From Myxococcota bacterium (GTDB taxonomy: Bacteria > Myxococcota_A > UBA9042 > PHBI01), in NCBI GenBank assembly GCA_046351155.1, contig JAXLYZ010000005.1:43254-107253 (forward strand): a stretch of 64,000 nt of DNA, written 5' to 3'. Shown here one piece after another: positions 1 through 64,000 of this stretch (position 1 is its first letter; every line of letters begins with the position of its first letter). A program made the position numbers and the translations under genes. The notes below the pieces were generated by a model. That model did not search any database. It saw only the letters and a list, made by a program, of their open reading frames with translations, and had not been told where the DNA came from.

Positions 1-1332
1 CTGCTCACCGCGGGCATCGGCATCGCCATGATCGTCGCCGTGACGAAGCAGTTCGTGGCGCGCGCCGCGCACCTCGTGCCGCCGCCGCCCGACGACGCCA
101 TGGCGCGCTGCCGCGCCGCGCCCGAGAGCTGGTCCTACGCCTATCCGCGCGGCGGCATGGAGGCCTGGGCCTTCGACGCCGCCACGCTGCGCGCGGCCAA
201 CCCGCAGGCGCCCGAGCTCGACGAGCGCCTGGTCGAGCAGGTGCGGGACGGCGTCGAGACGCCGGCGCTGTCGACGCCCGGCAAGACCTGGGCCGTGGCC
301 TCGATGCTGCGCCTCGCGCCGGCCGGCCCGTGCAGCCTCCTGCTCGTGCGCTGGCCCTCGCCGATGGACGCGCGCCTCGACGTGCTCGGCCTGCTCGGCG
401 GCGTGGCGCTGGGCGGCGTGGCGCTCACGCTGGCGCTCATGGTGCTGCTCGTCTTGCGGCCGATGCTGCTGCGCCTGCGCCGCCTCGAGGCGGCCGCCAC
501 CGGCGTCGGCGACGCGGCCCGCTACCAGCCGCTGGGCGATCCGGCGGCCGACGAGATCGGCTCCATCGCGCGCGTGCTCGACCGCGCGCATGGCCGCATC
601 GTCGACGACGCGGCGCGCCTCGAGGCCGGCCGTCGGCGCCTGGAGCAGCACCTGGCCGACGTGGCCCACGACCTCCGGACGCCGCTCGCCTCGCTCGGCC
701 TGACGCTCGAGGAGCTCGGCCAGAACAGCCTCGACGCCGGCGCGCGCGAGCTCTCCGGCCGCGCGCTGGGCGACGTCGTCTACCTCGCGGCGCTGGTCGA
801 GAACCTCCACCTCGCCACGCGCCTGGCCGGCGACGAGCGCCTGCCGCGCGGCGAGGCCGAGCTCGGCGAGATCGTCGAGCGCGTGCGCCTCCGCTTCGCG
901 CTGCTCGGGCGCGAGCGCGGCGTCACCGTCGAGGCCGCGCGCCCCGAGGTCGACGTGCTGGTCGCCTGCGAGCCGGCCACCGCCGAGCGCGCCGTCGCCA
1001 ACCTGGTCCACAACGCGGTGGCCCACGGCGAGCGCGGCGGCCACGTCGCGCTGGTGCTCGACCGCGTCGACGAGGGTCGCGGCTTCCGCCTGCGCGTGCT
1101 CGACGACGGCCCGGGCGTGCCGCCGGCCGAGCTGCCGCGCCTCGGCAGCGGCACCTTCCGCTCCGACCCGGCGCGCGGCCGCGACACCAAGGGCACCGGC
1201 CTGGGCCTCATCATCACCGGCGAGGTGTGCCGGCGCGCGTGCTGGACGCTGGCGTTCGAGGCCGGCGATCCGCGCGGCCTGACGGTCGTCATCGCCGGCC
1301 CGACCCTGCCGTCGCCGGGCGCGGCGACCTGA
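1..1332 (+). CDS. Sensor histidine kinase (5-prime partial; frame is open from base 1)
   Basis: H-box HDLRTPLASL (HisKA) and HATPase_c motifs (HNAVAHGERGGHV, DDGPGVP, GTGLGLIITGE). The N-terminal part has TM-like hydrophobic stretches. The reading frame continues to position 1, so the gene starts upstream of the window. Confidence 0.85.
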   Translation: MLTAGIGIAMIVAVTKQFVARAAHLVPPPPDDAMARCRAAPESWSYAYPRGGMEAWAFDAATLRAANPQAPELDERLVEQVRDGVETPALSTPGKTWAVASMLRLAPAGPCSLLLVRWPSPMDARLDVLGLLGGVALGGVALTLALMVLLVLRPMLLRLRRLEAAATGVGDAARYQPLGDPAADEIGSIARVLDRAHGRIVDDAARLEAGRRRLEQHLADVAHDLRTPLASLGLTLEELGQNSLDAGARELSGRALGDVVYLAALVENLHLATRLAGDERLPRGEAELGEIVERVRLRFALLGRERGVTVEAARPEVDVLVACEPATAERAVANLVHNAVAHGERGGHVALVLDRVDEGRGFRLRVLDDGPGVPPAELPRLGSGTFRSDPARGRDTKGTGLGLIITGEVCRRACWTLAFEAGDPRGLTVVIAGPTLPSPGAAT

Positions 1333-1338
1333 CGCGCC

Positions 1339-2013
1339 TCACGGCGCGACGGCGGGCAGGCTCCAGTCCATCGCGGGCCGACCGCGCGCGCGCAGCGCCT
1401 GGTCGATGGCCGAGAAGGGCCGGCTGCCGACGAACTTGGCCGCCGACAGCGGCGAGGGGTGGGCGCCCTCGATGACGGCGTGGCGGCTCGTGTCGACGAG
1501 GCGCGCCTTCTTCCTGGCGTAGGCGCCCCAGAGGCAGAAGACGACCGGCGTCGGCAGCGCGTCGACGCGCCGGATCACCGCGTCGGTGAAGGTCTCCCAG
1601 CCCTTGCCCGCGTGCGAGCCCGGCGCGTGGGCCTGGACGGTGAGGACCGCGTTCAGGAGCAGCACGCCGCGGCGCGCCCAGGCGCTGAGGTCGCCGTGGC
1701 CAGGCGCCGCCACGCCGATGTCGCTCGCCAGCTCCTTGAAGATGTTGCGCAGCGAGGGCGGCGGCCTGGTCGGCGGCTTCACCGAGAAGCACAGGCCATG
1801 CGCCTGGCCGTCGTCGTGATACGGGTCCTGGCCGAGGATGAGCACGCGCACGTCGGCGAGCGGCGTCAGCGCCAGCGCGCTGAAGACGTCGGCCTCGGGC
1901 GGGAACACCGTCTTGGTCGCGCGCTCGGCCGCGACGAAGGCCTCGAGCGCCTTGAAGTAGGGCTGCTCGAGCTCGGCGCCGAGCGCGTCTTGCCATGCGG
2001 GCGGAAGCTTCAC
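1339..2013 (-). CDS. ung: Uracil-DNA glycosylase, family 1
   Basis: The full UDG-1 motif set is present: GQDPYH, LLLNAVLTV and HPSPLSA. Length of 224 aa is typical for the family. Confidence 0.9.
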   Translation of the reverse strand: MKLPPAWQDALGAELEQPYFKALEAFVAAERATKTVFPPEADVFSALALTPLADVRVLILGQDPYHDDGQAHGLCFSVKPPTRPPPSLRNIFKELASDIGVAAPGHGDLSAWARRGVLLLNAVLTVQAHAPGSHAGKGWETFTDAVIRRVDALPTPVVFCLWGAYARKKARLVDTSRHAVIEGAHPSPLSAAKFVGSRPFSAIDQALRARGRPAMDWSLPAVAP

Positions 2014-2115
2014 GGGGGTTCCTCGTGGGGTCGTCGCAGCGCCTGACTACGCCGCCCGGCGCATGCGCACAAGGCGGCCGAGACCCGTCGGCGCGCTCGC
2101 GCGTAGACTGCCGCC

Positions 2116-2853
2116 ATGGCCCAGCTCCCGCCCCTCGTCGCCCGCCTCGTCCCGCTCTCGCTGCCGGCCGCGCTCGCGCTCGCCTGCGCGCTGGCCGCGC
2201 CCGCCGCCGCCGCGCCCATGGACGGCATCCCCGATCCGAAGGTGGTCGACGCCATCTGCGGCTCGCGCTTCGGCGGCGACTTCGCCAGCGTCATCGTCTA
2301 CCGCGCCGACGAGGGCGAGGTCAGCGGCTACGAGCTGCGCCCCGACCTCACGCGCGTCTCGCACCCGCCGTCGACCATCTATGACGCGCGCGGCAACGAG
2401 ATCCTGGTCATCCCCGAGCACCCCGTCGTGCCCGGCTCCGACGAGGCGCTGGCCATCCAGAAGAAGCGCGCCGCCGCGACGCGCGACAGCAAGCCGGCCG
2501 AGACGCTGGCCTGCGCCGCGCCGCCGCGCGCCATCCACGAGCTCATCGGCAGGCCGGCCGCGCGCGCCGTCGTCGAGGGCGTCGTCGTGCGCCGCTACGC
2601 CTGCCCGCCCTGCCCGCCGGGCGCCGAGTGCAAGCCGTGCCTGCCCGATCACTTCGTGCTCTCCGAGCGCGCCGACCTGCCGCGCGACGCCGCGCTCGGC
2701 GACAGCGAGGTGGTCATCTTCGGCTGGGGCGGCCTGCCGCCGGTGACGGTCGGCCAGCGCGTGCGCGTGCGCGTGGTCGGGACGCAGATCCGCCAGACGT
2801 TCGACAACCGCGTCCCCGACCAGCACTTCCTCGGCTTCGCGCCGGCCAGGTAG
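2116..2853 (+). CDS. Hypothetical secreted protein
   Basis: N-terminal signal-peptide-like segment (LPAALALACALAAPAAAAP). Protein-like composition with no recognisable domain. Confidence 0.5.
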   Translation: MAQLPPLVARLVPLSLPAALALACALAAPAAAAPMDGIPDPKVVDAICGSRFGGDFASVIVYRADEGEVSGYELRPDLTRVSHPPSTIYDARGNEILVIPEHPVVPGSDEALAIQKKRAAATRDSKPAETLACAAPPRAIHELIGRPAARAVVEGVVVRRYACPPCPPGAECKPCLPDHFVLSERADLPRDAALGDSEVVIFGWGGLPPVTVGQRVRVRVVGTQIRQTFDNRVPDQHFLGFAPAR

Positions 2854-2855
2854 CC

Positions 2856-3746
2856 TCAGGCCGACGCCGCCGGCGCGCGCGGAGCGGGCGCGCGCCAGGC
2901 CGACGCGTGGCGCCGCGCGAAGTCGCGAAAGGCGGTCGGCGCCCGGCCCAGCACGCGCTCGACGTCGGGCGACACCGTCGCCGCCGCGCCCGAGCGTACC
3001 ACGCGATAGAAGCGCAGCAGGCGCTCGACGCGCGACGGCGGGAAGCCGGCAGCGCCGAGCGCGGCCGCGGCCTGGGCCTCGTCGAGCGCGACGTAGCGCA
3101 GCGCGCGCTCGGCCGCGAGGCCGACGAGGCGCGCCACCTCGGCATGATCGAGCGCGTCGGGACCGGTCAGCTCGTAGGCGCGCCCGGCGTGACCCGGCTC
3201 GGTCAGCGCGCGCACCGCCACGTCGGCGACGTCGCTGGCGTCGATGAAGGCGATGCGCGCGTCGCCCGCCGGCACCGCCAGCACGCCGCGCTCGCGCAGG
3301 CCGTCGGCCAGGGTCCCGGCGCTGAAGAGCTGCATGAAGAAGCTCGGCCGGAGGTGCGTGAAGGCGAGGCCCGAGGCCTCGAGCAGCAGCTCGGCGCGGC
3401 GCAGGCCGGGCGCGTGCGCGGCGCGCTCGATGCCCAGCGCGGTGAGGTCGACGACGCGCTCGACGCCGGCCTCGCGCATGGCCGCGATGAGCGGCGCCGC
3501 CACCACGTCAGGCGCCTCGTCGCCCGGCCGCGCGATGAGGAACACGCGCTGGATGCCGGCCAACGCCGGCGCGAACGTGGCGGGCCGCTCGAGGTCGAGC
3601 GCCACCGCCGCCACGCCCGGCAGCGCCGCCCGCGCCCGCTCCGGCTCGCGCGACGCCGCGCGCACCGGCACGCCGAGCGCGGCCAGCCGCGTCGCCACCA
3701 TCGAGCCCACCAGACCGGTCGCACCCAACACCAGCACTTCACCCAT
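2856..3746 (-). CDS. NmrA-like / atypical SDR NAD(P)-binding protein
   Basis: Rossmann motif VLVLGATGLVG at the N-terminus. The start at ATG 3746 is preceded by GAAGGAGG (a strong RBS). The ORF track extends to 3797, but the start supported by the RBS is 3746. Confidence 0.75.
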   Translation of the reverse strand: MGEVLVLGATGLVGSMVATRLAALGVPVRAASREPERARAALPGVAAVALDLERPATFAPALAGIQRVFLIARPGDEAPDVVAAPLIAAMREAGVERVVDLTALGIERAAHAPGLRRAELLLEASGLAFTHLRPSFFMQLFSAGTLADGLRERGVLAVPAGDARIAFIDASDVADVAVRALTEPGHAGRAYELTGPDALDHAEVARLVGLAAERALRYVALDEAQAAAALGAAGFPPSRVERLLRFYRVVRSGAAATVSPDVERVLGRAPTAFRDFARRHASAWRAPAPRAPAASA

Positions 3747-3793
3747 GACGACCTCCTTCGTGTACGGCGAATCGTGATTAGGCCGTTCGCGGA

Positions 3794-4432
3794 TCAACCG
3801 TCCGAGGGCGAGCCGCCGCCTCGGAAGAGCGCCTCCAGACCGGCCAGGTGGTAGCGCGAGTAGCGCGCCAGCGCGGCGGCGATGCGGCCCGGATCGCGGT
3901 AGTGGACCAGCACCGCCACCAGCGAGCCCAAGAGGTTGCGATACACCAGGCGCAGGTCGAAGCGCAGGCCGTCGCCGACCTCGAGCCCGGGCACGAGCTC
4001 GCGCGCGTGGGCCAGCGCCAGGCGCACCATGGTGCCGACCAGCTCCTCGGCGTAGCCGGCATGCGGCGTGCCCTCGGCGCGGCCGAGCAGGATCACCACG
4101 CGCAGGCGGTGCGTCGTCACCAGGTCGACCAGCGCCTGGGTGACGGCCTGGTGGGCGTCGGAGCCGGCGATGGCGCCGACGTCGGCGAGCCCGCGCGCGG
4201 CCAGCGCCCGCCCGCGCACCACGTGGGTGAAGCCGGCCACGAAGCTGTCGGGCAGCACCGCCGCGAAGAGGGCCTCCTTGGTCGCGAAGTAGCGATAGAT
4301 GTTGCCGGTGGACAGCCCGGCGGCGCGCGCGATGTGCGCCATGGTGGCGCTCGCATAGCCCTCGCGCGCGAACACCTCGAGCCCGGCATCGAGGATGCGC
4401 TGCCTCACCTCTTCCTTGAGTACCTGCGCCAC
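3794..4432 (-). CDS. TetR-family transcriptional regulator
   Basis: N-terminal HTH typical of TetR (RQRILDAGLEVFAREGYASATMAHIARAAGLSTGNIYRYFATKEALF). It lies immediately upstream of, and co-oriented with, the NmrA-like gene. Confidence 0.8.
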   Translation of the reverse strand: MAQVLKEEVRQRILDAGLEVFAREGYASATMAHIARAAGLSTGNIYRYFATKEALFAAVLPDSFVAGFTHVVRGRALAARGLADVGAIAGSDAHQAVTQALVDLVTTHRLRVVILLGRAEGTPHAGYAEELVGTMVRLALAHARELVPGLEVGDGLRFDLRLVYRNLLGSLVAVLVHYRDPGRIAAALARYSRYHLAGLEALFRGGGSPSDG

Positions 4433-4564
4433 GCCGTCCGCCCTCCCCGCCTAAACGCGATTTACGTGTTCACTTATGCGACCGGACGGCGCACGGCGTC
4501 AAGCGGCGGGTTCGAAAAGCTGGACCCGTTTGCGGCGACGCGGCTTTCGGGCAGAATCGCGCTC

Positions 4565-6412
4565 ATGGTTCGGCCACACTTTCTCAAGCTATCGATATTG
4601 CTGGCGTACGCCGCAGCCGGCTGCGGCGGCGACGGCGTGCTCTCCGACGCGACCTCGGGCGATGCGACCTCGGACGGCGACGCGACCTCGGGCGATGCGA
4701 CCTCGGGCGGCGATGCGACCTCGGGCGATGCGACCTCGGGCGATGCGACCTCCGGCGGCGACGCGACCGGCGACGGCGACAGCGCCTCCGGGCCCGACGA
4801 CATCATCCCGGTCGACTGGACGAGCGAGCGCGGCGAGCCCATCGCCAGCCACGTCGTGACGCTGCCGCGCCGCGACATCGTCGCCGCCTTCCCGGGCGGC
4901 GTGCTCACCGGCTACGGCTGCCAGCCCGAGCTCGGCTGCGACTACACCTGGCTCGACGCCACGGGTGCCGAGCAGCGCTCGATCGAGGACCGCTTCCTGA
5001 CCTTCACCAACATCGTGCCGTCGACCGCCGATCAGCTGCTGCTGGTGGCGCGCGAGGCCTACGAGGCCTGCGGACCGGGACCGGACCACACCATCGTCGT
5101 GTCGGGCCAGCTCGAGCTGCGCGACATCGCCAGCGGCGAGGTGAGCTACCAGCAGCCGATCCGCACCAACCTCATCCTCGGCCCGGCCTTCACCGACTCG
5201 GGCGAGTGGTTCCGCGTCATGCAGGCGCCCGAGCGCGCCTGCGGCTCGTCGCTGACCTGGCGCGCGACCGCCGCGCCGCACGACGTCGCGCCGGCCGCCG
5301 CCGCCGACATCATCTACGGCGGCGACCTGCCCGATGGTCGCTGGGTGGGGTGGCGCGGCGAGTCGTTCGGGGTGATCGATCCGCGAACCGACGGTTCTGT
5401 ATTCCAGGCGCTGGGCGACGGCATCGAGGACTGGCTGATCGGCGGCGGCTGGCTGCACGGGCTCGACGGCTACGGCGACTCGACCGAGGTCGACGAGGTG
5501 CTGGCACCGGACGGCGCGCGCTTCAGCATGCCCATCCCCGGCGACGACCTTTGGCGCGGCCAGGCGGCGTGGGGCCGCTGGCTCTTCGCCTGCACCACCG
5601 CCACCGTCGACGGGCTCAACAGCTGCGCCATCTTCGACGTGCGCGGTGAGCTGCCGACGCGCGACATCGGCGTGGCCACGGTGGTGCGCCCGCTGCTGTT
5701 CGTGGGTGGCGGCGAGGCCGCCGTGTTCGCGAGCGCCAGCGACGGCGAGCCGGCGCTGGCCCGGCTCGACCTCGAGAGCGGCGCGGAGACCATCGTGGCC
5801 CACGGCGCGGGCACGCTGCACCCGCTGGGCAACGGCGACGCCGTCGTGTGGGACGCCGGGGCCGACGGCGTGTGGCTCGTCGAGGCGACGCGCGCGGAGC
5901 GGCTGGTCGAGGGTCCGGTGGCGCAGGTGGCGACGCTCAGCGGCGTGCGGCGCGGCGCGCCGCTGCCGGGCGGCCTGCCGCTGGCGCGGCAGCGCTGGCT
6001 CGCGACCATCGTCACGAACGAGGCCGATCAGAGCCATCGCCTGCTGGCCTTCGACCTCGTGTCGCGGCGCCTGGCGACGCTCAGCAGCGACGTCTACTTC
6101 GCGCCGTTCGCGCAGGCGCCCCTCCTGGCCGACACCTGCGGACAGCCGTGGACCGTGCGCGCGGCCGGCGGGCCCATCGACGGTCTGCTGCAGGACCCGC
6201 GCTACCTCTTCTTCGTCGAGAACGGCGCGGACGGCGGCGCGGCGGCGATGTGGATCGCGCCGCTCGACCTCGCGTCGGCGCCGCGGCGGCTGGCCAACGT
6301 CGACCCCGCCGTCTGCCACACCCCGCTCGCCAGCAAGGACGGCACGCTGGTCGCGGTCGACGTCGACGGCGCCGACGGACAGTCCAGTATCTTGACCATC
6401 GGCGCGCCCTGA
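4565..6412 (+). CDS. Lipoprotein with N-terminal (DATSG)n repeat, hypothetical
   Basis: Start MVRPHFLKLSILLAYAAAGCGG (lipobox AAGC), followed by a low-complexity DATSG tandem repeat and then a long globular region. It diverges from the TetR gene. Confidence 0.6.
   Translation: MVRPHFLKLSILLAYAAAGCGGDGVLSDATSGDATSDGDATSGDATSGGDATSGDATSGDATSGGDATGDGDSASGPDDIIPVDWTSERGEPIASHVVTLPRRDIVAAFPGGVLTGYGCQPELGCDYTWLDATGAEQRSIEDRFLTFTNIVPSTADQLLLVAREAYEACGPGPDHTIVVSGQLELRDIASGEVSYQQPIRTNLILGPAFTDSGEWFRVMQAPERACGSSLTWRATAAPHDVAPAAAADIIYGGDLPDGRWVGWRGESFGVIDPRTDGSVFQALGDGIEDWLIGGGWLHGLDGYGDSTEVDEVLAPDGARFSMPIPGDDLWRGQAAWGRWLFACTTATVDGLNSCAIFDVRGELPTRDIGVATVVRPLLFVGGGEAAVFASASDGEPALARLDLESGAETIVAHGAGTLHPLGNGDAVVWDAGADGVWLVEATRAERLVEGPVAQVATLSGVRRGAPLPGGLPLARQRWLATIVTNEADQSHRLLAFDLVSRRLATLSSDVYFAPFAQAPLLADTCGQPWTVRAAGGPIDGLLQDPRYLFFVENGADGGAAAMWIAPLDLASAPRRLANVDPAVCHTPLASKDGTLVAVDVDGADGQSSILTIGAP
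4650..4790. repeat. Coding tandem repeat (15-18 bp units, GATGCGACCTCGGGC, encoding DATSG about 7 times)
   Basis: Directly visible periodicity in the sequence: gcgacctcgggcgatgcgacctcggacggcgacgcgacctcgggc and so on. Confidence 0.6.
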
Positions 6413-6445
6413 CCGGCGGCGCCGGAAGTGTGATATCTCCGCCTC

Positions 6446-7384
6446 ATGGCGACCCTCGACCAGCGTGTCCGGCCGGAGATCCTGCGCATCGCGACGCCCT
6501 CGGGCGGGCTCGACCTGGTCGACCTCGTGCTCGAGCGCATCACCTCGCTCGACGAGCTCGAGGCGCTGACGTTCCGCGCGGCGGTGGGCAGCGACGCCGG
6601 CGAGGGCGCGCTGGCGCTGCGCCTGGCCGACGCCCAGCTCTTCGAGGGCCCCGACAGCGACGAGCTGCGCCAGAGCGCCTGGGCCGGGCGCAAGGTGCGG
6701 CGGCCGCGCCCGATCGAGGGCCTGTTCGAGCCGGTGGCCGGCGACTGGGACGCGGCCAGCGCCCTGCCCGATCTGTTCGCCGAGGCGTGGCGCGAGCCCG
6801 AGCGCTGGCGGCGCCTGGCCGAGGACCACGCCGGCGGCCAGCGCTACCTCACGCTGCCCGGCCTCGTGCGGCGCGACGTGGCGCTGCGCATCCTGGCCGA
6901 GGTGCGCGCGCTGTCGATGACGCGGCTCGAGACCGAGCTCGTGCGGGCCGACCGGCACCTGCTCGGCAAGGACGATGTGCCGACCTGGCTCGACCTCCTG
7001 GGCGGCGAGGTGTTCCGCGGGCTGGTCGGCAGCGTGCTCGGGCGCCCGATGCCGCCGGGCCTGGTCGTCAACGCCTGGCGCCTCGGGCGCGGCGACATGA
7101 TGGGCGTGCACCCCGACGGCCGCGGCTACTTCGGCACCGTCTCGCTCGGCCTCGCCGAGGCGTGGTCGGCCTGCGACGGCGGCGCCATCGCCTTCGGGCT
7201 GCCGCGCCCGAGCGGCTTCGAGGTGCGCCAGCGCTGGTTCCCCCACCTCGGTGACGTTTGCCTGTTTGCGCCGGACGGTGACACCTGGCATGCCGTCGAA
7301 GCGGTGCGCACCAAGAAGGTGCGCCTGTCGCTGACGGGGTGGTGGGTATCACCCGAGAACGGGCTCACCCGAGGTGCCTCATGA
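6446..7384 (+). CDS. 2OG-Fe(II) oxygenase superfamily protein (prolyl-4-hydroxylase-like)
   Basis: HxD...H...RxS arrangement: VHPDGRG, then about 50 aa later WHAV, then VRLSLTGWW. The stop overlaps the next start (ATGA at 7381-7384). Confidence 0.55.
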   Translation: MATLDQRVRPEILRIATPSGGLDLVDLVLERITSLDELEALTFRAAVGSDAGEGALALRLADAQLFEGPDSDELRQSAWAGRKVRRPRPIEGLFEPVAGDWDAASALPDLFAEAWREPERWRRLAEDHAGGQRYLTLPGLVRRDVALRILAEVRALSMTRLETELVRADRHLLGKDDVPTWLDLLGGEVFRGLVGSVLGRPMPPGLVVNAWRLGRGDMMGVHPDGRGYFGTVSLGLAEAWSACDGGAIAFGLPRPSGFEVRQRWFPHLGDVCLFAPDGDTWHAVEAVRTKKVRLSLTGWWVSPENGLTRGAS

Positions 7385-8394
7385 AGATCGCGCGATCGCA
7401 ATGGACCTCGCTCCCGACCTCCCTCCGGACCTGGCTGCTCGGCCTCTCCGGCCTGCTCGCGCTGGCCGCAGCGGTCGCCACCGCCGCGTGCGACGACGTC
7501 AACCCGCAGGCGTGCGTCGTCGACGGCGAGAGCCACGCGCTGGGGACGACGTTCCCGTCGAGCGACGGCTGCAACACGTGCGCCTGCGGCCGCGACGGCG
7601 TCGTCAACTGCACGGCGCGCGCGTGCGTCACGACCTGCCAATATAACGGCGCGACGTGGCAGGTGAACGACACCTTCCCGGCCATTGATGGGTGCAACAG
7701 CTGCACCTGTCTGCCGAGCGGCGACGTCGGCTGCACGGTGATGGCGTGCGTGTGCGACCCGTCGGCCGAGTGGTGGCGCGACTACCACTCGACGAGCGCC
7801 TCCGAATGCGCGGCGATGCTCTTCGCGTGCCCGGAGCACACCACCAACTTCTCGAACGAGTGCGGCTGCGGCTGCCAGCAGGAGACCACCTGCGGCAAGG
7901 TGATCGCCTGCGCGCCGCCCGGCTGCGACCCGGCCGCGGCCCAGGCCGAGTGCCCGTTCTCGACCATCGACTCGACGCGCAAGTGCCAGGTCGAGTCGCC
8001 GTGTCCGAGCGACGGCTCGATGTGCTTCGCGCCGGGCGCCAGCATCGGCTGCGGAATATGCCAAAATCCGCCCGAGGAGGAGACCTGCGCCGACGACGCC
8101 GCGTGCGCCGAGGGTTCGATCTGCCAGCCGCTGCAGTGCGCCTGCTCGGGTCAGAAGACGTGCGTGCCGGGCTGCACCGCCAACGGCGACTGCGGGCTCG
8201 GCAAGACGTGCAGCGCCGGCCACCGCTGCGTGCCGGCGGCCTGCGGCACGGGAGCACCCTGCCCGGCGGACTTCGGCTGCGCGGGCGGCGCGTGCGTGCG
8301 GCGCGCGTGCACGACGAGCGCCGCGTGCGACGGCGTGTGCGTCAACGGCCAGTGTTTCGCCGAGCCGGGCTTCTGCTCGTTCCTGCCGCCGTGA
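7381..8394 (+). CDS. Secreted cysteine-rich repeat protein
   Basis: Signal peptide (LLGLSGLLALAAAVATAAC) followed by more than 40 Cys arranged in repeated modules (DGCNTCACGRDGVVNCT, DGCNSCTCLPSGDVGCT). It is translationally coupled to the upstream oxygenase-like gene. Confidence 0.6.
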   Translation: MKIARSQWTSLPTSLRTWLLGLSGLLALAAAVATAACDDVNPQACVVDGESHALGTTFPSSDGCNTCACGRDGVVNCTARACVTTCQYNGATWQVNDTFPAIDGCNSCTCLPSGDVGCTVMACVCDPSAEWWRDYHSTSASECAAMLFACPEHTTNFSNECGCGCQQETTCGKVIACAPPGCDPAAAQAECPFSTIDSTRKCQVESPCPSDGSMCFAPGASIGCGICQNPPEEETCADDAACAEGSICQPLQCACSGQKTCVPGCTANGDCGLGKTCSAGHRCVPAACGTGAPCPADFGCAGGACVRRACTTSAACDGVCVNGQCFAEPGFCSFLPP

Positions 8395-8418
8395 TTGGCG
8401 GCGCTCGGCGTCGCGGGT

Positions 8419-9322
8419 TCAGCCGGGGCTGACCTCGGCCGTGCGCGTGATCTCTCCCATCTTGCCCGACTGGTAGTCGCGGATGGCCTGGCGGATCTCG
8501 GACTCGGTGTTCATGACGAACGGACCGTAGCGGGCGATGGGCTCGCCGAGCGGCACGCCGCCCAGCACGAGGGCGCGCGCGTGGCCGTCGTCGGCGGTCC
8601 GGAGGCGCACGGCGTCGCCCGGGCCGAGCAGCGCCATCTGGCCGTCGACGATGGGGGTCGCGCGCTCGCCGACCGTGACGGCGCCGCCGAAGGCGTAGAC
8701 GAGGACGTTGTGATCGGCCGGCAGCGGCAGGGTCAGGTCGGCGCCGCCGTCGAGGGTCCAGTCCTGGTAGACGATGGGGGTGTGGGTGTCGATGACGGCG
8801 TGGACGTCGAAGGCCTGGCCGGCGACGATCTTGCCGCGCGCCTTGCCGTCGGGGCTCTGGGCCACGGGGATCTTGGCGCCGGGGACCTCCTGGTAGCGCG
8901 GCCGGGTCAGCTTGAGGCGCGCCGGCAGGTTCACCCAGATCTGGAAGCCGTGGACGCGGCCGCCTTCGGTCTGCATGCGGCGCGACGGCATCTCGGAGTG
9001 GATGATGCCGCCGCCGGCGGTCATCCACTGCACGTCGCCGCTCCGGAGCGCGCCGCGGTGGCCGGCCGAGTCCTCGTGCTCGAGCTCGCCCTCGAGGATG
9101 TAGCTGACGGTCTCGAAGCCGCGGTGCGGGTGGTCGGGGGCGCCGAGCGCCTCGCCGGGGGCGTAGTCGATGGGGCCCATCTCGTCGAGGAGGAGGAAGG
9201 GGTCGAAGGCGATGAGGCCACCGGTGGGGAGCGGGCGCCGCACGATGAAGCCGCCGCCCTCGGTCTGGCGGTGGGCGGTCACGGTGCGGGCCACTTCGCG
9301 AATCGTCGTCTGCGCGGTCATG
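8419..9322 (-). CDS. Pirin-family protein
   Basis: Pirin N-terminal cupin signature DHPHRGFETVSYILEG and a bicupin length of about 300 aa. The start MTAQTT at 9322 is preceded by GGAGAA. Confidence 0.85.
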
Positions 9323-9429
9323 CGTTCTCCTGCTGCGAGTATGTCATGAACCCTCGCGACCGGTCGTCCTCCAGCTAGCGGCCGGGCGACGAACACGTCG
9401 TTCTCGCCAGGAGAACGCCCGCGGTCTCC

Positions 9430-9504
9430 CCACCTGGGGTCAGACTACTTTTCTCATTTTCCGGGCGCAGAAAATGAGAAAGAAGTAGTCCTGACCCCAG
9501 GTGG
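9430..9504. repeat. 75-bp near-perfect inverted repeat (arms of about 32 bp, AT-rich centre)
   Basis: CCACCTGGGGTCAGACTACTTTTCTCATTTTC cgggcgcag GAAAATGAGAAAGAAGTAGTCCTGACCCCAGGTGG. The arms are complementary except for two single-base indels. It lies in the divergent intergenic region between pirin and the SNF2 pseudogene. Confidence 0.7.
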
Positions 9505-9517
9505 TGGCACCCGCATC

Positions 9518-12500
9518 ATGGTCACACAAGCCGCGGTGTTCGTGTGGGAATCGGATCATGGCGGGGCACTTGCGGCGGGCTCCAACGGTCGGCGCCGGGC
9601 GAAGATCGGCCTCTGCTTGCTCGCGGCTTCCGAGCTTCATCTCGTTGCCGAGCGGGCAACGCTCGGCAACGGTCCGAGGACGGGGTGGACGCCCCGCCTT
9701 CGATCGCCGGCCGTGCACGGGCGGCACGCTCCGCCCGCGAGGCGCCTCGACGCGGCCGAGCTCGCTCGTGCTTGCCGTCGACCGCCGCCGTGGCCATGCG
9801 GCGCCCGCGTGGCGATCGCCCTCAACCTGCCGACGGACCTCCTGCGCGCGCGCTGGTGGTCGCGCCACGTCGCCAACAAGCCGCTGGCCGACCTGCTCGA
9901 CGACCTCGAGCCGACCGAACCCGAAGCCGCTGGTGCTGCTGCGCGACTTCGGCCACCTTCGACCTGGGCCCAGGCCGACCGCGGCGTCGCGCTCGCGTTC
10001 CTCGAGACCCACGCGCTGGCCGAGTGGGTGAAGCGCTGGCGGCCACGCCCCGAGGTGGTGAAGGACGACCACATCGGCGAGCTGCGGCGCGCGCTCCACG
10101 CCGTGGCCGAGCTCTTCGAGGCGCCGCCCGAGGCGGTGCCCTCGGGGCTCACGCTGCTGGCGCCCATCGACCTCGGCATCCTCGCCCACCGGCTGCGCGC
10201 CCAGCCGGCCGAGCACCCGGCGCTGGCGGCCGACATGCCCTACTGGGTCGGCAACATGACGGTGGCGCGCTGGCTCACCACGCTCGATCGGCGCGAGCAG
10301 CGCATCCGAAAAGGACCTTGTCGATCTCGAGCAGCGGCTGGTGGCCGACGCCGCTCTCGGCGAGGCCGGGCTCGAGGCGCGCCGGGCCGCATGGCAGGCG
10401 GCCCCGACGACCCCGGTCACGGCCCACCTGCTGGCCCTGCACGAGCGCCTGGCGGCGAGCGAGCTGGCGTCGGGGCCGGCGCTCTCGGCCACGCCGCTCG
10501 TGGTGTGGGAAGCCCGAGGAGGAGCGCGCCCACCTCGAGCCGGTCGGCGCGCTGGCGTGCCTCCTCGACACCCGTCGCTCGGCCTGGCTCGGAGGTCGGT
10601 CCGAGGCGTCAGCGCCGTGCGGCCGCCGCGGCGACGCGCCGTGCCGCATGAAGCGCCTGCTCGTCGAGCGCGCGCTCGACGCCGTGACGGGCGACGATCT
10701 GGCCCATCGCGCCATGCGCGAGTACCTCGGCGCCGCCCTGGAAGCGGCTCCTGGCGCGCGCCTCGCCGCCGCCGGCCGCGGCCCCGACCTCGACGACGTC
10801 GAGGGGCATGTCGGCTGGGTGGTGCGCCCGCCCGACAGCCTCGTGCCGTCGCGCATCATGCCCAAGAAGGGCGGCGGCCTGAAGTCGCGCACGCTGCAGG
10901 CCGCCGAGCACGCCCAGCTCGAGCAGCGCGGCCACGCCCACGCCATCGCCATGACGCTCGTCGCGCGCGAGTCGCGCTACCACTTCAGCGAGCACGCCCA
11001 GATGACGCTGCAGGGGCTCGCGGTGCTGGCCGGCCAGGCCGGCGTCTACCTGCGCCGCACGCGCGACCTCGTGCCGGTGACGGTCGTGGCCGACTCGCCG
11101 CGCGTCGAGGTCATCCCCGGCGACGACGGCGCGGGCGCGCGCCTGGTGGTGCGCTGGGGCGACGGCAGCGACGGCACCGACGACACCGTGGTCGGCCGGA
11201 TGTCGCCGCCGCACGCCGGCCACTGGGTCATGCGCGTCGACGAGCAACACCTGAAGGTCTACGTTGGACGCTGGAGCGCCGCGGCCGTGCGCGTGTGGCG
11301 CTCGCTCAGCGGCGACGCGCCGGCCATCCCCGAGGAGGCCGCCCCCGAGCTGGCCGAGACGCTGCTCGGGCTGGCCGGGCACGTGGCGGTGAAGAAGGAC
11401 GCGAGCTGGCTCGGCGACGCGCTGGTTCGCCCGGGGCGTGGTCTTCCGGCTGCGCTTCGAGGGCCCGCGCGGCGAGAAGGCGCTCGTCGTCGAAGGTCGC
11501 GCGCGGCCGGTGGCCGAGCTCGGCGCGCTGGTGCCGTTCGATGGCGACAGCGTCATCCCGGTGCGGCGCGACGGGCGCATCGGCCACGTGGTGCGCGACA
11601 GCGAGGCCGAGGCCGCGGCCATCCACGACGTCGCGCGCACGGCCGGGCTGGAGGTCGGGCTGAGCGCCTTCGACTGGCGCGTCGAGGGCCTCGAGCCGGC
11701 CGCCGAGGTGTTGAGCGCGCTCGAGCATGCGCAGCGCGCACGACCTGCTGCTGGCGCTCGAGTGGGGCGGGTACAGGGCCGCGCATCCACCGCGCCACGG
11801 CGTCGACAAGCTGCGGCTGCGCGTCGGTCTGCGCAAGGACTGGCTCGACATCGCCGGCGGCCATGCTCGACGGCGCCGAGCTGCTGCTGCGCGCGCTGCT
11901 CGCGGCGCTGCGCGACGGCAAGCGCTTCGTGGCGCTCGACGACGAGCGCGTCATCGAGATCAACCAGGCGCTGGCGCGCGAGCTGGCGCCGCTGACCGCG
12001 CTCGGCCGCGCGCCGCGCGCCTCCGAGGCCGGTGGACGGCGAGGGCGTGGGCTACGCGCCAGCGCGCTGGCGGCGCCGCTCGTGGCCGAGCTGCAGGCCG
12101 CCGGCGCCACCGTCGATGGCCCGCCCGAGTGGCTGTCGGCGGCGTCCAAGCTCGACGAGGCCGCGGCCCTCGCGGTCGAGGTCCCGCCCGAGCTGGTGGC
12201 CGACCTGCGCCCCTATCAGAAGGAGGGGCTCAGCTGGCTCGCGCGCCTCGCGCACTGGGCGCGCGGCGCGTGCCTGGCCGACGACATGGGCCTCGGCAAG
12301 ACGCTGCAGGCGCTGGCCTTCCTGCTCCTGCGCGCGCCGGTCGGCCGCGCGCTGGTGGTGGCGCCGACCTCGGTGGTGTCGAACCGGCTCCGCGAGGCCG
12401 AGCGCTTCGCGCCGACGCTCGGCGTGGTGCCGACGCGCGCGGCGCGCACATCGCGCTGGTGGACGGCGACGCGCCGGGTGATCGTGACGAGCTGATCTGC

Positions 12501-13618
12501 TGGTGCGCCACCGCGAGCGCTTCGAGGCCGTGAGCTGGGCGACGCTCGTCCTCGACGAGGCGCACGCCATGAAGAACGCCACCACGCGCCGCGCAGGTGG
12601 CGCGCGCCATCCCGGCCGGCTTCGTGCTAGCGCTCACCGGCACGCCGGTCGAGAACCGGCCGAGCGAGCTCTGGAGCTTGTTCCAGGCGGTCGCGCCCCC
12701 GGACTCCTCGGCTCGGCCGAGAGCTTCCGCGACACCTTCGCCGCGCCCATCCAGAACGGCGACTCCGAGGCGCCGCGCCGCCTCGCGCGCCTGGTCCGGC
12801 CGTTCATCCTGCGCCGGAAGAAGGTCGAGGTGGCGGCCGATCTGCCGGCCAAGAGCGAGGTGCGCGTCGATGTCGTGCTCGGCGGCGACGAGCGCGCCCG
12901 CTACGAGAAGGTGCGGAAGGCGGTGCTGGCCGAGCTCGCCAAGGACGACGCCCACCCGCTCGACGGCGGCCGCGGCGTCATCAAGGTCCTGAGCGTGCTC
13001 ACGCGGCTGCGCCAGCTGGCCTGCCATCCGCGCCTCGTCGACCCGCACGCGCCGGCGACCTCGGCCAAGCTCGAGCGCCTGATGGAGCTCGTGCAGGAGC
13101 TCCGCGACGAGGGTCGCCGGACGCTGGTCTTCAGCCAGTTCACCGAGCTCCTCGGCCTGGTCCGGACCGCCTTCGACGAGGCCGGCGTGAGCTACGCCTA
13201 CCTCGACGGATCGACGCCGGCCGAGCGCCGCGAGGTGGAGATCGACACCTTCCAGAGCGGCGCGGTCGACGCCTTCCTGCTGTCGCTGAAGGCGGGCGGC
13301 GTCGGCCTGAACCTCACCGCCGCCAGCGAGGTCATCCACCTCGACCCGTGGTGGAACCCGGCCGCCGAGGACCAGGCCACCGATCGCGCCCACCGCATCG
13401 GCCAGGACAAGCCGGTGACGCTCTACCGGCTGGTGGCGCAGGGCACCATCGAGGAGCAGATCCTCGGCCTGCACGGCGACAAGCGCCGCATGGTGGCGAG
13501 CCTCCTCGAGGGCACCGGCTCGGCCGCCGCGCTCACCGTCGACGAGCTCATGGCGCTCCTCACCGAAGCGCCCGACGACGACGCGCTCAGAGCCCCGACG
13601 GCCCGATCCGCGCCTTGA
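9518..13618 (+). pseudogene. SNF2-family helicase (DEXDc + HELICc, long N-terminal region) disrupted by at least 8 frameshifts
   Basis: Protein-like segments hop between all three plus frames. The hops run: 9518-10320 in frame 2; 10341-10500 in frame 3; 10500-11430 in frame 1; 11438-11720 in frame 2; 11727-11860 in frame 3; 11870-12495 in frame 1, carrying motifs LRPYQKEGLSWL and DDMGLGKTLQ; 12503-12600 in frame 2, carrying the DEAH box LVLDEAHAMKN; 12597-12705 in frame 3, carrying LALTGTPVENRPSELWSLFQ; and 12705-13618 in frame 2, carrying the helicase C motifs FSQFTELL and QATDRAHRIGQ. Confidence 0.7.
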
Positions 13619-14687
13619 CGCCGGCGCCCCACCAGTAGACGCCGGGCTTGTGGCCGATGAGGTCGACGGCGCCGGTGTCGGTGTCGATGCTGAGGACGTC
13701 GCCGTCCTCGTCGAAGGCGAAGGCCATCTCGTACCAGCCGGCCAGGCCGTAGATGGCGGTGTAGTGCCCGATGGGTCCGATGACCGACGCGATGGCGCCG
13801 GTGGTGGGATCGATGACGGCCAGCTCGTCGACGGTGCCCTCGCCGTGATCGGCCACGGCGTAGGTGCCGAGCTCGACCACCGAGAAGGCGTCGCCGCTCG
13901 AGCCGCGGCCCTCGCCGAGCGAGCCGAGCAGCGTCGAGACGGCCACGCCGTCGGCGATGTCGAGGCGGAACCAGGCGCCGCCGACGGTGAGCCCGACCAG
14001 CACGTCGTCGTCGGGGTCGAGCGTGCCGCGCGGCAGGAAGGTGAGCCCGTTCCAGGCGCCGTCGAGGTTGGCGAGCCAGGTGCACTCGCAGGTGCGCGGG
14101 TGGATGACGTAGAGGCGATCGAAGGTGATGCCGTAGAGCACGCCCCAGCGGTCGACGGCGATGTCGGTCATGCCGTGGGTGCCGCCGTCGTCGGGGAACT
14201 CGAAGGCGCACTGGAGCTCGATCGGGTGGGTCTTCACGCCGAGCCGGTAGAGCTCGGCCCAGGTGTTGGCGTAGACGGTGCTCTCGGCCACCGTGCCCGG
14301 GCGCTCGGGGTCGTCGGGCCAGAGGTCGTCGTGGTCGGGCACGCCGTCCAGATCGGTGTCGTGGCAGCGCGGGTCGCTCGGGTCGACGCCGTCGTCGCAC
14401 ACGACCGGCACGACGACGACCTCGGGCTCGGCGTCCTGCGCGCCGGCGGTGTCGGGGTGGTAGATGTCGTGCGGCGCGCTGTCGGTGAGCGCGCTGTCGG
14501 CGAGCGCGCTGTCGGTGGCCGCGGTGGCGTCGGCGACGGCCTCCATGTCGGCGTCGGTCGCGGCGTCGGCGTCGGCGGCCAGCGCATCGGCGTCGTCGCC
14601 GCCCTGCGGCTGCCCGGCCTCGGACCCGCTGCAGGCGGCGCCGAGCGCGGTCCCCATCCACACGATGCTCGTCATCCGCAGGCGCAT
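13587..14687 (-). CDS. Lipoprotein, hypothetical
   Basis: Start MRLRMTSIVWMGTALGAACSG (signal peptide plus Cys). There is an acidic low-complexity region and then a beta-rich globular part. The alternative overlapping ORF 13423-14661 is Arg-rich antisense noise. Confidence 0.55.
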   Translation of the reverse strand: MRLRMTSIVWMGTALGAACSGSEAGQPQGGDDADALAADADAATDADMEAVADATAATDSALADSALTDSAPHDIYHPDTAGAQDAEPEVVVVPVVCDDGVDPSDPRCHDTDLDGVPDHDDLWPDDPERPGTVAESTVYANTWAELYRLGVKTHPIELQCAFEFPDDGGTHGMTDIAVDRWGVLYGITFDRLYVIHPRTCECTWLANLDGAWNGLTFLPRGTLDPDDDVLVGLTVGGAWFRLDIADGVAVSTLLGSLGEGRGSSGDAFSVVELGTYAVADHGEGTVDELAVIDPTTGAIASVIGPIGHYTAIYGLAGWYEMAFAFDEDGDVLSIDTDTGAVDLIGHKPGVYWWGAGVKARIGPSGL

Positions 14688-14795
14688 GGCGGCCTCCTCG
14701 CAGTGGCTGGCGCGCATCCTACGACGAGCGCCGGCTCGTTGCGAGATCGGGTGAGGCTCGCGTCCGACCTCGCGGCTGGCATCGCGCGCGCGGCG

Positions 14796-15305
14796 TCACG
14801 GACCGCAGTAGGAGCCCCACGGCCAGCCGGCGGCCGTCCCGAGCTCGACCAGGTCGAGGACCCAGGCGCTCTGGTCCGGGCAGACCAGGTCGACGCACGG
14901 CGCGTCGGCCTGCTCCCAGCCGTAGACGGCGGCGCTCACCGAGTCGGTGATGACGTAGGCCGTCTCGCTGGTGGGCTGGAGCCGGAAGCACTCGTGCCCG
15001 TCGGAGGCCGAGAAGATGACGCGCAGGGCCTGGGCGTCGGCGTGGACCTTGGCGCCGTTGGCGAAGGTCGAGGTCTGCGTCGCCTGGTCGTAGTCGCAGA
15101 GGCCGGCCGGGTCGAAGCAGGCGATCGTGGCGGTGACGCAGCTCGCGGCGGCGCTGATGGTGGCGGCCGGGCAGGCGGCGTCGGACGGGATGACCTCGAT
15201 GTCGCCATGGCCGTCGGCGTCGACGTCCTGGGTCCGGACGTCGTCGCCGCCGCAGGCGGCAGTGAGCACGAGCGAGAGTGACAAGGCGTGCGCGATTCGG
15301 CGCAT
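14796..15305 (-). CDS. Lipoprotein, hypothetical
   Basis: MRRIAHALSLSLVLTAACGGDD (lipobox LTAAC). 169 aa with several Cys. Confidence 0.55.
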   Translation of the reverse strand: MRRIAHALSLSLVLTAACGGDDVRTQDVDADGHGDIEVIPSDAACPAATISAAASCVTATIACFDPAGLCDYDQATQTSTFANGAKVHADAQALRVIFSASDGHECFRLQPTSETAYVITDSVSAAVYGWEQADAPCVDLVCPDQSAWVLDLVELGTAAGWPWGSYCGP

Positions 15306-15504
15306 ATCGCACCTCCACGATCGCGTTTGTCATATTCAATATCCGCACCACATCCGGCCGCCGCCACGACGCGACGAAGATGCCCGTGCGGAGCGCGCCC
15401 GGCCTCGGCCTTGCAAGACGTGACAGGGCCGCCCGGGCCGCGCGGCGAGCGCGCCTCCGGGGCCGGCCACGATCGGGTCCGCTCGGGCCAGGAGGTCACC
15501 GCCA

Positions 15505-16554
15505 TGGTCGCCGCGCGCAGGGCCGGAAGGCTCGGCCAATGTGCCAAAACCATCTGCCACAGTCTCGCCGCGCTGGCGCGGGTCGATGCCGTGGTCGCCG
15601 TCGTCGGCCTCGGCGGCGTCGTTGGCGTCGTCGGCCTCGCGGCGTGTCCGGGCGGCGAGCCGGCGGTGCACGACACGCTGCCGGGCGACGGCGGCGACGC
15701 CTGGCAGACGCTGGCCTCGGGCGCCTGGAGCGCGGCCGAGGCGCCCCTCGGCACGAGCCTCGCGCCGGCCGTCGCAGGCGTCGGTCGACCGGGCGATCTG
15801 CTCGCGCCCGAGAGCCTCGCCGTCACGGCTGGCGGCGTGCTGGTGCTCGACCCGGCGCGCGCGCGCATCGTGCGCATCGCCGCCGACGGCAAGGGCGACA
15901 TCGCGCGCTCCGATCCGCGCCTGGCCGACGCGACCGATCTCGCGGCGGCGACCGACGGCGCGCTCTGGGTCGCGCGCGGCGGCGGCGTCGCGCGCATCGC
16001 CGCCGACGGCGGCTGGCTCGACGTGGCGCTGGCGCCCGAGCTGGTCGGCTCCATGCTGGTCGCGACGGCCGACGGCCTGGTCGTGGGCGACCCGGGCGCG
16101 GCGCGGCGGAGCCCGGTCGTCGCTGGCGGCCAGGCGCTCGACCTCGACGCGCAGCGCGCGACCGCGCCGGCCGACGCCGCCCTCGGCTGGAGCGTCGAGC
16201 TCGCCCTCGACGGCCTCGCGCGCGCCACCCTGCGCGCGCCCGACGGCGCGGGCGCACGCCATCGACCTGCCCGGCGCGCCGCTCGCGGTCGAGCTCTTCG
16301 CCGCGCGCACGGCCTGCGGCTCGAGCGAGCTGGCGCTGGTCGTGAAGGTGCTGCGCGCCGACGGCGCGGCGCACGCGGTGCTGCGCGTCGGGCTCGACGG
16401 CCAGGTGCGGGCGACGCGCGTCGCGCCCGCGCCGGCGGCCTTCCATGTCCCGTTCCGCGCCTTCGCCCTCGGGCCCGACGGCGCGCTGGTCGAGCTCCGC
16501 CTCGAGCCCGACGGCTGGACGCTCGCCACCTGGGAGGTGGGCTGTGAGAGCTGA
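15505..16554 (+). CDS. Hypothetical lipoprotein/secreted protein with an apparent single frameshift near 16240-16265
   Basis: The N-terminal part (MVAARRAGRLGQCAK...VGLAACPGGEP, then DGKGDIARSDP, DGALWVARGGG) is in frame 3 up to about 16250. The C-terminal part (HAIDLPGAPLAVELFAARTACGSSELALVVKVL...WEVGCES) is in frame 1. The junction gcgggcgcacgcc is consistent with a 1-nt indel. Confidence 0.45.
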   Translation, partial: WSPRAGPEGSANVPKPSATVSPRWRGSMPWSPSSASAASLASSASRRVRAASRRCTTRCRATAATPGRRWPRAPGARPRRPSARASRRPSQASVDRAICSRPRASPSRLAACWCSTRRARASCASPPTARATSRAPIRAWPTRPISRRRPTARSGSRAAAASRASPPTAAGSTWRWRPSWSAPCWSRRPTAWSWATRARRGGARSSLAARRSTSTRSARPRRPTPPSAGASSSPSTASRAPPCARPTARAHAIDLPGAPLAVELFAARTACGSSELALVVKVLRADGAAHAVLRVGLDGQVRATRVAPAPAAFHVPFRAFALGPDGALVELRLEPDGWTLATWEVGCES

Positions 16555-16557
16555 CGT

Positions 16558-18724
16558 CATGCTGCTCGCGCTGGCGCTCGCGCTGGGGGACGGGCGCGCG
16601 CGCGCCGACCTCGGCTTCGACGCGATCTTCTATCGCGCCCGCGCCGGCTTCCACTTCTGCTACAGCTTCGCCGGCTCGGCCGGCTGGAGCCTGCGCCCCA
16701 TCGCCGCGCGCATCACCCACGACGGCGGCGCCAGCTGCGCCTCGGGCGCGACCGCGCTCGACCAGAAGGCCGCGCTCGCCGACTGCGACAACGGCGAGTG
16801 CCACGCCGACTGCGCCTCGTTCGTGCGGCGCGCCTGGGCCGCCGGCACGAACCTCCTGCTGCGCCCGGTCGAGACGCCGACGGGCGGCAACTGCGCCAAC
16901 CCGACGAGCTTCGGCGCCGACCACTTCCTGCCGGCCGATCTCGACGCCGACACCATGGCCACGCGCCTCGCCGACGCGCGCCCGGGAGACTGGTGCTCGA
17001 ACGCCGACCACGTGCTCATGCTGTTCGCGCGCCACTCGGGCGCGCGCTGGGTGACCTGGGAGGCCAACAGCTCGGCGGTCGGCATCGGCCCGCGCTCGGT
17101 CACGCTCGGACCCGACTGGTTCGGCTCCATGCCGAGGAACGACTGCGGCTTCCCCAGCGTCGCCGAGGCGCTGGCCCAGAGCGGCTGCTGGCACCCGCCG
17201 GCGGTGCGCACCGGCGCGCCGAAGCCGCTGCTCCCGGCCGAGGCGGCCGAGGTGGTGGGCGACGAGCTCGACCACCTGGCGCTGCGCGTGCAGCGACCCG
17301 ACAACCTGCCGGCGCTGGCCGACTACCTCCTGTGGCTGCGCTGGAACGATGGCAGCGCGTGGCAGCACCGGCTCGTGCGCATCCCCGCCTTCACCTATCG
17401 CGACCAGGCCGAGCGCCGCCTGGCGACGTTCCCGGGCCAGACCACGGCCGGCGCGCAGCCGCTCGACGTGAGCGACGTGACCACGCTCGAGGTGGCCTAC
17501 GCCGCGCTCCGGACCGCGCCGGCGGCCATCCCGAGCTCGTTCAAGGATCCCGACAGCGGCCTCGTCAGCGACGGCTGGACGCCGACGTCGAACCTCGTGC
17601 CGCGACCGCCCGAGCGCTTCGAGCTGAGCGGCCTCGACCTCGCCGAGGATCTGGTCGGCCCGCGCACCGTGACCTGGCGCGTGCGCGTCGATCGCTACGC
17701 CGAGGCGAGCGGCGACGGGCGCGGGCGGGTCAGCGTCATCCCGCCGTGCAAGGCCGACGCGAGCGGCCGCGAGACGGTCGAGTACTGCAAGGAGCCGGTC
17801 TGGTCCGAGGCCCGCACCTTCGTCGTCCGACCGTGCACGGTGCCCGGCTGCCCGCACTTCCGCGTCGCCCTGGGCGAGCTCACCAGCCCGTGGGGCAGCC
17901 GCGACGGCGCGCCGCCGAACGTCGTCCTGCGCGGCGCCGGCGCCTTCGACGTGACCATCGCCATCGAGCCCGCGCTGGCGCCGACCATCCCGATCGAGGT
18001 CGACCTCACCCTTCGCGGCTGCGAGTCCGGCGGCGCCGTGGTGCTGAGCGTCGGAGGCGCGACCATCCCCACCGATCCGGCCGGCGCCACGGCCTGGTAC
18101 ACCATGGCCGGCACCCGCCTCCGCTACGCCTTCCAGCCGTTCGCGCCGCCGCACGGCGCCTGGCCCGTCCTCTACGACGACTGCATGCTGTCGGCCTCGC
18201 CCAAGGCCCTCATCAACGGCGCGCGCGTGCCCATCCCGGCGGTGTCGGACGCGACCACCTGGGTCGAGATCGACGCGCGCCCGCTCTACGAGATCCCGGT
18301 CCAGTTCATCCAGGCGACGCAGGGCGCCAATGCCGTGAGTGGCGCATATTGCAAATTCGACGATTTAGCCAATATCGACGACTATCACACCTGGCCGCAG
18401 TACCGGTTCGACGACCAGACCTGGATCCAGCGCGGCGGCGGCGACCGCGGCTGGGGCTGGTCCGCCTTCCTCGCGCGCGCCGACGTGCTGGCCTGGTTCG
18501 GCGGCTGGGACCCGTTCGATCTCGACGCCGATCAGGCGGTGTGGGCCTGGGGCTCCGACTTCTACACCGAGTACCTGTGCGCGCTGCCGGTCTGGAACGC
18601 GGCCCACCCCTACGACCCCGGCAACGCCGGCGCGGCGGCGCTCTACGCGGCCTCGTACCAGGACGCCATCGCCGCCTACACCGGGCTCGTATGCGTCTTC
18701 GAGCCGTACGCGCCGGGCCAGTGA
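16558..18724 (+). CDS. Large secreted hypothetical protein (about 720 aa)
   Basis: Signal peptide MLLALALALGDGRARA with the start adjacent to the upstream stop (TGAcgtcATG). It is long, Cys-containing and protein-like, with no recognised catalytic motif. Confidence 0.55.
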
Positions 18725-18747
18725 TCGCCGGCGCGCGCGGCGTCGCG

Positions 18748-19137
18748 TCAGTCGGCCTTGGTCGGGCTCGGGGTCGGCGCGGCGGCGGCGGCCATGGTCG
18801 GCTTGGGCATGCCCGGACCGCGACCGCGCGCGGGCGTCGCGCCGCTCGAGACGACCAGGCCGATGACGATGGCGACGGCGCCGAGCCCGATGGCGATCTG
18901 GGCCGGGCGGCGCGTGAGCATCTTCATCAGCGCCTTGCCGTTCTTGATGACGTGGAGGACCGCGGTGGCGACGAAGGCGATGCCGGTGGCGACGTGCAGA
19001 CCGTTGAGCCCGCGGCCGCCGATGCCGAGCGCCATGGCCAGGCCGGTGAGGCCGACGCCGACGAAGGAGATGGCGGTGAGGGCGGTGGCGAAGCGCGCCA
19101 CGAGGGACTTCGGGGTCAGGTTCGACGAGGGCGACAT
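18748..19137 (-). CDS. Small integral membrane protein, hypothetical
   Basis: Three hydrophobic helices (LVARFATALTAISFVGVGLTGLAMALGI; ATGIAFVATAVLHVI; IAIGLGAVAIVIGLVV). Confidence 0.45.
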   Translation of the reverse strand: MSPSSNLTPKSLVARFATALTAISFVGVGLTGLAMALGIGGRGLNGLHVATGIAFVATAVLHVIKNGKALMKMLTRRPAQIAIGLGAVAIVIGLVVSSGATPARGRGPGMPKPTMAAAAAPTPSPTKAD

Positions 19138-19246
19138 CTGCGGGCTCCGGGAGTGGGTCACGCGATCGTCGACCGCGCCGGGCGGCTTCTATTCGGCGGC
19201 AGACAAAGGCGTGACAATTCGAAGGTGTCGTCATTACTGAGGGTTT

Positions 19247-19262
19247 CCTCAGCGACCTCTCA
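19247..19262. promoter_or_regulatory. Candidate operator: inverted repeat CTGAGG-N4-CCTCAG in a divergent intergenic region
   Basis: A perfect 6-4-6 palindrome between the membrane-protein gene (minus) and the CXXCH lipoprotein gene (plus). A second repeat, GGCAAC-N9-GTTGCC, lies at 19293-19313. Confidence 0.3.
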
Positions 19263-19331
19263 TGAGTGCGATGCGTGCGAGCGGCAACCAAGGGTCAGTT
19301 GCCACGGCAAGAACCCACCCGAGGAGAACCG

Positions 19332-19676
19332 ATGACCCGACTGAACAGCGCCTTCCTGACCCTCGCCGCCCTCGCCGTCGCCGCGCTCGGCGCCTGCGAC
19401 ACGAGCGGCGCCGGCTCGCCCACGGGCTGGGTCTGCCCCACCGACTCGGGGCTCACCTGGGACAACTTCGGCCAGGACTTCATGACCAGCTACTGCACCC
19501 GCTGCCACGGCAGCTTCGGCAGCCAGGGCGGCGTGCAGCGCTCGCGCGGCAGCATCGATCTCTACGCCGCCGACGGACCCAACGCCTCGAACCACGGCAT
19601 GCCCACCAGCAGCCCGACGCCGACCACCGAGGAGCGCCAGCTGCTCGGCGAGTGGCTGTCGTGCGGCGCGCCCTGA
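19332..19676 (+). CDS. Small lipoprotein with a single CXXCH heme-binding motif (putative monoheme c-type cytochrome)
   Basis: RBS GAGGAGAA is followed by ATG 19332. Signal and lipobox LTLAALAVAALGAC. Motif YCTRCHG. Confidence 0.5.
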   Translation: MTRLNSAFLTLAALAVAALGACDTSGAGSPTGWVCPTDSGLTWDNFGQDFMTSYCTRCHGSFGSQGGVQRSRGSIDLYAADGPNASNHGMPTSSPTPTTEERQLLGEWLSCGAP

Positions 19677-19700
19677 CGGCGCTGCGCCGCGGCGGCGCGC

Positions 19701-20185
19701 TCAGGCCTCGGCGCGAACGACAAGCGGCTTTCGCATCTTGAAGCCGGTCGTGCGGTAGCCGAGGCGCTCGTTGAGCGCGAAGGCGCGCGGGTTGTGCGCG
19801 TAGACGTGGAGGTCGACGCGCGTCGCGCCGAGCCCGACGAGGAGCGCCTCCATGGCCACGAGCGCCGCGCGGCCGTAGCCGCGACCGCGCTGCGAGGCGG
19901 CGATGGTGACCTCCTCGAGGAAGGCGCCGGCGCCGCTCACCGAGAACCACAGCTGCCGACCGGCTCGTCGCCGGCCATGACGACGTGGAAGTGCTGGCCC
20001 GGCGTGGCCAGGCCGCGGCCGAGCTCGGCGGCGACGCGCGAGGTGGCCTCGGCCAGCGCGGCCTCGGGGGTGAGGTCGTCGAGGCGGGCGAGATCGGCCG
20101 CCCAGTCGGCGGCGAAGATCTGCCGGAAGGCGGCGAGCTCGGGCTCGGTCATGGGGCGGAGCGTCACGGCGGAAGCGGTCGGCAT
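19701..20185 (-). CDS. GNAT-family N-acetyltransferase, interrupted by a 1-nt frameshift at about 19954
   Basis: Two abutting ORFs (19937-20185 and 19701-19940) together give a GNAT. The first reads ...HFHVVMAGDEPVG. The second reads SGAGAFLEEVTIAASQRGRGYGRAAL with the acetyl-CoA motif Q/RxxGxG/A. Adding a single C or G within cacagctgcc (about 19954) yields the continuous sequence ...DEPVGSLWFSVSGAGAFLEEV... Confidence 0.65.
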
Positions 20186-20204
20186 GGACGTGTCCTCGCC
20201 CCGA

Positions 20205-20831
20205 ATGGCGCGGATGTCACGCGCCGCGGCTGCGACGGCGCGCGCGCTCGGCTATGCTCGGGCGGTGACCTCGCGCGCCCTCGAGCATGCCTTCTTCGCC
20301 ACCGCCATCGGCCGCTGCGCCATCGTGTGGAGCGCCGACGGCGTGGCCGGCGTGCACCTGCCCGCGCTCGACGACGACGCTGCCGGGGCCGCCGGCGCGG
20401 CGGCGCTGGCCGCGCGCTTCTCCGGCTCGCGCGAGGCGATCGCGCCGGCGCGGATCGCGCGCGCCATCGAGGCCATCACGGCGCTCCTCGCCGGCGAGCC
20501 GCGCGACCTCGGCTTCATCGCCCTCGACCTGGCCGACGTGCCCGAGGCGGCGCGGCGCGTCTACGCCGTGGCGCGCACCATCGGCCCGGGCGAGACGCTG
20601 ACGTACGGCGAGGTCGCGGCGCGCCTCGGCACGCCCGGCGCGGCGCGCGCCGTGGGCCAGGCGCTCGGGCGGAATCCGTTCCCGATCGTGGTGCCGTGCC
20701 ATCGCGTGCTGGCCGCCGGCGGCCAGGACGGCGGCTTCTCGGCGCCGGGCGGCGTCGCGACCAAGCGCCGGCTGCTGGCCCTCGAGGGCGCGCGGCTGGC
20801 GCCGGTGCAGCTCGATCTGCTCGGCCGCTGA
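20205..20831 (+). CDS. ogt: Methylated-DNA-[protein]-cysteine S-methyltransferase
   Basis: Active-site PCHRV and DNA-binding-domain motifs (TYGEVAARLG, RAVGQALGRNPFPIVVPCHRVL). The start is uncertain: ATG 20205 or 20214, or GTG 20265. Confidence 0.8.
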   Translation: MARMSRAAAATARALGYARAVTSRALEHAFFATAIGRCAIVWSADGVAGVHLPALDDDAAGAAGAAALAARFSGSREAIAPARIARAIEAITALLAGEPRDLGFIALDLADVPEAARRVYAVARTIGPGETLTYGEVAARLGTPGAARAVGQALGRNPFPIVVPCHRVLAAGGQDGGFSAPGGVATKRRLLALEGARLAPVQLDLLGR

Positions 20832-21692
20832 CGGCCAGATCCGGCCGCCGACGCGCGTGGCCGCGTACAGCGCGATGCCGCTGCACACCGCGACGTTGAG
20901 CGAGTCGAAGCCCGCGGCCATGTCGATGCGCACGCCGCGGCAGCGCGCGGCGAGCGCGTCGGGCAGGCCCGGGCCCTCGCTGCCGAGGATGAGCGCGCGG
21001 CGCGGCGCGGGTCCGAGGTCCTCGAGGCGCTCGGCGCCGCGCAGCGTGAGCGCGACCGGCTCGTAGCCGTGGCCGAGCAGCGCGTCGACCAGCGCGTCGC
21101 CGCTCTTGGCGCGAGCGAACGGCACGAGCAGCGCGCCGCCGACGGAGACGCGCACCGCCTTCCTATATAAGGGGTCGCAGGTCGCGTCATCGAGCAGCAC
21201 GCCGCGCACGCCGAAGGCGGCCGCGTTCCGGAAGACGCCGCCGACGTTGTCGTGGTTGGTGAGCCCGACCAGCGCGACGACCAGGCCGTCGCCGTCCAGC
21301 AGCTCGTCGGGGGACGGCCCGAGCGCGCGCCCGCCGAGCGCCAGCACGCCGCGGTGGATGGCGAAGCCGACGATGCCGTCCATCACCGCCTGCGTGACGA
21401 CGTAGGCGGGCACGTTGTCGGGCAACGCCGCGAGCACGTCGGCCATGGCGCGCACGCGCTTCTCCTCGAGCAGGAGCGAGCGCACCGGGAAGCGCCGCTG
21501 GCCGACGAGCACGCGCACGACCACCTCGCCCTCGGCGATGAAGGCGCCGGCGCGCGCGCCGTCCAGGGCCGCGCCCGGCTCGGCCAGCGCCAGCAGATCG
21601 CGGTCGCGCACGCAGCGATACGGCGCGAGCGCGGGGTCGTCGGGGTCGGTCAGCGGGACGATCGAGGCAGCCACGGTCGACCGGTGTGCCAC
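20217..21692 (-). CDS. TrmH/SpoU-family RNA 2-prime-O-methyltransferase (3-prime end uncertain)
   Basis: SpoU motifs GLTNHDNVGGVFRNAAAFG, LILGSEGPGL and SLNVAVCSGIALY sit within the first 280 codons. The ORF then continues as Arg-rich low-complexity sequence for about 200 more codons, fully antisense to ogt. The true stop is probably near 20830-20850 and appears lost. Confidence 0.65.
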   Translation of the reverse strand: MAHRSTVAASIVPLTDPDDPALAPYRCVRDRDLLALAEPGAALDGARAGAFIAEGEVVVRVLVGQRRFPVRSLLLEEKRVRAMADVLAALPDNVPAYVVTQAVMDGIVGFAIHRGVLALGGRALGPSPDELLDGDGLVVALVGLTNHDNVGGVFRNAAAFGVRGVLLDDATCDPLYRKAVRVSVGGALLVPFARAKSGDALVDALLGHGYEPVALTLRGAERLEDLGPAPRRALILGSEGPGLPDALAARCRGVRIDMAAGFDSLNVAVCSGIALYAATRVGGRIWPSAAEQIELHRRQPRALEGQQPALGRDAARRREAAVLAAGGQHAMARHHDRERIPPERLAHGARRAGRAEARRDLAVRQRLARADGARHGVDAPRRLGHVGQVEGDEAEVARLAGEERRDGLDGARDPRRRDRLARAGEARGQRRRAGGPGSVVVERGQVHAGHAVGAPHDGAAADGGGEEGMLEGARGHRPSIAERARRRSRGA

Positions 21693-21711
21693 ACTCGCGG
21701 GCCGGCGGACA

Positions 21712-24700
21712 TCACAGCCTGACGGTCCACGCGCCGACCACCTCGCCGCTGGTCAGGCTCACGGCGCGGACGCGGCCGTCGCGGCTGAAGGCGGTGAGGA
21801 TCGGGCCGAGGCGGCAGTCGACGCGCTCGGCGCCCTCGAAGCGCAGGCTGGCCAGCGTCAGCGCCGGCTGCACGGTGCGCACGCGGCGCACCAGGATCGA
21901 CGGCGGGCTCGCGACGACCTCGGCCACGAGCTTGCCGTCGAGCGGGGTCGTCACCGTGAGCGGCGTCATGGGGTGGTCGGCGCTCCGGCCCTGGCGCTCG
22001 AAGCGGAAGCTCGGCAGCTCGAAGCGCCAGTGGAGGTCGGGCGCGACGGCGACGCTGAGGTGGTCGGGGTGGCGCTCGAGGCCGGTGATCGGGCCGCCGA
22101 GGTCGCTCACGTACCAGGTCGCCTCGGGCGGCGTGGAGTGGACGTCGAGCGCCGTCACGCTGGTCGCGTCGGCCAGGATGAGCTGCCGGCCATCGAAGGT
22201 GCGCGCCACGGCGCGCGCCGGCAGCGTCTGCCACGGGATGGCGACGCGCCGCTCGAGGTCGAGGCGGGCGATGCGCGCCAGCGCGCCGCGAAGGCCACCG
22301 CCGCCGCGGCCTGGCCGTGGTCGGCGACGACGAGCTGGTGGGCGGGCTCGGTCATGTGCGCCAGGCGGCGGCCGCGGCGATCGAGCAGCAGCACGCCCAG
22401 CTCGCCCAGCGCGACGAGCAGGCGCTGGCCCGGCAGCGCGGCGGCGTCGAGCACGGACAGCGGCCCGCGCTCGCTCGACGGCACGTCGATGACCAGCGGC
22501 GCGCGCGCCGAGCGAGCGCTGCGCCCGCGGCAGCGGCGGCAGGTCGGCGGCGAAGCTCTGGTCGAAGCGCGCGCGCTGGATCACGTCGCGCACGAGCTCG
22601 GGCCGGAGGTCGCCGCGCAGCACGTCGCCCAGCAGGACGCGCGCGGCCGCGTCGGCCAGGCGCTCGAGGCGCGGGTGCGGCGCGACCTGGCGCAGGCGCT
22701 CGGCCAGGATGCCGCGGGCGGTCGCGTCGGGGTCGTCGCGCAGCGCGGCCAGCGCGGCCAGCGCCTCGGGCTCGCGCGCCGGCGCCACCTCGAGCAGCTT
22801 CGGCAGGACGGCCGCCGCGCTCGGGCCGCCGAGCGCCAGCGCGCGCTCGATCCACGGCAGCGCCAGCGGGCGCTGCGCGGCGGGCAGGGGCCAGTAGATG
22901 TCGAGCGCGCGCACGACGTCGCCGGTCGCGGCGATGGACTCGGCCCAGGCGCTGCGCAGCGCGGCGGCGCGCGGGTCCTTCTCGCGCTCGAGGCGGCTCA
23001 GCGCGGCCGCGAAGGCGCCCTTCTGCACGGCGAAGGCGACGGCGCGATCGCGCTCGCCGGCGCGCATGAGGGCGATGACGACGAGGCTCGGCTCGAGCTG
23101 CTCGCCGCCGCCATGGTCGCCGCCAGCTCGAAGCGCTCGTGCTTCACGAGCAGCTCGTAGGCCTCGAGCGGCCGCTCGAGCAGCTCGGCGTGGACGAACG
23201 CAGCCTCGTCGACGCGACCCTCGGCCATCAGGCGATTGAGCATGACGCCGTAGCGATCGCGCAGGTGCTGGAACAGCTCGGGGACGACGCCGAGGCTGGC
23301 CTGGCCGCCGGCGCCGGGCACGCTGTAGGTCAGCGCCGTGCGCGGGCTCGGCGCGCGCGCGCGTCAGCGGCCCGGCGGCGCCCGGCGTGGTGTGGAGCGG
23401 GATGGCGTGGCGCAGCGCGGCGTCGAGGTCGCCGCGATCGAGCATGCCGAGCAGATCGCCGAGGTAGCGCGAGGCGGCGCGGCCGAAGAGCGAGCCGATA
23501 CCGGCGCGCACGGCGAGGCGCTCGAGCCAGCGCGAGATGCGCCCGAAGAGACCGACGCGCGCGGTCGGCGCGGGCGCGGCGAGGGTTCGACCGGACGCGA
23601 CGCCGGCCGGGTCGCGCGACGGCCTCCGAAGAGGCGGCGCAGCGCCTGCGCGAAGCGGCCGGGGCGGCGCGGCGGCGTCTTCAGCGCGCGGGCGACCTCG
23701 TCGCGCGCGGCGGCCAGCTCGAACGAGGGGCCGAGGTATTGTTGCGGCGTCAGCGGCCGCGCGACGGCGAGCGCGGGCAGGCGCGGCTCCGGCCCGAGCG
23801 GCGCGACCGATGCGACGGGGACGGCGGCGAGATCGATCCACGCCACCGGATCGAGCGCGCGCGCCTCGGCCAGCGGCGTCGCGGCAATGGCGCCGCCCAT
23901 GACCGCAACCAGCGCCGCCGGGCGCGGCTCCGGGCCGAGCACCTGCGCCAGCTCGGCGGCCTCGAGCGGCGCGGCCAGGAGGTCGGCGCCGCGGCGCACC
24001 AGCACGAGCCCGGGCGCGCCGGCGCACGACATGCGCCGCGGCGCGTCGAAGACCAGCAGCACGCCCCACGGCGTCCGGGCCACGCGGTCGCCCATGCCCC
24101 ACAGGCCGAGCGCGCGCCTCGGCGTCGACCTGGAGGACCAGACCGGCGGCGACGACCGAGCCGCGATGCAGCACCTGGCGCGGCGTGGCTCGGCTCACGC
24201 GCCGTCCTTCGCGCCTGTCGCGAGCGTGACCAGGTTCGCGCCGCTGACGATGTCGACGACGGCGATCTCGCCGCTCTCGGCGCGCCAGGCGAGGTGGCCG
24301 AAGGCGCGGCTGACGCACGCCGAGGCGACCGGGCGCGGCGCGCGCGCGATCTCCTTCACGCCGTCGGGCAGGAGGTGCGAGGCCTGCCGCCGCTCCGCGT
24401 CGAGCACGACCAGCCCGAGCACGGGCGACGACGGCGCGGCGCGGGCCAGGCCGATGACCTCGCAGCCTTCGGCCAGCGACACGCCCCGCGGCGCGCGCGC
24501 CGCGTCGAAGAGGGTCCACGCCCGCGCGCCGGTCTCGACCGCGACCGCGCCGGACGCGTGGCCGGCCGCGTCCGGCCCGAAGAACACGCGCGCGCCGGGC
24601 GCGAAGTCGAAGACCGCCAGCTCCATCGGCGCGGCCGGCGCCGCGTCCGGGTCCCCAGTCCTTGGGCAGGAGCAGCAGGCGGCCGCGGCCCGCGCCGAGC

Positions 24701-25956
24701 GCGGCCGAGGTGCCGACGCAGACGATGCCGTCGCGCCGGACGGCGAAGGCGTGGATGGTGTCGGAGTGGTTGCGCGTGCCGAGGGTCGGCGCGTGCGACC
24801 AGGCCACCAGGCGCCCGAGGCCGTCGAGCGTCATCCAGCGCAGGTGGAGGTAGCCGGCCTGGCCCACGCCCTCGACGCGAAAGGGCAGGCCATCGATGGC
24901 CGCCACGGCCTCGCGCGGCGGGTGGAGGTGGGGCGCGCCGCGGGACGACGCGAGGACGTGCGCCCCGCGCAGGGCGAAGGCCGCGAGCACGCGACCGATG
25001 GAGCCGACGGCGAAGAGCTCGCCCTCGGGCAGGTGCACGATCAGCGGCTTGCCCGCCTTGATGGCCGCCGAGTGCGGCACGTGGAAGGCGGTGAGCTTGT
25101 CGGCGCTGCGCACGAGCAGCCGGTGGCCGTCGCCGGAGAACATCGGCGCGCCGATCGCGGCATCGCGCGCGCGCTTGGCGTTGGGCTGCGGGGTCGTGCC
25201 CGGGTCGCCGAGGAGCGCCGCGCCGGACCAGTCCGACGGCAGGCTCAGCGCCACGCCGCGGCTCGCTGCCCCCTTGCGCGTGACCTCGACGCGCAGCTCG
25301 CGCTCGCCGCTCGCGACGCTGATGGCGTGCGCGCCGATGGCCGCGGCGCGGGTCGGCGTGTCGACGTCGCCGACCAGCCACAGCTCGCCGGCCCCGTGCT
25401 CCAGGGCGCGCGCCCGGGCGCGCGCGACGTCGGCGAGGACGAGCTGACGCAGGCTGCGCGCGGCGAGCAGCGCGCGGGCGTCGAGCCGCTCGTCGAGCGC
25501 GTCGCGCTCCGACTGGAGGACGCCCCAGGCGAAGCGCGCGCCGGCCTCGCGCGCGCGGCGACCGAGCGCGACCAGCAGCGCGACGTGGGCGAGGCGCATG
25601 ACGCCGAGCTGGCTCGGGCCGACGTCGAAGAGCACGGCCGTGGCGCGCCCACCGCTCGGCGCGCGGCGCTGCAGCTCGAGGAAGGTGTGCTCGCTGGCGG
25701 CGGCGCGGCGCAGGAACTCGTCGGGCAGCTCGTCGGCCAGGAGCCACTCGCTGGACAGCAGGCGCTGGTACGGCCCGCGCCGCGCCAGGCCGCCGAAGCC
25801 GTCCGGCTCACCGCTGCCCGGCGGTGGCGAGCCGCCGAGCGGACCGAGCGCGTGCAGCAGCCGGTCGAGCCACGGCGTGATGGCGCGGGCCAGCGCCTCG
25901 GGCACGAGCGCCAGGCTGTCGGCCCAGCGCGAGACCGGCTGACCGAGGCGCGTCAT
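21712..25956 (-). pseudogene. Large gene(s) downstream of the RavA-like ATPase, disrupted by multiple frameshifts (degenerate VWA-like N-terminus, beta-propeller-like and helical-repeat segments)
   Basis: Starts at ATG 25956, overlapping the upstream stop (ATGA). Protein-like sequence runs 25956 to about 24650 in one frame. It continues 24626-24195 in a second frame ending in a stop, then 24095 to about 23620 in a third frame. The rest is islands of protein-like sequence in the long-ORF frame (about 23130-22480 and 22270-21712), separated by Arg-rich out-of-frame stretches. Confidence 0.5.
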
Positions 25957-26363
25957 CGGGCCTGCCGCCAGGCTTCGAGCGCGGCCGCGCTCAGGCGACG
26001 CGCGTGCCCGAGCGGCACCAGCAGCGACGGCTCGGTCAGCAGCGCCACCGGGGTCGAGCCGGCGCGCGCGACCGCGGCGCGCGCGAGCAGCGTCGTCGCG
26101 AACGGCGGCGCCAGCGTCGTCGGCAGGTAGAGCTCGGGGCACAGCGGCTCGCGCCCGAGGTATTCGACGCCGTCGACCCAGGGCAGCGCGTCGCTCGGCC
26201 CCAGCAGCACGATCAGGTCGGCGCCGGCCACGCCCTCGAGGCGCGCGCGCCGCTCGTCGGCGAGCTCCAGCGCGGCCTGGACCAGCGCGCGCGCCACCGC
26301 GCCCCGACCGACGGCGGCCTCGGGTGCGAGCGGCTCGACGCGCGGCACGAGCGCCGGCGTCAT
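25953..26363 (-). CDS. Small hypothetical protein (137 aa), translationally coupled on both sides
   Basis: The ATG overlaps the RavA-like stop (ATGA at 26360-26363), and its own stop overlaps the next ATG (25953-25956). The sequence is protein-like. Confidence 0.45.
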   Translation of the reverse strand: MTPALVPRVEPLAPEAAVGRGAVARALVQAALELADERRARLEGVAGADLIVLLGPSDALPWVDGVEYLGREPLCPELYLPTTLAPPFATTLLARAAVARAGSTPVALLTEPSLLVPLGHARRLSAAALEAWRQAR

Positions 26364-27649
26364 GCGGAATCGCCAAGCACCTTGACGATGCGCGCGCGCA
26401 GCGTCGCGATGGGCGCGGGCCGGGCGTCGGCCGCGAAGCTGGCGTCGATCTCGCGCGCGATGCCCTCCACGCGCAGGCGCCAGGCGCGCAGCGCGTCGCG
26501 GCCGTCGGCGCCGGCCGCGCTCGGGACCTCGGCGAGCAGCGCTTCGCCGAGGCGCGCGATGCGCTCGGCGCGCGCGTGCGGGCCCTGCGAGGCGTCGAGC
26601 GCGGCGGCGGGCAGGGCCGGGTTGTGCGCGTGGGCGAAGACCTCGCGCAGCGCGTCGCGCGCCAGCGCCTGGCCCTCGGCGCTCGGCACCACATAGAGGA
26701 GCGGCCACAGGTCGGCCGGCGTCGGATCGGCTCGGCCGGCCAGCACGGCGGCGGCGGCCGTGAGCGCCTGGGCCTTCACGATGCGCCGATCGGTGAGCGC
26801 GATGCCGGCGTCGCGCAGCGTGCGCACGACCTCGGCCAGACGCGGCCGGAGCGCGCTGGTGTCGGCGACGCGCGCGGCCTCGACCAGCACGTCGATGTCG
26901 GCGACGCTGGCCGGCGGCGGCCCGAGCGCGTCGCGCTGCAGGCTGGCGCCGGCCGCGAGCAGGTCCTCGAGGGCCGGGTCGGGGATGGGCTGCACGAAGA
27001 CGTGGAGCAGGAAGCGATCGGCGAAGGCGGCCAGCGTCGGATCCTCGGGCAGCGCGTTCGACGCGCCGACGCACACGCGCAGCGGGCAGGCGATGTCGCT
27101 GTGGCCGCGGCGGAAGCGGCGCTCGTTGAGGACGCCGAGGAGCGAGTTGAGGATGGCCGTCGAGCCGAGGAACACCTCGTCGAGGAAGGCCAGGTCGGCT
27201 TCGGGCAGCATGCCGTGGGTGTCGGTCTCGACGCGCCCGGCGCGGAGCTTCTGCAGATCGACCGCGCCGAAGATCTCGCTCGGCTCGGTGAAGCGGCCGA
27301 CCAGGTACTCGAAGACGCGGCCGTCGATGCCGCGCGCCACGCGCCGCACCGCCTCGCTCTTGGCGGTCCCGGGCGGGCCGATGACGAGCAGGTGCTCGCG
27401 CGCGACGGCGGCCAGGACCACGAGCTCCACCACCAGCTCGCGCTCGACCAGGCCGCGCGAGGCGCGCTCGATGGCGAGCCGCAGCCGTCGCGACGCATCG
27501 GCCAGGCCCGCGCGCGCGAGACGATTCTCGGGGTCATGGCGGGCGGTCGTGGACATTGGCGCAAGATAGCTGCTATCCGCACAGAGCGCATCCCACGTGT
27601 CGAGGTAGCGAGCCGTCGCGCCACCACCCGGTTTGCTCATGCGCGACAC
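26360..27649 (-). CDS. MoxR-family AAA+ ATPase, RavA-like
   Basis: Walker A LVIGPPGTAKSE. There are blocks closely resembling E. coli RavA: FEYLVGRFTEPSEIFGA against RavA FEYLMTRFSTPEEVFGP, and LPEADLAFLDEVFLGSTAILNSLLGVLNERRF against RavA [32 protein letters not shown]. The start is GTG 27649 or ATG 27640. Confidence 0.8.
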   Translation of the reverse strand: MSRMSKPGGGATARYLDTWDALCADSSYLAPMSTTARHDPENRLARAGLADASRRLRLAIERASRGLVERELVVELVVLAAVAREHLLVIGPPGTAKSEAVRRVARGIDGRVFEYLVGRFTEPSEIFGAVDLQKLRAGRVETDTHGMLPEADLAFLDEVFLGSTAILNSLLGVLNERRFRRGHSDIACPLRVCVGASNALPEDPTLAAFADRFLLHVFVQPIPDPALEDLLAAGASLQRDALGPPPASVADIDVLVEAARVADTSALRPRLAEVVRTLRDAGIALTDRRIVKAQALTAAAAVLAGRADPTPADLWPLLYVVPSAEGQALARDALREVFAHAHNPALPAAALDASQGPHARAERIARLGEALLAEVPSAAGADGRDALRAWRLRVEGIAREIDASFAADARPAPIATLRARIVKVLGDSA

Positions 27650-27699
27650 AACGGGGCAGCTCGATCCTCGATGGATCGGCCTGCCCTCGAGGGGGCCAT
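27650..27699. promoter_or_regulatory. 50-bp divergent intergenic region between the RavA-like operon (minus) and the K/E-rich-protein/kinase/AAA operon (plus)
   Basis: Only about 50 bp separate the two divergent start codons. GAGGGGG lies 5 nt before ATG 27700. Confidence 0.4.
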
Positions 27700-29856
27700 A
27701 TGGTGCTGAAGTCTGCGAAGAAGCTGATCGACAACGTCAGCGGCAAGAAAGACAAGTCGAAGGGCGCTCCGACCACACCGCCGCCGCGGCCGACCACGCC
27801 GGCGCCGACGACGAACAAGCAGGCACCGCCGCGGCCGACCACGCCCGCGCCGACCGACAAGCAGGCGCCGCCGCGACCGACCACGCCGGCGCCCGGTACG
27901 CCGACCGTCGCCCAGGCGCCGAAGGCCTTCGTGAAGGGCGCCAAGCCCGGCACGCCGCAGCCCGAGGGCTCGCAGCTGGGCGCCCAGCGCGCCTGGAAGA
28001 AGACGACGCCGAAGGCGAACGACAAGGCGCCGACCAGCCCCAAGAAGATCGGCGAGAACCGCAAGATCACGAAGGCCCTCGAGAAGCAGGAGTCGAAGAC
28101 GCCGCTGCCGACCGAGGTCAAGGAGAAGGTCGAGGAGGCCAAGGAGGTCGAGAAGGTCGCGCCCGTGGTCGAGAAGGCCAAGCACGAGACCCCGCCGGCC
28201 AACAAGTACAGCGCCTCGGCCTACACGACGACGGTCGCCGACGACGAGGCGAAGAGCCCGTACACGACCACCGTCGACGACGGCGAGAGCCCGCTGCGCC
28301 AGAGCCAGGGCAAGGTCGGCGCCTACAGCTCCGAGCAGAAAGACGCCGAGGACGACATGTCCTCCCAGGACGACGTCTCGTCCGACGCGCTCGAGGTCCA
28401 GGGGCTCGACCCCAACCGCTACGCGGCCGTGCAGCACAGCGACGTGGCCACGTTCTCGTCGTCCGACGACGGCTTCGTGAGCGAAGAGGAGACGAGCTCG
28501 AGCGGCGAGGTCGGCGCCCCGATGCAGATCCCCAAGGCCCAGCTGCTGATGCGCATCAAGGCGGCCAAGGTCGCCAAGCTGCGCGCCGACCGGGCCAAGG
28601 AGAAGGAGGCCGAGAAGGCCAAGCAGGAGGACGAGGCCAAGCAGAAGAGCAACGAGACGCCGAAGGAGGAGGTCAAGGAGGAGGTGAAGGAGGATGCGCC
28701 GCCCACCAACTACGGCTCGGCCACCAACTACGCCTCGGCCAGCAGCTACACCATGACCGGCTCGGACTCCATGGCCCACTACGGCAACCGGTACAGCAGC
28801 ATATCGAGCGACGACGAGCCCGACCTGTCGTCGACCGGCTTCCGCACCGACGACATGAGCGCGCACACCGCCGAGATCGACATGGCCTCCGACCTCGAGG
28901 ACGCCGCGGCGGCCATCCCCAACGTCCAGGAGCGCCACACCGCCTCGAAGAACCCCGAGGTGAAGGCCATGCAGCAGAAGCTGCGCGACGGCCGGCGCAA
29001 CCTGAAGGACGCCCCCGAGGTCGTGAACGACTCGGTGACCGGGCAGCACATCGCCACCAACCAGATCGAGCGCGAGCGCATGAGCTCGAACGAGCGCAAG
29101 TCCGAGGGCTGGGCGCTGCTCGGCATGCGCACCGAGCACCGCGAGCAGGACCTCGGCAAGAAGGGCGGCCGCTGGGACGTCAAGTACGCGCTCTCCGAGT
29201 TCGCCGAGATCGAGGCCGGCGTCGAGCAGCTGCTGGGCGACAAGCTCCGCACCGGGCGCGAGGAGATGCTGTGCGAGGTCTACGGCGGTCGCCTCGTCGA
29301 CGTGGCGGGCCGCGGCGTCGACACCTCGAGCGCCGGCGTCAGCGGACAGGCGCAGCACGATCGCACCGACAAGCTGCGCGAGAAGATCGAGAAGGCCAAG
29401 CAGGCCGGCTTCGGCGACAAGGTCGCCAAGCTCGAGAAGAAGCTCGACACCGCCGTCAAGGACCCGCGCAAGGACAAGAGCATCTCGGGCCGCTTCATCT
29501 ACGTGATGAACGCCAGCGGGCAGTTCTTCGCCTGCAAGCCCGAGCTCTACAAGGTCCACCACTCGGCCATGCTGGCGGGCGGCGCGGTCGCGTGCGCCGG
29601 CGAGATGCTGGTGTCGGGCGGCACCATCCAGGCCATCAACAACTCGAGCGGCCACTACCGGCCGGGGCCGGCCTTCCTGTGGCAGGCCGTGAAGCAGCTC
29701 GAGATGAGCGGCGCGTCGATGGGCTTCCAGGTCGAGTGCGCGGCCGTGACGCGCAAGTTCAAGACCGGCACCGACTTCCTGAGCGCCATGGATCCGACGA
29801 CCGACGCCAAGCTCTTCGACGGCGTCTACGCCGTGAAGAAGCTGAACGCCCGATGA
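27700..29856 (+). CDS. K/E/P/T-rich intrinsically disordered protein with an unrecognised C-terminal globular domain (about 130 aa)
   Basis: 718 aa with no signal peptide. It has three 11-aa PT repeats (APPRPTTPAPT), charged K/E blocks (KAAKVAKLRADRAKEKEAEKAKQEDEAKQK) and a Y/S/N-rich segment. The C-terminal segment is GRFIYVMNASGQFFACKPELYKVHHSAMLAGGAVACAGEMLVSGGTIQAINNSSGHYRPGPAFLW. Codon usage is native-like (AAG/GAG). The stop overlaps the next ATG (ATGA). Confidence 0.65.
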   Translation: MVLKSAKKLIDNVSGKKDKSKGAPTTPPPRPTTPAPTTNKQAPPRPTTPAPTDKQAPPRPTTPAPGTPTVAQAPKAFVKGAKPGTPQPEGSQLGAQRAWKKTTPKANDKAPTSPKKIGENRKITKALEKQESKTPLPTEVKEKVEEAKEVEKVAPVVEKAKHETPPANKYSASAYTTTVADDEAKSPYTTTVDDGESPLRQSQGKVGAYSSEQKDAEDDMSSQDDVSSDALEVQGLDPNRYAAVQHSDVATFSSSDDGFVSEEETSSSGEVGAPMQIPKAQLLMRIKAAKVAKLRADRAKEKEAEKAKQEDEAKQKSNETPKEEVKEEVKEDAPPTNYGSATNYASASSYTMTGSDSMAHYGNRYSSISSDDEPDLSSTGFRTDDMSAHTAEIDMASDLEDAAAAIPNVQERHTASKNPEVKAMQQKLRDGRRNLKDAPEVVNDSVTGQHIATNQIERERMSSNERKSEGWALLGMRTEHREQDLGKKGGRWDVKYALSEFAEIEAGVEQLLGDKLRTGREEMLCEVYGGRLVDVAGRGVDTSSAGVSGQAQHDRTDKLREKIEKAKQAGFGDKVAKLEKKLDTAVKDPRKDKSISGRFIYVMNASGQFFACKPELYKVHHSAMLAGGAVACAGEMLVSGGTIQAINNSSGHYRPGPAFLWQAVKQLEMSGASMGFQVECAAVTRKFKTGTDFLSAMDPTTDAKLFDGVYAVKKLNAR
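27775..27900. repeat. Coding 33-bp tandem repeat, 3 copies (encoding PPRPTTPAPT[TD]KQA)
   Basis: ccgccgcggccgaccacgccggcgccgac... is repeated three times with minor variation. Confidence 0.55.
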
Positions 29857-30371
29857 GCGACCTCGCAGCCGCGGTCGGCCGCGCCGCCGATCTCGTGGGA
29901 CGCATCGTCGACGACCCCACCGAGCACGGCCTGGCCGCGGCGGTGGCGGCCGATCCGGGGTCGCTCGACGCGCTCTTCGCGGTGCTGCGCGACCGCTTCG
30001 TCGAGCGCGGCGAGGGCTTCGGCGACCTCGAGGGCGACGACACCTTCTGGCGCATCATCGCCATCGCGCTGACGACGTGGGCGCCGGCGCTGCGCGAGCG
30101 CTTCGCCGCCGAGGTGCTGTTCAAGGCCGCGGCGCCCGACGCGTATCGCTGGATCGCGCCGCTGGCGCGCGCGCTCTATCGCGCCGACGCGGCCGAGCGG
30201 CTGGTGCTGGCGGCCGTCGAGCGCGGCGACGCGGCGACGCGCGTGAACGCGTCGCACCTGGCGTACTACCTCTTCGACGGCTCGCCCGAGTACGCCCTGT
30301 CGGACATCGGGGCGCGTCGCCTCGCCGATGCGGACCCGCTCCGCTCGCCGCGGGCGGCGGACGGTGACTGA
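29853..30371 (+). CDS. Hypothetical helical protein (172 aa), translationally coupled
   Basis: The ATG overlaps the upstream stop. The protein is protein-like with no known motif. Its stop TGA overlaps the GTG 30364 start candidate of the kinase. Confidence 0.55.
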   Translation: MSDLAAAVGRAADLVGRIVDDPTEHGLAAAVAADPGSLDALFAVLRDRFVERGEGFGDLEGDDTFWRIIAIALTTWAPALRERFAAEVLFKAAAPDAYRWIAPLARALYRADAAERLVLAAVERGDAATRVNASHLAYYLFDGSPEYALSDIGARRLADADPLRSPRAADGD

Positions 30372-33342
30372 CCTGCCCTACGAGCTGGGCCCGCTCATCG
30401 GGCACGGCGGACAGGCGGATGTGCACGCGGCGACCGAGCCCATGACGGGCGCGCCGCTGGCCGTGAAGGTGCAGCACCTCTCGGCCAATCGCCACGCCGG
30501 GCCGAGCCTGCTGCGCGAGTACCAGCTGCTGCGCGAGATCGATCATCCGGCCTTCGCCGTGGCGCACGCCGCCGGTCGGCTGGCCGACGGTCGCGTGTGG
30601 CTCGCCATGCAGCGGCTCGACGGCGTGGCCGCGGCCGACTGGGCGCGCGGCCTCGGCCCGCCCGCCACGCGCCACCGCACGCGGCGCGTGCTCGAGCGCA
30701 TGGTGGCCATCGCCGACGCGGTGGCCTACCTGCACCGGCAGGGCGTGGTCCACGGCGACCTCAAGCCCGGCAACATCCTCGTCGCGGCCGACGGCTCGCC
30801 GCGCATCCTCGATCTCGGCGGCGTCCACTTCGACCCGGGCCTGGCCCCGGGCGCGCGCGGCATGTTCCGCACGGTGCCGTACGCCTCGCCCGAGCAGCTC
30901 GACAAGGGCGTCCTGGCGGCGAGCGCCGACGTGTTCTCGCTGGCCGCGACGTGCGTGCGGCTCCTGAGCGACGAGCATCCCTTCGGGGCCGGTGCCAAGG
31001 ACGCGGTGCGCGCGCGCCAGGGCGCGGCGAGCGCGGCGAGCGCGGCGCTCGATCGCTCGGGGCCGCTGTCCGAGGCTACGCGCGCGCTGCTCCTGCGCTG
31101 CTTGAGCGTCGAGCCCGCCGCGCGGCCGTGCGACGCCGGTGCGCTGCGCGACGCGCTGCGCGCGCGCCTGCCGACGCCGGTGGCCTGGCCGACGGCCGAG
31201 CCGCGCGCGGCCAGCCAGGCCGAGGCGCTGGGTACGCTGCGGGCGCTGCTGGTCGACGCGCCCGGCCTCGCGCCGGTGGCGCTCATCGGGCGCCCCGGTG
31301 GCGCCGCGGCGCTGCTCGCGCAGCTCGCGCTGGATGCGGCCGCGCTCGGTGCGAGCGTGCTCGAGGTCGGCGGCGACGCGCCCGAGCGCCTGCGCGACGC
31401 GCTCGACGCGCTGCTCGAGGGCGCGACGCCGACCAGCGAGGCGCCGCAGCTGGTGGTGCTCATGCGCCGCGCGGAGCGCTTCCCGGCGAGCGACCGCCGC
31501 GCGCTCGAGGTGCGCCTGGCCACGCTGGTCGAGCGCGGCTGGCGCGTGGCCCTGGTCGCGGCCACCCACGAGGCCGGGATGGCCCACGTCGCGCGCTGGC
31601 TGCATCGGCCGACGGCGATCCGACTCGCGCCCGAGGCCTCGGTCGAGGTCGACGAGCCCGAGGCGGAGGCGGAGACGAACGAGCCGGCGTGGCCGGGCGA
31701 CGCGCAGCTGGCGGCGATCCTCGAGGCCACCGCGCTGGTCGCGGCCAGCCCCGACGGCCGCGCCGACCTGGCCACGCTGGCGTCCGGGCTCGCGCTGACG
31801 CCGGCCGCGGTGCGGCGCGGGCTCGATCGACTGGCGCGCCACGGCTGGGTGCGCGGCGACGCCGACGGCGGCTGGGCGTTGGCCGAGCCCGAGCTGCGGC
31901 GCACGTTGCACCGACACGGCGAGGGCCGCGCGGCGCTGGCCGAGCGCCTCGCCAACGAGTGGGAGGTCGAGCCGCACGCGCTCGGCCGCGCCAACTGCCT
32001 GCTCGTCGCCGGGCGCGTGGTGGCCGCGGCCGACAACGCCGCGCGCTGGGCACGGGCCGCGCTGCGCCACGACGACGTCGCGCGCGTGGCCGACGGCCTC
32101 GACCGGCTCGGCGCGCTCGACGACGCGCTCGAGCCCGGCGCGGCGCGCACCTCGTGGCTGCTGTTGCGGGCGCGCACGGCCGCGCTCGCCGACTGCACCG
32201 ACCCGCGCGTCGCCGGATGGCTCGCCGAGCTCGGCGCCCGCGCCGAGACGCGCGAGGCCCAGCGCGCCGACGAGCTGGCCGCGGTCGTCGCCGGCTGGCG
32301 CGGCGAGCCGCCCGAGCGCGCGCTGGTGCTGGCCCAGCGCGAGCTCGACCAGGGCCGCTACGAGCGCGCGCTGGCGCTGGCGCGCGGCGAGGTGAGCCAG
32401 GCCCACGAGGCCGGCGCGCTCGACGTCGCGGCGCGCGCGGCGCTCGTCGCCGGACAGGCGCTGGCGGCGCTCGGCCGCCTCGAGGAGGCGGCGCGCGCGC
32501 TGGCCGACGCGGCCGACGGCTGGCCTGATGCGCCCGGCGCGGGCGCCGTCGCGTACGAGCGCGCCGAGGTGCTGGCGGCGCTCGGGCGCTGGGGCGAGGC
32601 CGGGCGCGTCCTGGCGCGCGCGCACGCCCGAGCGACGACGCCGTGGGATCGCGCCGCGACCGCCATCGGCGCGGCCGCGCGGGCCACCGATCGCGGCCAT
32701 GCGCGCGGCGCGCTGGCGCTGCTCGAGGCGCTCGCCGCCGAGCCGTTCGTCGCGCGCCACCCGCGCCTCCAGCTCGGCTGGCACGTCGAGCGCCTGCGCG
32801 CCATCGCGCTGCACGGCAGCGACGACGCGCTCGCCGCGGCGCGCGCCGCCGAGCCGGTCGTGGCCGAGCTCATGCGCGCCGGTCGCCGCGCACACGCGGC
32901 GCGCCTCGGCGCCTGGCAGGCGGCCGCGGCCTGGACGGCCGGCGACCATCAGACGCCGAGCACCGAGGCGAGCGGCCTCGCGACGTGGGCCGCCAGCATC
33001 CTGGGCGAGCTCGGCCATCGCCTGTGGTGGGCCGAGGCCGCCACCGTCGACGTGTGGCTCGCGCGTAGCCAGGGCGGCGACGCGCGCATGCCGCCGGCGC
33101 TCGTCGCGCAGCTGACGGAGGCCGAGGCGTGGCCGCTGGCGATGCGCGCGGCGCTGGCCGAGGGCGACGTGCAGCGGGCGTGGGGCGCGGCCGAGATGTT
33201 CCTGGCGCACGTCGACAGCGCCGGCGCGATCGCGCTCGAGCTGATGCCGTGGGCGGTGCGGGCGCGCGCGCTCACGGCCGAGGCGGCACACCACGCGAGC
33301 CTGGCGAGCACGTCGAGCACGTCGAGCACGGAGGACGGCTGA
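30328..33342 (+). CDS. Ser/Thr protein kinase fused to STAND-like NTPase (degenerate P-loop), winged helix and TPR-like repeats
   Basis: Hanks kinase motifs GHGGQADVH, AVK, HGDLKPGNIL, DLGG and VPYASPEQ. They are followed by ALIGRPGGAAALLAQ (a P-loop lacking Lys), LVVLM (Walker B-like) and a long Ala/Leu-rich helical repeat region. Start is ATG 30328 or, more likely, GTG 30364. Confidence 0.85.
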   Translation: MRTRSARRGRRTVTDLPYELGPLIGHGGQADVHAATEPMTGAPLAVKVQHLSANRHAGPSLLREYQLLREIDHPAFAVAHAAGRLADGRVWLAMQRLDGVAAADWARGLGPPATRHRTRRVLERMVAIADAVAYLHRQGVVHGDLKPGNILVAADGSPRILDLGGVHFDPGLAPGARGMFRTVPYASPEQLDKGVLAASADVFSLAATCVRLLSDEHPFGAGAKDAVRARQGAASAASAALDRSGPLSEATRALLLRCLSVEPAARPCDAGALRDALRARLPTPVAWPTAEPRAASQAEALGTLRALLVDAPGLAPVALIGRPGGAAALLAQLALDAAALGASVLEVGGDAPERLRDALDALLEGATPTSEAPQLVVLMRRAERFPASDRRALEVRLATLVERGWRVALVAATHEAGMAHVARWLHRPTAIRLAPEASVEVDEPEAEAETNEPAWPGDAQLAAILEATALVAASPDGRADLATLASGLALTPAAVRRGLDRLARHGWVRGDADGGWALAEPELRRTLHRHGEGRAALAERLANEWEVEPHALGRANCLLVAGRVVAAADNAARWARAALRHDDVARVADGLDRLGALDDALEPGAARTSWLLLRARTAALADCTDPRVAGWLAELGARAETREAQRADELAAVVAGWRGEPPERALVLAQRELDQGRYERALALARGEVSQAHEAGALDVAARAALVAGQALAALGRLEEAARALADAADGWPDAPGAGAVAYERAEVLAALGRWGEAGRVLARAHARATTPWDRAATAIGAAARATDRGHARGALALLEALAAEPFVARHPRLQLGWHVERLRAIALHGSDDALAAARAAEPVVAELMRAGRRAHAARLGAWQAAAAWTAGDHQTPSTEASGLATWAASILGELGHRLWWAEAATVDVWLARSQGGDARMPPALVAQLTEAEAWPLAMRAALAEGDVQRAWGAAEMFLAHVDSAGAIALELMPWAVRARALTAEAAHHASLASTSSTSSTEDG

Positions 33343-35516
33343 TGGCGAACCGCGCGCTGGAGGATCTGGCCGAGCGACACCTCGACGCCGAGCTCGGCTG
33401 GCGGCGCGTGGCGCTCGACGTCCACAGCGCCCGCGTGATGCGCGCGCGCAGCGTCGGCCTCGGCCGCGGCCAGCTCGAGCCCGACGAGGTCGAGGCGCTG
33501 GTCGACGCCGCGCGCCGCCGCGACGAGCTGGTGGCCGACCTGGCCGCCGGCGACGAGAAGCCGCCGCTGGTGCTGCTCGCCGAGCGGCTCGGCCTGAACG
33601 ACGACGATCGGCTCCTGTGGGCCGCGGCCATCGGCGCCGAGGTCGACCCGGCCATCGCGCGCCGCTTCGCGCAGCTCGACGATCACGGCGCGCGCTGGCC
33701 GACGCTGGCCACGCTCATCGAGACGGTCATCGAGCCGCGGCGCCGCCTGCAGGTGCGCGGCCGCCTCGAGCCGTGGTCGCCGCTCGTGCGCTACGAGCTC
33801 CTCGTGGTCGACCCGCGCTTCGGCCTCGACGCCAGCGGGCCGCTGCGGCCGTCGACGCGGCTCGTGCGCCTGGCGCGCGGCGAGATGGGGCTCGACCCGT
33901 CGATGGAGTCGTACGGCGCGCTGTGGACCGCGCCCGATCCGCGGCCGATGGCGCTGTCGGACAAGGCGCGCGAGAAGTTCGAGTGGTTCGCCAAGGGCTT
34001 TCGCACGCTGCGCGCGGGCGGCTCGCAGCCGCTGTGGATCCTGAAGGGCCCGGTCGGCGTCGGGCGCACGCGCTGGGTGCGCGAGGCGGCGGCGGCGTGC
34101 GGCTGGTCGACGCTGGCCATCGACCTCGCCGGCGCGGCGGCCTGGAACACGCGCGACGACGGCAGCCACGCGGCGGTGCTGGCCGAGGCCATGCGCGAGG
34201 CGCGGCTCCAGGACGCGGTGCTGGTGCTGCGCGGCTGGGACACGCTGGTCGACGGCTCGCTGACCTCGAGCGGCGGCGGCGGCGAGGACGAGTCGTCGAT
34301 CGGCGAGAAGTCGGCCGAGCTGGTGCGGCGCATGTCGGTAGGCCTCGAGCAGAGCCTGCGCGAGCACCCGCTGCCGGTGACGCTGGTGGTCGGCCCGAGC
34401 TTCGACGAGCTGCCCGACGTGCAGCGCGGGCTCTCGCTCATCGAGGTGCCGATGCCCGACGCCGCCGCCTCGAACGCGCTGTGGGCGCGCGCGGCCGGGC
34501 CCGGCACGCTGGCCGACGGCGTTACGCCGCAGCAGCTGACCGAGGCCTTCCGGCTGACGCCGGGCGAGATCGAGGCGGTGGCGACGGCGTGCGAGCGCGT
34601 GGCGCGCGTGGCCGAGAAGGGCGTCACCGTCGACGAGGTGCGCGCCGAGGTGAAGACGTTCCTGCGCCATCGGCTGCGCCAGATCGCCACGCTGGTCGAG
34701 CACCGCTACGACTGGCCGCAGCTCATCTGCCCGAGCTCGGTGGTCATCAACCTCCGGAGCCTGGTCGACCGCTACCGCATGCGCCACAAGGTCATGGTCG
34801 ACTGGAAGATGGGCGAGCGCTTCGGCGAGGCGCGCGGCATCAGCGTCCTCTTCGAGGGCCCGCCCGGCACCGGCAAGACCATGGCCGCCAACATCATCGC
34901 GCGCGAGCTCGGCCTCGACCTCTTCCAGGTCGACCTCTCGAAGGTGATGAGCAAGTACATCGGCGAGACCGAGAAGCACCTCGGCATGCTCTTCGACGAG
35001 GCCGAGCGCGCCCAGGCGCTCATCCTCTTCGACGAGGCCGACAGCCTCTTCGCCAAGCGCACCGAGGTGAAGGACTCGCACGACCGCCACGCCAACCTGA
35101 AGGTCAACTTCCTTTTGCAACGCATCGAGCGCTTCAGCGGCCTGGCCATCCTGACGACCAACCTGGCCGAGAGCATCGACGAGGCGTTCGGCCGGCGCGT
35201 CACGGTGCGCGTGCACTTCCCGAAGCCCGAGCTCGACATGCGCGTCCTGCTCTGGAAGAGCATGCTCGACGGCCTGCCGCAGGCGGTCGACGACGCCGAC
35301 ATCGCCGACCTGGCCAAGGAGTTCGAGCTCACCGGCGGCCTCATCCGCAACGCCGTCCTGCGCGCGGCCTTCTTCGCCGCCTCGGCCGATCGGCCCATCG
35401 ACTACCGCCTGCTCGAGATCGCCACGCGCATGGAGCAGAAGAACCAGTCGATGCTCTTGCGCGGCGACCCGATGCAGGACCTGATGCAGACCATGCAGCA
35501 GGACGAGTCGGGATGA
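33342..35516 (+). CDS. Tandem AAA+ ATPase (N-terminal degenerate module, C-terminal classic-clade AAA)
   Basis: The C-terminal module has Walker A GPPGTGKT, Walker B ILFDEADSL and an SRH-like region (TTNLAESIDEAFGRR). The N-terminal module has GPVGVGRT with Arg replacing Lys. The ATG overlaps the kinase stop (TGATG). Confidence 0.85.
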   Translation: MANRALEDLAERHLDAELGWRRVALDVHSARVMRARSVGLGRGQLEPDEVEALVDAARRRDELVADLAAGDEKPPLVLLAERLGLNDDDRLLWAAAIGAEVDPAIARRFAQLDDHGARWPTLATLIETVIEPRRRLQVRGRLEPWSPLVRYELLVVDPRFGLDASGPLRPSTRLVRLARGEMGLDPSMESYGALWTAPDPRPMALSDKAREKFEWFAKGFRTLRAGGSQPLWILKGPVGVGRTRWVREAAAACGWSTLAIDLAGAAAWNTRDDGSHAAVLAEAMREARLQDAVLVLRGWDTLVDGSLTSSGGGGEDESSIGEKSAELVRRMSVGLEQSLREHPLPVTLVVGPSFDELPDVQRGLSLIEVPMPDAAASNALWARAAGPGTLADGVTPQQLTEAFRLTPGEIEAVATACERVARVAEKGVTVDEVRAEVKTFLRHRLRQIATLVEHRYDWPQLICPSSVVINLRSLVDRYRMRHKVMVDWKMGERFGEARGISVLFEGPPGTGKTMAANIIARELGLDLFQVDLSKVMSKYIGETEKHLGMLFDEAERAQALILFDEADSLFAKRTEVKDSHDRHANLKVNFLLQRIERFSGLAILTTNLAESIDEAFGRRVTVRVHFPKPELDMRVLLWKSMLDGLPQAVDDADIADLAKEFELTGGLIRNAVLRAAFFAASADRPIDYRLLEIATRMEQKNQSMLLRGDPMQDLMQTMQQDESG

Positions 35517-35567
35517 CGCTACGGCTCCGGCCGCCGGCGACGCCCTGAATTTGTCACATTAAGCGTG

Positions 35568-36692
35568 TCACATTCCCGGCAGCCGCTCGAGCCGCAGCGT
35601 GGTCGTCAGCGTCCGGTCGACGAGGTTCCCGACCAGCGCGCTGCCGTTCGGGTACATGGTGCCGTGCAGCCGGTGCGACGCGCCGTCGGGGCCCTCCAGC
35701 GCCACGTCGAGCGCGAACGACTGGGCCGCGAAGGTGAAGAGCGCGACCGGATCGCCGATGCGGTAGCCGCAGCCGCCGCAGTCGCCGGGCGTGAAGGTGA
35801 AGCCGAAGTCGGGCGGAAAATAGCCGGCGGCGGCGTCCAGCGGAATCTGCCAATCTCCGCCGTCCAGCGTCCCGCGGTAGTGGCCCTGCAGGTTGCCGGG
35901 CGACGTCACCAGGCAGAAGCCCTCGACCGGGAACAGCCCGGGCGTCGCGCCGCGCCCCCACACCACGTAGCGCAGGCCGGCGATGAGCGGCGAGCAGTCC
36001 CACGGCGCGCCCGCGTCGCAGGTATCGACCCGGCACCCGAGGTCGGGGACGGCCGGCGTCGCCACCAGCCGGAGCGCGCCCGACGCCGTGATCGGGCCGA
36101 GCGCCACGTCCTCGCGGCACGTGCACGCCTCGGCCTCGGAGCACGGCGCCGTCGCGCTCTCGATCGGCGTCGGCACGCCGCCGGCCGTGCCGTAGCCATC
36201 CCACTCCGGCGCGAGGAGGAAGCGGCCGCTCTGGAACTGGCCGCGGCCGCACATGTACTGGCACAGCGGCTGGCTCTCGTAGACGCAGGCGTGCTCGACG
36301 CAGCGCTCGACGGTGCAGTCGTTGCCGTCGTCGCAGCCGAGGCTGAGGCCGTCCTCGCACTGCTGGCAGCCGTTGGCGAAGGTGTGCCGGCAGCGCTGGA
36401 AGCCGCAGCCGTCGATGACGCAGGCGTCGTCGGTGCAGGCGTTGTGGTCGTCGCAGTGGAGGTCGGTGCGGCACGCGTTGGCGGCGTCCTCCGGCACGAA
36501 GACGCAGCGGTCGGCGACCTGGTCGCAGCGGTCCTCGGTGCACGGATCGCCGTCGTCGCACGGCAGCCCGCCGGTCTCGGGGTCGCGCTCGAGGCAGAAC
36601 GGCGTCGCGAGGTCGTCGCCGCCGCAGCCGACCAGCGCGGCCAGCCCGGCGAGGGCGCCGCGCGCGCAGAAGACCACCAGGGCGCGGCGCAT
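35568..36692 (-). CDS. Lipoprotein with myxobacterial-type Cys-rich repeats
   Basis: Lipobox LVGCGG. Repeated DxxxCTxDxC modules (DGDPCTEDRCD, DHNACTDDACV, DGNDCTVERCV). Confidence 0.65.
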   Translation of the reverse strand: MRRALVVFCARGALAGLAALVGCGGDDLATPFCLERDPETGGLPCDDGDPCTEDRCDQVADRCVFVPEDAANACRTDLHCDDHNACTDDACVIDGCGFQRCRHTFANGCQQCEDGLSLGCDDGNDCTVERCVEHACVYESQPLCQYMCGRGQFQSGRFLLAPEWDGYGTAGGVPTPIESATAPCSEAEACTCREDVALGPITASGALRLVATPAVPDLGCRVDTCDAGAPWDCSPLIAGLRYVVWGRGATPGLFPVEGFCLVTSPGNLQGHYRGTLDGGDWQIPLDAAAGYFPPDFGFTFTPGDCGGCGYRIGDPVALFTFAAQSFALDVALEGPDGASHRLHGTMYPNGSALVGNLVDRTLTTTLRLERLPGM

Positions 36693-36701
36693 GCCGGCGC
36701 C

Positions 36702-37712
36702 TCAGGGCACGACGCGCAGCGTGCTCACGAGCTGCTGCAGCCGGTCGCGCTCGGCCACGGTCGGGGCGGCGCAGAACGCGTGCACGCGCAGCGACGGCTG
36801 CAGCGGATGGTCGACCATGGCCTCGGTGGTCGTGCCGCCGCCGTCGCCCCACTGGTGCCACGCCGTCGCGACGCCGATGAGCACGCCCATGACGGTCGTC
36901 ACCTTGTCGGCCGGGATGTCGCGCTGGCTGTGCTGGTAGCTCGGGTGCCCGCCGAGATAGATGCCGCACAGCGGCTGCGGCTGGCCCAGCGTCACCACCT
37001 GGCGGATGCGGTAGACCGAGAAGTCGGGGCCGTCCTGCGTGGCGGTGACGAAGCCCGGTGGCAGCGTCAGCACGAGCTTGTCCTTGCCGGCGCCGGCGAA
37101 GGCCACCTCGCCGCCGCCCAGCGCCAGGGCGCGCTTGCCGGCCTCGAGCGTGCCGACCACGGCGCGCGCCAGCGCCACCCAGCGCGCCGCGTCCTGCAAG
37201 CCCTCGGGGCTCACGTAGAAGGCGATGAGCTCGACCGTGCCGTCGGCCTGCTTGACGTAGGCCTCGTAGATGACGTTGCCGTCGCGCGGCGGGCTCGGCG
37301 GCGGCGGCGTGACCGCCAGCGCGCTCAGCGGCGCCGCCACCGTCGGCGTCTCGAGCGCCGGCGGCGCGGCCATGCCGCCGGCCGCGAGGTCGGCCTTCAC
37401 GGCGGCCGCGAAGTCGTCGCCGGCGCGCGTGTAGAGCTCCCACACCATCATCACCAGGCGCACGTCGCCCTTGTCGACGACGGCGCGCGTCTCGTCCTCC
37501 TGGGCCGCGTCGGCCGCCATCAGGCTGTGGCCGCGCGCCTCGACCTTCATGCCCTCGGCCAGGCGCACGCTGAGCCGCCCGCCGAGGAGCGGCGTGCGCG
37601 CGGCCGCGAGCGCCGGGTCGGCCGGCGCGGCGGCGCGCGTCAGCGGATCGACGGTGAGCGTGGCGACGACAGCGACGACAGCGACGACAGCGACAGCGAG
37701 CGAGCGGAGCAT
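36702..37712 (-). CDS. Secreted hypothetical protein
   Basis: Signal peptide MLRSLAVAVVAVVAVVATLTV, encoded by a 9-bp tandem repeat. The body is protein-like. Confidence 0.55.
   Translation of the reverse strand: MLRSLAVAVVAVVAVVATLTVDPLTRAAAPADPALAAARTPLLGGRLSVRLAEGMKVEARGHSLMAADAAQEDETRAVVDKGDVRLVMMVWELYTRAGDDFAAAVKADLAAGGMAAPPALETPTVAAPLSALAVTPPPPSPPRDGNVIYEAYVKQADGTVELIAFYVSPEGLQDAARWVALARAVVGTLEAGKRALALGGGEVAFAGAGKDKLVLTLPPGFVTATQDGPDFSVYRIRQVVTLGQPQPLCGIYLGGHPSYQHSQRDIPADKVTTVMGVLIGVATAWHQWGDGGGTTTEAMVDHPLQPSLRVHAFCAAPTVAERDRLQQLVSTLRVVP
37662..37704. repeat. Coding 9-bp tandem repeat (GTCGCTGTC)n encoding (VAV)n in a signal peptide
   Basis: gcgacgacagcgacgacagcgacgacagcgacagcgag on the plus strand. 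Confidence 0.55.
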
Positions 37713-37758
37713 GCTCCGGTCGTAGTCGATGGACCGCGCGAAGACAACCGCCGCGCGC

Positions 37759-38214
37759 TCACGACGTCGGCGCGCCGGCCAGGGCGGTGCGCACGCGCGC
37801 GAGCAGCTCGCGCTGCGGGATGTCCATCCAGTCGTGGGCGATGCTGCCGACGAGGCAGCGCTCGGTGTCGACGTCGAGGTGGCTCCGGATGAGGCCGAGC
37901 AGCCGCGGCGGCGCCACCACGATGAGCTCCTCGAACTCGTGCTCGACGCGCCCGCTCCGGGCCGCCGCGGCGAGCTCGCGCGCGAAGCTCTCGATCTCGA
38001 CGCGGTGGGGATCGGTGTGGCGCTCGAACGAGCTGTGCGCGCCGCCAGGACCCGCGGTCATCGAGCCGCGCGGGCCGGAGACGAGGTCGTGGGTCTCGAT
38101 CCGGCTCGCCGGATGGACATGGGACTGGACGGGCTCGAGCACATCGTGGACGGCATCGGTCGCGAAGATCTGGGCCCGACCGGCATCTGCCACCATCAGC
38201 CATTGCGTCCTCAT
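37759..38214 (-). CDS. Host-attachment-protein-like (Hap family) protein
   Basis: Start MRTQWLMVADAGRAQIF is preceded by GGAGGT. The N-terminus resembles the Hap family consensus (WVLVADGxRARIF). About 151 aa. Confidence 0.5.
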   Translation of the reverse strand: MRTQWLMVADAGRAQIFATDAVHDVLEPVQSHVHPASRIETHDLVSGPRGSMTAGPGGAHSSFERHTDPHRVEIESFARELAAAARSGRVEHEFEELIVVAPPRLLGLIRSHLDVDTERCLVGSIAHDWMDIPQRELLARVRTALAGAPTS

Positions 38215-38417
38215 CGCAACCTCCGACGGCGATCGGAGCAAGGCCCATGCCGCCGGCCGACGCGCGGCGCGACGGCCGGCCATGCGCTCGCGCGAGGCCG
38301 CGCGGGTCGCTGGCGCACGATCGATCGGGCAGAACACCCCGTCGTGACGGCGCGCACGGCAACCTTTTCCGGTAACGTCGACCGCACGCCGCCCGAACAC
38401 CCCGAGCGAGGGCATCC

Positions 38418-39407
38418 ATGACCAAGCACGACCAGGGCCTCGACGCCGAGGTCACCCCAGCTTCGACCTACTTCAACCGCCGCGCGCTCATGCGCGGCGG
38501 CCTCGTCGCCGCGACCGCGGTCGGCAGCGGCCTCCTCTATAGAGCGCTGAACGGCGTGTCGACCGAGGCCGTCGAGACCAAGAAGCTGGCCGGCCTGACC
38601 GTCCCCGCCCCCGGCGCCGCGCCGGCCGCCGCGGCCGCCGGCTTCCGCACCGACGAGCCGATGACGTCGCTGGCCGACATCACCCACTACAACAACTTCT
38701 ACGAGTTCTCGACCAACAAGGACGGCGTCGCCGGCAAGGCCGCCGGCTTCTCGACCGCGGGCTGGAAGCTGGCGGTGGGCGGCCTGGTCAAGAAGCCGCG
38801 CGTCTTTGACCTGGCGGATGTCCTGGCCATCGCGCCGCCCGAGGAGCGCGTCTATCGCATGCGCTGCGTCGAGGCCTGGTCGATGGTCATCCCCTGGGCC
38901 GGCTTCCCGCTCTCGAAGCTCATCGACCAGGTCGAGCCGCTGGGCAGCGCCAAGTACGTGGCCTTCGAGACGCTGCTCGACCCGACGCGCATGCCCGGCC
39001 AGGAGACCGACGTGCTCGACTGGCCCTACGTCGAAGGCCTGCGCCTCGACGAGGCCATGCACCCGCTGACGCTGCTCGCGAGCGGCCTCTACGGCCGCGA
39101 GCTGCCGCCGCAGGACGGCGCGCCGCTGCGCCTCGTGGTGCCGTGGAAGTACGGCTTCAAGGGCATCAAGTCGATCGTGAAGATGACGCTCGTGGCCGAG
39201 CAGCCGCCGACCAGCTGGAGCCGCTACGCGCCGAGCGAGTACGGCTTCTTCGCCAACGTGAACCCCGAGGTGGCGCACCCGCGCTGGAGCCAGGCCACCG
39301 AGCAGCGCATCGGCGAGTCGGGGCGCCGGAAGACGCTGCCGTTCAACGGCTACGCCGAGCAGGTCGCGGGCCTCTACGCCGGGATGGATCTCCGTGCCAA
39401 CTTCTGA
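38418..39407 (+). CDS. msrP: Protein-methionine-sulfoxide reductase catalytic subunit (Mo-molybdopterin)
   Basis: Tat signal [17 protein letters not shown]. YedY-family blocks are present ([48 protein letters not shown]). Confidence 0.85.
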
Positions 39408-41211
39408 CCTCACCTCCGCCGCTCCGGCGACGCTCGCCCGGCCCGCCGCGCGCCGCTTCGCCATCGACCTGCCGCTGGCCAAGACGCTGGTCGTCGTCAA
39501 CGGCCTCGTGCCGATGGCGCTGCTCGTGTGGGACGCGCTCCACCACGAGCTCGGCGCCAACGACGTCAACTTCGCCATCCGCACGACCGGCCTGGTCGGC
39601 CTGGTCATGCTGATGCTGTCGCTGGCGGTGACGCCGCTCCGTCGCATCACCGGCTGGAACGTGATCATCGGCGTGCGGCGCGCGCTGGGCCTGCTGGCGT
39701 TCTTCTATCTGGCCAGCCATTTTGTCATATTCTTCGTCTTCGACCGCGCCGGCTCGCTCTCGAGCACCATCGACGAGATCCTGACGCGCACCTACCTCCA
39801 GATCGGCACCATCGCGCTCGTGCTCATGTCGGCGCTGGCGCTGACCTCGACCGACAAGATGGTGCAGCGCCTGGGCGCCAAGCGCTGGAAGCTCCTGCAC
39901 CGCCTGGCCTACCCCATCGCCATCCTGGCGGTCATCCACTTCCTCCTGCTGGTGAAGTCCGACATCCGCGCGCCGCGCGCCTTCGCCATCGTGCTGGGCG
40001 TGCTGCTGGTCTATCGAGTCGTGCGCCACTACCTCGACCTGCGCCAGCGCGCGCACGCGCCGCGCGCCGCCCCGGCGACGGCCTCGGCGAACGCCGCGCG
40101 GGCCGCTGCGGCGGCGGCCCGCCAGCGCCGCTTCTGGTCGGGCGAGCTGCGCGTCGCACGCGTCTTCCAGGAGACGCACGACGTGAAGACGTTCCGCCTG
40201 GTGTCGCCCGACGGCGGCCCCCTGCCCTTCGACTACCGCCCCGGGCAATATCTCAATATCAAGCTCGATATCAGCGGTCGCCGCGTCAATCGCTCCTACA
40301 CCATCGCCTCGTCGCCGAGCCGCGGCCAGCACTGCGAGCTCAGCGTGAAGCGCGCCAAGGACGGCTACGCCTCGCACTTCCTGCACGACGCCGTGCGCGA
40401 GGGCGACCTCGTCAAGGTCTCGGCGCCGGCCGGCCGCTTCGTCTTCGATGGCGCCAGCGCCGAGCGCGCGCCGTCGGAGCGCGTGCTGCTCGTGGCCGGC
40501 GGCGTCGGCATCACGCCGCTCATGTCGATGGTACGCTGGCTCACCGATCGCGCCTGGCCCGGCGACATCTATTTGGCAATATCAGTGCGCACGCGCGCCG
40601 ACATCATCTTCCAGGACGAGCTGGCCTACCTCGAGCGCCGCTTCCCCAACCTGCACGTGGTCGTCACGCTGAGCCAGCCCGACGCCGACTGGGCCGGCGC
40701 GCGCGGCCACGTCTCGGCCGCGCTCCTGGCCGGCCTGGTGCCCGACCTCGGACGCCGGCGCACGCCCGTCTTCCTGTGCGGCCCCGAGCCGATGATGCTG
40801 GCCGTGCGCGCGCTGCTCGGCACGCTCGGCGTCGCGCCCGAGGACGTCGCCACCGAGGAGTTCGTCTCGCCGCCGGCCGGCGCCGAGGCGGCCGTCGACG
40901 CCGCGCCCATCGCGAGCGACGCCGGCCCGGCCGACGACGACGCGAGCGCGACCGCGACGGTGGCCTTCGCGCGCTCGGCGGTGACGACCGAGGTCGAGGC
41001 GCCGACGACCTTGCTCGAGGCCGCCGAGAGCTGCGGCGTGAGCATCCCCTTCGAGTGCCGCTCGGGCATCTGCGGCCAGTGCAAGACGCGCCTCACCGCC
41101 GGCCGCGTGGTGATGGAGGTGCAGGACGCGCTGTCCGCCGTCGACCGCCAGCGTGGCCTGGTGCTCGCCTGCCAGGCGCGCCCGCGCGGGCCGGTCACGC
41201 TCGACGCCTGA
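39394..41211 (+). CDS. msrQ: MsrQ-like heme-binding membrane subunit fused to FNR-type FAD/NAD-binding and 2Fe-2S ferredoxin domains
   Basis: The N-terminus has a 6-TM ferric-reductase-like domain with conserved His residues (LHHELG, ASHF, LHRLAY, IHFLL). The FNR-like region has [20 protein letters not shown] and VFLCGPEPM. The C-terminus has the cluster [10 protein letters not shown]...LACQ. It overlaps the msrP stop by 14 nt. Confidence 0.75.
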
Positions 41212-41289
41212 GGCGTTCCGGGGCTGGTACGGGCGCCTCGACGAGCGGGCGCCGCTCATCGCGTCGGCAACGGCTCGTTCGTCGCCGCC

Positions 41290-41538
41290 ATGGCGCTCCG
41301 CGCCGCCGACGTGGCCGCGCGCATCCCGTCCATCCCGGCGGCCGATCCGGCGCGCGGCTGGATCGTCGCCGTACCGAACTGGCACGCCTTCGTGCTGGCG
41401 CCGGCCGGCGCCGACGACGCCGACCAGGCGTGGGCCGGCGAGCTGCGGCCCGTGGTGGCGCGCCTCTTCGACTACGTCGACAGCGTCAGCCCGGACCTCT
41501 TCCGCGTGCGCGGCGAGGCGTGGACGCGCATGTCCTAG
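41290..41538 (+). CDS. Small hypothetical protein (82 aa)
   Basis: Protein-like composition. The conserved 16-mer CGCCCTGAATTTGTCA lies 23 nt 3-prime of its stop, as it does after the AAA ATPase gene. It may start earlier at CTG or GTG. Confidence 0.25.
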   Translation: MALRAADVAARIPSIPAADPARGWIVAVPNWHAFVLAPAGADDADQAWAGELRPVVARLFDYVDSVSPDLFRVRGEAWTRMS

Positions 41539-41548
41539 CGAGGCTGCG

Positions 41549-43008
41549 TCACTTCAGGAGCGCCCTGAATTTGTCAATCTCCATGGACGGCGCGATCACC
41601 GTGAGGTGGGTGCCGTCCTCTTCGTGCTTCTCGCCGAGCACGCGCATGCTGGCCCGCACCTGTCCGGTGAGCTGGCCGCGCGCGTAGGGGATGACCAGCG
41701 TGGCGGTCTCGAACTCGGCCTCGAAGAAGGCGATGATGGTGTCGCGGAGGCGGGCCACGTCGGCCGGATCGTGGGCCGAGAGCTGGATGGCGTCGGGCCA
41801 CTCGACGGCCAGCATCTCGCGCTGCTCGGGCGCGACGCGGTCGACCTTGTTCAAGAGGATGCGGCTCGGGATGTCGTCGGCGCCGATCTCGGTGAGCACC
41901 GTCTTCGTCACCCGGAGCTGGTCCCGGAAGCTCGGGTCGGAGCTGTCGACCACGAACAGGAGCAGCGAGGCCTCGAGCGCCTCGTCGAGCGTCGAGCGGA
42001 ACGACGCCACCAGGTCGTGGGGCAGCTTCTTGATGAAGCCGACCGTGTCCGACACGAGGATGCGCGGCAGCACCTCGGGCTGGAGCGCGCGCACGGTGGT
42101 GCCGAGCGTCGCGAACAGCTTGTCCTCGACCAGCACCTCGCTGCCCGTCAGCGCGCGCATGAGCGACGACTTGCCGGCGTTGGTGTAGCCGACCAGCGCC
42201 ACGCGCCGCACGCCCTGGCGCCGCTGGCGGCGGTTCTCCTCGTCGCGCGCGATGGCGACGAGCTCGGCGCGCAGCTCGGCGATGCGGTCGCGCACCTTGC
42301 GGCGGTCGAGCTCGAGCGCCGACTCGCCGGCGCCCTTGCCGGCGCCGACGCCGCCGCGCTGGCGTTCGGTGCCGCGCACGCCGGCGCGGAGCCGCGGCAC
42401 GACGTAGGCGAGGCGCGCGATCTCGACCTGCAGGCGCGCCTCGCGCGTGTTGGCGTGGCGGTGGAAGATCTCGACGATGACGCCGGTGCGGTCGAGCACC
42501 TCGGCGTCGGTCGCCTTCTCGAGGTTGCGCGCCTGGCGCGGGCTGATCTCGTGGTCGACCACCACCACGTCGGCGCGCGGATAGGCGCCGTCGGGGTGCG
42601 GCGGGGCCTGGGCGATGGCCGCGCCGTCGGGCGCCGCGGCGGCGGCTGCGCCGTCCTCGTCCGCGTCGGGCTCGGCGGCCTCGGCGGCGTCGCTCGCGCC
42701 CTCGGCGTCGTCGCCGTCGTCGTCCTCGTCGTCGCCCTTGGCCTTCTTCTTCCCGGTCGGCACGTAGGTCGGCACGACGCCGCTGCCGCCGGTGTAGGCG
42801 GCCAGCTCCATGAGCTTGCCCGAGCCGAAGATGGCGGCGGTGCTGAGGCTCTTCCGCTTCTGGGTGACGGCGCCGACGACCTTCAGGCCGAGCGTCTCGA
42901 TGAGGCGCGTGAGCTCGGCGATGTCGCCGGCGTGGGCGGCGTCGTCGACGTCGGGGAGCTGGACGGCGGCGATGACAGCGGTCTTTTTCGGTGTCTCGGT
43001 CGAGTGCA
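41549..43008 (-). CDS. hflX: GTPase HflX
   Basis: G1 GYTNAGKSS, G3 DTVGF and G4 NKVD, plus HflX N-terminal-domain blocks. The start MHSTETPKK is at 43008. It contains an acidic low-complexity insertion (DDEDDDGDDAEGASDAAEAAEPDADEDG). Confidence 0.85.
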
Positions 43009-43232
43009 TCGGGCGCGAGCGTATGCCCCGAGCCGGCCCGGACCACAAGCGCCATGTCGCGGGCGTGACCGCGCGGGGCCGCGTCATTGGCCGCGGCCGT
43101 GGAATCAGGTAAGAAATCCTCCGCGGGTTTTTCGGATCGCCGAGGCAGTGGTGTCGGTGGCCGCGAACCTCGGGCAAGGCGCCCGACGCCGCCCGACCCT
43201 GCCCCGAACCCGACCGTACCCCGGAGAACTCG

Positions 43233-44228
43233 ATGCGCGCTCACCTCGTCCTGCTCTGCTCACTGCCGCTCGCAGCCGCGTGCGACGGCGCCTCCAACTC
43301 GAGCCCCGGCCAGACCCGGGCGAGCCTCCAGCCCGGCGCCGACTGCGGCGCCGACTTCGACGCCTGCCTCGCGTCGGGCAGCGACCCGCTCGCCTGCAAG
43401 CTGGCCTTCATCGACTGCACCGGCGAGGGCGCCGCCCCCGACTCGAGCGGCGCCCCCGACGGCGACAAGCCCGACCCCGTCGACCCCAACGGCAACCCGA
43501 CGCCCGGCGACGGCTCGGCCGCCGACCCGTGGGACCAGTGCAAGGCCGACTTCCTGGCCTGCGCCGGCCAGGGCTACGACCTCGCGCTGTGCCTCGAGAA
43601 GGTGCGCTGGTGCGCCGGCGTGTGCGGGCCCGAGGCCGGCGGCGGCGGCCAGCCCGGCGACCCGTGCGCCCCGAAGCTCGACGCGTGCCTCGCCTCGGGC
43701 GGCGAGCCGACGGCCTGCAAGGACGACTACATGGCCTGCGTCGAGTCGATCGGTGGAACGGGCAGCGGGACGGGCGACCCGGGCCAGCCGTCGGAGGATC
43801 CGTGCATGCCGATCTACGACGACTGCGTGAAGGCCGGCGGCGACCCGGTCGCGTGCAAGGAGCGCTACAGCGAGTGCTGGGGCCAGCTGCCGAGCGACCC
43901 GGTCGACCCCGGCCAGCCGGCGCCCGACGCCTGCAGCGCCGACCTCGATAGCTGCCTCGCCTCGGGCTACGACCCGACCGCGTGCAAGGAGAAGTTCGAG
44001 GCCTGCCTCGGCGGCAGCGCCGGCGGCTACGACCCCAACGGCAACCCCGACGGCTCGAAGCCCGACGACGGCGCCGGCGCCGACGGCTCGACGACCGACC
44101 CTGCCACCGGCTCGCCCTGCGAGGACGGCTTCCAGGCCTGCCTGCGCGCCACCCCCGACGGCTCGGCCCTGCCGGCCTGCGTGGCGGCGCTCGAGGCGTG
44201 TAAGACGGCGTTCGACGCGACGCGCTGA
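43233..44228 (+). CDS. Lipoprotein with five about-40-aa Cys modules (DxCLASGxDPxACKxx[FY]xxC)
   Basis: Lipobox LAAAC. The repeats include DFDACLASGSDPLACKLAFIDC, LDACLASGGEPTACKDDYMAC, YDDCVKAGGDPVACKERYSEC and LDSCLASGYDPTACKEKFEAC. Confidence 0.6.
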   Translation: MRAHLVLLCSLPLAAACDGASNSSPGQTRASLQPGADCGADFDACLASGSDPLACKLAFIDCTGEGAAPDSSGAPDGDKPDPVDPNGNPTPGDGSAADPWDQCKADFLACAGQGYDLALCLEKVRWCAGVCGPEAGGGGQPGDPCAPKLDACLASGGEPTACKDDYMACVESIGGTGSGTGDPGQPSEDPCMPIYDDCVKAGGDPVACKERYSECWGQLPSDPVDPGQPAPDACSADLDSCLASGYDPTACKEKFEACLGGSAGGYDPNGNPDGSKPDDGAGADGSTTDPATGSPCEDGFQACLRATPDGSALPACVAALEACKTAFDATR

Positions 44229-44234
44229 AGTCGC

Positions 44235-44756
44235 TTGGGCGTCACCCCCGAGGATCGCGGCGAGGTCCCCGAGCTCGATCTCGAGGACCTCTACCGCCGC
44301 TTCGCGCCGCAGGTGCTGCGGCGCGGGCGCTACTTCCTCGGCCCGTCGGAGGCCGAGGAGCTGGTCCACGAGGTGTTCGTGCGCGCGCTCGAGCAGAAGG
44401 ACCGCTTCCGTGGCGAGAGCTCGCCCGCGACGTGGCTCTTCCGCATCGCCACCCACCTGTGTCTCAACCGCCTGCGCGACCGGAAGCGCCAGGCGGCGCT
44501 GCTGGTCCGCCACGGCCCGACCGTGTGGGCGCAGAGCGATCCCGGGAGCTCTCCCGAAGCGCGCGCGTTCCTGAGCTCACTGTGGCGTACCCTCGACGAG
44601 GAGCTCGCTATGATCGGTACCCTCTATTACGTCGACGGCCTCACCACCGCCGACATCGGCGAGATGCTCGAGGTCTCGGATCGCACCATCGCCAATCGCC
44701 TGAAGACCCTCACCGAGCTGGCCCGCCGCCACGCCGGCGTGGAGGACGGGGCGTGA
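44235..44756 (+). CDS. ECF (sigma-70 family) RNA polymerase sigma factor
   Basis: Region 2 (LVHEVFVRALEQKDRFRGESSPATWLFRIATHLCLNRLRDRKR) and region 4 HTH (LYYVDGLTTADIGEMLEVSDRTIANRL). The track start is TTG 44235. Confidence 0.8.
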   Translation: MGVTPEDRGEVPELDLEDLYRRFAPQVLRRGRYFLGPSEAEELVHEVFVRALEQKDRFRGESSPATWLFRIATHLCLNRLRDRKRQAALLVRHGPTVWAQSDPGSSPEARAFLSSLWRTLDEELAMIGTLYYVDGLTTADIGEMLEVSDRTIANRLKTLTELARRHAGVEDGA

Positions 44757-45664
44757 GCACGCGGCCCCCGCAGGCGTCCCAGGCGTCGGACGCCGCATCG
44801 GACGCCCCGCCCCGCGGCCTCGACCGCGGCGGCCACCTGTCCGAGCTGGCGTTCGACCGCCTGCGCTCCGACCGGCCCGGCAGCCACGACGCCTTCCGCG
44901 CCGGCGCGCTCGCGCATCTGGCCGAGTGCGCGCGCTGCCAGGCGGCGCAGGCCGCGCTGGCCGCCGCCGACGCCGAGGTCGGCCTGCGCCCGCCGGCCGC
45001 GCCGATGCGCTCGACGCCGACGGCGACGCCGACGCCGATCGCCCAGGCCCGCGCCGCGCGCGTGCGCCGCGCCCTGACCCTGGGAGCGCCGCTGGCGGCC
45101 GCCGCGCTCGCGCTGGTCATCGCCCTGCCGAGCGGCCAGGCGCCGGTCGGCCCCGGCCCCGGCGTCCCGCCCGACGCCGACCTCGACGCCGGCGACCACA
45201 TCATCCTGAAGAGCGGCGCCCTCGACTTCGAGGTCTACATCCACGACGGCACGGCCAGCCGCCTGGTGCAGAGCGGCGCCGAGGTCCACCCGGGCGACCG
45301 CGCCAGCTTCCGCGTCAACCTGCGCGCGCCCGGCTACCTCCTGGTCGTCGGCTCCGACGAGGCCGGCCACACCTACCTGTGCTGGCCGCAGGACGGCGTC
45401 GTCGCGGCCGACAGCGCCGAGGCCGTGGCCATCGGCCCGACCGCCGCGCCCGAGCAGCTCGAGGCCGCCATGCGCTTCGACGACGTGCTCGGCGACGAGC
45501 ACCTGGTGGCGGTCTTCTGCCCCGGCCGCTTCGCCTACCCCGACGTCGCCACGCGTGAGCTGGTCGGTCGCGATGAGGCATTGCTCGCCCGTTTCCGGCA
45601 GACTCACGCCGACTGCACCATCCGGGCGGTCGTGCTCCACAAGGTGTCGGGGGCCAAGCCATGA
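44753..45664 (+). CDS. Anti-sigma factor (zinc-binding ZAS-type, single TM)
   Basis: GTG overlaps the sigma stop (GTGA). Motif HLAECARCQAAQ (HxxxCxxC). TM segment LTLGAPLAAAALALVIAL, then a periplasmic domain. Confidence 0.65.
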   Translation: MSTRPPQASQASDAASDAPPRGLDRGGHLSELAFDRLRSDRPGSHDAFRAGALAHLAECARCQAAQAALAAADAEVGLRPPAAPMRSTPTATPTPIAQARAARVRRALTLGAPLAAAALALVIALPSGQAPVGPGPGVPPDADLDAGDHIILKSGALDFEVYIHDGTASRLVQSGAEVHPGDRASFRVNLRAPGYLLVVGSDEAGHTYLCWPQDGVVAADSAEAVAIGPTAAPEQLEAAMRFDDVLGDEHLVAVFCPGRFAYPDVATRELVGRDEALLARFRQTHADCTIRAVVLHKVSGAKP

Positions 45665-47253
45665 GCGCGCGCGGATCGATGGGTGTGGTCGGGCTGGCGT
45701 GCGCGCTGTGGCTCATCGGCGTCGGCGCGAGCGGCACGGCCCACGCCGGCGAGCGCTTCGCCATCGTCATCGGCGCCAACGTCGGCGAAGCCGACGAGCC
45801 GCGCCTGTCCTTCGCCGAGCGCGACGCGCAGAAGATGGCCGAGGTGCTGACGCGGCTCGGCGGCGTCGACTCCGAGGACCTCATCCTCCTGCTCTCGCCC
45901 GACGCCGGCGACGTGCGCCGCTCGCTGGCCGCGCTGAAGGGCCGCATCCAGGCGCCCATGCCACCGGGCGGCGAGAGCGGCGGGCCGGTGCTGTTCATCT
46001 ATTATAGTGGGCATGCCGACGGCCAGGCGCTCCACCTCCGCGGCACCGAGCTGCCGTTCGCCGACCTGAAGGCGGCCGTGCGCGCCATCGGCGCCGACAT
46101 GAGCGTGTTCCTGGTCGACGCCTGCCGCTCGGGCGGCCTCGTGCGCCTGAAGGGCGCGGTGCCGGCCGAGCGCTTCCGGATCGACGCGCAGGACGAGCTC
46201 TCGAGCGAAGGCCTGGCCATCATCACCAGCTCGGCCGAGAGCGAGGACGCGCAGGAGTCCGAGCGGCTGGGCGGCGGCGTCTTCACCCACCACCTCGTGA
46301 CCGGCCTCCTCGGCGCCGCCGACGCCTCGGGCGACGCGCGCGTGACGCTGTCCGAGGCCTATCGCTATGCCTACGTGCAGACGCTCAGCGCCACATCCAC
46401 AACCGCGGTTGTGCAACACCCGACCTTCGCCTTCGACATGCAGGGCCAGCGCGAGCTGGTGCTGACCCACATGGGCGGCGACACCGGCCAGGGCCTGCTC
46501 GAGCTGGTCGCGGCCGGCCACTACGTCGTCTTCGAGCGCTTCGGCGCGCGCGAGGTGGCGGCCGAGCTCGACGCGCGCCCCGAGACCGAGCTGGTGCTGC
46601 CGCCCGGGCCCTACCTCGTGCGGCGGCGCGAGACGGCGCGCGTCTTCGAGACCGAGCGCGCGGTGGTGGCTGGCGCGGTCACCAAGGTCGCCGACGGCGA
46701 CTTCGTGCAGGTGCCGTATCGGCACGCGGTGCGGAAGGGCTACGGCCAGGCCGAGCGGCGCGCCCTGTCGTTGGGCGCCGACCTCGAGGTGGCCGGCGCG
46801 CTGCTACCGTCGACCGACCCGTTCGTGCTCGGCGCCGTCACCGGCCAGCTCGACTTCGCCGACCTGGCGCTGCGGCTCCGCTTCCGCTACGGCCGGAGCG
46901 GCGGCGAGAACGCGCACGTGAGCCTGAGCCAGGGCCTCATGGGCCTCGACGTCGGGCTCTACAAGCTCTTCGACATCGGCCGCCACGGCGTCGGCTTCGG
47001 CCTCCGCGGCGGCGTCGACTGGCTGTCGCAGTCGTTCGACAGCGAGGGTCGCGCGCCCGCCAAGAACCAGGTGCTCGGGCGCTTCGGGCCGTTCCTGCGC
47101 GTGGAGCTCGCGCTGTCGGGCTCGGTCACGCTGCAGATCGACGTCGGCGACGAGCTCTACTTCCTCGATGTGGCGCACGGCGCCGGCGCGAGCCGGACCG
47201 AGACGCGCGCCGCGCCGACGGCCTCCCTCGGCTTCGGAGTGCTCCTGCCATGA
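45661..47253 (+). CDS. Secreted caspase-like (peptidase C14) protein with a C-terminal beta-rich domain
   Basis: Signal peptide. Caspase His/Cys dyad context: FAIVIGAN, YYSGHADG (His) and VFLVDACRSGG (Cys). The C-terminal about 200 aa is beta-strand-like with alternating hydrophobics. ATGA overlap with the anti-sigma stop. Confidence 0.7.
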   Translation: MSARGSMGVVGLACALWLIGVGASGTAHAGERFAIVIGANVGEADEPRLSFAERDAQKMAEVLTRLGGVDSEDLILLLSPDAGDVRRSLAALKGRIQAPMPPGGESGGPVLFIYYSGHADGQALHLRGTELPFADLKAAVRAIGADMSVFLVDACRSGGLVRLKGAVPAERFRIDAQDELSSEGLAIITSSAESEDAQESERLGGGVFTHHLVTGLLGAADASGDARVTLSEAYRYAYVQTLSATSTTAVVQHPTFAFDMQGQRELVLTHMGGDTGQGLLELVAAGHYVVFERFGAREVAAELDARPETELVLPPGPYLVRRRETARVFETERAVVAGAVTKVADGDFVQVPYRHAVRKGYGQAERRALSLGADLEVAGALLPSTDPFVLGAVTGQLDFADLALRLRFRYGRSGGENAHVSLSQGLMGLDVGLYKLFDIGRHGVGFGLRGGVDWLSQSFDSEGRAPAKNQVLGRFGPFLRVELALSGSVTLQIDVGDELYFLDVAHGAGASRTETRAAPTASLGFGVLLP

Positions 47254-48263
47254 GCGACCGCGCAATCCATCGCATCGCCGTGGCGACGCTCGGCCTCGCG
47301 GCCGGCCTGGCATGCGGCGTCGCGGCCTGCGGCGACGCGGTCGTCGACGGCACCTGGCCGGGCGAGGCGCTGTTCCAGCTCGAGGGCTGGGTCGAGCTCG
47401 AGGCCGGCACCTCGACGCTGCTCGGCGACGGCCATCGCGACCAGGGCGAGCTGCGCGTCGGCATCTTCTGGACGCCCACCAAGGGCACCGACTTCCAGCT
47501 CGAGACCGCCGTCGAGCAGGAGGTGTCGACGGCCGGCACGTTCCCGGCGCGCTTCACCGTGACGCTCTACGAGCCGCCGCCCGACTCGCTGCTGCACGCG
47601 GTCGCCGACGGCAGCGGCCAGGTGGCGCAGGCGCTGCTCTTGGCCTACCTCGACCAGGATGGCGACGGCCAGTGGGACCGCGCCAGCGAGATCCTGGTCG
47701 GCGGCGCCGCCCAGCGCGTCATCCTCTACACCCCCGACGGCATCGTCAGCGACGCGCTCGGCACGCTCGGCCCGGGCTTCCATCGCGTGGTGCCGACCGG
47801 CGTCTGCGACAGCGGCGCCGGCGCGCGCTTCGCCGCCGACACCGAGGCCGACATCGACCTGACCGTGAGCATGGCATTTCCCGTCGACGCGCTGCTGGAT
47901 GTCAATTGCGACGGCAAGAAGGACGAGTGGTCGGGCGTCTGTCCGCCGCTCGAGAACGTGCGCCTGCGCTGCGGCGATCCCGCGGTGGAGCCCGTCATGT
48001 GCGCCTCGTGCACGGCCTACCTGTGGACGCCGGGCTCGGACGTGGCGGCCTGCGACCAGTGGTTTGACAAATGCCTGTCCGTCTATTTCGCACCGAATGA
48101 GTGCGAGTCGGAATGGCATATCTGCCGCGGCGAGCCGGTCAGCGTCGATCCCAGCTGCGGCGACCTCGCCTGCCAGTGCAAGGGCGTCTACACGGACTGC
48201 CTGGCCAGCGGCTACGCCGAGGACGTCTGCCGGCCGAAGTACGACAGCTGCGTCGGCCAGTGA
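47250..48263 (+). CDS. Lipoprotein; the C-terminus carries the same Cys module as the 43233-44228 lipoprotein
   Basis: Lipobox LAAGLACG. The C-terminus reads CGDLACQCKGVYTDCLASGYAEDVCRPKYDSC. ATGA overlap with the caspase-like gene stop. Confidence 0.6.
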   Translation: MSDRAIHRIAVATLGLAAGLACGVAACGDAVVDGTWPGEALFQLEGWVELEAGTSTLLGDGHRDQGELRVGIFWTPTKGTDFQLETAVEQEVSTAGTFPARFTVTLYEPPPDSLLHAVADGSGQVAQALLLAYLDQDGDGQWDRASEILVGGAAQRVILYTPDGIVSDALGTLGPGFHRVVPTGVCDSGAGARFAADTEADIDLTVSMAFPVDALLDVNCDGKKDEWSGVCPPLENVRLRCGDPAVEPVMCASCTAYLWTPGSDVAACDQWFDKCLSVYFAPNECESEWHICRGEPVSVDPSCGDLACQCKGVYTDCLASGYAEDVCRPKYDSCVGQ

Positions 48264-48275
48264 TCGGGCCGGCGC

Positions 48276-49442
48276 TCACAGGACCGGCGCGTCGGCGACG
48301 AAGCCCTTCCAGCGGCGCAGGTACTGGACGAAGGTCGGGCTGACGTCGGCCGCGCCGAGCTCGGCCGCGGTCATCGGCGGGCGCCGCGGCAGCCAGCCCG
48401 GCGTCGCGGCGAGGCGCGGCCACTCGGGGTTGAGGATGGCGGCGCGACCGAGGGCGACCGGCGCGCTCCCGACCGGTCCACCGACCGAGCCGACCCAGCT
48501 CGCGACCTCGTCGGGCGTCCAGAACTGACCCGCCGCGACCATCGGCACGTCCGCCGGGACGGCCGCGCGCACGCGCCGATACGGGTTCTCGTCCGGGTAC
48601 TTGCGCGACGGCAGGCGGTGGTCCCAGAGCGACAGGTGGAGGAAGTCGATGCCGTCCTCGACGAGGTCGCGCGCGACGATGGCCGTCTCGTCGAGGTCGA
48701 GGCCGGTGATGGCGCCGTAGTTCTCGGGCGAGAGTCGCACGCCGACCAGGAACGGCGGCGGCACCGCCTGGCGGATGGCGCGCACCACCTCGCGCAGGAG
48801 GCGCGCGCGGCCCTCGAGCGAGCCGCCCCAGCGATCGTCTCGCGCCGGCGCGACCGCCGACAGGAACTGGCACAAGAGGTAGCCGTGCGCGCCGTGCACC
48901 TCGATGCCGTCGAAGCCGGCCGCGTGCGCGCGCAGCGCGGCGGCGCGGAAGTCGTCGATGACGCGCGCCAGGTCCTCCTCGCTGCCGGCGCGCGCGGGCT
49001 CCATGCCGGCGCCCGCGGTGGTCACCGCCGTGGCGCTCCACGGCTCGAGGCCCGACACCGCGCGCGCGGCGCGAGCGCCGCCGTGGAAGAGCTGCACCAG
49101 GCCGAGCGCGCCGCGCGAGCGCAGGCCGGCCGCCAGCTCGGCCAGGCGCGGCACGCACGCGTCGCGGTCGATGCCGAGCTCGCCCGGCCAGGCCTTGCCG
49201 TCCTGCGCCACGTAGGCGGCGCAGGTCTCGACGACGCCGAAGCCGCCCTCGGCGCGGCGCAGGAGCCAGCGCTCCTCGGCGCTCGACAGCGTGCCGTCGG
49301 GCTCGCTCTGCAGGTTGGTGAGCGGCGCGAGCCAGAGCCCGTTGCGCGCTTCGGTGCCGCGCGGGAAGCGCATCGGCCGCAGGACGTCGTCGATCGTCAC
49401 AGCGTGGCTAATCGGCTCATCTGACATGGCTTCGCTCCGCAC
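48276..49442 (-). CDS. NADH:flavin oxidoreductase, Old Yellow Enzyme family
   Basis: OYE signatures FDGIEVHGAHGYLLCQFLS, plus GGSLEGRARL and a TIM-barrel length. Confidence 0.8.
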   Translation of the reverse strand: MRSEAMSDEPISHAVTIDDVLRPMRFPRGTEARNGLWLAPLTNLQSEPDGTLSSAEERWLLRRAEGGFGVVETCAAYVAQDGKAWPGELGIDRDACVPRLAELAAGLRSRGALGLVQLFHGGARAARAVSGLEPWSATAVTTAGAGMEPARAGSEEDLARVIDDFRAAALRAHAAGFDGIEVHGAHGYLLCQFLSAVAPARDDRWGGSLEGRARLLREVVRAIRQAVPPPFLVGVRLSPENYGAITGLDLDETAIVARDLVEDGIDFLHLSLWDHRLPSRKYPDENPYRRVRAAVPADVPMVAAGQFWTPDEVASWVGSVGGPVGSAPVALGRAAILNPEWPRLAATPGWLPRRPPMTAAELGAADVSPTFVQYLRRWKGFVADAPVL

Positions 49443-49472
49443 GGGTCGCCCGGGTCGGCCACCCGGCTCCGC

Positions 49473-49796
49473 TCAGGTGACGGGCACCGGTGCCGCGCGC
49501 AGGATGTCCATGCCGGCCATGATCGGGCTCATCGCGTCCCAGATGGCGGTGACCTCGGCGTTCTCGCCAGCGCGGTCGAGCGCGGTCGCGTCGGTCCAGG
49601 TGAACACCTCGAAGAAGGTCGTGCCGCCGTTGGCGTCGAGCGCGCGCCAGACCTGCGCGGTCTTGGCGGTGGCCATGCCGAGGCGGTGGAGCGTCGGCCA
49701 GTTCTTCTGGATGAGCGCCTCGGCGGCGTCCTCCTGCCCGGGCTGAGGACGATACATGACGAGCACGTCGAGGGTGCCGCTCGGATTCGAAGCCAT
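49473..49796 (-). CDS. Small ABM/Dabb-like protein (putative antibiotic-biosynthesis-monooxygenase fold)
   Basis: 107 aa with an alpha+beta-like pattern. This is a weak call from size and pattern only. Confidence 0.35.
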   Translation of the reverse strand: MASNPSGTLDVLVMYRPQPGQEDAAEALIQKNWPTLHRLGMATAKTAQVWRALDANGGTTFFEVFTWTDATALDRAGENAEVTAIWDAMSPIMAGMDILRAAPVPVT

Positions 49797-49922
49797 GAGA
49801 ACCTCCGGCCGCCATGATGGACACGCCGAGGCGTTCGCACCAGCCGCCGTGGTTCAAATCGGAGAACGAACGCCCGCGGCGCCGCCGACCGACGATACTG
49901 CCGCTGGTCGATCGGAGGACCC

Positions 49923-51311
49923 ATGACGACGCGCCACCTCGCCCTCACCGCCCTCGCCCTCATCGCCGCCTGCGGCGACTCGGCCCCCGACGCGACCGCG
50001 ACCATCGACGCCACCGCGACCCCGGACGCCCTCGCCGACGCGACCGCGACCGCCGACGCGACCGCGACCCCCGACGCCATCGCCGACACGACCGCGGTCG
50101 ACAGCGCGGACGCGGACACCAGCGACGACCGCACCATCTTCCCCGGCCTCTACCGCATGGACGGCCTCGACCCGACGCTGCCCGACGACGACCTCGCGCC
50201 GCTCTGGGACCTCGTGCTCGACGCCGACGTCGTCGGCCTCGGCGAGAGCGTCCACACGTCCGGCGGCTTCTACGCGACGAAGGAGCGCCTCGTGCGCGAC
50301 CTCGTCCTCGGCCACGGCGTGCGCGTCCTGGCCATGGAGACGCCGCACACCGCCGCGACCTGGCTCGACCGCTACCTCCAGGAAGGCCCGTGCGACGCCG
50401 ATCCGGTGGCGGTCTTCGGCCCGCCGCACTACCCCATCTTCGGCGTCTTCGTCGACGACCACACGGCCGCCCTCTTCCGCTGGCTGTGCGAGTGGAACGC
50501 CGCCCACGGCGACGACCGCGTGCGCTTCTTCGGCTTCGACGCGCAGCAGCCGAGTGACGACCTCGACGCCTTCGCCGCCTTCCTCGACGCCCACGCCGCC
50601 GATCGCAAGGAGGCGGCCATGGCCTCGCTGGCGCCGTGCAACTCCGTCTATGGCGAGGCCTACCCGGCCGAGGACTTCGCGGCCTGCAACGCCGCCATCG
50701 ACGCGCTCGAGGCCGATCTCGCCGCGAGCGTCGAGGCGCAGGTGCCGGCCCACGACTGGGCCGAGCTGGCGATCGACCTCCGCTCGTTCCGCTCGTGGCA
50801 GGGCCAGGCCTTCTACGACGTGATCGACGTCCGCCGTTCGTGGGAGTCGCGCGACGTCGCCATGGCCGACATCTTCGAGGCGCGCGCCGCCCTCGACTTC
50901 CCCGGCCAGCGCATCGCCCTCTGGGCCCACAACTACCACCTCGCCGCCGACCACCCGCACATCGCGAAGACCAACTTCGTGGCCAACGCCCGGACCCTCG
51001 GCTCCGAGCTGCGCCTGCGCCGCGGTCGCGCCTATCGCCCGGTGGCCATCACCGCCTACCACCCCGGCATCAACTGGCCCGGCGTCAGCACCGGCGACGG
51101 CTCGACCGAGCAGGGCCAGGGCGACGGCGACATCGAGCAGGCCTTCTTCGACGACACCGACGCCGACCAGCTCATCTACGATCCGCGCTCGGAGTGGGCG
51201 CCGCCCGAGGCCGAGTGGTTCCTCTCCGAGGAGAAGATGATCATGCGCGACAACTTCGACGCCATCGTGTGGCTGCGCGCCTCGCCGCCCATGCACGCCG
51301 TCCTCTGGTGA
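49923..51311 (+). CDS. Erythromycin esterase (EreA/EreB) family lipoprotein
   Basis: RBS GGAGGAC. Lipobox LIAACG. Ere-family block VVGLGESVHTSGGFY. The N-terminus has an (ATAT-DA)n low-complexity repeat. Confidence 0.7.
   Translation: MTTRHLALTALALIAACGDSAPDATATIDATATPDALADATATADATATPDAIADTTAVDSADADTSDDRTIFPGLYRMDGLDPTLPDDDLAPLWDLVLDADVVGLGESVHTSGGFYATKERLVRDLVLGHGVRVLAMETPHTAATWLDRYLQEGPCDADPVAVFGPPHYPIFGVFVDDHTAALFRWLCEWNAAHGDDRVRFFGFDAQQPSDDLDAFAAFLDAHAADRKEAAMASLAPCNSVYGEAYPAEDFAACNAAIDALEADLAASVEAQVPAHDWAELAIDLRSFRSWQGQAFYDVIDVRRSWESRDVAMADIFEARAALDFPGQRIALWAHNYHLAADHPHIAKTNFVANARTLGSELRLRRGRAYRPVAITAYHPGINWPGVSTGDGSTEQGQGDGDIEQAFFDDTDADQLIYDPRSEWAPPEAEWFLSEEKMIMRDNFDAIVWLRASPPMHAVLW
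49975..50100. repeat. Coding tandem repeat GCGACCGCGACC... (ATATxDA)n
   Basis: Visible periodic repeat in the esterase N-terminal linker. Confidence 0.5.
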
Positions 51312-51413
51312 CCCGCTCGGGCGCGCCCGCGCGCCCCCACGTCGCGCATCGCGCGCGCGCTTTCGCTTTCGCCGACCGAGCGCCGTTCCACGAGGGCCAG
51401 TCCGGAGGTCCTC

Positions 51414-52904
51414 ATGGTCCGTCACCACGCCCCTGCCCCCATGCCCGCGCCCGCCACCCGCCCGCGCGAGCCGCGCTCGGGCGCGCCCGCGGGGGCTCCG
51501 GCCGCGGTCCCCGGCTTCGCCAGCGGTCCCGCGGGCGGCGGCCTGCGCGCCGCCTCCGAGGCCGCCGCGCGCAGCATCCAGGACGCCGGCGCCGAGGCCG
51601 CGACGGCGCGACTCGGACGCGAGCGCGTGCTGGCGATGATCTACGACCCGGCGCTCCTGTCGCAGCGCTTCCGCCTCGTGAGCGACCTCGCCGACGCCGA
51701 TCGAGCCGCCACCCAGCGCGACGCGACCAGCCGGCAGCAGTCGAACGCGATCCAGGCGGTCGTCCTCGGCGAGGCGCTGACGCTGTCGCGCGCCGACCTG
51801 CCCGGCCTCATCCGCGAGGCCGAGCGGCTGCCCGAGGGTCCCGACCCCGAACCGCCGGCCCCGCTCGGGCGCGGCCGCTCGGCCAACCAGGCGCTGCCGG
51901 TCGATCTCGGCGCGCTGCGCCTGAGCTTCACGCTGCCGGGCAGCACCATCATCAACCACTCGCGCGAGGCCGACCTGCTGACGACCGCCGAGACCCAGGT
52001 CTACCTGACGGTGTCGACGACCGGCATCGAGCTCCGCATGGAGCCGCCCATCGAGGTCAACCCGCGCTCGGCCACGCACGACGGCATCGGCGGCCTGCTC
52101 CGCGGCGCCGCGCCCGACTTCGACCTGTCGACGGTCTACTACGACTTCACCAGCGGGACCTTGCGCGTGGCCGGCGACGGCATGCTGCGCGAGCGCGTGC
52201 AGGCGGCCCTGGCGGCGGTCGTCATGCCGGCGCTGGCGGGCACGCCGCTGCGCAGGCCGGGCTACAATCCGGCCGAGGACCCGAACCTGCTGGCGACGCT
52301 CGAGCAGGTGCAGGCCAACTTCGCGCGCCTGCCGCACACCTCGGAGACGCGCGTCGGCGCGGCCGACGTGCGGCGCCCGTCGCTGGGCGCGACCTTCTCG
52401 CTGCGCGACCCGGTCGCGGCCGGCAGCGACCGGGCCGGCGTGCGCATCGCGGGCGGCACGGCCGTCAGCGTGTCGCTCCAGCTCGGCGGCAGCGCCGCCG
52501 AGATCGGCGGCGAGGCGAGCGCCCAGGCGATGGCCAACCACGTCGAGCGCGTGAGCCTCACCAGCGAGGGCATCACGCTCATGGTCGGCGGCTCGCCGGC
52601 GGCGCGCATCGAGGCCCTCGAGGTGAGCGGCGGCCAGGTCCGCGTGACGCGCGTGACCATGCTCGGCGACGCGCGCGCGGTGGGCTTCCTCATCTCGTAC
52701 TTCGGCAGCGCCGTGCAGGGCGCGCCACCGCAGCTCGCCGGCGCCATCGCCGAGCGCGATGGCGACGAGACCATCGCCGGCATCACCCGCGCCACCCTGA
52801 GCGGCCTCCTCACCGAGGCCGCGCGCGGCCTCGTCGGGCAAGCCCGCGGCGCGATCCCGGGCGTCGACCTGGGCGAGGTCTTCCACCTGGCGCCGGCCCG
52901 CTGA
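51414..52904 (+). CDS. Hypothetical protein (496 aa)
   Basis: RBS CCGGAGGT precedes the ATG. Protein-like sequence. The huge overlapping antisense ORF (49854-52886) is Arg/Gly noise. Confidence 0.5.
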   Translation: MVRHHAPAPMPAPATRPREPRSGAPAGAPAAVPGFASGPAGGGLRAASEAAARSIQDAGAEAATARLGRERVLAMIYDPALLSQRFRLVSDLADADRAATQRDATSRQQSNAIQAVVLGEALTLSRADLPGLIREAERLPEGPDPEPPAPLGRGRSANQALPVDLGALRLSFTLPGSTIINHSREADLLTTAETQVYLTVSTTGIELRMEPPIEVNPRSATHDGIGGLLRGAAPDFDLSTVYYDFTSGTLRVAGDGMLRERVQAALAAVVMPALAGTPLRRPGYNPAEDPNLLATLEQVQANFARLPHTSETRVGAADVRRPSLGATFSLRDPVAAGSDRAGVRIAGGTAVSVSLQLGGSAAEIGGEASAQAMANHVERVSLTSEGITLMVGGSPAARIEALEVSGGQVRVTRVTMLGDARAVGFLISYFGSAVQGAPPQLAGAIAERDGDETIAGITRATLSGLLTEAARGLVGQARGAIPGVDLGEVFHLAPAR

Positions 52905-52922
52905 TCGACGCGCCTCGCGAGC

Positions 52923-54623
52923 TCAGGGGTCGGACACGCCGTCGATGGCGGCGCGCACGCGGCGCGCGAGACCGTCGGGCGTGAACGGCTTGGGGATGTA
53001 GTTGACGTCGGCGTCGAGGATGCCCTGGTGGGCGATGGCGTTCTCGGTGTAGCCGGACATGAAGAGGACGCGCGTGTCGGGCCGCCGCGCGACCAGCGCG
53101 TGCGACAGCTCGCGCCCGCCCATCGGGCTCATGACGACGTCGGTGAGCAGGAGGTGGATGGGACCGACGCGCGCGTCGGCCATGGCCAGCGCCTCGGGAC
53201 CGCCGCTCGCGACCATGACCTCGTAGCCGTAGCGCTGGAGGATGCGCGAGGCGACCTCGCGCACGAGCGGCTCGTCCTCGACCACCAGCACCACCTCGTG
53301 GCCGGTCGGCGTGGCCTCGGGGCGCGGCGCACGCTGCGGCACGACGGCCTGGGCGCTGCGCGGGAAGTAGAGCTTGAAGCTCGAGCCGCGGCCGGGCTCG
53401 CTGTAGACGAGGATGCTGCCGCCGCTCTGCTTGACGATGCCGAAGGCGCTCGACAGCCCGAGGCCGGTGCCGCCGCCCGGACCCTTGGTGGTGAAGAACG
53501 GCTCGAAGATGCGCGCCATCACCTCGGGCGTCATGCCGCTGCCGGTGTCGCTCACCGCGATGAGCACGTGCGGCCCACCGCGGCCGATGTCCTTCACGCG
53601 CGCCTGCCCCTCGTCGAGCTCGACGTTGGCCGTCTCGATGGTGAGGCGCCCGCCCTGCGGCATGGCGTCGCGCGCATTCAGCGCCAGGTTCATCAGCACC
53701 TGCTCGAGCTGACCCGGGTCGACCTCGATGGGCCAGGCGTCGGGCTGCAGCTCGAGGCGCGTCTCGATGCCGTCGCTCATGAGGCGCGTCACCATGCGCT
53801 CGAGCTCGCGCACGGTGGCGTTGGGGTCGATGGTGCGCGGCGCCAGCACCTGGCGCCGCCCGAAGGCGAGCAGCTGGCGCGTCAGATCGGCGGCGCGCCC
53901 GGCCGCGCCGCGGATGGCCTCGACGCTCTTCCGGCGCTCGCCGTCGAAGCTCGCGTCGGCCAGCATCTCGGCCGAGTAGCCGATGATGACCGAGAGGAGG
54001 TTGTTGAAGTCGTGGGCGATGCTGCCGGCCAGACGCCCGATGGCCTCCATCTTCTGGCCTTCGCGCACGCGCTCGGCGGCCTGCTCGAGCGCGGCGTCGG
54101 CGCGGCGGCGCTCTTCGACGAGGCGGATGCGGCCGGCGGCGACCGACAGCTGGCTGGCCATGCCGAGGAGGTAGTCGAGCTGCTCGGGCTTCGGCGGGCG
54201 GCAGCCCTCGTCGGCGAAGGTGCCGATGCCGAGCACGCCGAGCGACTGATCGACCAGGCGCAGCGCCACGTTGATGATGGTGCGGTTGCCCAGCGCCTCG
54301 ACGAAGACCTTGTTGGTGCGCGGGTCGGTGCGCGCGTCCTCGACCACGACGATCGAGTCGCCGCGCATGATCTCCTCGATCATCGCGTCGCCCTTGATCG
54401 GGATGGTCGCCGCCACGGCCAGCACCTGGCCGGCCTGCGCGCCGGCCACGTCGATGAGCCGGAGCTCGGTGGCGTGCTCGCTCTCGGCGACGCAGACCCA
54501 GGCGTGGCGATAGCCCAGCGAGGCCTCGACCTCGTCGCGCGCGATGAGCAGGAGCTCGCCGAAGGTCGACGCCCGCTGCAGCTCGCGGGCGAAGTGGAGG
54601 AGCCGGGTCGTGGGAATCGTCAT
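52923..54623 (-). CDS. Hybrid sensor histidine kinase (GAF - HisKA - HATPase_c - REC)
   Basis: H-box AHDFNNLL; N/G boxes LNLALNARDAM, DTGSGM and GTGLGLS. The C-terminal receiver has VLVVEDEP, LLLTDVVMSPMGG and YIPKPF. The start is ATG 54623 or GTG 54644. Confidence 0.85.
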   Translation of the reverse strand: MTIPTTRLLHFARELQRASTFGELLLIARDEVEASLGYRHAWVCVAESEHATELRLIDVAGAQAGQVLAVAATIPIKGDAMIEEIMRGDSIVVVEDARTDPRTNKVFVEALGNRTIINVALRLVDQSLGVLGIGTFADEGCRPPKPEQLDYLLGMASQLSVAAGRIRLVEERRRADAALEQAAERVREGQKMEAIGRLAGSIAHDFNNLLSVIIGYSAEMLADASFDGERRKSVEAIRGAAGRAADLTRQLLAFGRRQVLAPRTIDPNATVRELERMVTRLMSDGIETRLELQPDAWPIEVDPGQLEQVLMNLALNARDAMPQGGRLTIETANVELDEGQARVKDIGRGGPHVLIAVSDTGSGMTPEVMARIFEPFFTTKGPGGGTGLGLSSAFGIVKQSGGSILVYSEPGRGSSFKLYFPRSAQAVVPQRAPRPEATPTGHEVVLVVEDEPLVREVASRILQRYGYEVMVASGGPEALAMADARVGPIHLLLTDVVMSPMGGRELSHALVARRPDTRVLFMSGYTENAIAHQGILDADVNYIPKPFTPDGLARRVRAAIDGVSDP

Positions 54624-54692
54624 GGGCGGGCCCCCATAGCACACCCCGCGCGCGTCTGGTCGAGGACAGAATCCAGTGGCCGCGCGGCGAAG

Positions 54693-55682
54693 CTAGGGCG
54701 CGGCCGGCTGCGGATAGTGCGGCGCCGGCGCGCCGGGCGGACGGCAGTGGATGGCGCTCAGCAGCGCGCGCATCGAGCCGAAGGGACCGTACGAGCGCGC
54801 CTCGCCCGGCGCCGCCTTCGACGCCGGCTCGAGCAGCTGGGCCATGATCCAGGGGCCGTCGCCGCAGAACCACAGCGCCGTGACGCCGACGCTGGTCTGG
54901 CCCTTGGCCACGACCGTGGTCGGCCAGAAGTGGCGGCGGCCGTCGTCGACGGCGGCCTCGTCGCGCGCGCCGTAGCTGACCTCGACCCCGAGCTTGGCGA
55001 CGGCCGCGCTCATGGTCGCCGCGAACTTGTCGATGTCGACGAGCTCCAGCGACGTGAGCGACAGCGTGGCGCCGTCGCCGTGGAAGATCTCCTGGGCCGC
55101 CGTCGGCGTGCCCTGCGTCCAGCCCGGCGGCAGCGTCACGACCACCGGCGCGCCGGTGATGTCGGCCTGTCGGCTCGCGTCGGGGTGGCAGCGCGCCGAG
55201 GCGACGATGGCGCCGTGGCGCGCCACCAGCTCATCGCTCTGGCCCATGCTGCGGAGCTTGTAGCGCACGCCGCCACACAGGATCTCGCTCGTCTCGGAGG
55301 CGTAGCCCGAGCCGCGCACCGACACCGAGCGCGTCGGCAGATCGCCGGCGCGATACTCGACCGCGCTGGCGCGGGCATCGCTCGCGCCGGTGGTGACCGC
55401 GACGCCGACCTCGGTGCGCGCCAGCACCTCGGGCTCGAGCAGCTTGGCCGGCCGCCACACCAGCGCCAGGGACACGCCGAGCCCGTGGTGGGTGATGACC
55501 TTGCCGTAGCCGTAGCTGCCGACCACCTCGGCGCCCTCGGGCAGCGACAGCGTGAGCGCGCCGAGGTCGATCGGCGCCAGCGTCGCGCCCCGCACCATGC
55601 CGGCCGCGAGCCGCCACACGCCGAGGACGGCGGCGACGCCGACCACGATCCACAGGACGATGCGACCACGCGTGCCCAGCAT
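54693..55682 (-). CDS. Membrane-anchored hypothetical protein
   Basis: N-terminal TM (IVLWIVVGVAAVLGVW), then a protein-like extracytoplasmic domain. Confidence 0.5.
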   Translation of the reverse strand: MLGTRGRIVLWIVVGVAAVLGVWRLAAGMVRGATLAPIDLGALTLSLPEGAEVVGSYGYGKVITHHGLGVSLALVWRPAKLLEPEVLARTEVGVAVTTGASDARASAVEYRAGDLPTRSVSVRGSGYASETSEILCGGVRYKLRSMGQSDELVARHGAIVASARCHPDASRQADITGAPVVVTLPPGWTQGTPTAAQEIFHGDGATLSLTSLELVDIDKFAATMSAAVAKLGVEVSYGARDEAAVDDGRRHFWPTTVVAKGQTSVGVTALWFCGDGPWIMAQLLEPASKAAPGEARSYGPFGSMRALLSAIHCRPPGAPAPHYPQPAAP

Positions 55683-55722
55683 GCTCCCTCGGCCCGGACC
55701 ATAGCGCCGGGCCGACGGGACG

Positions 55723-56370
55723 TCACGCCGCGTGGCCGCCGCGCGTCGACGGGTGGTAGGCGTCGAGGCCGTGCGGCACGAGCGCCATCACCGCCAGCGC
55801 CAGCGCGCCGGCGACGAGGCCGAGGTCGAGGACCACGCCCAGGCGCGCCACGCCGAAGACGCCGAAGAACAGGCCGACCGCGGCCAGGACGAGCGACCAC
55901 GCGCGCGAGCCGAAGCCGCCGGCGACCAGCGTCGCGCCGATGACGAAGGCCAGCGTCGGGCACGGCAGGAGGCCGAGCGGCGAGCGATAGAGGTAGGCGC
56001 CGAGCCCGGTGGGCGTCACGAAGTGCGGATAGAGCCAGCCGAACGCCAGCATGGCGACGCCGGCGACGTCGGACCAGATGGCCCCGGCGTGGACGGGCTC
56101 GCGCTCGAGGCGCAGCGCCAGGCCGAACATGAAGAACGCCAGCGCGCCCAGCACCACGGCGTTGAAGACCAGGCCGACGCCGAGCGCGAGCACCACCACC
56201 GAGACCAGCGGCAGCGCCAGCAGCGCGCCGGCCATGCGCGCCGACGGACGCCAGCCCATGAGCAGCGCGATGGCCACGCTGGCGGCGGCGAGGTGCCAGA
56301 GGACGGCGAGCAGCGAGTCGTCGTGGGCGACGAGGTCGAGACGATCGAGGATCTCCTGGGTGGTAGGCAT
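55723..56370 (-). CDS. Integral membrane protein, hypothetical (about 6 TM)
   Basis: Multiple hydrophobic helices throughout. Confidence 0.5.
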   Translation of the reverse strand: MPTTQEILDRLDLVAHDDSLLAVLWHLAAASVAIALLMGWRPSARMAGALLALPLVSVVVLALGVGLVFNAVVLGALAFFMFGLALRLEREPVHAGAIWSDVAGVAMLAFGWLYPHFVTPTGLGAYLYRSPLGLLPCPTLAFVIGATLVAGGFGSRAWSLVLAAVGLFFGVFGVARLGVVLDLGLVAGALALAVMALVPHGLDAYHPSTRGGHAA

Positions 56371-56433
56371 GGCACACCTCCGCCCCGGCTCGATGCAATG
56401 CGCGTACCCCGCGCGAGCCGCGCCGCGACGGCC

Positions 56434-57060
56434 TCAGCCGCGATCGGGCGCCGCGCCGATCGGGCGCAAGCGCGCGCGCTCCGTGGCGCTCAGCACCTCG
56501 GGCGTGGCGCGCGGCCGGCGCTCGGCGGTGAACACCGGCGACGGCTGCGCGCCGCCGCTCAGCGACCAGCTGACGAAGCGGAAAAGGAACTTGACCATCG
56601 CGCCGGGCGCGATGGTGGCCGGGGCGTCGGGCGGCCGCCCGCCGATGGCGGAGCGCCCGTGCACACGGATGGGCTTGCCGAACACGGCGTCGCGCTCCGG
56701 GCCCGCCGGCGGCAGCTCGATGAAGTTGTGGAGCAGGCCGATGAAGGCCATGCGCGGGCCCATGGTGTTGCCGATGGGCGTCCGGCAGCAGGCGGCGTAC
56801 CAGCGGTGCATGCCCTTGTCCGACAGGCGCACGCAGGCCAGGCGATCGGCGCCGGCGGTGAACGTCACCTGCGCCGGCGGCATCTGGAAGATGGCGCTGC
56901 CGCCGCGCTCGTCGAGGATGTCGTCGCGGCCGAGCCAGCGCGCGAACGCCTGGCAGTCGGCGCAGTAGCAGATGAGCTGCGTGGCGGTGCTCGGCGCGAG
57001 GCCGCTGGCTCGGCCGCGCAGCTCGCCGCAGCGACAGCGCAACATCAGATCGGTCGTCAT
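56434..57060 (-). CDS. Cys-rich hypothetical protein, GFA/CENP-V-like zinc motif
   Basis: CRCGE ... CYCADCQ ... CC spacing resembles the GFA family. The start MTTDLM is chosen within the longer ORF. Confidence 0.35.
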   Translation of the reverse strand: MTTDLMLRCRCGELRGRASGLAPSTATQLICYCADCQAFARWLGRDDILDERGGSAIFQMPPAQVTFTAGADRLACVRLSDKGMHRWYAACCRTPIGNTMGPRMAFIGLLHNFIELPPAGPERDAVFGKPIRVHGRSAIGGRPPDAPATIAPGAMVKFLFRFVSWSLSGGAQPSPVFTAERRPRATPEVLSATERARLRPIGAAPDRG

Positions 57061-57068
57061 CGGCGTCC

Positions 57069-57383
57069 TCAGGGCGCGGTCTTGGCCGCGTAGTCCATCA
57101 TGCAGTCCATGAACTCGTCGCACTTCGTCTTGACGAGGCAGGTGTCGTACATGCGCACGGTCATGTCGTCACCGACGCAGCTGTCGATGTCCTTCTTCTG
57201 GGCGGCGAGCGCCGCGGCCTCGGGCCCGAGCAGCTCGAGCACGCACTGCTGGTAGCGATCGCCGGCGCGCTCGCAGGTGGCGCGCGCGGCCTTCTTGTCG
57301 CCGCCGCAAGCGGGCGCGGCGGCGAGCGCGACGACGGCGAGGACCGAGCCAGCCAGGACGACGATGCGGGGCGCGTTCGACAT
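57069..57383 (-). CDS. Small lipoprotein, hypothetical
   Basis: MSNAPRIVVLAGSVLAVVALAAAPACGG, with several Cys in the mature part. Confidence 0.45.
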   Translation of the reverse strand: MSNAPRIVVLAGSVLAVVALAAAPACGGDKKAARATCERAGDRYQQCVLELLGPEAAALAAQKKDIDSCVGDDMTVRMYDTCLVKTKCDEFMDCMMDYAAKTAP

Positions 57384-57480
57384 GGGCGCGAAGGTAGCGC
57401 ACGTGGCCGCGCGGCGCACCCCCGGCGAGCCGCACCACGTCGGGCTTGCCAAGACCGGGACCGCCCCGCATGGTCCGCGC

Positions 57481-58308
57481 ATGTCGCCCTCCTCGCTGCC
57501 GGTCGTCCGCGCGGGTCTCCTCTTCGTCGACATCGACGGCACGCTGGTCGGGCCCGACGGCGTGCACGCGCGCGTGTGGCCGGCCTTCGAGCGCCTGCGC
57601 GCGGCCGGCTGGGGCATCGGCCTCTGCACCGGCCGACCCGGCAGCGGCGAGGCCCTGGCGCTGGCGCGCCGCGCCGACCCCGACGGCCTGCACATCTTCG
57701 AATCGGGCGCCTCGGTGATGCGCGCCGACGGCGAGGTCGTCGCCTCGGCGCTCCTGCCCACCGAGCTGCTCGCCGCCATCGTCGCGCTCGGCGACGCCCA
57801 CGGCGCGACCGTCGAGGCCTACACCGCGGCGGGCCGCTTCCTGGCGCGCGAGCGCGACGAGCTCATCGCGCGCCACGAGGTGCTGCTCGGCGCTGGCGCC
57901 GAGCTGGTGCCCGCGCTCGACCGGCTGAGCGGCCTCGTGCGCATCCAGTGGGTGGTGACGCATGCCGCCTGGCCCGCCCTGCGCGCGGCCGCCAAGGCCG
58001 GCCTCGGCGACGTCGACGTGCACGAGGGCCGCTCGCCCAAGATGCCCGACGTCGTCTTCGCCGCGGTCACCGCGCGCGGCGTCTCCAAGGCCTGGGGCAT
58101 CCGCCGCGCCGCCGAGCACTTCGGCGTGCCGCTCGCGCGCGCGGCCATGGTCGGCGACGCGCTCAACGACGTGTCGGCCTTCCGCATCGTCGGCCGGACC
58201 TACGCCACCGCCGACGGCGTGCCGGGGGCCCAGGCCGAGGCCCAGCGCCTCGTGCCCGGACCCGCCGACGGCGGCGTCGCCGACGCCGTCGCCGATCTGC
58301 TCGGCTGA
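57481..58308 (+). CDS. HAD-superfamily hydrolase (Cof-like, subfamily IIB)
   Basis: Motif I FVDIDGTL and motif IV GDALND. Confidence 0.75.
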   Translation: MSPSSLPVVRAGLLFVDIDGTLVGPDGVHARVWPAFERLRAAGWGIGLCTGRPGSGEALALARRADPDGLHIFESGASVMRADGEVVASALLPTELLAAIVALGDAHGATVEAYTAAGRFLARERDELIARHEVLLGAGAELVPALDRLSGLVRIQWVVTHAAWPALRAAAKAGLGDVDVHEGRSPKMPDVVFAAVTARGVSKAWGIRRAAEHFGVPLARAAMVGDALNDVSAFRIVGRTYATADGVPGAQAEAQRLVPGPADGGVADAVADLLG

Positions 58309-58337
58309 CGGCGTCCGCGCGCCTTCACCGTGTCACC

Positions 58338-60434
58338 TCACAGCGACGGCAGCCCGGGGATCTGCGACTTGCCCTCGAGCACCTGGATGCTCGAGCCGGC
58401 GAAGTCGTCCTTGGTCATGGGCTGGTAGGTCCCGCCGAGGTGCGCCGACAGGAACGACTCGGCCACCGCGAAGAAGGCGAGGCTGTTCTCCGGCCGCGCG
58501 AAGCCGTGGCCCTCGTCGGGGAAGAGCACGTAGCTCACCGGGATGCCGCGCGCCTTCATGGCGCTGACGATCTGATCGGACTCGGCCTTGTTGACGCGCG
58601 GGTCGTTGGCGCCCTGGCCGATGAGCAGCGGGCGCTTGATGGCCGCCACGTGGGTGAGCGGCGACACGGCGGTGAGCGCGGCCTTCCCGTCCTCGGTCTG
58701 CCAATCTCCCATGCGCGTCCGGAATTGGGCAATCGCCGGCGCCCAATAGGGCGGAATCGTCGCCAGCAGCGTGAGCAGGTTCGACGGGCCGACGATGTCG
58801 ACGCCGCAGGCGAACACGTCGGGCGTCAGCGTGAGGCCGGCCAGCGTGGCGTAGCCGCCATACGAGCCGCCCATGATGGCGATCTGGTCGCGCGGCGCGA
58901 TCTGCTGCAGCACCGCCCAGTTCACGGCGTCGAGCAGGTCGTCGTGCATCTTCTTGCCCCACTGCAGATTGCCGGCATTGACAAACGATTTGCCAAATCC
59001 GGTCGAGCCGCGGTAGTTCACCTGCAGCACGGCGTAGCCGCGGTTGGCGAGCATCTGCACGAGGCCCGAGTAGCTCCAGCCGTCGCGCGCCCACGGCCCG
59101 CCGTGGACCAGCAGCACCAGCGGGCCGGGGCTGTTGGCCTTGCCGTCGCCGTCGGGGTCGGCCGCCAGCGGCAGCGTCAGGTACGACACCAGGTCGAGCC
59201 CGTCGCGGCTCTTGATGACGACCGGGTTCATGTGGGCGAGCTTCAGCTTGTCGAGCTCGGGGCGGGCCGAGAAGAGGAAGGTGGCCTTCTTGGCGCGGCG
59301 CTCCCAGGTGTAGTAGGCGGCCGGCTGCACGTCGCTGCGGAAGACGACCACCCAGGTGCGGTCGTCGAGGGTGCGCGACACGACCGAGAAGGCGCCCGGC
59401 GCGACCTTCGCGAGCGCGTCGAAGTCGCCCTGCAGGCTCTTGTCGAGCACCTGCCAGCGCGGCTTGTCGTAGTCGAAGCGCACCGCCTGGACGGTGGCCT
59501 TGGTCGGGTGCATGAGCAGCTCGGCCACGTCGGCGTGGGGGTCCTCGGCGGCGAGGCGCGCCTTGCCGGTGGCCATGTCGACCTCGAAGAGGGCGCCGGT
59601 GTCGCGCTTGCGCGAGTCGATGAGGTGGAGCGTCTTGCCGCTGGCGTCGAAGCCGCTCGGGTCGGTGGTGAGCGAGTCCTCGGGCGGGATCTCCAGCAGG
59701 AAGGGCTTCTTGCCCTTGGCCGGCGCGAGGTCGCTCACGAGCGAGCTGCCGTCGTCCTTCATCTCGACGGCGAGGCGCACGTTCAGGTCCTCGTCGATGA
59801 CGAAGCCCGCGTACTTCGTGTTCTCGAGCACCTTCGTGCGCGCGCCGCTGGCGAGGTCGATGGAGTAGACGTCGTGGTACTTCGGGTCGCGGTCGTTGAG
59901 CCCGACCAGCACCACGCCGGGCTTCTTCGACGAGGCCGCGAACAGCTCGGCGCGCGTCTTCTCGAGCGGCGTGAGGTCGACGTCACCGCCGGCCACGACG
60001 TCGACGCGGTGGAGGTGGAAGTTCTCGTCGCCGCCGGCATCCTGCATGTAGAGGACGTGGGTGCCGTCGAAGGCCCAGCGGTAGGTGCGCACCGGCCGCG
60101 TGTGATCGGCGGTGACGGCCTTGGCCTGCGTGAGGTCCTTCCGCGGCGCGACCCACAGGTTGAGCACGCCGTCGCTCGGCGCGAGCCAGGCCAGGAACTT
60201 CCCGTCCGGGCTCATGGTGACGTTGGTGCGCTCGGGGTTCCCGAAGAACGTCTTGCGCGGGATGAGGTCGTTCGATGGATGCCCGACGGCCGCGGCCGGC
60301 TCGGGCGTCGTCGGCGTCGGCGTGGGCTTCGAGACCGGATCGGGCGTCGCCTTCGTCTCGGGCGTGCTCCCGCACGCGGACGCGACGAGGCAGAGCAGCG
60401 CGGGCAGACCGCGCAGGAACGGGGTGAGCTTCAT
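58338..60434 (-). CDS. Prolyl oligopeptidase family (S9) peptidase lipoprotein
   Basis: Lipobox LCLVASACG. N-terminal beta-propeller region. Catalytic Ser in GGSYGGY, plus the Asp and His blocks (GANDPRV, DEGHGF). Confidence 0.85.
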   Translation of the reverse strand: MKLTPFLRGLPALLCLVASACGSTPETKATPDPVSKPTPTPTTPEPAAAVGHPSNDLIPRKTFFGNPERTNVTMSPDGKFLAWLAPSDGVLNLWVAPRKDLTQAKAVTADHTRPVRTYRWAFDGTHVLYMQDAGGDENFHLHRVDVVAGGDVDLTPLEKTRAELFAASSKKPGVVLVGLNDRDPKYHDVYSIDLASGARTKVLENTKYAGFVIDEDLNVRLAVEMKDDGSSLVSDLAPAKGKKPFLLEIPPEDSLTTDPSGFDASGKTLHLIDSRKRDTGALFEVDMATGKARLAAEDPHADVAELLMHPTKATVQAVRFDYDKPRWQVLDKSLQGDFDALAKVAPGAFSVVSRTLDDRTWVVVFRSDVQPAAYYTWERRAKKATFLFSARPELDKLKLAHMNPVVIKSRDGLDLVSYLTLPLAADPDGDGKANSPGPLVLLVHGGPWARDGWSYSGLVQMLANRGYAVLQVNYRGSTGFGKSFVNAGNLQWGKKMHDDLLDAVNWAVLQQIAPRDQIAIMGGSYGGYATLAGLTLTPDVFACGVDIVGPSNLLTLLATIPPYWAPAIAQFRTRMGDWQTEDGKAALTAVSPLTHVAAIKRPLLIGQGANDPRVNKAESDQIVSAMKARGIPVSYVLFPDEGHGFARPENSLAFFAVAESFLSAHLGGTYQPMTKDDFAGSSIQVLEGKSQIPGLPSL

Positions 60435-60495
60435 GGTCCCTCCTGGCTGTGAGCGCGCATCCCCGGCGCGCGACGCCGCGGCCATAGCACGATTC

Positions 60496-62520
60496 TCAGC
60501 GCGCGCGGAGCGCGATCCCCGGCGCCAGCTCGCGCCCCCACAGCCGGGCGCGACGACCGTCGTGCGCCACCGGCGAGCGCGGCGCCGGGCGCCTCACGAC
60601 GCCGCGGATGTGCCAGCCCGGACCGTCGAGGCGCAGCGCCAGCGCGGGCCCCGTCGCCTGACCTCCGGTTCGCGCGGCGCGCAGGCGCAGCGCGCCCGGC
60701 GCGCGACCGGCCCGGTGCGCGCGCGCGCTCGCCGGCTCACCGACGATCGCCACGTGCAGGTCGGCCTCCAGCGGCGCGAGCCAGCGCACCTCGGCCTCGG
60801 GCTCCGCAGCGTCCGACCAGCTCACGCTGACCGGCAGGCGCGCCGAGCGACACAGCGGATCGCGGCTCGGATACGGGTAGTGGAGCGCCGGCTCGGTCAC
60901 CGCGTCGACATCGCCGGGCGCGACGACCCCGCCGCAGACCAGCGCGTCGAGGAAGTCGGCGAGGTGCGGCGCGCTGATACCCGTGCTCTGGAACGGCACG
61001 GGGTTGCCCTGGTCGTCGAGCCCGTCCCAGGTGCGCCGGAGGTAGCCGCGCAGGAACGGCGCGACGGTCATGCGCGGCGAGGCGAGCGCGGCCAGCATGT
61101 GGTCGACGTCGCTGCGATCGCCGAGCGCCAGCAGCATGCGCGCGACCTCGTTCTCGTCGATGCGCTGCTCGAGCCCGAGCGCGGCGTCCGGCCGGACCAG
61201 CGGCTGACCGGACGAGGTGGTGGCCGCGTCGAAGTCGATCCACAGGAAGAGGCCGCCCTGCTTGTCGTAGTAGTAGCGCTCGCCGCGCGCCAGCGAGCTG
61301 AACCAGGTCGCGAAGCCCTCGGACCAGGCCAGCCCGGGGTGCGCCGGGACGCCGAAGACGTGGGTGCCGCCCTCGCCCGGCGAGACGCCGTAGGTCGACA
61401 TGACCCAGTGGCCGAGCTCGTGGGCGAGCACGGCGCCGCTCCAGTAGCCCTCGTCGGCGCCGCCGCTCACGAAGATCTGGTTCCGCGCGGCGAGGTCGCC
61501 GCCCTGCCACGGCAGGTCGACGAAGCAGGCCCCGCAGGTCCAGTCGACGCCCAGCCCGAGCCAGAACGCGAGCGAGGTCCCGGCGCGGAAGCCGAAGAAC
61601 GACTCGGCGAAGTCGTAGACGGCGGTGAGGTAGGAGAAGGCGAAGGCGGCGCCCGAGCCGGCGCCGACCGGCACGAAGACGCCGTCACCGCTGGCGATGT
61701 CGGCCACGGTCCAGGTCCAGTACCACGGCGACCCCTGGCCGAGATCGGCGTCGATGTCCCAGCCGCCCGCCCCGAGCATCGGATCGAACAGGCCATACGC
61801 CAGCGAGCCGTCGTCCGCCGCCCGCAGCGCGAACGCGGCGAGGTAGTCGTCGCCGTCGATGGCGTCGGCGCGCACGGTCCGGAGCGCGAAGCTGGCCAAG
61901 TCGTCGCCGCTCGTCGTGGTGGCGTCGAGCACCTCGCCGTCGGCGAAGGACACGATGAGGAAGCCGCGCCCCGGCAAGGACTGCGTCGTCGCATCCCAGT
62001 CGTCGAAGTCGGCGTTGGGCACCCGCGCCTCGAACGACAGCGTCCCCTCGTAGCGCACGAGCGGCAGGTCGGGCAGGCATCCCGCGCCGAGCAGGTTCGA
62101 GGCGCAGCCCTGGTCGCAGCTCGTCTCGCGCCAGCTCCCGCCGTTGCAGGCCGCCAGCCGATCGCCGTGGCACTCGCGCGCGCCGTCGGCGCACTCGGCC
62201 ACCAGCACGCAGCTCGCCGCGCCACCCGACTCGCGACAGTCGTGGCCAGCGCCGCAGGGCACGCTCGTGACGAACGGCTGGCTGCTGCCGGTGCCGACGA
62301 CGCACAGCTCGAGGCTGTCGCCGACGCAGCGCCCGCCGGTGGGCACGCCGCCGCAGGGATCGGCCGCCGCGTCCGCTGGCGCGGTCGTGTCGTCGGACCC
62401 GACCGCGTCGGGCGCCGCGGTGTCCGTGGCGGTCGTCGGGTCGGGCGGCTCGTCGCTGCCGCCGTGGTCGCAGGCGCCGAGGGCGAGGCAGGAGAGGAAG
62501 GCCAGGCGCTGGTGGGTCAT
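60496..62520 (-). CDS. Zinc metalloprotease-like lipoprotein (HExxH)
   Basis: RBS GGAGAC. Start MTHQRLAFLSCLALGACDHGG. Cys-rich N-terminal region. AHELGHW. The C-terminal tail of about 100 aa is Arg-rich and may not be real. Confidence 0.6.
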   Translation of the reverse strand: MTHQRLAFLSCLALGACDHGGSDEPPDPTTATDTAAPDAVGSDDTTAPADAAADPCGGVPTGGRCVGDSLELCVVGTGSSQPFVTSVPCGAGHDCRESGGAASCVLVAECADGARECHGDRLAACNGGSWRETSCDQGCASNLLGAGCLPDLPLVRYEGTLSFEARVPNADFDDWDATTQSLPGRGFLIVSFADGEVLDATTTSGDDLASFALRTVRADAIDGDDYLAAFALRAADDGSLAYGLFDPMLGAGGWDIDADLGQGSPWYWTWTVADIASGDGVFVPVGAGSGAAFAFSYLTAVYDFAESFFGFRAGTSLAFWLGLGVDWTCGACFVDLPWQGGDLAARNQIFVSGGADEGYWSGAVLAHELGHWVMSTYGVSPGEGGTHVFGVPAHPGLAWSEGFATWFSSLARGERYYYDKQGGLFLWIDFDAATTSSGQPLVRPDAALGLEQRIDENEVARMLLALGDRSDVDHMLAALASPRMTVAPFLRGYLRRTWDGLDDQGNPVPFQSTGISAPHLADFLDALVCGGVVAPGDVDAVTEPALHYPYPSRDPLCRSARLPVSVSWSDAAEPEAEVRWLAPLEADLHVAIVGEPASARAHRAGRAPGALRLRAARTGGQATGPALALRLDGPGWHIRGVVRRPAPRSPVAHDGRRARLWGRELAPGIALRAR

Positions 62521-63175
62521 GCGGTCTCCGAGAGGGGGCTGGGGTGGCTGAGCGCGCCAGCCAGTGGCGCACGAGGTGGCGGTCGCGCGAGCCGACGATG
62601 GCGCTGCGACCGTGCAGGATGCGGCGGTTGTCGACGACGAGGACGTCGCCGGCGCTGAGGCGGAAATTCGCCACACGCTGGGCGCGCACCGCCGCCGCGA
62701 AGGCGTCGAAGGCGTCGCGCTCGGCCCCGGCCAGGTCGCCGGCGAGCCAGAAGGAGTAGTAGAAGAGCAGCCGATCGCCGCGCCGCTCGACCAACGCGTG
62801 CGTCTCCGCATCGCCCGGCCACAACGAGTGCTCGAACAGGCGAATCTTCGCCAGGTGCTCGCGCGCCGTGGGCGAGAGGCTCGCGAACGCCGCGCCGGCG
62901 TCGGCGAGCAGGGTCTCCCCGCCCTCGGAGGTCTGGCGCAGGCAGTGCCAGGCGATCCAGTCGGCGCGGTGATGGTCGGTGTGGAAGTCGAGCGCGCGGT
63001 CCGACGTCACCAGCGCGCGGCCCGGGCGCACGGCCACGTCGGTGCGATGGATGACGCGCGCGTCGAGCAGCGCGGGCAGGGCCTCGAACCCGGCGGCGCC
63101 GGCCGCCGGGATCAAGCTCCAGCCGCGCGTCTCGAGCTCGTCGAGGGCGGGCTCCAGACGAGCGGCCGGCCTCAT
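61685..63175 (-). CDS. TauD/TfdA-like 2OG-Fe(II) dioxygenase (probable lost stop; the conserved region ends near 62500)
   Basis: Motifs FHTDHH (HxD), VVDNRRILHGR (distal His/Arg). The ORF then reads about 270 further codons of low-complexity sequence across the downstream protease gene on the same strand. ATGA overlap with the upstream gene. Confidence 0.5.
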   Translation of the reverse strand: MRPAARLEPALDELETRGWSLIPAAGAAGFEALPALLDARVIHRTDVAVRPGRALVTSDRALDFHTDHHRADWIAWHCLRQTSEGGETLLADAGAAFASLSPTAREHLAKIRLFEHSLWPGDAETHALVERRGDRLLFYYSFWLAGDLAGAERDAFDAFAAAVRAQRVANFRLSAGDVLVVDNRRILHGRSAIVGSRDRHLVRHWLARSATPAPSRRPHDPPAPGLPLLPRPRRLRPRRQRRAARPDDRHGHRGARRGRVRRHDRASGRGGRSLRRRAHRRALRRRQPRAVRRRHRQQPAVRHERALRRWPRLSRVGWRGELRAGGRVRRRRARVPRRSAGGLQRRELARDELRPGLRLEPARRGMPARPAARALRGDAVVRGAGAQRRLRRLGCDDAVLAGARLPHRVLRRRRGARRHHDERRRLGQLRAPDRARRRHRRRRLPRRVRAAGGGRRLAGVWPVRSDARGGRLGHRRRSRPGVAVVLDLDRGRHRQR

Positions 63176-63681
63176 GCGGCCAACCGCTCGGCCGGCGCCA
63201 GCTCGATGCTGGAGCAGGCGTGCCAGCAGCGCCCGGAGCAGTCGTGCCAGCAGTTGGTGGCCGCGCCGCCGCCGGCGGCCATCGCGGCCGGGACGACATA
63301 GCTCTCGCCGAAGGCCGCGAGCCAGCGCGCCGCGGTGCGCTCGAAGCAGGCGATGAGCACCGGCTCCTCGTCGGCGGTCTGGCCGAAGCCACCGTCATGG
63401 TCGAGGACGGCGCCGAAGAGGCGCATGCAGTCCGCCTGATAGGCGCGCGGGCTGAGCATGTGCAGGTGCCAGATGAAGTCGATGTCGCGCGTCGGCGCGA
63501 TGGGCGTCGTCGGGCTCAGCCCCACCAGGTGGAGGAAGCGCCGGTAGCGCAGGATGGCCTGGGCGATGGCGGCGTCGTCCCAGTCGGACGGGAGCTGCTC
63601 GGAGCGGCGCGCCGCGCGCGCGAGGTCGACGGTCGGGTTCGGCAGCTCGACGGCCGCCGGCAGGCTGATCTCAGGGTGCAT
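63172..63681 (-). CDS. Hypothetical protein, possibly DUF1399 (GRDP-like)
   Basis: RBS GGAGG before ATG 63681. Block DIDFIWHLHMLSPRAYQADC resembles the WHxHxLxPxxYxxDC signature. Confidence 0.4.
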   Translation of the reverse strand: MHPEISLPAAVELPNPTVDLARAARRSEQLPSDWDDAAIAQAILRYRRFLHLVGLSPTTPIAPTRDIDFIWHLHMLSPRAYQADCMRLFGAVLDHDGGFGQTADEEPVLIACFERTAARWLAAFGESYVVPAAMAAGGGAATNCWHDCSGRCWHACSSIELAPAERLAA

Positions 63682-63874
63682 GGAGCCTCCTCCGCGGCGC
63701 GCCGCTCCGCGGACGTGACGCGGCGCCGAGCCGTCGTGGTCGGTCGCCGTGTGGCGCGCTGGGCCGAAGAGCAGCTTCCATGCCACGGCGCTCGAGCGCG
63801 CGGCGCGTCGCCGACCCTCGCTCGAGGCCCCGCGCTACGGCGGATTCTCGCCGCCCGGTGGCGGCGCCTCGCCG

Positions 63875-64000
63875 TCAGGCGTGACGGCTACGCGACCCGA
63901 GCTTGCGCCAGCGGTACTCGAAGGTCTTGCGCGCGAGCCCGAGCAGCTCGGCCGCCTTGGCCTTGTTGCCGCCGGTGCGCTCGAGCGCGAGCGCGAGCCA
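63875..64000 (-). CDS. Sigma-54-dependent transcriptional activator, C-terminal Fis-type HTH (partial; continues beyond the window)
   Basis: The minus-strand translation WLALALERTGGNKAKAAELLGLARKTFEYRWRKLG matches the NtrC-family C-terminal HTH. Confidence 0.5.
   Translation of the reverse strand, partial: WLALALERTGGNKAKAAELLGLARKTFEYRWRKLGSRSRHA

Follow-up and report, generated by a model that had tools for sequence, protein, structure and literature searches.

A sigma/anti-sigma operon encoding a caspase-like protein with a predicted outer-membrane barrel in a Myxococcota genome: a possible trans-envelope signalling cassette

The five genes and their products

The window, i.e. the whole 64-kb stretch of DNA analysed here, belongs to a Myxococcota MAG and carries on its plus strand a five-gene operon at positions 43233-48263 (ORFs g1-g5), all five ORFs lying where a preliminary description had placed them. 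The g1 gene stops at 44228, and the first start codon of the sigma factor ORF g2 (TTG) is at 44235. The three overlaps that the preliminary description reported further downstream (GTGA 44753, ATGA 45661 and ATGA 47250) can all be read in the sequence, and g2 to g5 are translationally coupled. The features are as follows:

43130-43155, plus strand: candidate ECF-type promoter TTTCG-N16-GTGTC, 78-103 bp before the ATG of g1
43233-44228, plus strand: g1, lipoprotein of 331 aa, signal LAAAC, six twin-CX6C modules
43344-43418, 43539-43613, 43665-43739, 43803-43877, 43932-44006 and 44118-44201, plus strand: g1 modules (six-frame pattern scan)
44235-44756, plus strand: g2, ECF (group 4) sigma factor of 173 aa, TTG start
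44753-45664, plus strand: g3, single-pass class I (ZAS-type) anti-sigma of 303 aa with a periplasmic DUF4384-like domain
44915-44938, plus strand: g3 HLAECARC, the HxxxCxxC zinc-anti-sigma motif
45071-45127, plus strand: g3 predicted transmembrane helix, residues about 107-125, the hydrophobic stretch ALTLGAPLAAAALALVIAL read from the sequence
45203-45214, plus strand: g3 ILKS, residues 151-154, at the site of the family R-x-K/R-G motif where the periplasmic domain starts
45284-45514, plus strand: g3 DUF4384-like core, residues 178-254, followed by Cys256 and Cys288
45661-47253, plus strand: g4, 530 aa, signal peptide, metacaspase-like C14 domain, beta-sandwich and 8-stranded outer-membrane barrel
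45754-46395, plus strand: g4 caspase domain, residues 32-245, with His118 in SGHA (46006-46017) and Cys155 in DACRSG (46117-46134)
46144-46155, plus strand: g4 RLKG (R162-x-K164-G165), 7-10 residues past the catalytic Cys, candidate autoprocessing site
46417-46689, plus strand: g4 middle beta-sandwich, residues 253-343 (AF2 secondary structure)
46762-47244, plus strand: g4 C-terminal 8-stranded OmpA-like beta-barrel, residues 368-528 (eight long AF2 strands)
47250-48263, plus strand: g5, lipoprotein (VAAC-G) of 337 aa, beta-sandwich and Cys-rich helical tail
47646-47681, plus strand: g5 YLDxDxDxxWD loop in the beta-sandwich
48051-48251, plus strand: g5 Cys modules (48051-48125 and 48177-48251)

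The g2 product matches Sigma70_r2 (9e-17), Sigma70_r4_2 (1.8e-6) and TIGR02937 (2e-19), which bears out its earlier designation as an ECF sigma factor, and its nearest solved relatives are SigW and RpoE. The designation of g3 as a ZAS anti-sigma also held: its profile matches the anti-sigma domains of ChrR, RsiW, RslA and DdvA, zf-HC2 is matched by 19 of 32 family members, and H55, C59 and C62 are invariant in 62 non-redundant homologues. Pfam PF14326 matches the periplasmic part of g3 with E=0.054, under the gathering cut-off, while the best family member reaches 5.6e-6 and DUF4384 is found in 26 of the 32; D243, C256 and C288 are invariant. The R-x-K/R-G motif of the family lies a median of ~15 residues past the transmembrane helix (R in 50, K/R in 61 and G in 61 of the 62 homologues), and its position is proposed here, on sequence grounds, as a putative cleavage site. 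In the ILKS of the window's g3, Lys alone of R-x-K-G is kept.

The g4 product was modelled by AF2 with a pLDDT of 88.1 and a pTM of 0.81. The C14 caspase-like fold that had been proposed for it, with an intact dyad, was confirmed: Peptidase_C14 is matched by g4 (4.6e-8) and by all 60 aligned homologues, in which H118, C155 and D153 are invariant, Foldseek retrieved the metacaspase Yca1, MALT1, legumain and caspases, and the closest solved relatives of the domain by sequence are metacaspases. More than 584 relatives were found at E<=0.001, the best 120 of which are near full-length matches. The RLKG motif sits in the only disordered loop of the model (pLDDT <50, residues 164-174); K164 and G165 are present in 60/60 and R162 in 57/60 homologues, and [RK]-x-[KR]-G occurs in 78 of the 79 distinct caspase ORFs across all loci.

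The preliminary description called g4 secreted and left the localisation of its beta-rich C-terminus to be predicted. A signal peptide is present; however, the protein is not simply secreted, as the C-terminus consists of a beta-sandwich and an 8-stranded outer-membrane barrel of the OmpA/OmpX type. The best Foldseek match of the barrel is the OmpA transmembrane domain (4.8e-8), OmpX, NspA and Ail being also retrieved, and PF13505 (OMP_b-brl) matches 3 of the 60 homologues. The model suggests that the barrel is an outer-membrane anchor, which would place the caspase in the periplasm. No profile similarity was found between the beta-sandwich and the DUF4384-like domain of the anti-sigma.

As previously noted, lipoproteins g1 and g5 share a Cys module. 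Five copies had been counted in g1, but there are six, the sixth with a 12-residue loop; g5 does end in the module, although in two copies (residues 268-292 and 310-334). What had been described as a 40-aa module is a conserved core of 25-28 aa (C-x6-C-x9/12-C-x6-C) within repeats of roughly 40-65 aa. In the module alignment (A4) the four Cys are invariant, and a conserved basic residue follows the third (C-K-[ED]-[KR]-[YF]). The linkers of g1 are Pro/Asp/Gly-rich, and 27 of its 331 residues are Cys. A six-frame scan of all 64 kb gave nine matches in g1 and g5, namely eight modules and one overlapping match that bridges the two modules of g5, and outside these genes a single match in an implausible minus-strand frame.

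Both modules of g5 fold as helix-turn-helix hairpins in its AF2 model (pLDDT 72; helices 265-279/282-292 and 306-319/324-336), a geometry that would allow two inter-helix disulfides per module. The modules resemble twin-CX9C (CHCH) and twin-CX3C proteins in having two Cys per antiparallel helix at fixed spacing. However, the spacing here is x6, and the proteins that carry the modules, in tandem arrays of 3-13, are periplasmic lipoproteins of bacteria; Pfam and NCBIfam detected no sequence relation to CHCH or twin-CX3C. Neither the module nor g1 matched any entry of these two databases, Pfam gave no match for 11 g5 homologues, and g5 had no significant match among PDB folds.

Conservation of the cassette

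Dozens of related sequences from genomes and metagenomes contain the cassette. We compared 86 related loci, with adjacency counted only in loci with enough flank. The anti-sigma gene lies directly upstream of the caspase gene in 53 of 53 informative loci and the sigma gene is present in 51 of the 53, while a g5-like gene was found in 31 of 35 (after the sigma gene in 26 and before it in 5). The conserved core is the sigma/anti-sigma/caspase set with the downstream lipoprotein. L001, from a Spirochaetales MAG, has the triad too; its caspase ORF spans only about 125 aa. Locus L035 lacks a sigma gene, and there the caspase is preceded by a lipoprotein in which the DUF4384-like domain and Cys modules are fused.

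In the related loci the Cys module is found almost only in the lipoprotein genes that flank the cassette, and a profile search returned 52 proteins among 1.84 billion representatives. Together with the lack of Pfam and NCBIfam matches, this disposes of the earlier concern that the module might be a common myxobacterial motif. Lipoproteins of the g1 type, with 6-10 modules, immediately precede the sigma gene in L009, L010, L012, L013/L038, L014 and L015, and homologues with 1-3 modules occupy that place in L005, L022 and L028. A multi-module lipoprotein is located upstream in about 11 of the 86 loci and most cassettes have none; it is a clade-specific accessory. C-terminal modules like those of g5 occur in its homologues from L004, L007, L009, L010 and L012-L019, while many g5 homologues are devoid of them.

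TTCG-N16-GTGT[CG] precedes the g1-like gene at the same place in all seven of the closest loci (the window, L009, L010, L012, L013/L038, L014 and L015), and no sigma-70-type promoter was found in 42900-48600. A looser pattern gave 16 matches in 105 kb upstream (plus strand) versus 38 in 1174 kb elsewhere. The related loci are few and the enrichment is only ~5-fold, and TTTCG-N16-GTGTC is regarded as a candidate ECF-type promoter.

A possible role of the caspase in sigma factor release

Based on these observations, we suggest, with a probability of about 0.45, that the operon is a self-contained trans-envelope ECF cassette in which an outer membrane-tethered periplasmic caspase acts as the dedicated site-1 protease of the anti-sigma. 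The sigma factor g2 is paired with the single-pass zinc-type anti-sigma g3 and its periplasmic DUF4384-like part, while g4 is predicted to be exported by its signal peptide and held in the outer membrane by the barrel. As both ends of barrels of this type face the periplasm, the metacaspase-like domain would hang into this compartment. The D-A-C motif with its invariant D153 suggests cleavage after Arg/Lys, like in metacaspases and MALT1. The caspase may first process itself at R162-x-K164|G165, in the loop past the catalytic Cys, and upon a signal would make the site-1 cut in the anti-sigma, at the matching R-x-K|G close to the periplasmic face of the inner membrane. An RseP-type site-2 protease would then complete the cleavage, and the freed sigma factor would act on the TTCG-N16-GTGTC promoter ahead of g1 to induce the operon anew. 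The lipoproteins would probably gate or sense, with g5 as a putative regulator or partner of the protease and, in the weakest step, the twin-CX6C modules as possible disulfide- or metal-dependent reporters of periplasmic redox or metal state. The control of the protease by the sigma factor, as presented in the preliminary description, is probably only part of the logic, which would run also from the protease to the anti-sigma.

Several observations argue for the site-1 reading: the adjacency of anti-sigma and caspase (with the sigma gene in all but two cases) and the coupling of g2-g5; the caspase fold with its invariant dyad and barrel anchor; the R-x-K-G common to the caspase loop and the anti-sigma, at exposed positions; and L035, which keeps the DUF4384-like domain beside the caspase without a sigma gene. 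In the literature, DUF4384 is repeatedly fused to proteases and orthocaspases. On the other hand, the geometry is awkward, as the protease is at the outer membrane and the site only ~2-33 residues from the inner one. Moreover, R-x-K-G of the anti-sigma lies where the first strand of the folded domain begins and may be structural, the window has ILKS instead, and the operon linkage fits equally a protease that is a mere regulated target.

In a different explanation, which we consider less likely, the sigma/anti-sigma pair senses alone via the DUF4384-like domain and switches the operon on, the caspase and lipoproteins being the output. The caspase would then be an envelope-remodelling or quality-control protease acting on other envelope proteins, perhaps g1 and g5, where the basic residue after the third module Cys could be cut by a Lys/Arg-specific protease if the hairpin unfolds. 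Autoregulated ECF operons commonly include their own effectors, the candidate promoter before g1 implies that all five genes would be co-induced, and the outer-membrane tether holds the protease at a distance from the part of the anti-sigma next to the inner membrane. However, this explanation accounts neither for the almost invariable adjacency of the two families (53/53), nor for the common R-x-K-G motif, nor for the sigma-less L035.

An envelope antiviral or developmental-lysis switch, in which the caspase triggers a defence regulon or executes lysis, seems improbable. Caspase-clan proteases do recur in bacterial immunity (craspase, and DdvA, which controls a CBASS-CRISPR island), a 2012 survey that found M. 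xanthus metacaspases in sigma operons speculated on a role in cell death (PMC3501461), and multiple paralogues occur on one contig. However, PADLOC matched nothing past its generic caspase model (1.6e-5), no CRISPR, CBASS or toxin genes adjoin the cassette in any locus inspected, and the neighbours vary by locus, being housekeeping genes in the window (HflX, an OYE-type flavin reductase and an erythromycin-esterase-like protein).

Metal or thiol homeostasis, with the Cys-rich lipoproteins as a sigma-induced periplasmic metal sponge or redox buffer that the caspase matures or turns over, is little favoured: the Cys content of g1 on helical hairpins, a cytoplasmic ZAS motif that could be redox sensitive and the myxobacterial ECF sigmas of copper, cadmium and zinc responses (CorE2) speak for it, but the multi-module lipoprotein is missing from most cassettes and so cannot be the core function, many g5 homologues are module-free, and the i/i+7 spacing of the periplasmic Cys pairs, on antiparallel helices, is more suggestive of structural disulfides.

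Relation to known systems

As in FecA-FecR-FecI and RseA/DegS/RseP, the sigma factor is expected to be released through regulated proteolysis of its anti-sigma. The cassette resembles these systems in spanning three compartments: the ECF sigma is cytoplasmic, the anti-sigma sits in the inner membrane, and a barrel protein of the outer membrane carries a periplasmic domain. Unlike FecA, the outer-membrane part is an 8-stranded OmpA-like barrel with a protease, not a 22-stranded TonB-dependent transducer, and unlike DegS or Prc the proposed site-1 protease is an operon-encoded cysteine protease.

Craspase and DdvA provide precedents for a caspase-clan protease that controls an ECF sigma. In M. 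xanthus DdvA, a ZAS anti-sigma is fused to a periplasmic TPR-CHAT part and was proposed to cleave itself before RseP acts (PMC11506125). The two systems share a single-pass anti-sigma whose N-terminal domain is of the zinc type (8rot_B is matched by the g3 family profile at 2.8e-5) and a periplasmic protease of clan CD (caspase-like) that has a His/Cys dyad. However, the CHAT protease of DdvA is fused in cis to the anti-sigma and a TPR array and acts within a dimer, whereas here a C14 metacaspase-like protease is placed on a separate outer membrane-anchored protein and the anti-sigma bears a small DUF4384-like domain. The promoters differ as well (GTAA-N16-CGT for DdvS versus the candidate TTCG-N16-GTGTC), and the cassette has no adjacent defence island.

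In type III-E craspase (Csx29 TPR-CHAT/Csx30/Csx31/RpoE), Csx29 cleaves the RpoE-binding Csx30, and some Csx30 C-terminal domains are DUF4384; it thus has a caspase-clan protease that cuts the holder of an ECF sigma, as is proposed for the cassette. However, craspase is cytoplasmic, RNA-guided through Cas7-11 and employs a CHAT protease, and Csx30 is not reported there as a membrane-spanning HxxxCxxC anti-sigma, whereas the present cassette has no Cas genes, is predicted to be periplasmic and has a C14 protease.

A similar arrangement was reported by Asplund-Samuelsson et al. 2012 (PMC3501461), who found four of the five metacaspases of M. xanthus DK1622 in operons with a sigma-70-family factor, and a like arrangement in Anaeromyxobacter, Haliangium, Sorangium, Ralstonia and Fibrobacter. 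The linkage is alike in the Myxococcota MAG of the window, and the families are presumably identical. That paper gives co-occurrence and cell-death speculation only; the anti-sigma, the DUF4384-like domain, the outer-membrane barrel anchor, the g5 lipoprotein, the Cys modules and the R-x-K-G motif are not described in it. The myxobacterial sigma-metacaspase operons, noted in 2012, are not known to have been accounted for since. Several paralogous cassettes occur on one contig, as expected for signal-specific sensors.

Gene order and candidate promoter

The cassette comprises five ORFs, all on the + strand and read in one direction from 43233 to 48263, where the local G+C content is about 74%. 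Its features are as follows:

43130-43155: bipartite motif TTCG-N16-GTGT[CG], candidate promoter
43233-44228, + strand: upstream lipoprotein (331 aa)
from 44235 (TTG start), + strand: ECF sigma factor (173 aa)
from 44753 (GTGA overlap), + strand: anti-sigma factor (303 aa)
from 45661 (ATGA overlap), + strand: caspase-like protease (530 aa)
from 47250 (ATGA overlap) to 48263, + strand: downstream lipoprotein (337 aa)

The stop codon of the first gene, the sigma start and the three overlaps were read in the sequence where the preliminary description had placed them. A convergent gene of the Old-Yellow-Enzyme type terminates 13 bp beyond the end of the cassette.

The bipartite motif is found 70-105 bp 5' of the upstream lipoprotein-like gene in the seven closest loci, and a looser version of it is enriched about five-fold upstream of the cassettes. 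A sigma-70-type promoter was looked for in 42900-48600 and was not found. Given the position and enrichment of the motif and the lack of a sigma-70-type promoter, the element would fit an autoregulated ECF promoter for all five genes, the evidence being modest.

The divergent neighbour (41549-43177, - strand) encodes an HflX-type GTPase (GTP-bdg_N/M, MMR_HSR1) in which a long, acidic stretch of low complexity (KKKAKGDDEDDDGDDAEG...) is inserted into the N-terminal domain. The gene probably starts at about 43009, so that the candidate promoter falls in an intergenic region of 220 bp. Further away lie a gene joining ferric-reductase-like transmembrane, FAD-binding, NAD-binding and 2Fe-2S ferredoxin domains in one polypeptide (39394-41211, + strand), a gene for an erythromycin-esterase-family protein with a lipoprotein-like N-terminus and a stretch of (A/D)-T-A-T-P-D-A repeats (49923-51311, + strand), and an ORF of 496 aa without a Pfam match (51414-52904).

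The sigma/anti-sigma pair and the caspase-like protein

The sigma factor contains only sigma2 and sigma4 regions and thus belongs to the ECF (group 4) sigma-70 proteins. It matched Sigma70_r2 (9e-17), r4_2 (1.8e-6) and TIGR02937 (2e-19; 69.8 bits against a cut-off of 42.9), and its closest solved relatives are SigW and RpoE. PADLOC gave a weak HTH overlap only.

In the anti-sigma protein, an N-terminal part with the sequence HLAECARC is followed by a single hydrophobic helix and, on the periplasmic side, a domain of about 150 aa. Residues H55, C59 and C62 of the protein are invariant among 62 non-redundant homologues from the related loci and form the HxxxCxxC signature of anti-sigma factors; D243, C256 and C288 of the periplasmic domain are invariant in the same set. 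When 32 family members were scanned singly, 19 matched zf-HC2 and 26 matched DUF4384 (PF14326) at E<=0.1 (best 5.6e-6), the copy in the window reaching 14 bits (E=0.054) against a gathering cut-off of 27. Comparison of the family profile with the PDB returned the anti-sigma domains of ChrR, RsiW, RslA and the CHAT-containing DdvA of M. xanthus. By its sequence, the protein is a class I / ZAS-type anti-sigma factor, with predicted zinc and sigma binding.

The caspase-like protein starts with a signal peptide (AHA|GE). Its AlphaFold2 model, built from a 60-sequence alignment (pLDDT 88, pTM 0.81), shows a caspase domain (32-245), a beta-sandwich (253-343) and eight long strands (368-528). In a Foldseek search of the PDB, two sets of structures were matched: Yca1, MALT1, legumain and caspases-6/9 (1e-7 to 1e-4), and the transmembrane barrels of OmpA, OmpX, NspA and Ail, with the OmpA transmembrane domain as the best match of all (4.8e-8, TM 0.68 on target). 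By sequence, the closest solved proteins are metacaspases. All of the 60 homologues matched Peptidase_C14 (PF00656), and His118 (SGHA), Cys155 (DACRSG) and Asp153 (D-A-C) are invariant among them. The C14 fold and the intact His/Cys dyad proposed from the sequence were thus confirmed. The protein had also been described as secreted, with a beta-rich C-terminal domain; the export signal was found, but simple release does not fit, as this domain is a beta-sandwich followed by an eight-stranded OmpA-like barrel. In the model the eight antiparallel strands close as in OmpA/OmpX-type barrels, so that insertion into the membrane is predicted, and PF13505 was matched by just 3 of the 60 homologues. 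Both termini of OmpA-like barrels are on the periplasmic side, and therefore the modelled caspase domain should lie in the periplasm, held at the outer membrane by its tether instead of being released.

Three other assignments within this protein were considered and rejected. Its score against the EACC1-associated caspase type (NCBIfam NF047832) was 54.1 bits, with a cut-off of 140, which reflects generic caspase-domain likeness only. The middle beta-sandwich is not DUF4384-like, as hhalign revealed no relation between the profiles of the anti-sigma and the caspase families. The short helix between sandwich and barrel contains V-R-K-G (357-360, window 46729-46740) with R358 and G360 invariant. 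It is not proposed as a release site, since it is confidently structured (pLDDT ~92) and the K359 column falls short of 90% conservation.

Cysteine-module lipoproteins and related loci

The outer genes of the cassette encode lipoproteins that share a twin-CX6C helical hairpin (C-x6-C-x9/12-C-x6-C). The preliminary description was right about the shared module, whereas its count for the upstream protein was too low: six modules, not five, are present there, separated by Pro/Asp/Gly-rich linkers, and the downstream protein has two. In the latter, Cys27-Gly28 is invariant, and the AlphaFold2 model (pLDDT 72) has a beta-sandwich, in which a YLDxDxDxxWD loop is conserved, and after it helical hairpins at the positions of the two modules. 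No significant PDB fold match to this model was found. Pfam holds no family for 11 homologues of the downstream protein or for the upstream one, and NCBIfam none for either at E<=1; a word-index search with the upstream protein returned only itself.

A six-frame scan of the 64-kb window for C-x6-C-x8-12-C-x6-C gave nine matches in the two lipoproteins, i.e. the eight modules and one overlap bridging the two downstream modules, and a single further match elsewhere, in an implausible minus-strand frame. As nine of the ten matches fall in these two genes, the module is not background. It also proved rare: a profile built from the eight modules of the window found just 52 proteins at E<=0.001 among 1.84 billion representative sequences, which indicates a rare and specific family. 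Nearly all of them are lipoproteins of 150-500 aa with 3-13 modules, and ten module proteins taken from the 52 had no Pfam match. Both the hairpin repeat and the beta-sandwich lipoprotein constitute families without a Pfam or NCBIfam match here.

The cassette is common and modular. More than 584 relatives of the caspase-like protein were found at E<=0.001, and the best 120 listed are near full-length matches; they come mostly from MAGs of Myxococcota and Bradymonadia, and the copy in the window has an annotation to a Myxococcota MAG as well. Scanning metagenomes with the caspase alignment gave 416 confirmed loci, of which 80 were fetched for analysis, and HMMs from six known cassettes were searched against six-frame ORFs of all loci. 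Where at least 1.7 kb of upstream sequence was available, an anti-sigma gene lay directly upstream of the caspase gene in 53/53 loci and a sigma gene in 51/53. A gene like that of the downstream lipoprotein followed the caspase in 26 of the 35 loci whose flanks were long enough on either side and preceded the sigma gene in five. The same order of sigma, anti-sigma, caspase and downstream-type lipoprotein genes was seen in all of five neighbourhoods (L004-L008) whose other genes are unrelated. The suggested linkage of the sigma/anti-sigma pair and the protease therefore recurs elsewhere (53/53 and 51/53), as does that of a downstream-type lipoprotein (31/35).

Across all loci, the module is nearly confined to the gene directly upstream of sigma and to the C-terminus of the downstream-type lipoprotein. 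The upstream gene has 6-10 modules in the closest relatives of the window (L009, L010, L012, L013/L038, L014, L015) and 1-3 in L005, L022 and L028, and all upstream module proteins bear lipoprotein signal peptides. Two module lipoproteins (L005:6080-6778 and L028:326-1024) have extraordinary acidic/aromatic repeat linkers between the hairpins (DDGDWNDDGDW..., GYGYGYDWYGYDD...). Upstream of sigma in L008 (2125-4292), the twin-CX6C protein is replaced by two lipoprotein-like proteins that are rich in Gly and Ser and have another Cys repeat, of the C-x5-C...DxDC type, which hints that some Cys-rich lipoprotein is a recurring accessory. In L004 (9651-11725), two tandem downstream-type genes follow the caspase; the second is seemingly frame-shifted in its C-terminal half, and an additional module is present in a different frame at 11410. 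At the start of the L016 contig (1-260), the sequence ahead of sigma is taken up by a perfect tandem repeat of some 45 bp (...GAGCAGGCGAAGCCGTGGCGAGGCGAGAGCAACCAGAGTTCGCC...).

A sigma-less variant was found at L035 (4970-5971), where a single lipoprotein combines an acidic linker, Cys modules and a DUF4384-like domain with RVRG at its start, and directly precedes a caspase and a downstream-type gene. This fusion ties module, DUF4384-like domain and caspase together independently of sigma.

A contig search with a single caspase sequence found three distant loci only. One of them, in a low-GC Spirochaetales MAG (L001:8609-10294), has the order sigma, anti-sigma-like, caspase, which places the triad outside Myxococcota; its anti-sigma-like protein has RIKG and is without HxxxCxxC, and its caspase ORF, cut to about 125 aa, may be decayed or mis-assembled. 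Several contigs carry two paralogous caspases, and the MAG with the locus-tag prefix U1F43 has further copies. Exact look-ups of the proteins P0044 and P0012 gave no match, and the paralogue P0044 is absent from the 64-kb window.

Possible proteolytic release of the sigma factor

Based on these observations, the first reading of the region is supported and the finding is real. We suggest, with a probability of roughly 0.45, that this is a trans-envelope ECF cassette in which an outer-membrane-tethered periplasmic metacaspase acts as the site-1 protease of a DUF4384-type anti-sigma factor, with the lipoproteins as modulators.

The protease and the anti-sigma family have a motif in common. In the former, R162-x-K164-G165 lies 7-10 residues past the catalytic Cys, in the sole low-confidence loop of the model (pLDDT <50, 164-174); K164 and G165 are conserved in 60/60 homologues, and 78 of the 79 distinct caspase ORFs collected from all loci contain [RK]-x-[KR]-G. 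We take this loop to be the counterpart of the inter-subunit loop, the place of processing in caspases and metacaspases. In the anti-sigma family, R-x-K/R-G (R in 50/62, K/R in 61/62, G in 61/62) occurs where the variable linker after the TM helix gives way to the folded periplasmic domain; a rough hydropathy estimate puts it at a median distance of about 15 residues from that helix. Clan-CD enzymes that are specific for Arg/Lys, among them metacaspases and MALT1, are marked by an invariant Asp in D-x-C, while caspases have Gln there (Q-A-C). An Arg/Lys P1 preference is thus plausible for the enzyme from its Asp153, which makes a Lys|Gly cut chemically plausible as well.

The site-1 reading has weaknesses: it rests on sequence and models, and the anti-sigma factor of the window itself has ILKS at the position of the motif (45203-45214), with Lys alone kept. 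It is the only one of the 62 homologues with Ser for Gly and Ile for Arg, and the regulation of this copy may differ from that of its paralogues. There is also a distance problem, as the protease is tethered to the outer membrane and the proposed site is proximal to the inner one. In the main rival explanation, which we consider less likely, the caspase and the lipoproteins are simply regulated output of the sigma factor; the motif common to protease and anti-sigma family is not accounted for by it.

We know of only two cases linking caspase-family proteases to ECF sigma control, both recent: craspase/Csx30/RpoE and DdvA/DdvS, in the latter of which the cut is hypothetical. The type III-E protease Csx29 (TPR-CHAT) cleaves Csx30, a binder of the ECF sigma factor RpoE, and self-cleavage of DdvA before RseP is a proposal (PMC11506125). 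Compared with these systems, the ingredients are the same but the arrangement is different: here a C14 metacaspase-like enzyme sits on its own outer-membrane-anchored polypeptide. The cassette is best classed as caspase-clan control of ECF sigma/anti-sigma pairs in a different arrangement. In contrast to DdvA, a TPR-CHAT protease fused to an anti-sigma domain, the 303-aa anti-sigma factor carries only a small DUF4384-like domain in its periplasmic part of about 150 aa, and the protease is a separate gene, so it is not of the DdvA type. A type III-E craspase module, in which Csx29 comes with Cas7-11, Csx30 and Csx31, was rejected as well, given the signal peptide and barrel of the C14 protease; Pfam found no Cas domains in the neighbouring genes (39394-52904), and no Cas gene was called in L004-L008. 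Assignment to a known anti-phage defence system was also rejected, as PADLOC gave only a generic 'caspase' hit (1.6e-5) for the protease.

A bolder version of the site-1 reading, which we consider less likely, is that the cassette is a widespread periplasmic counterpart of the craspase/DdvA logic, with a free-standing metacaspase, anchored in the outer membrane, dedicated to the DUF4384-type anti-sigma factor. The enzyme would recognise the same R-x-K|G motif in the anti-sigma factor as in its own maturation. With its substrate fixed to one membrane and the protease itself to the other, it might sense envelope spacing or integrity, and the twin-CX6C lipoproteins could add redox or metal gating.

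The operon type was noticed in 2012, and no characterisation was found in the searchable literature. Four of the five metacaspases of M. xanthus are in operons with sigma factors (Asplund-Samuelsson et al. 2012, PMC3501461), and the same report lists such operons in Anaeromyxobacter, Haliangium, Sorangium, Ralstonia and Fibrobacter, with speculation on cell death. Our literature search found no paper joining M. xanthus, metacaspase and ECF. Caspase goes unmentioned in the main text of the ECF classification 2.0 paper, and in a review the only such remark concerns CHAT domains near group ECF54. DUF4384 is among the listed accessory domains of orthocaspases.

With more than 584 caspase homologues, 416 metagenome loci and often several copies per contig, the cassette is common, and according to the 2012 report its type occurs in M. 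xanthus, which is genetically tractable. Cleavage of the anti-sigma factor by the protease, if it takes place, would account for the long-noted sigma-metacaspase operons of myxobacteria, give DUF4384 a function as a caspase-addressed module, and provide a simple two-protein system for studying activation and specificity of bacterial metacaspases. If the counterpart reading were true, caspase-clan proteolysis would be a general and ancient way of releasing ECF sigma factors, of which DdvA would be a fused and Csx29/Csx30 a CRISPR-captured form.
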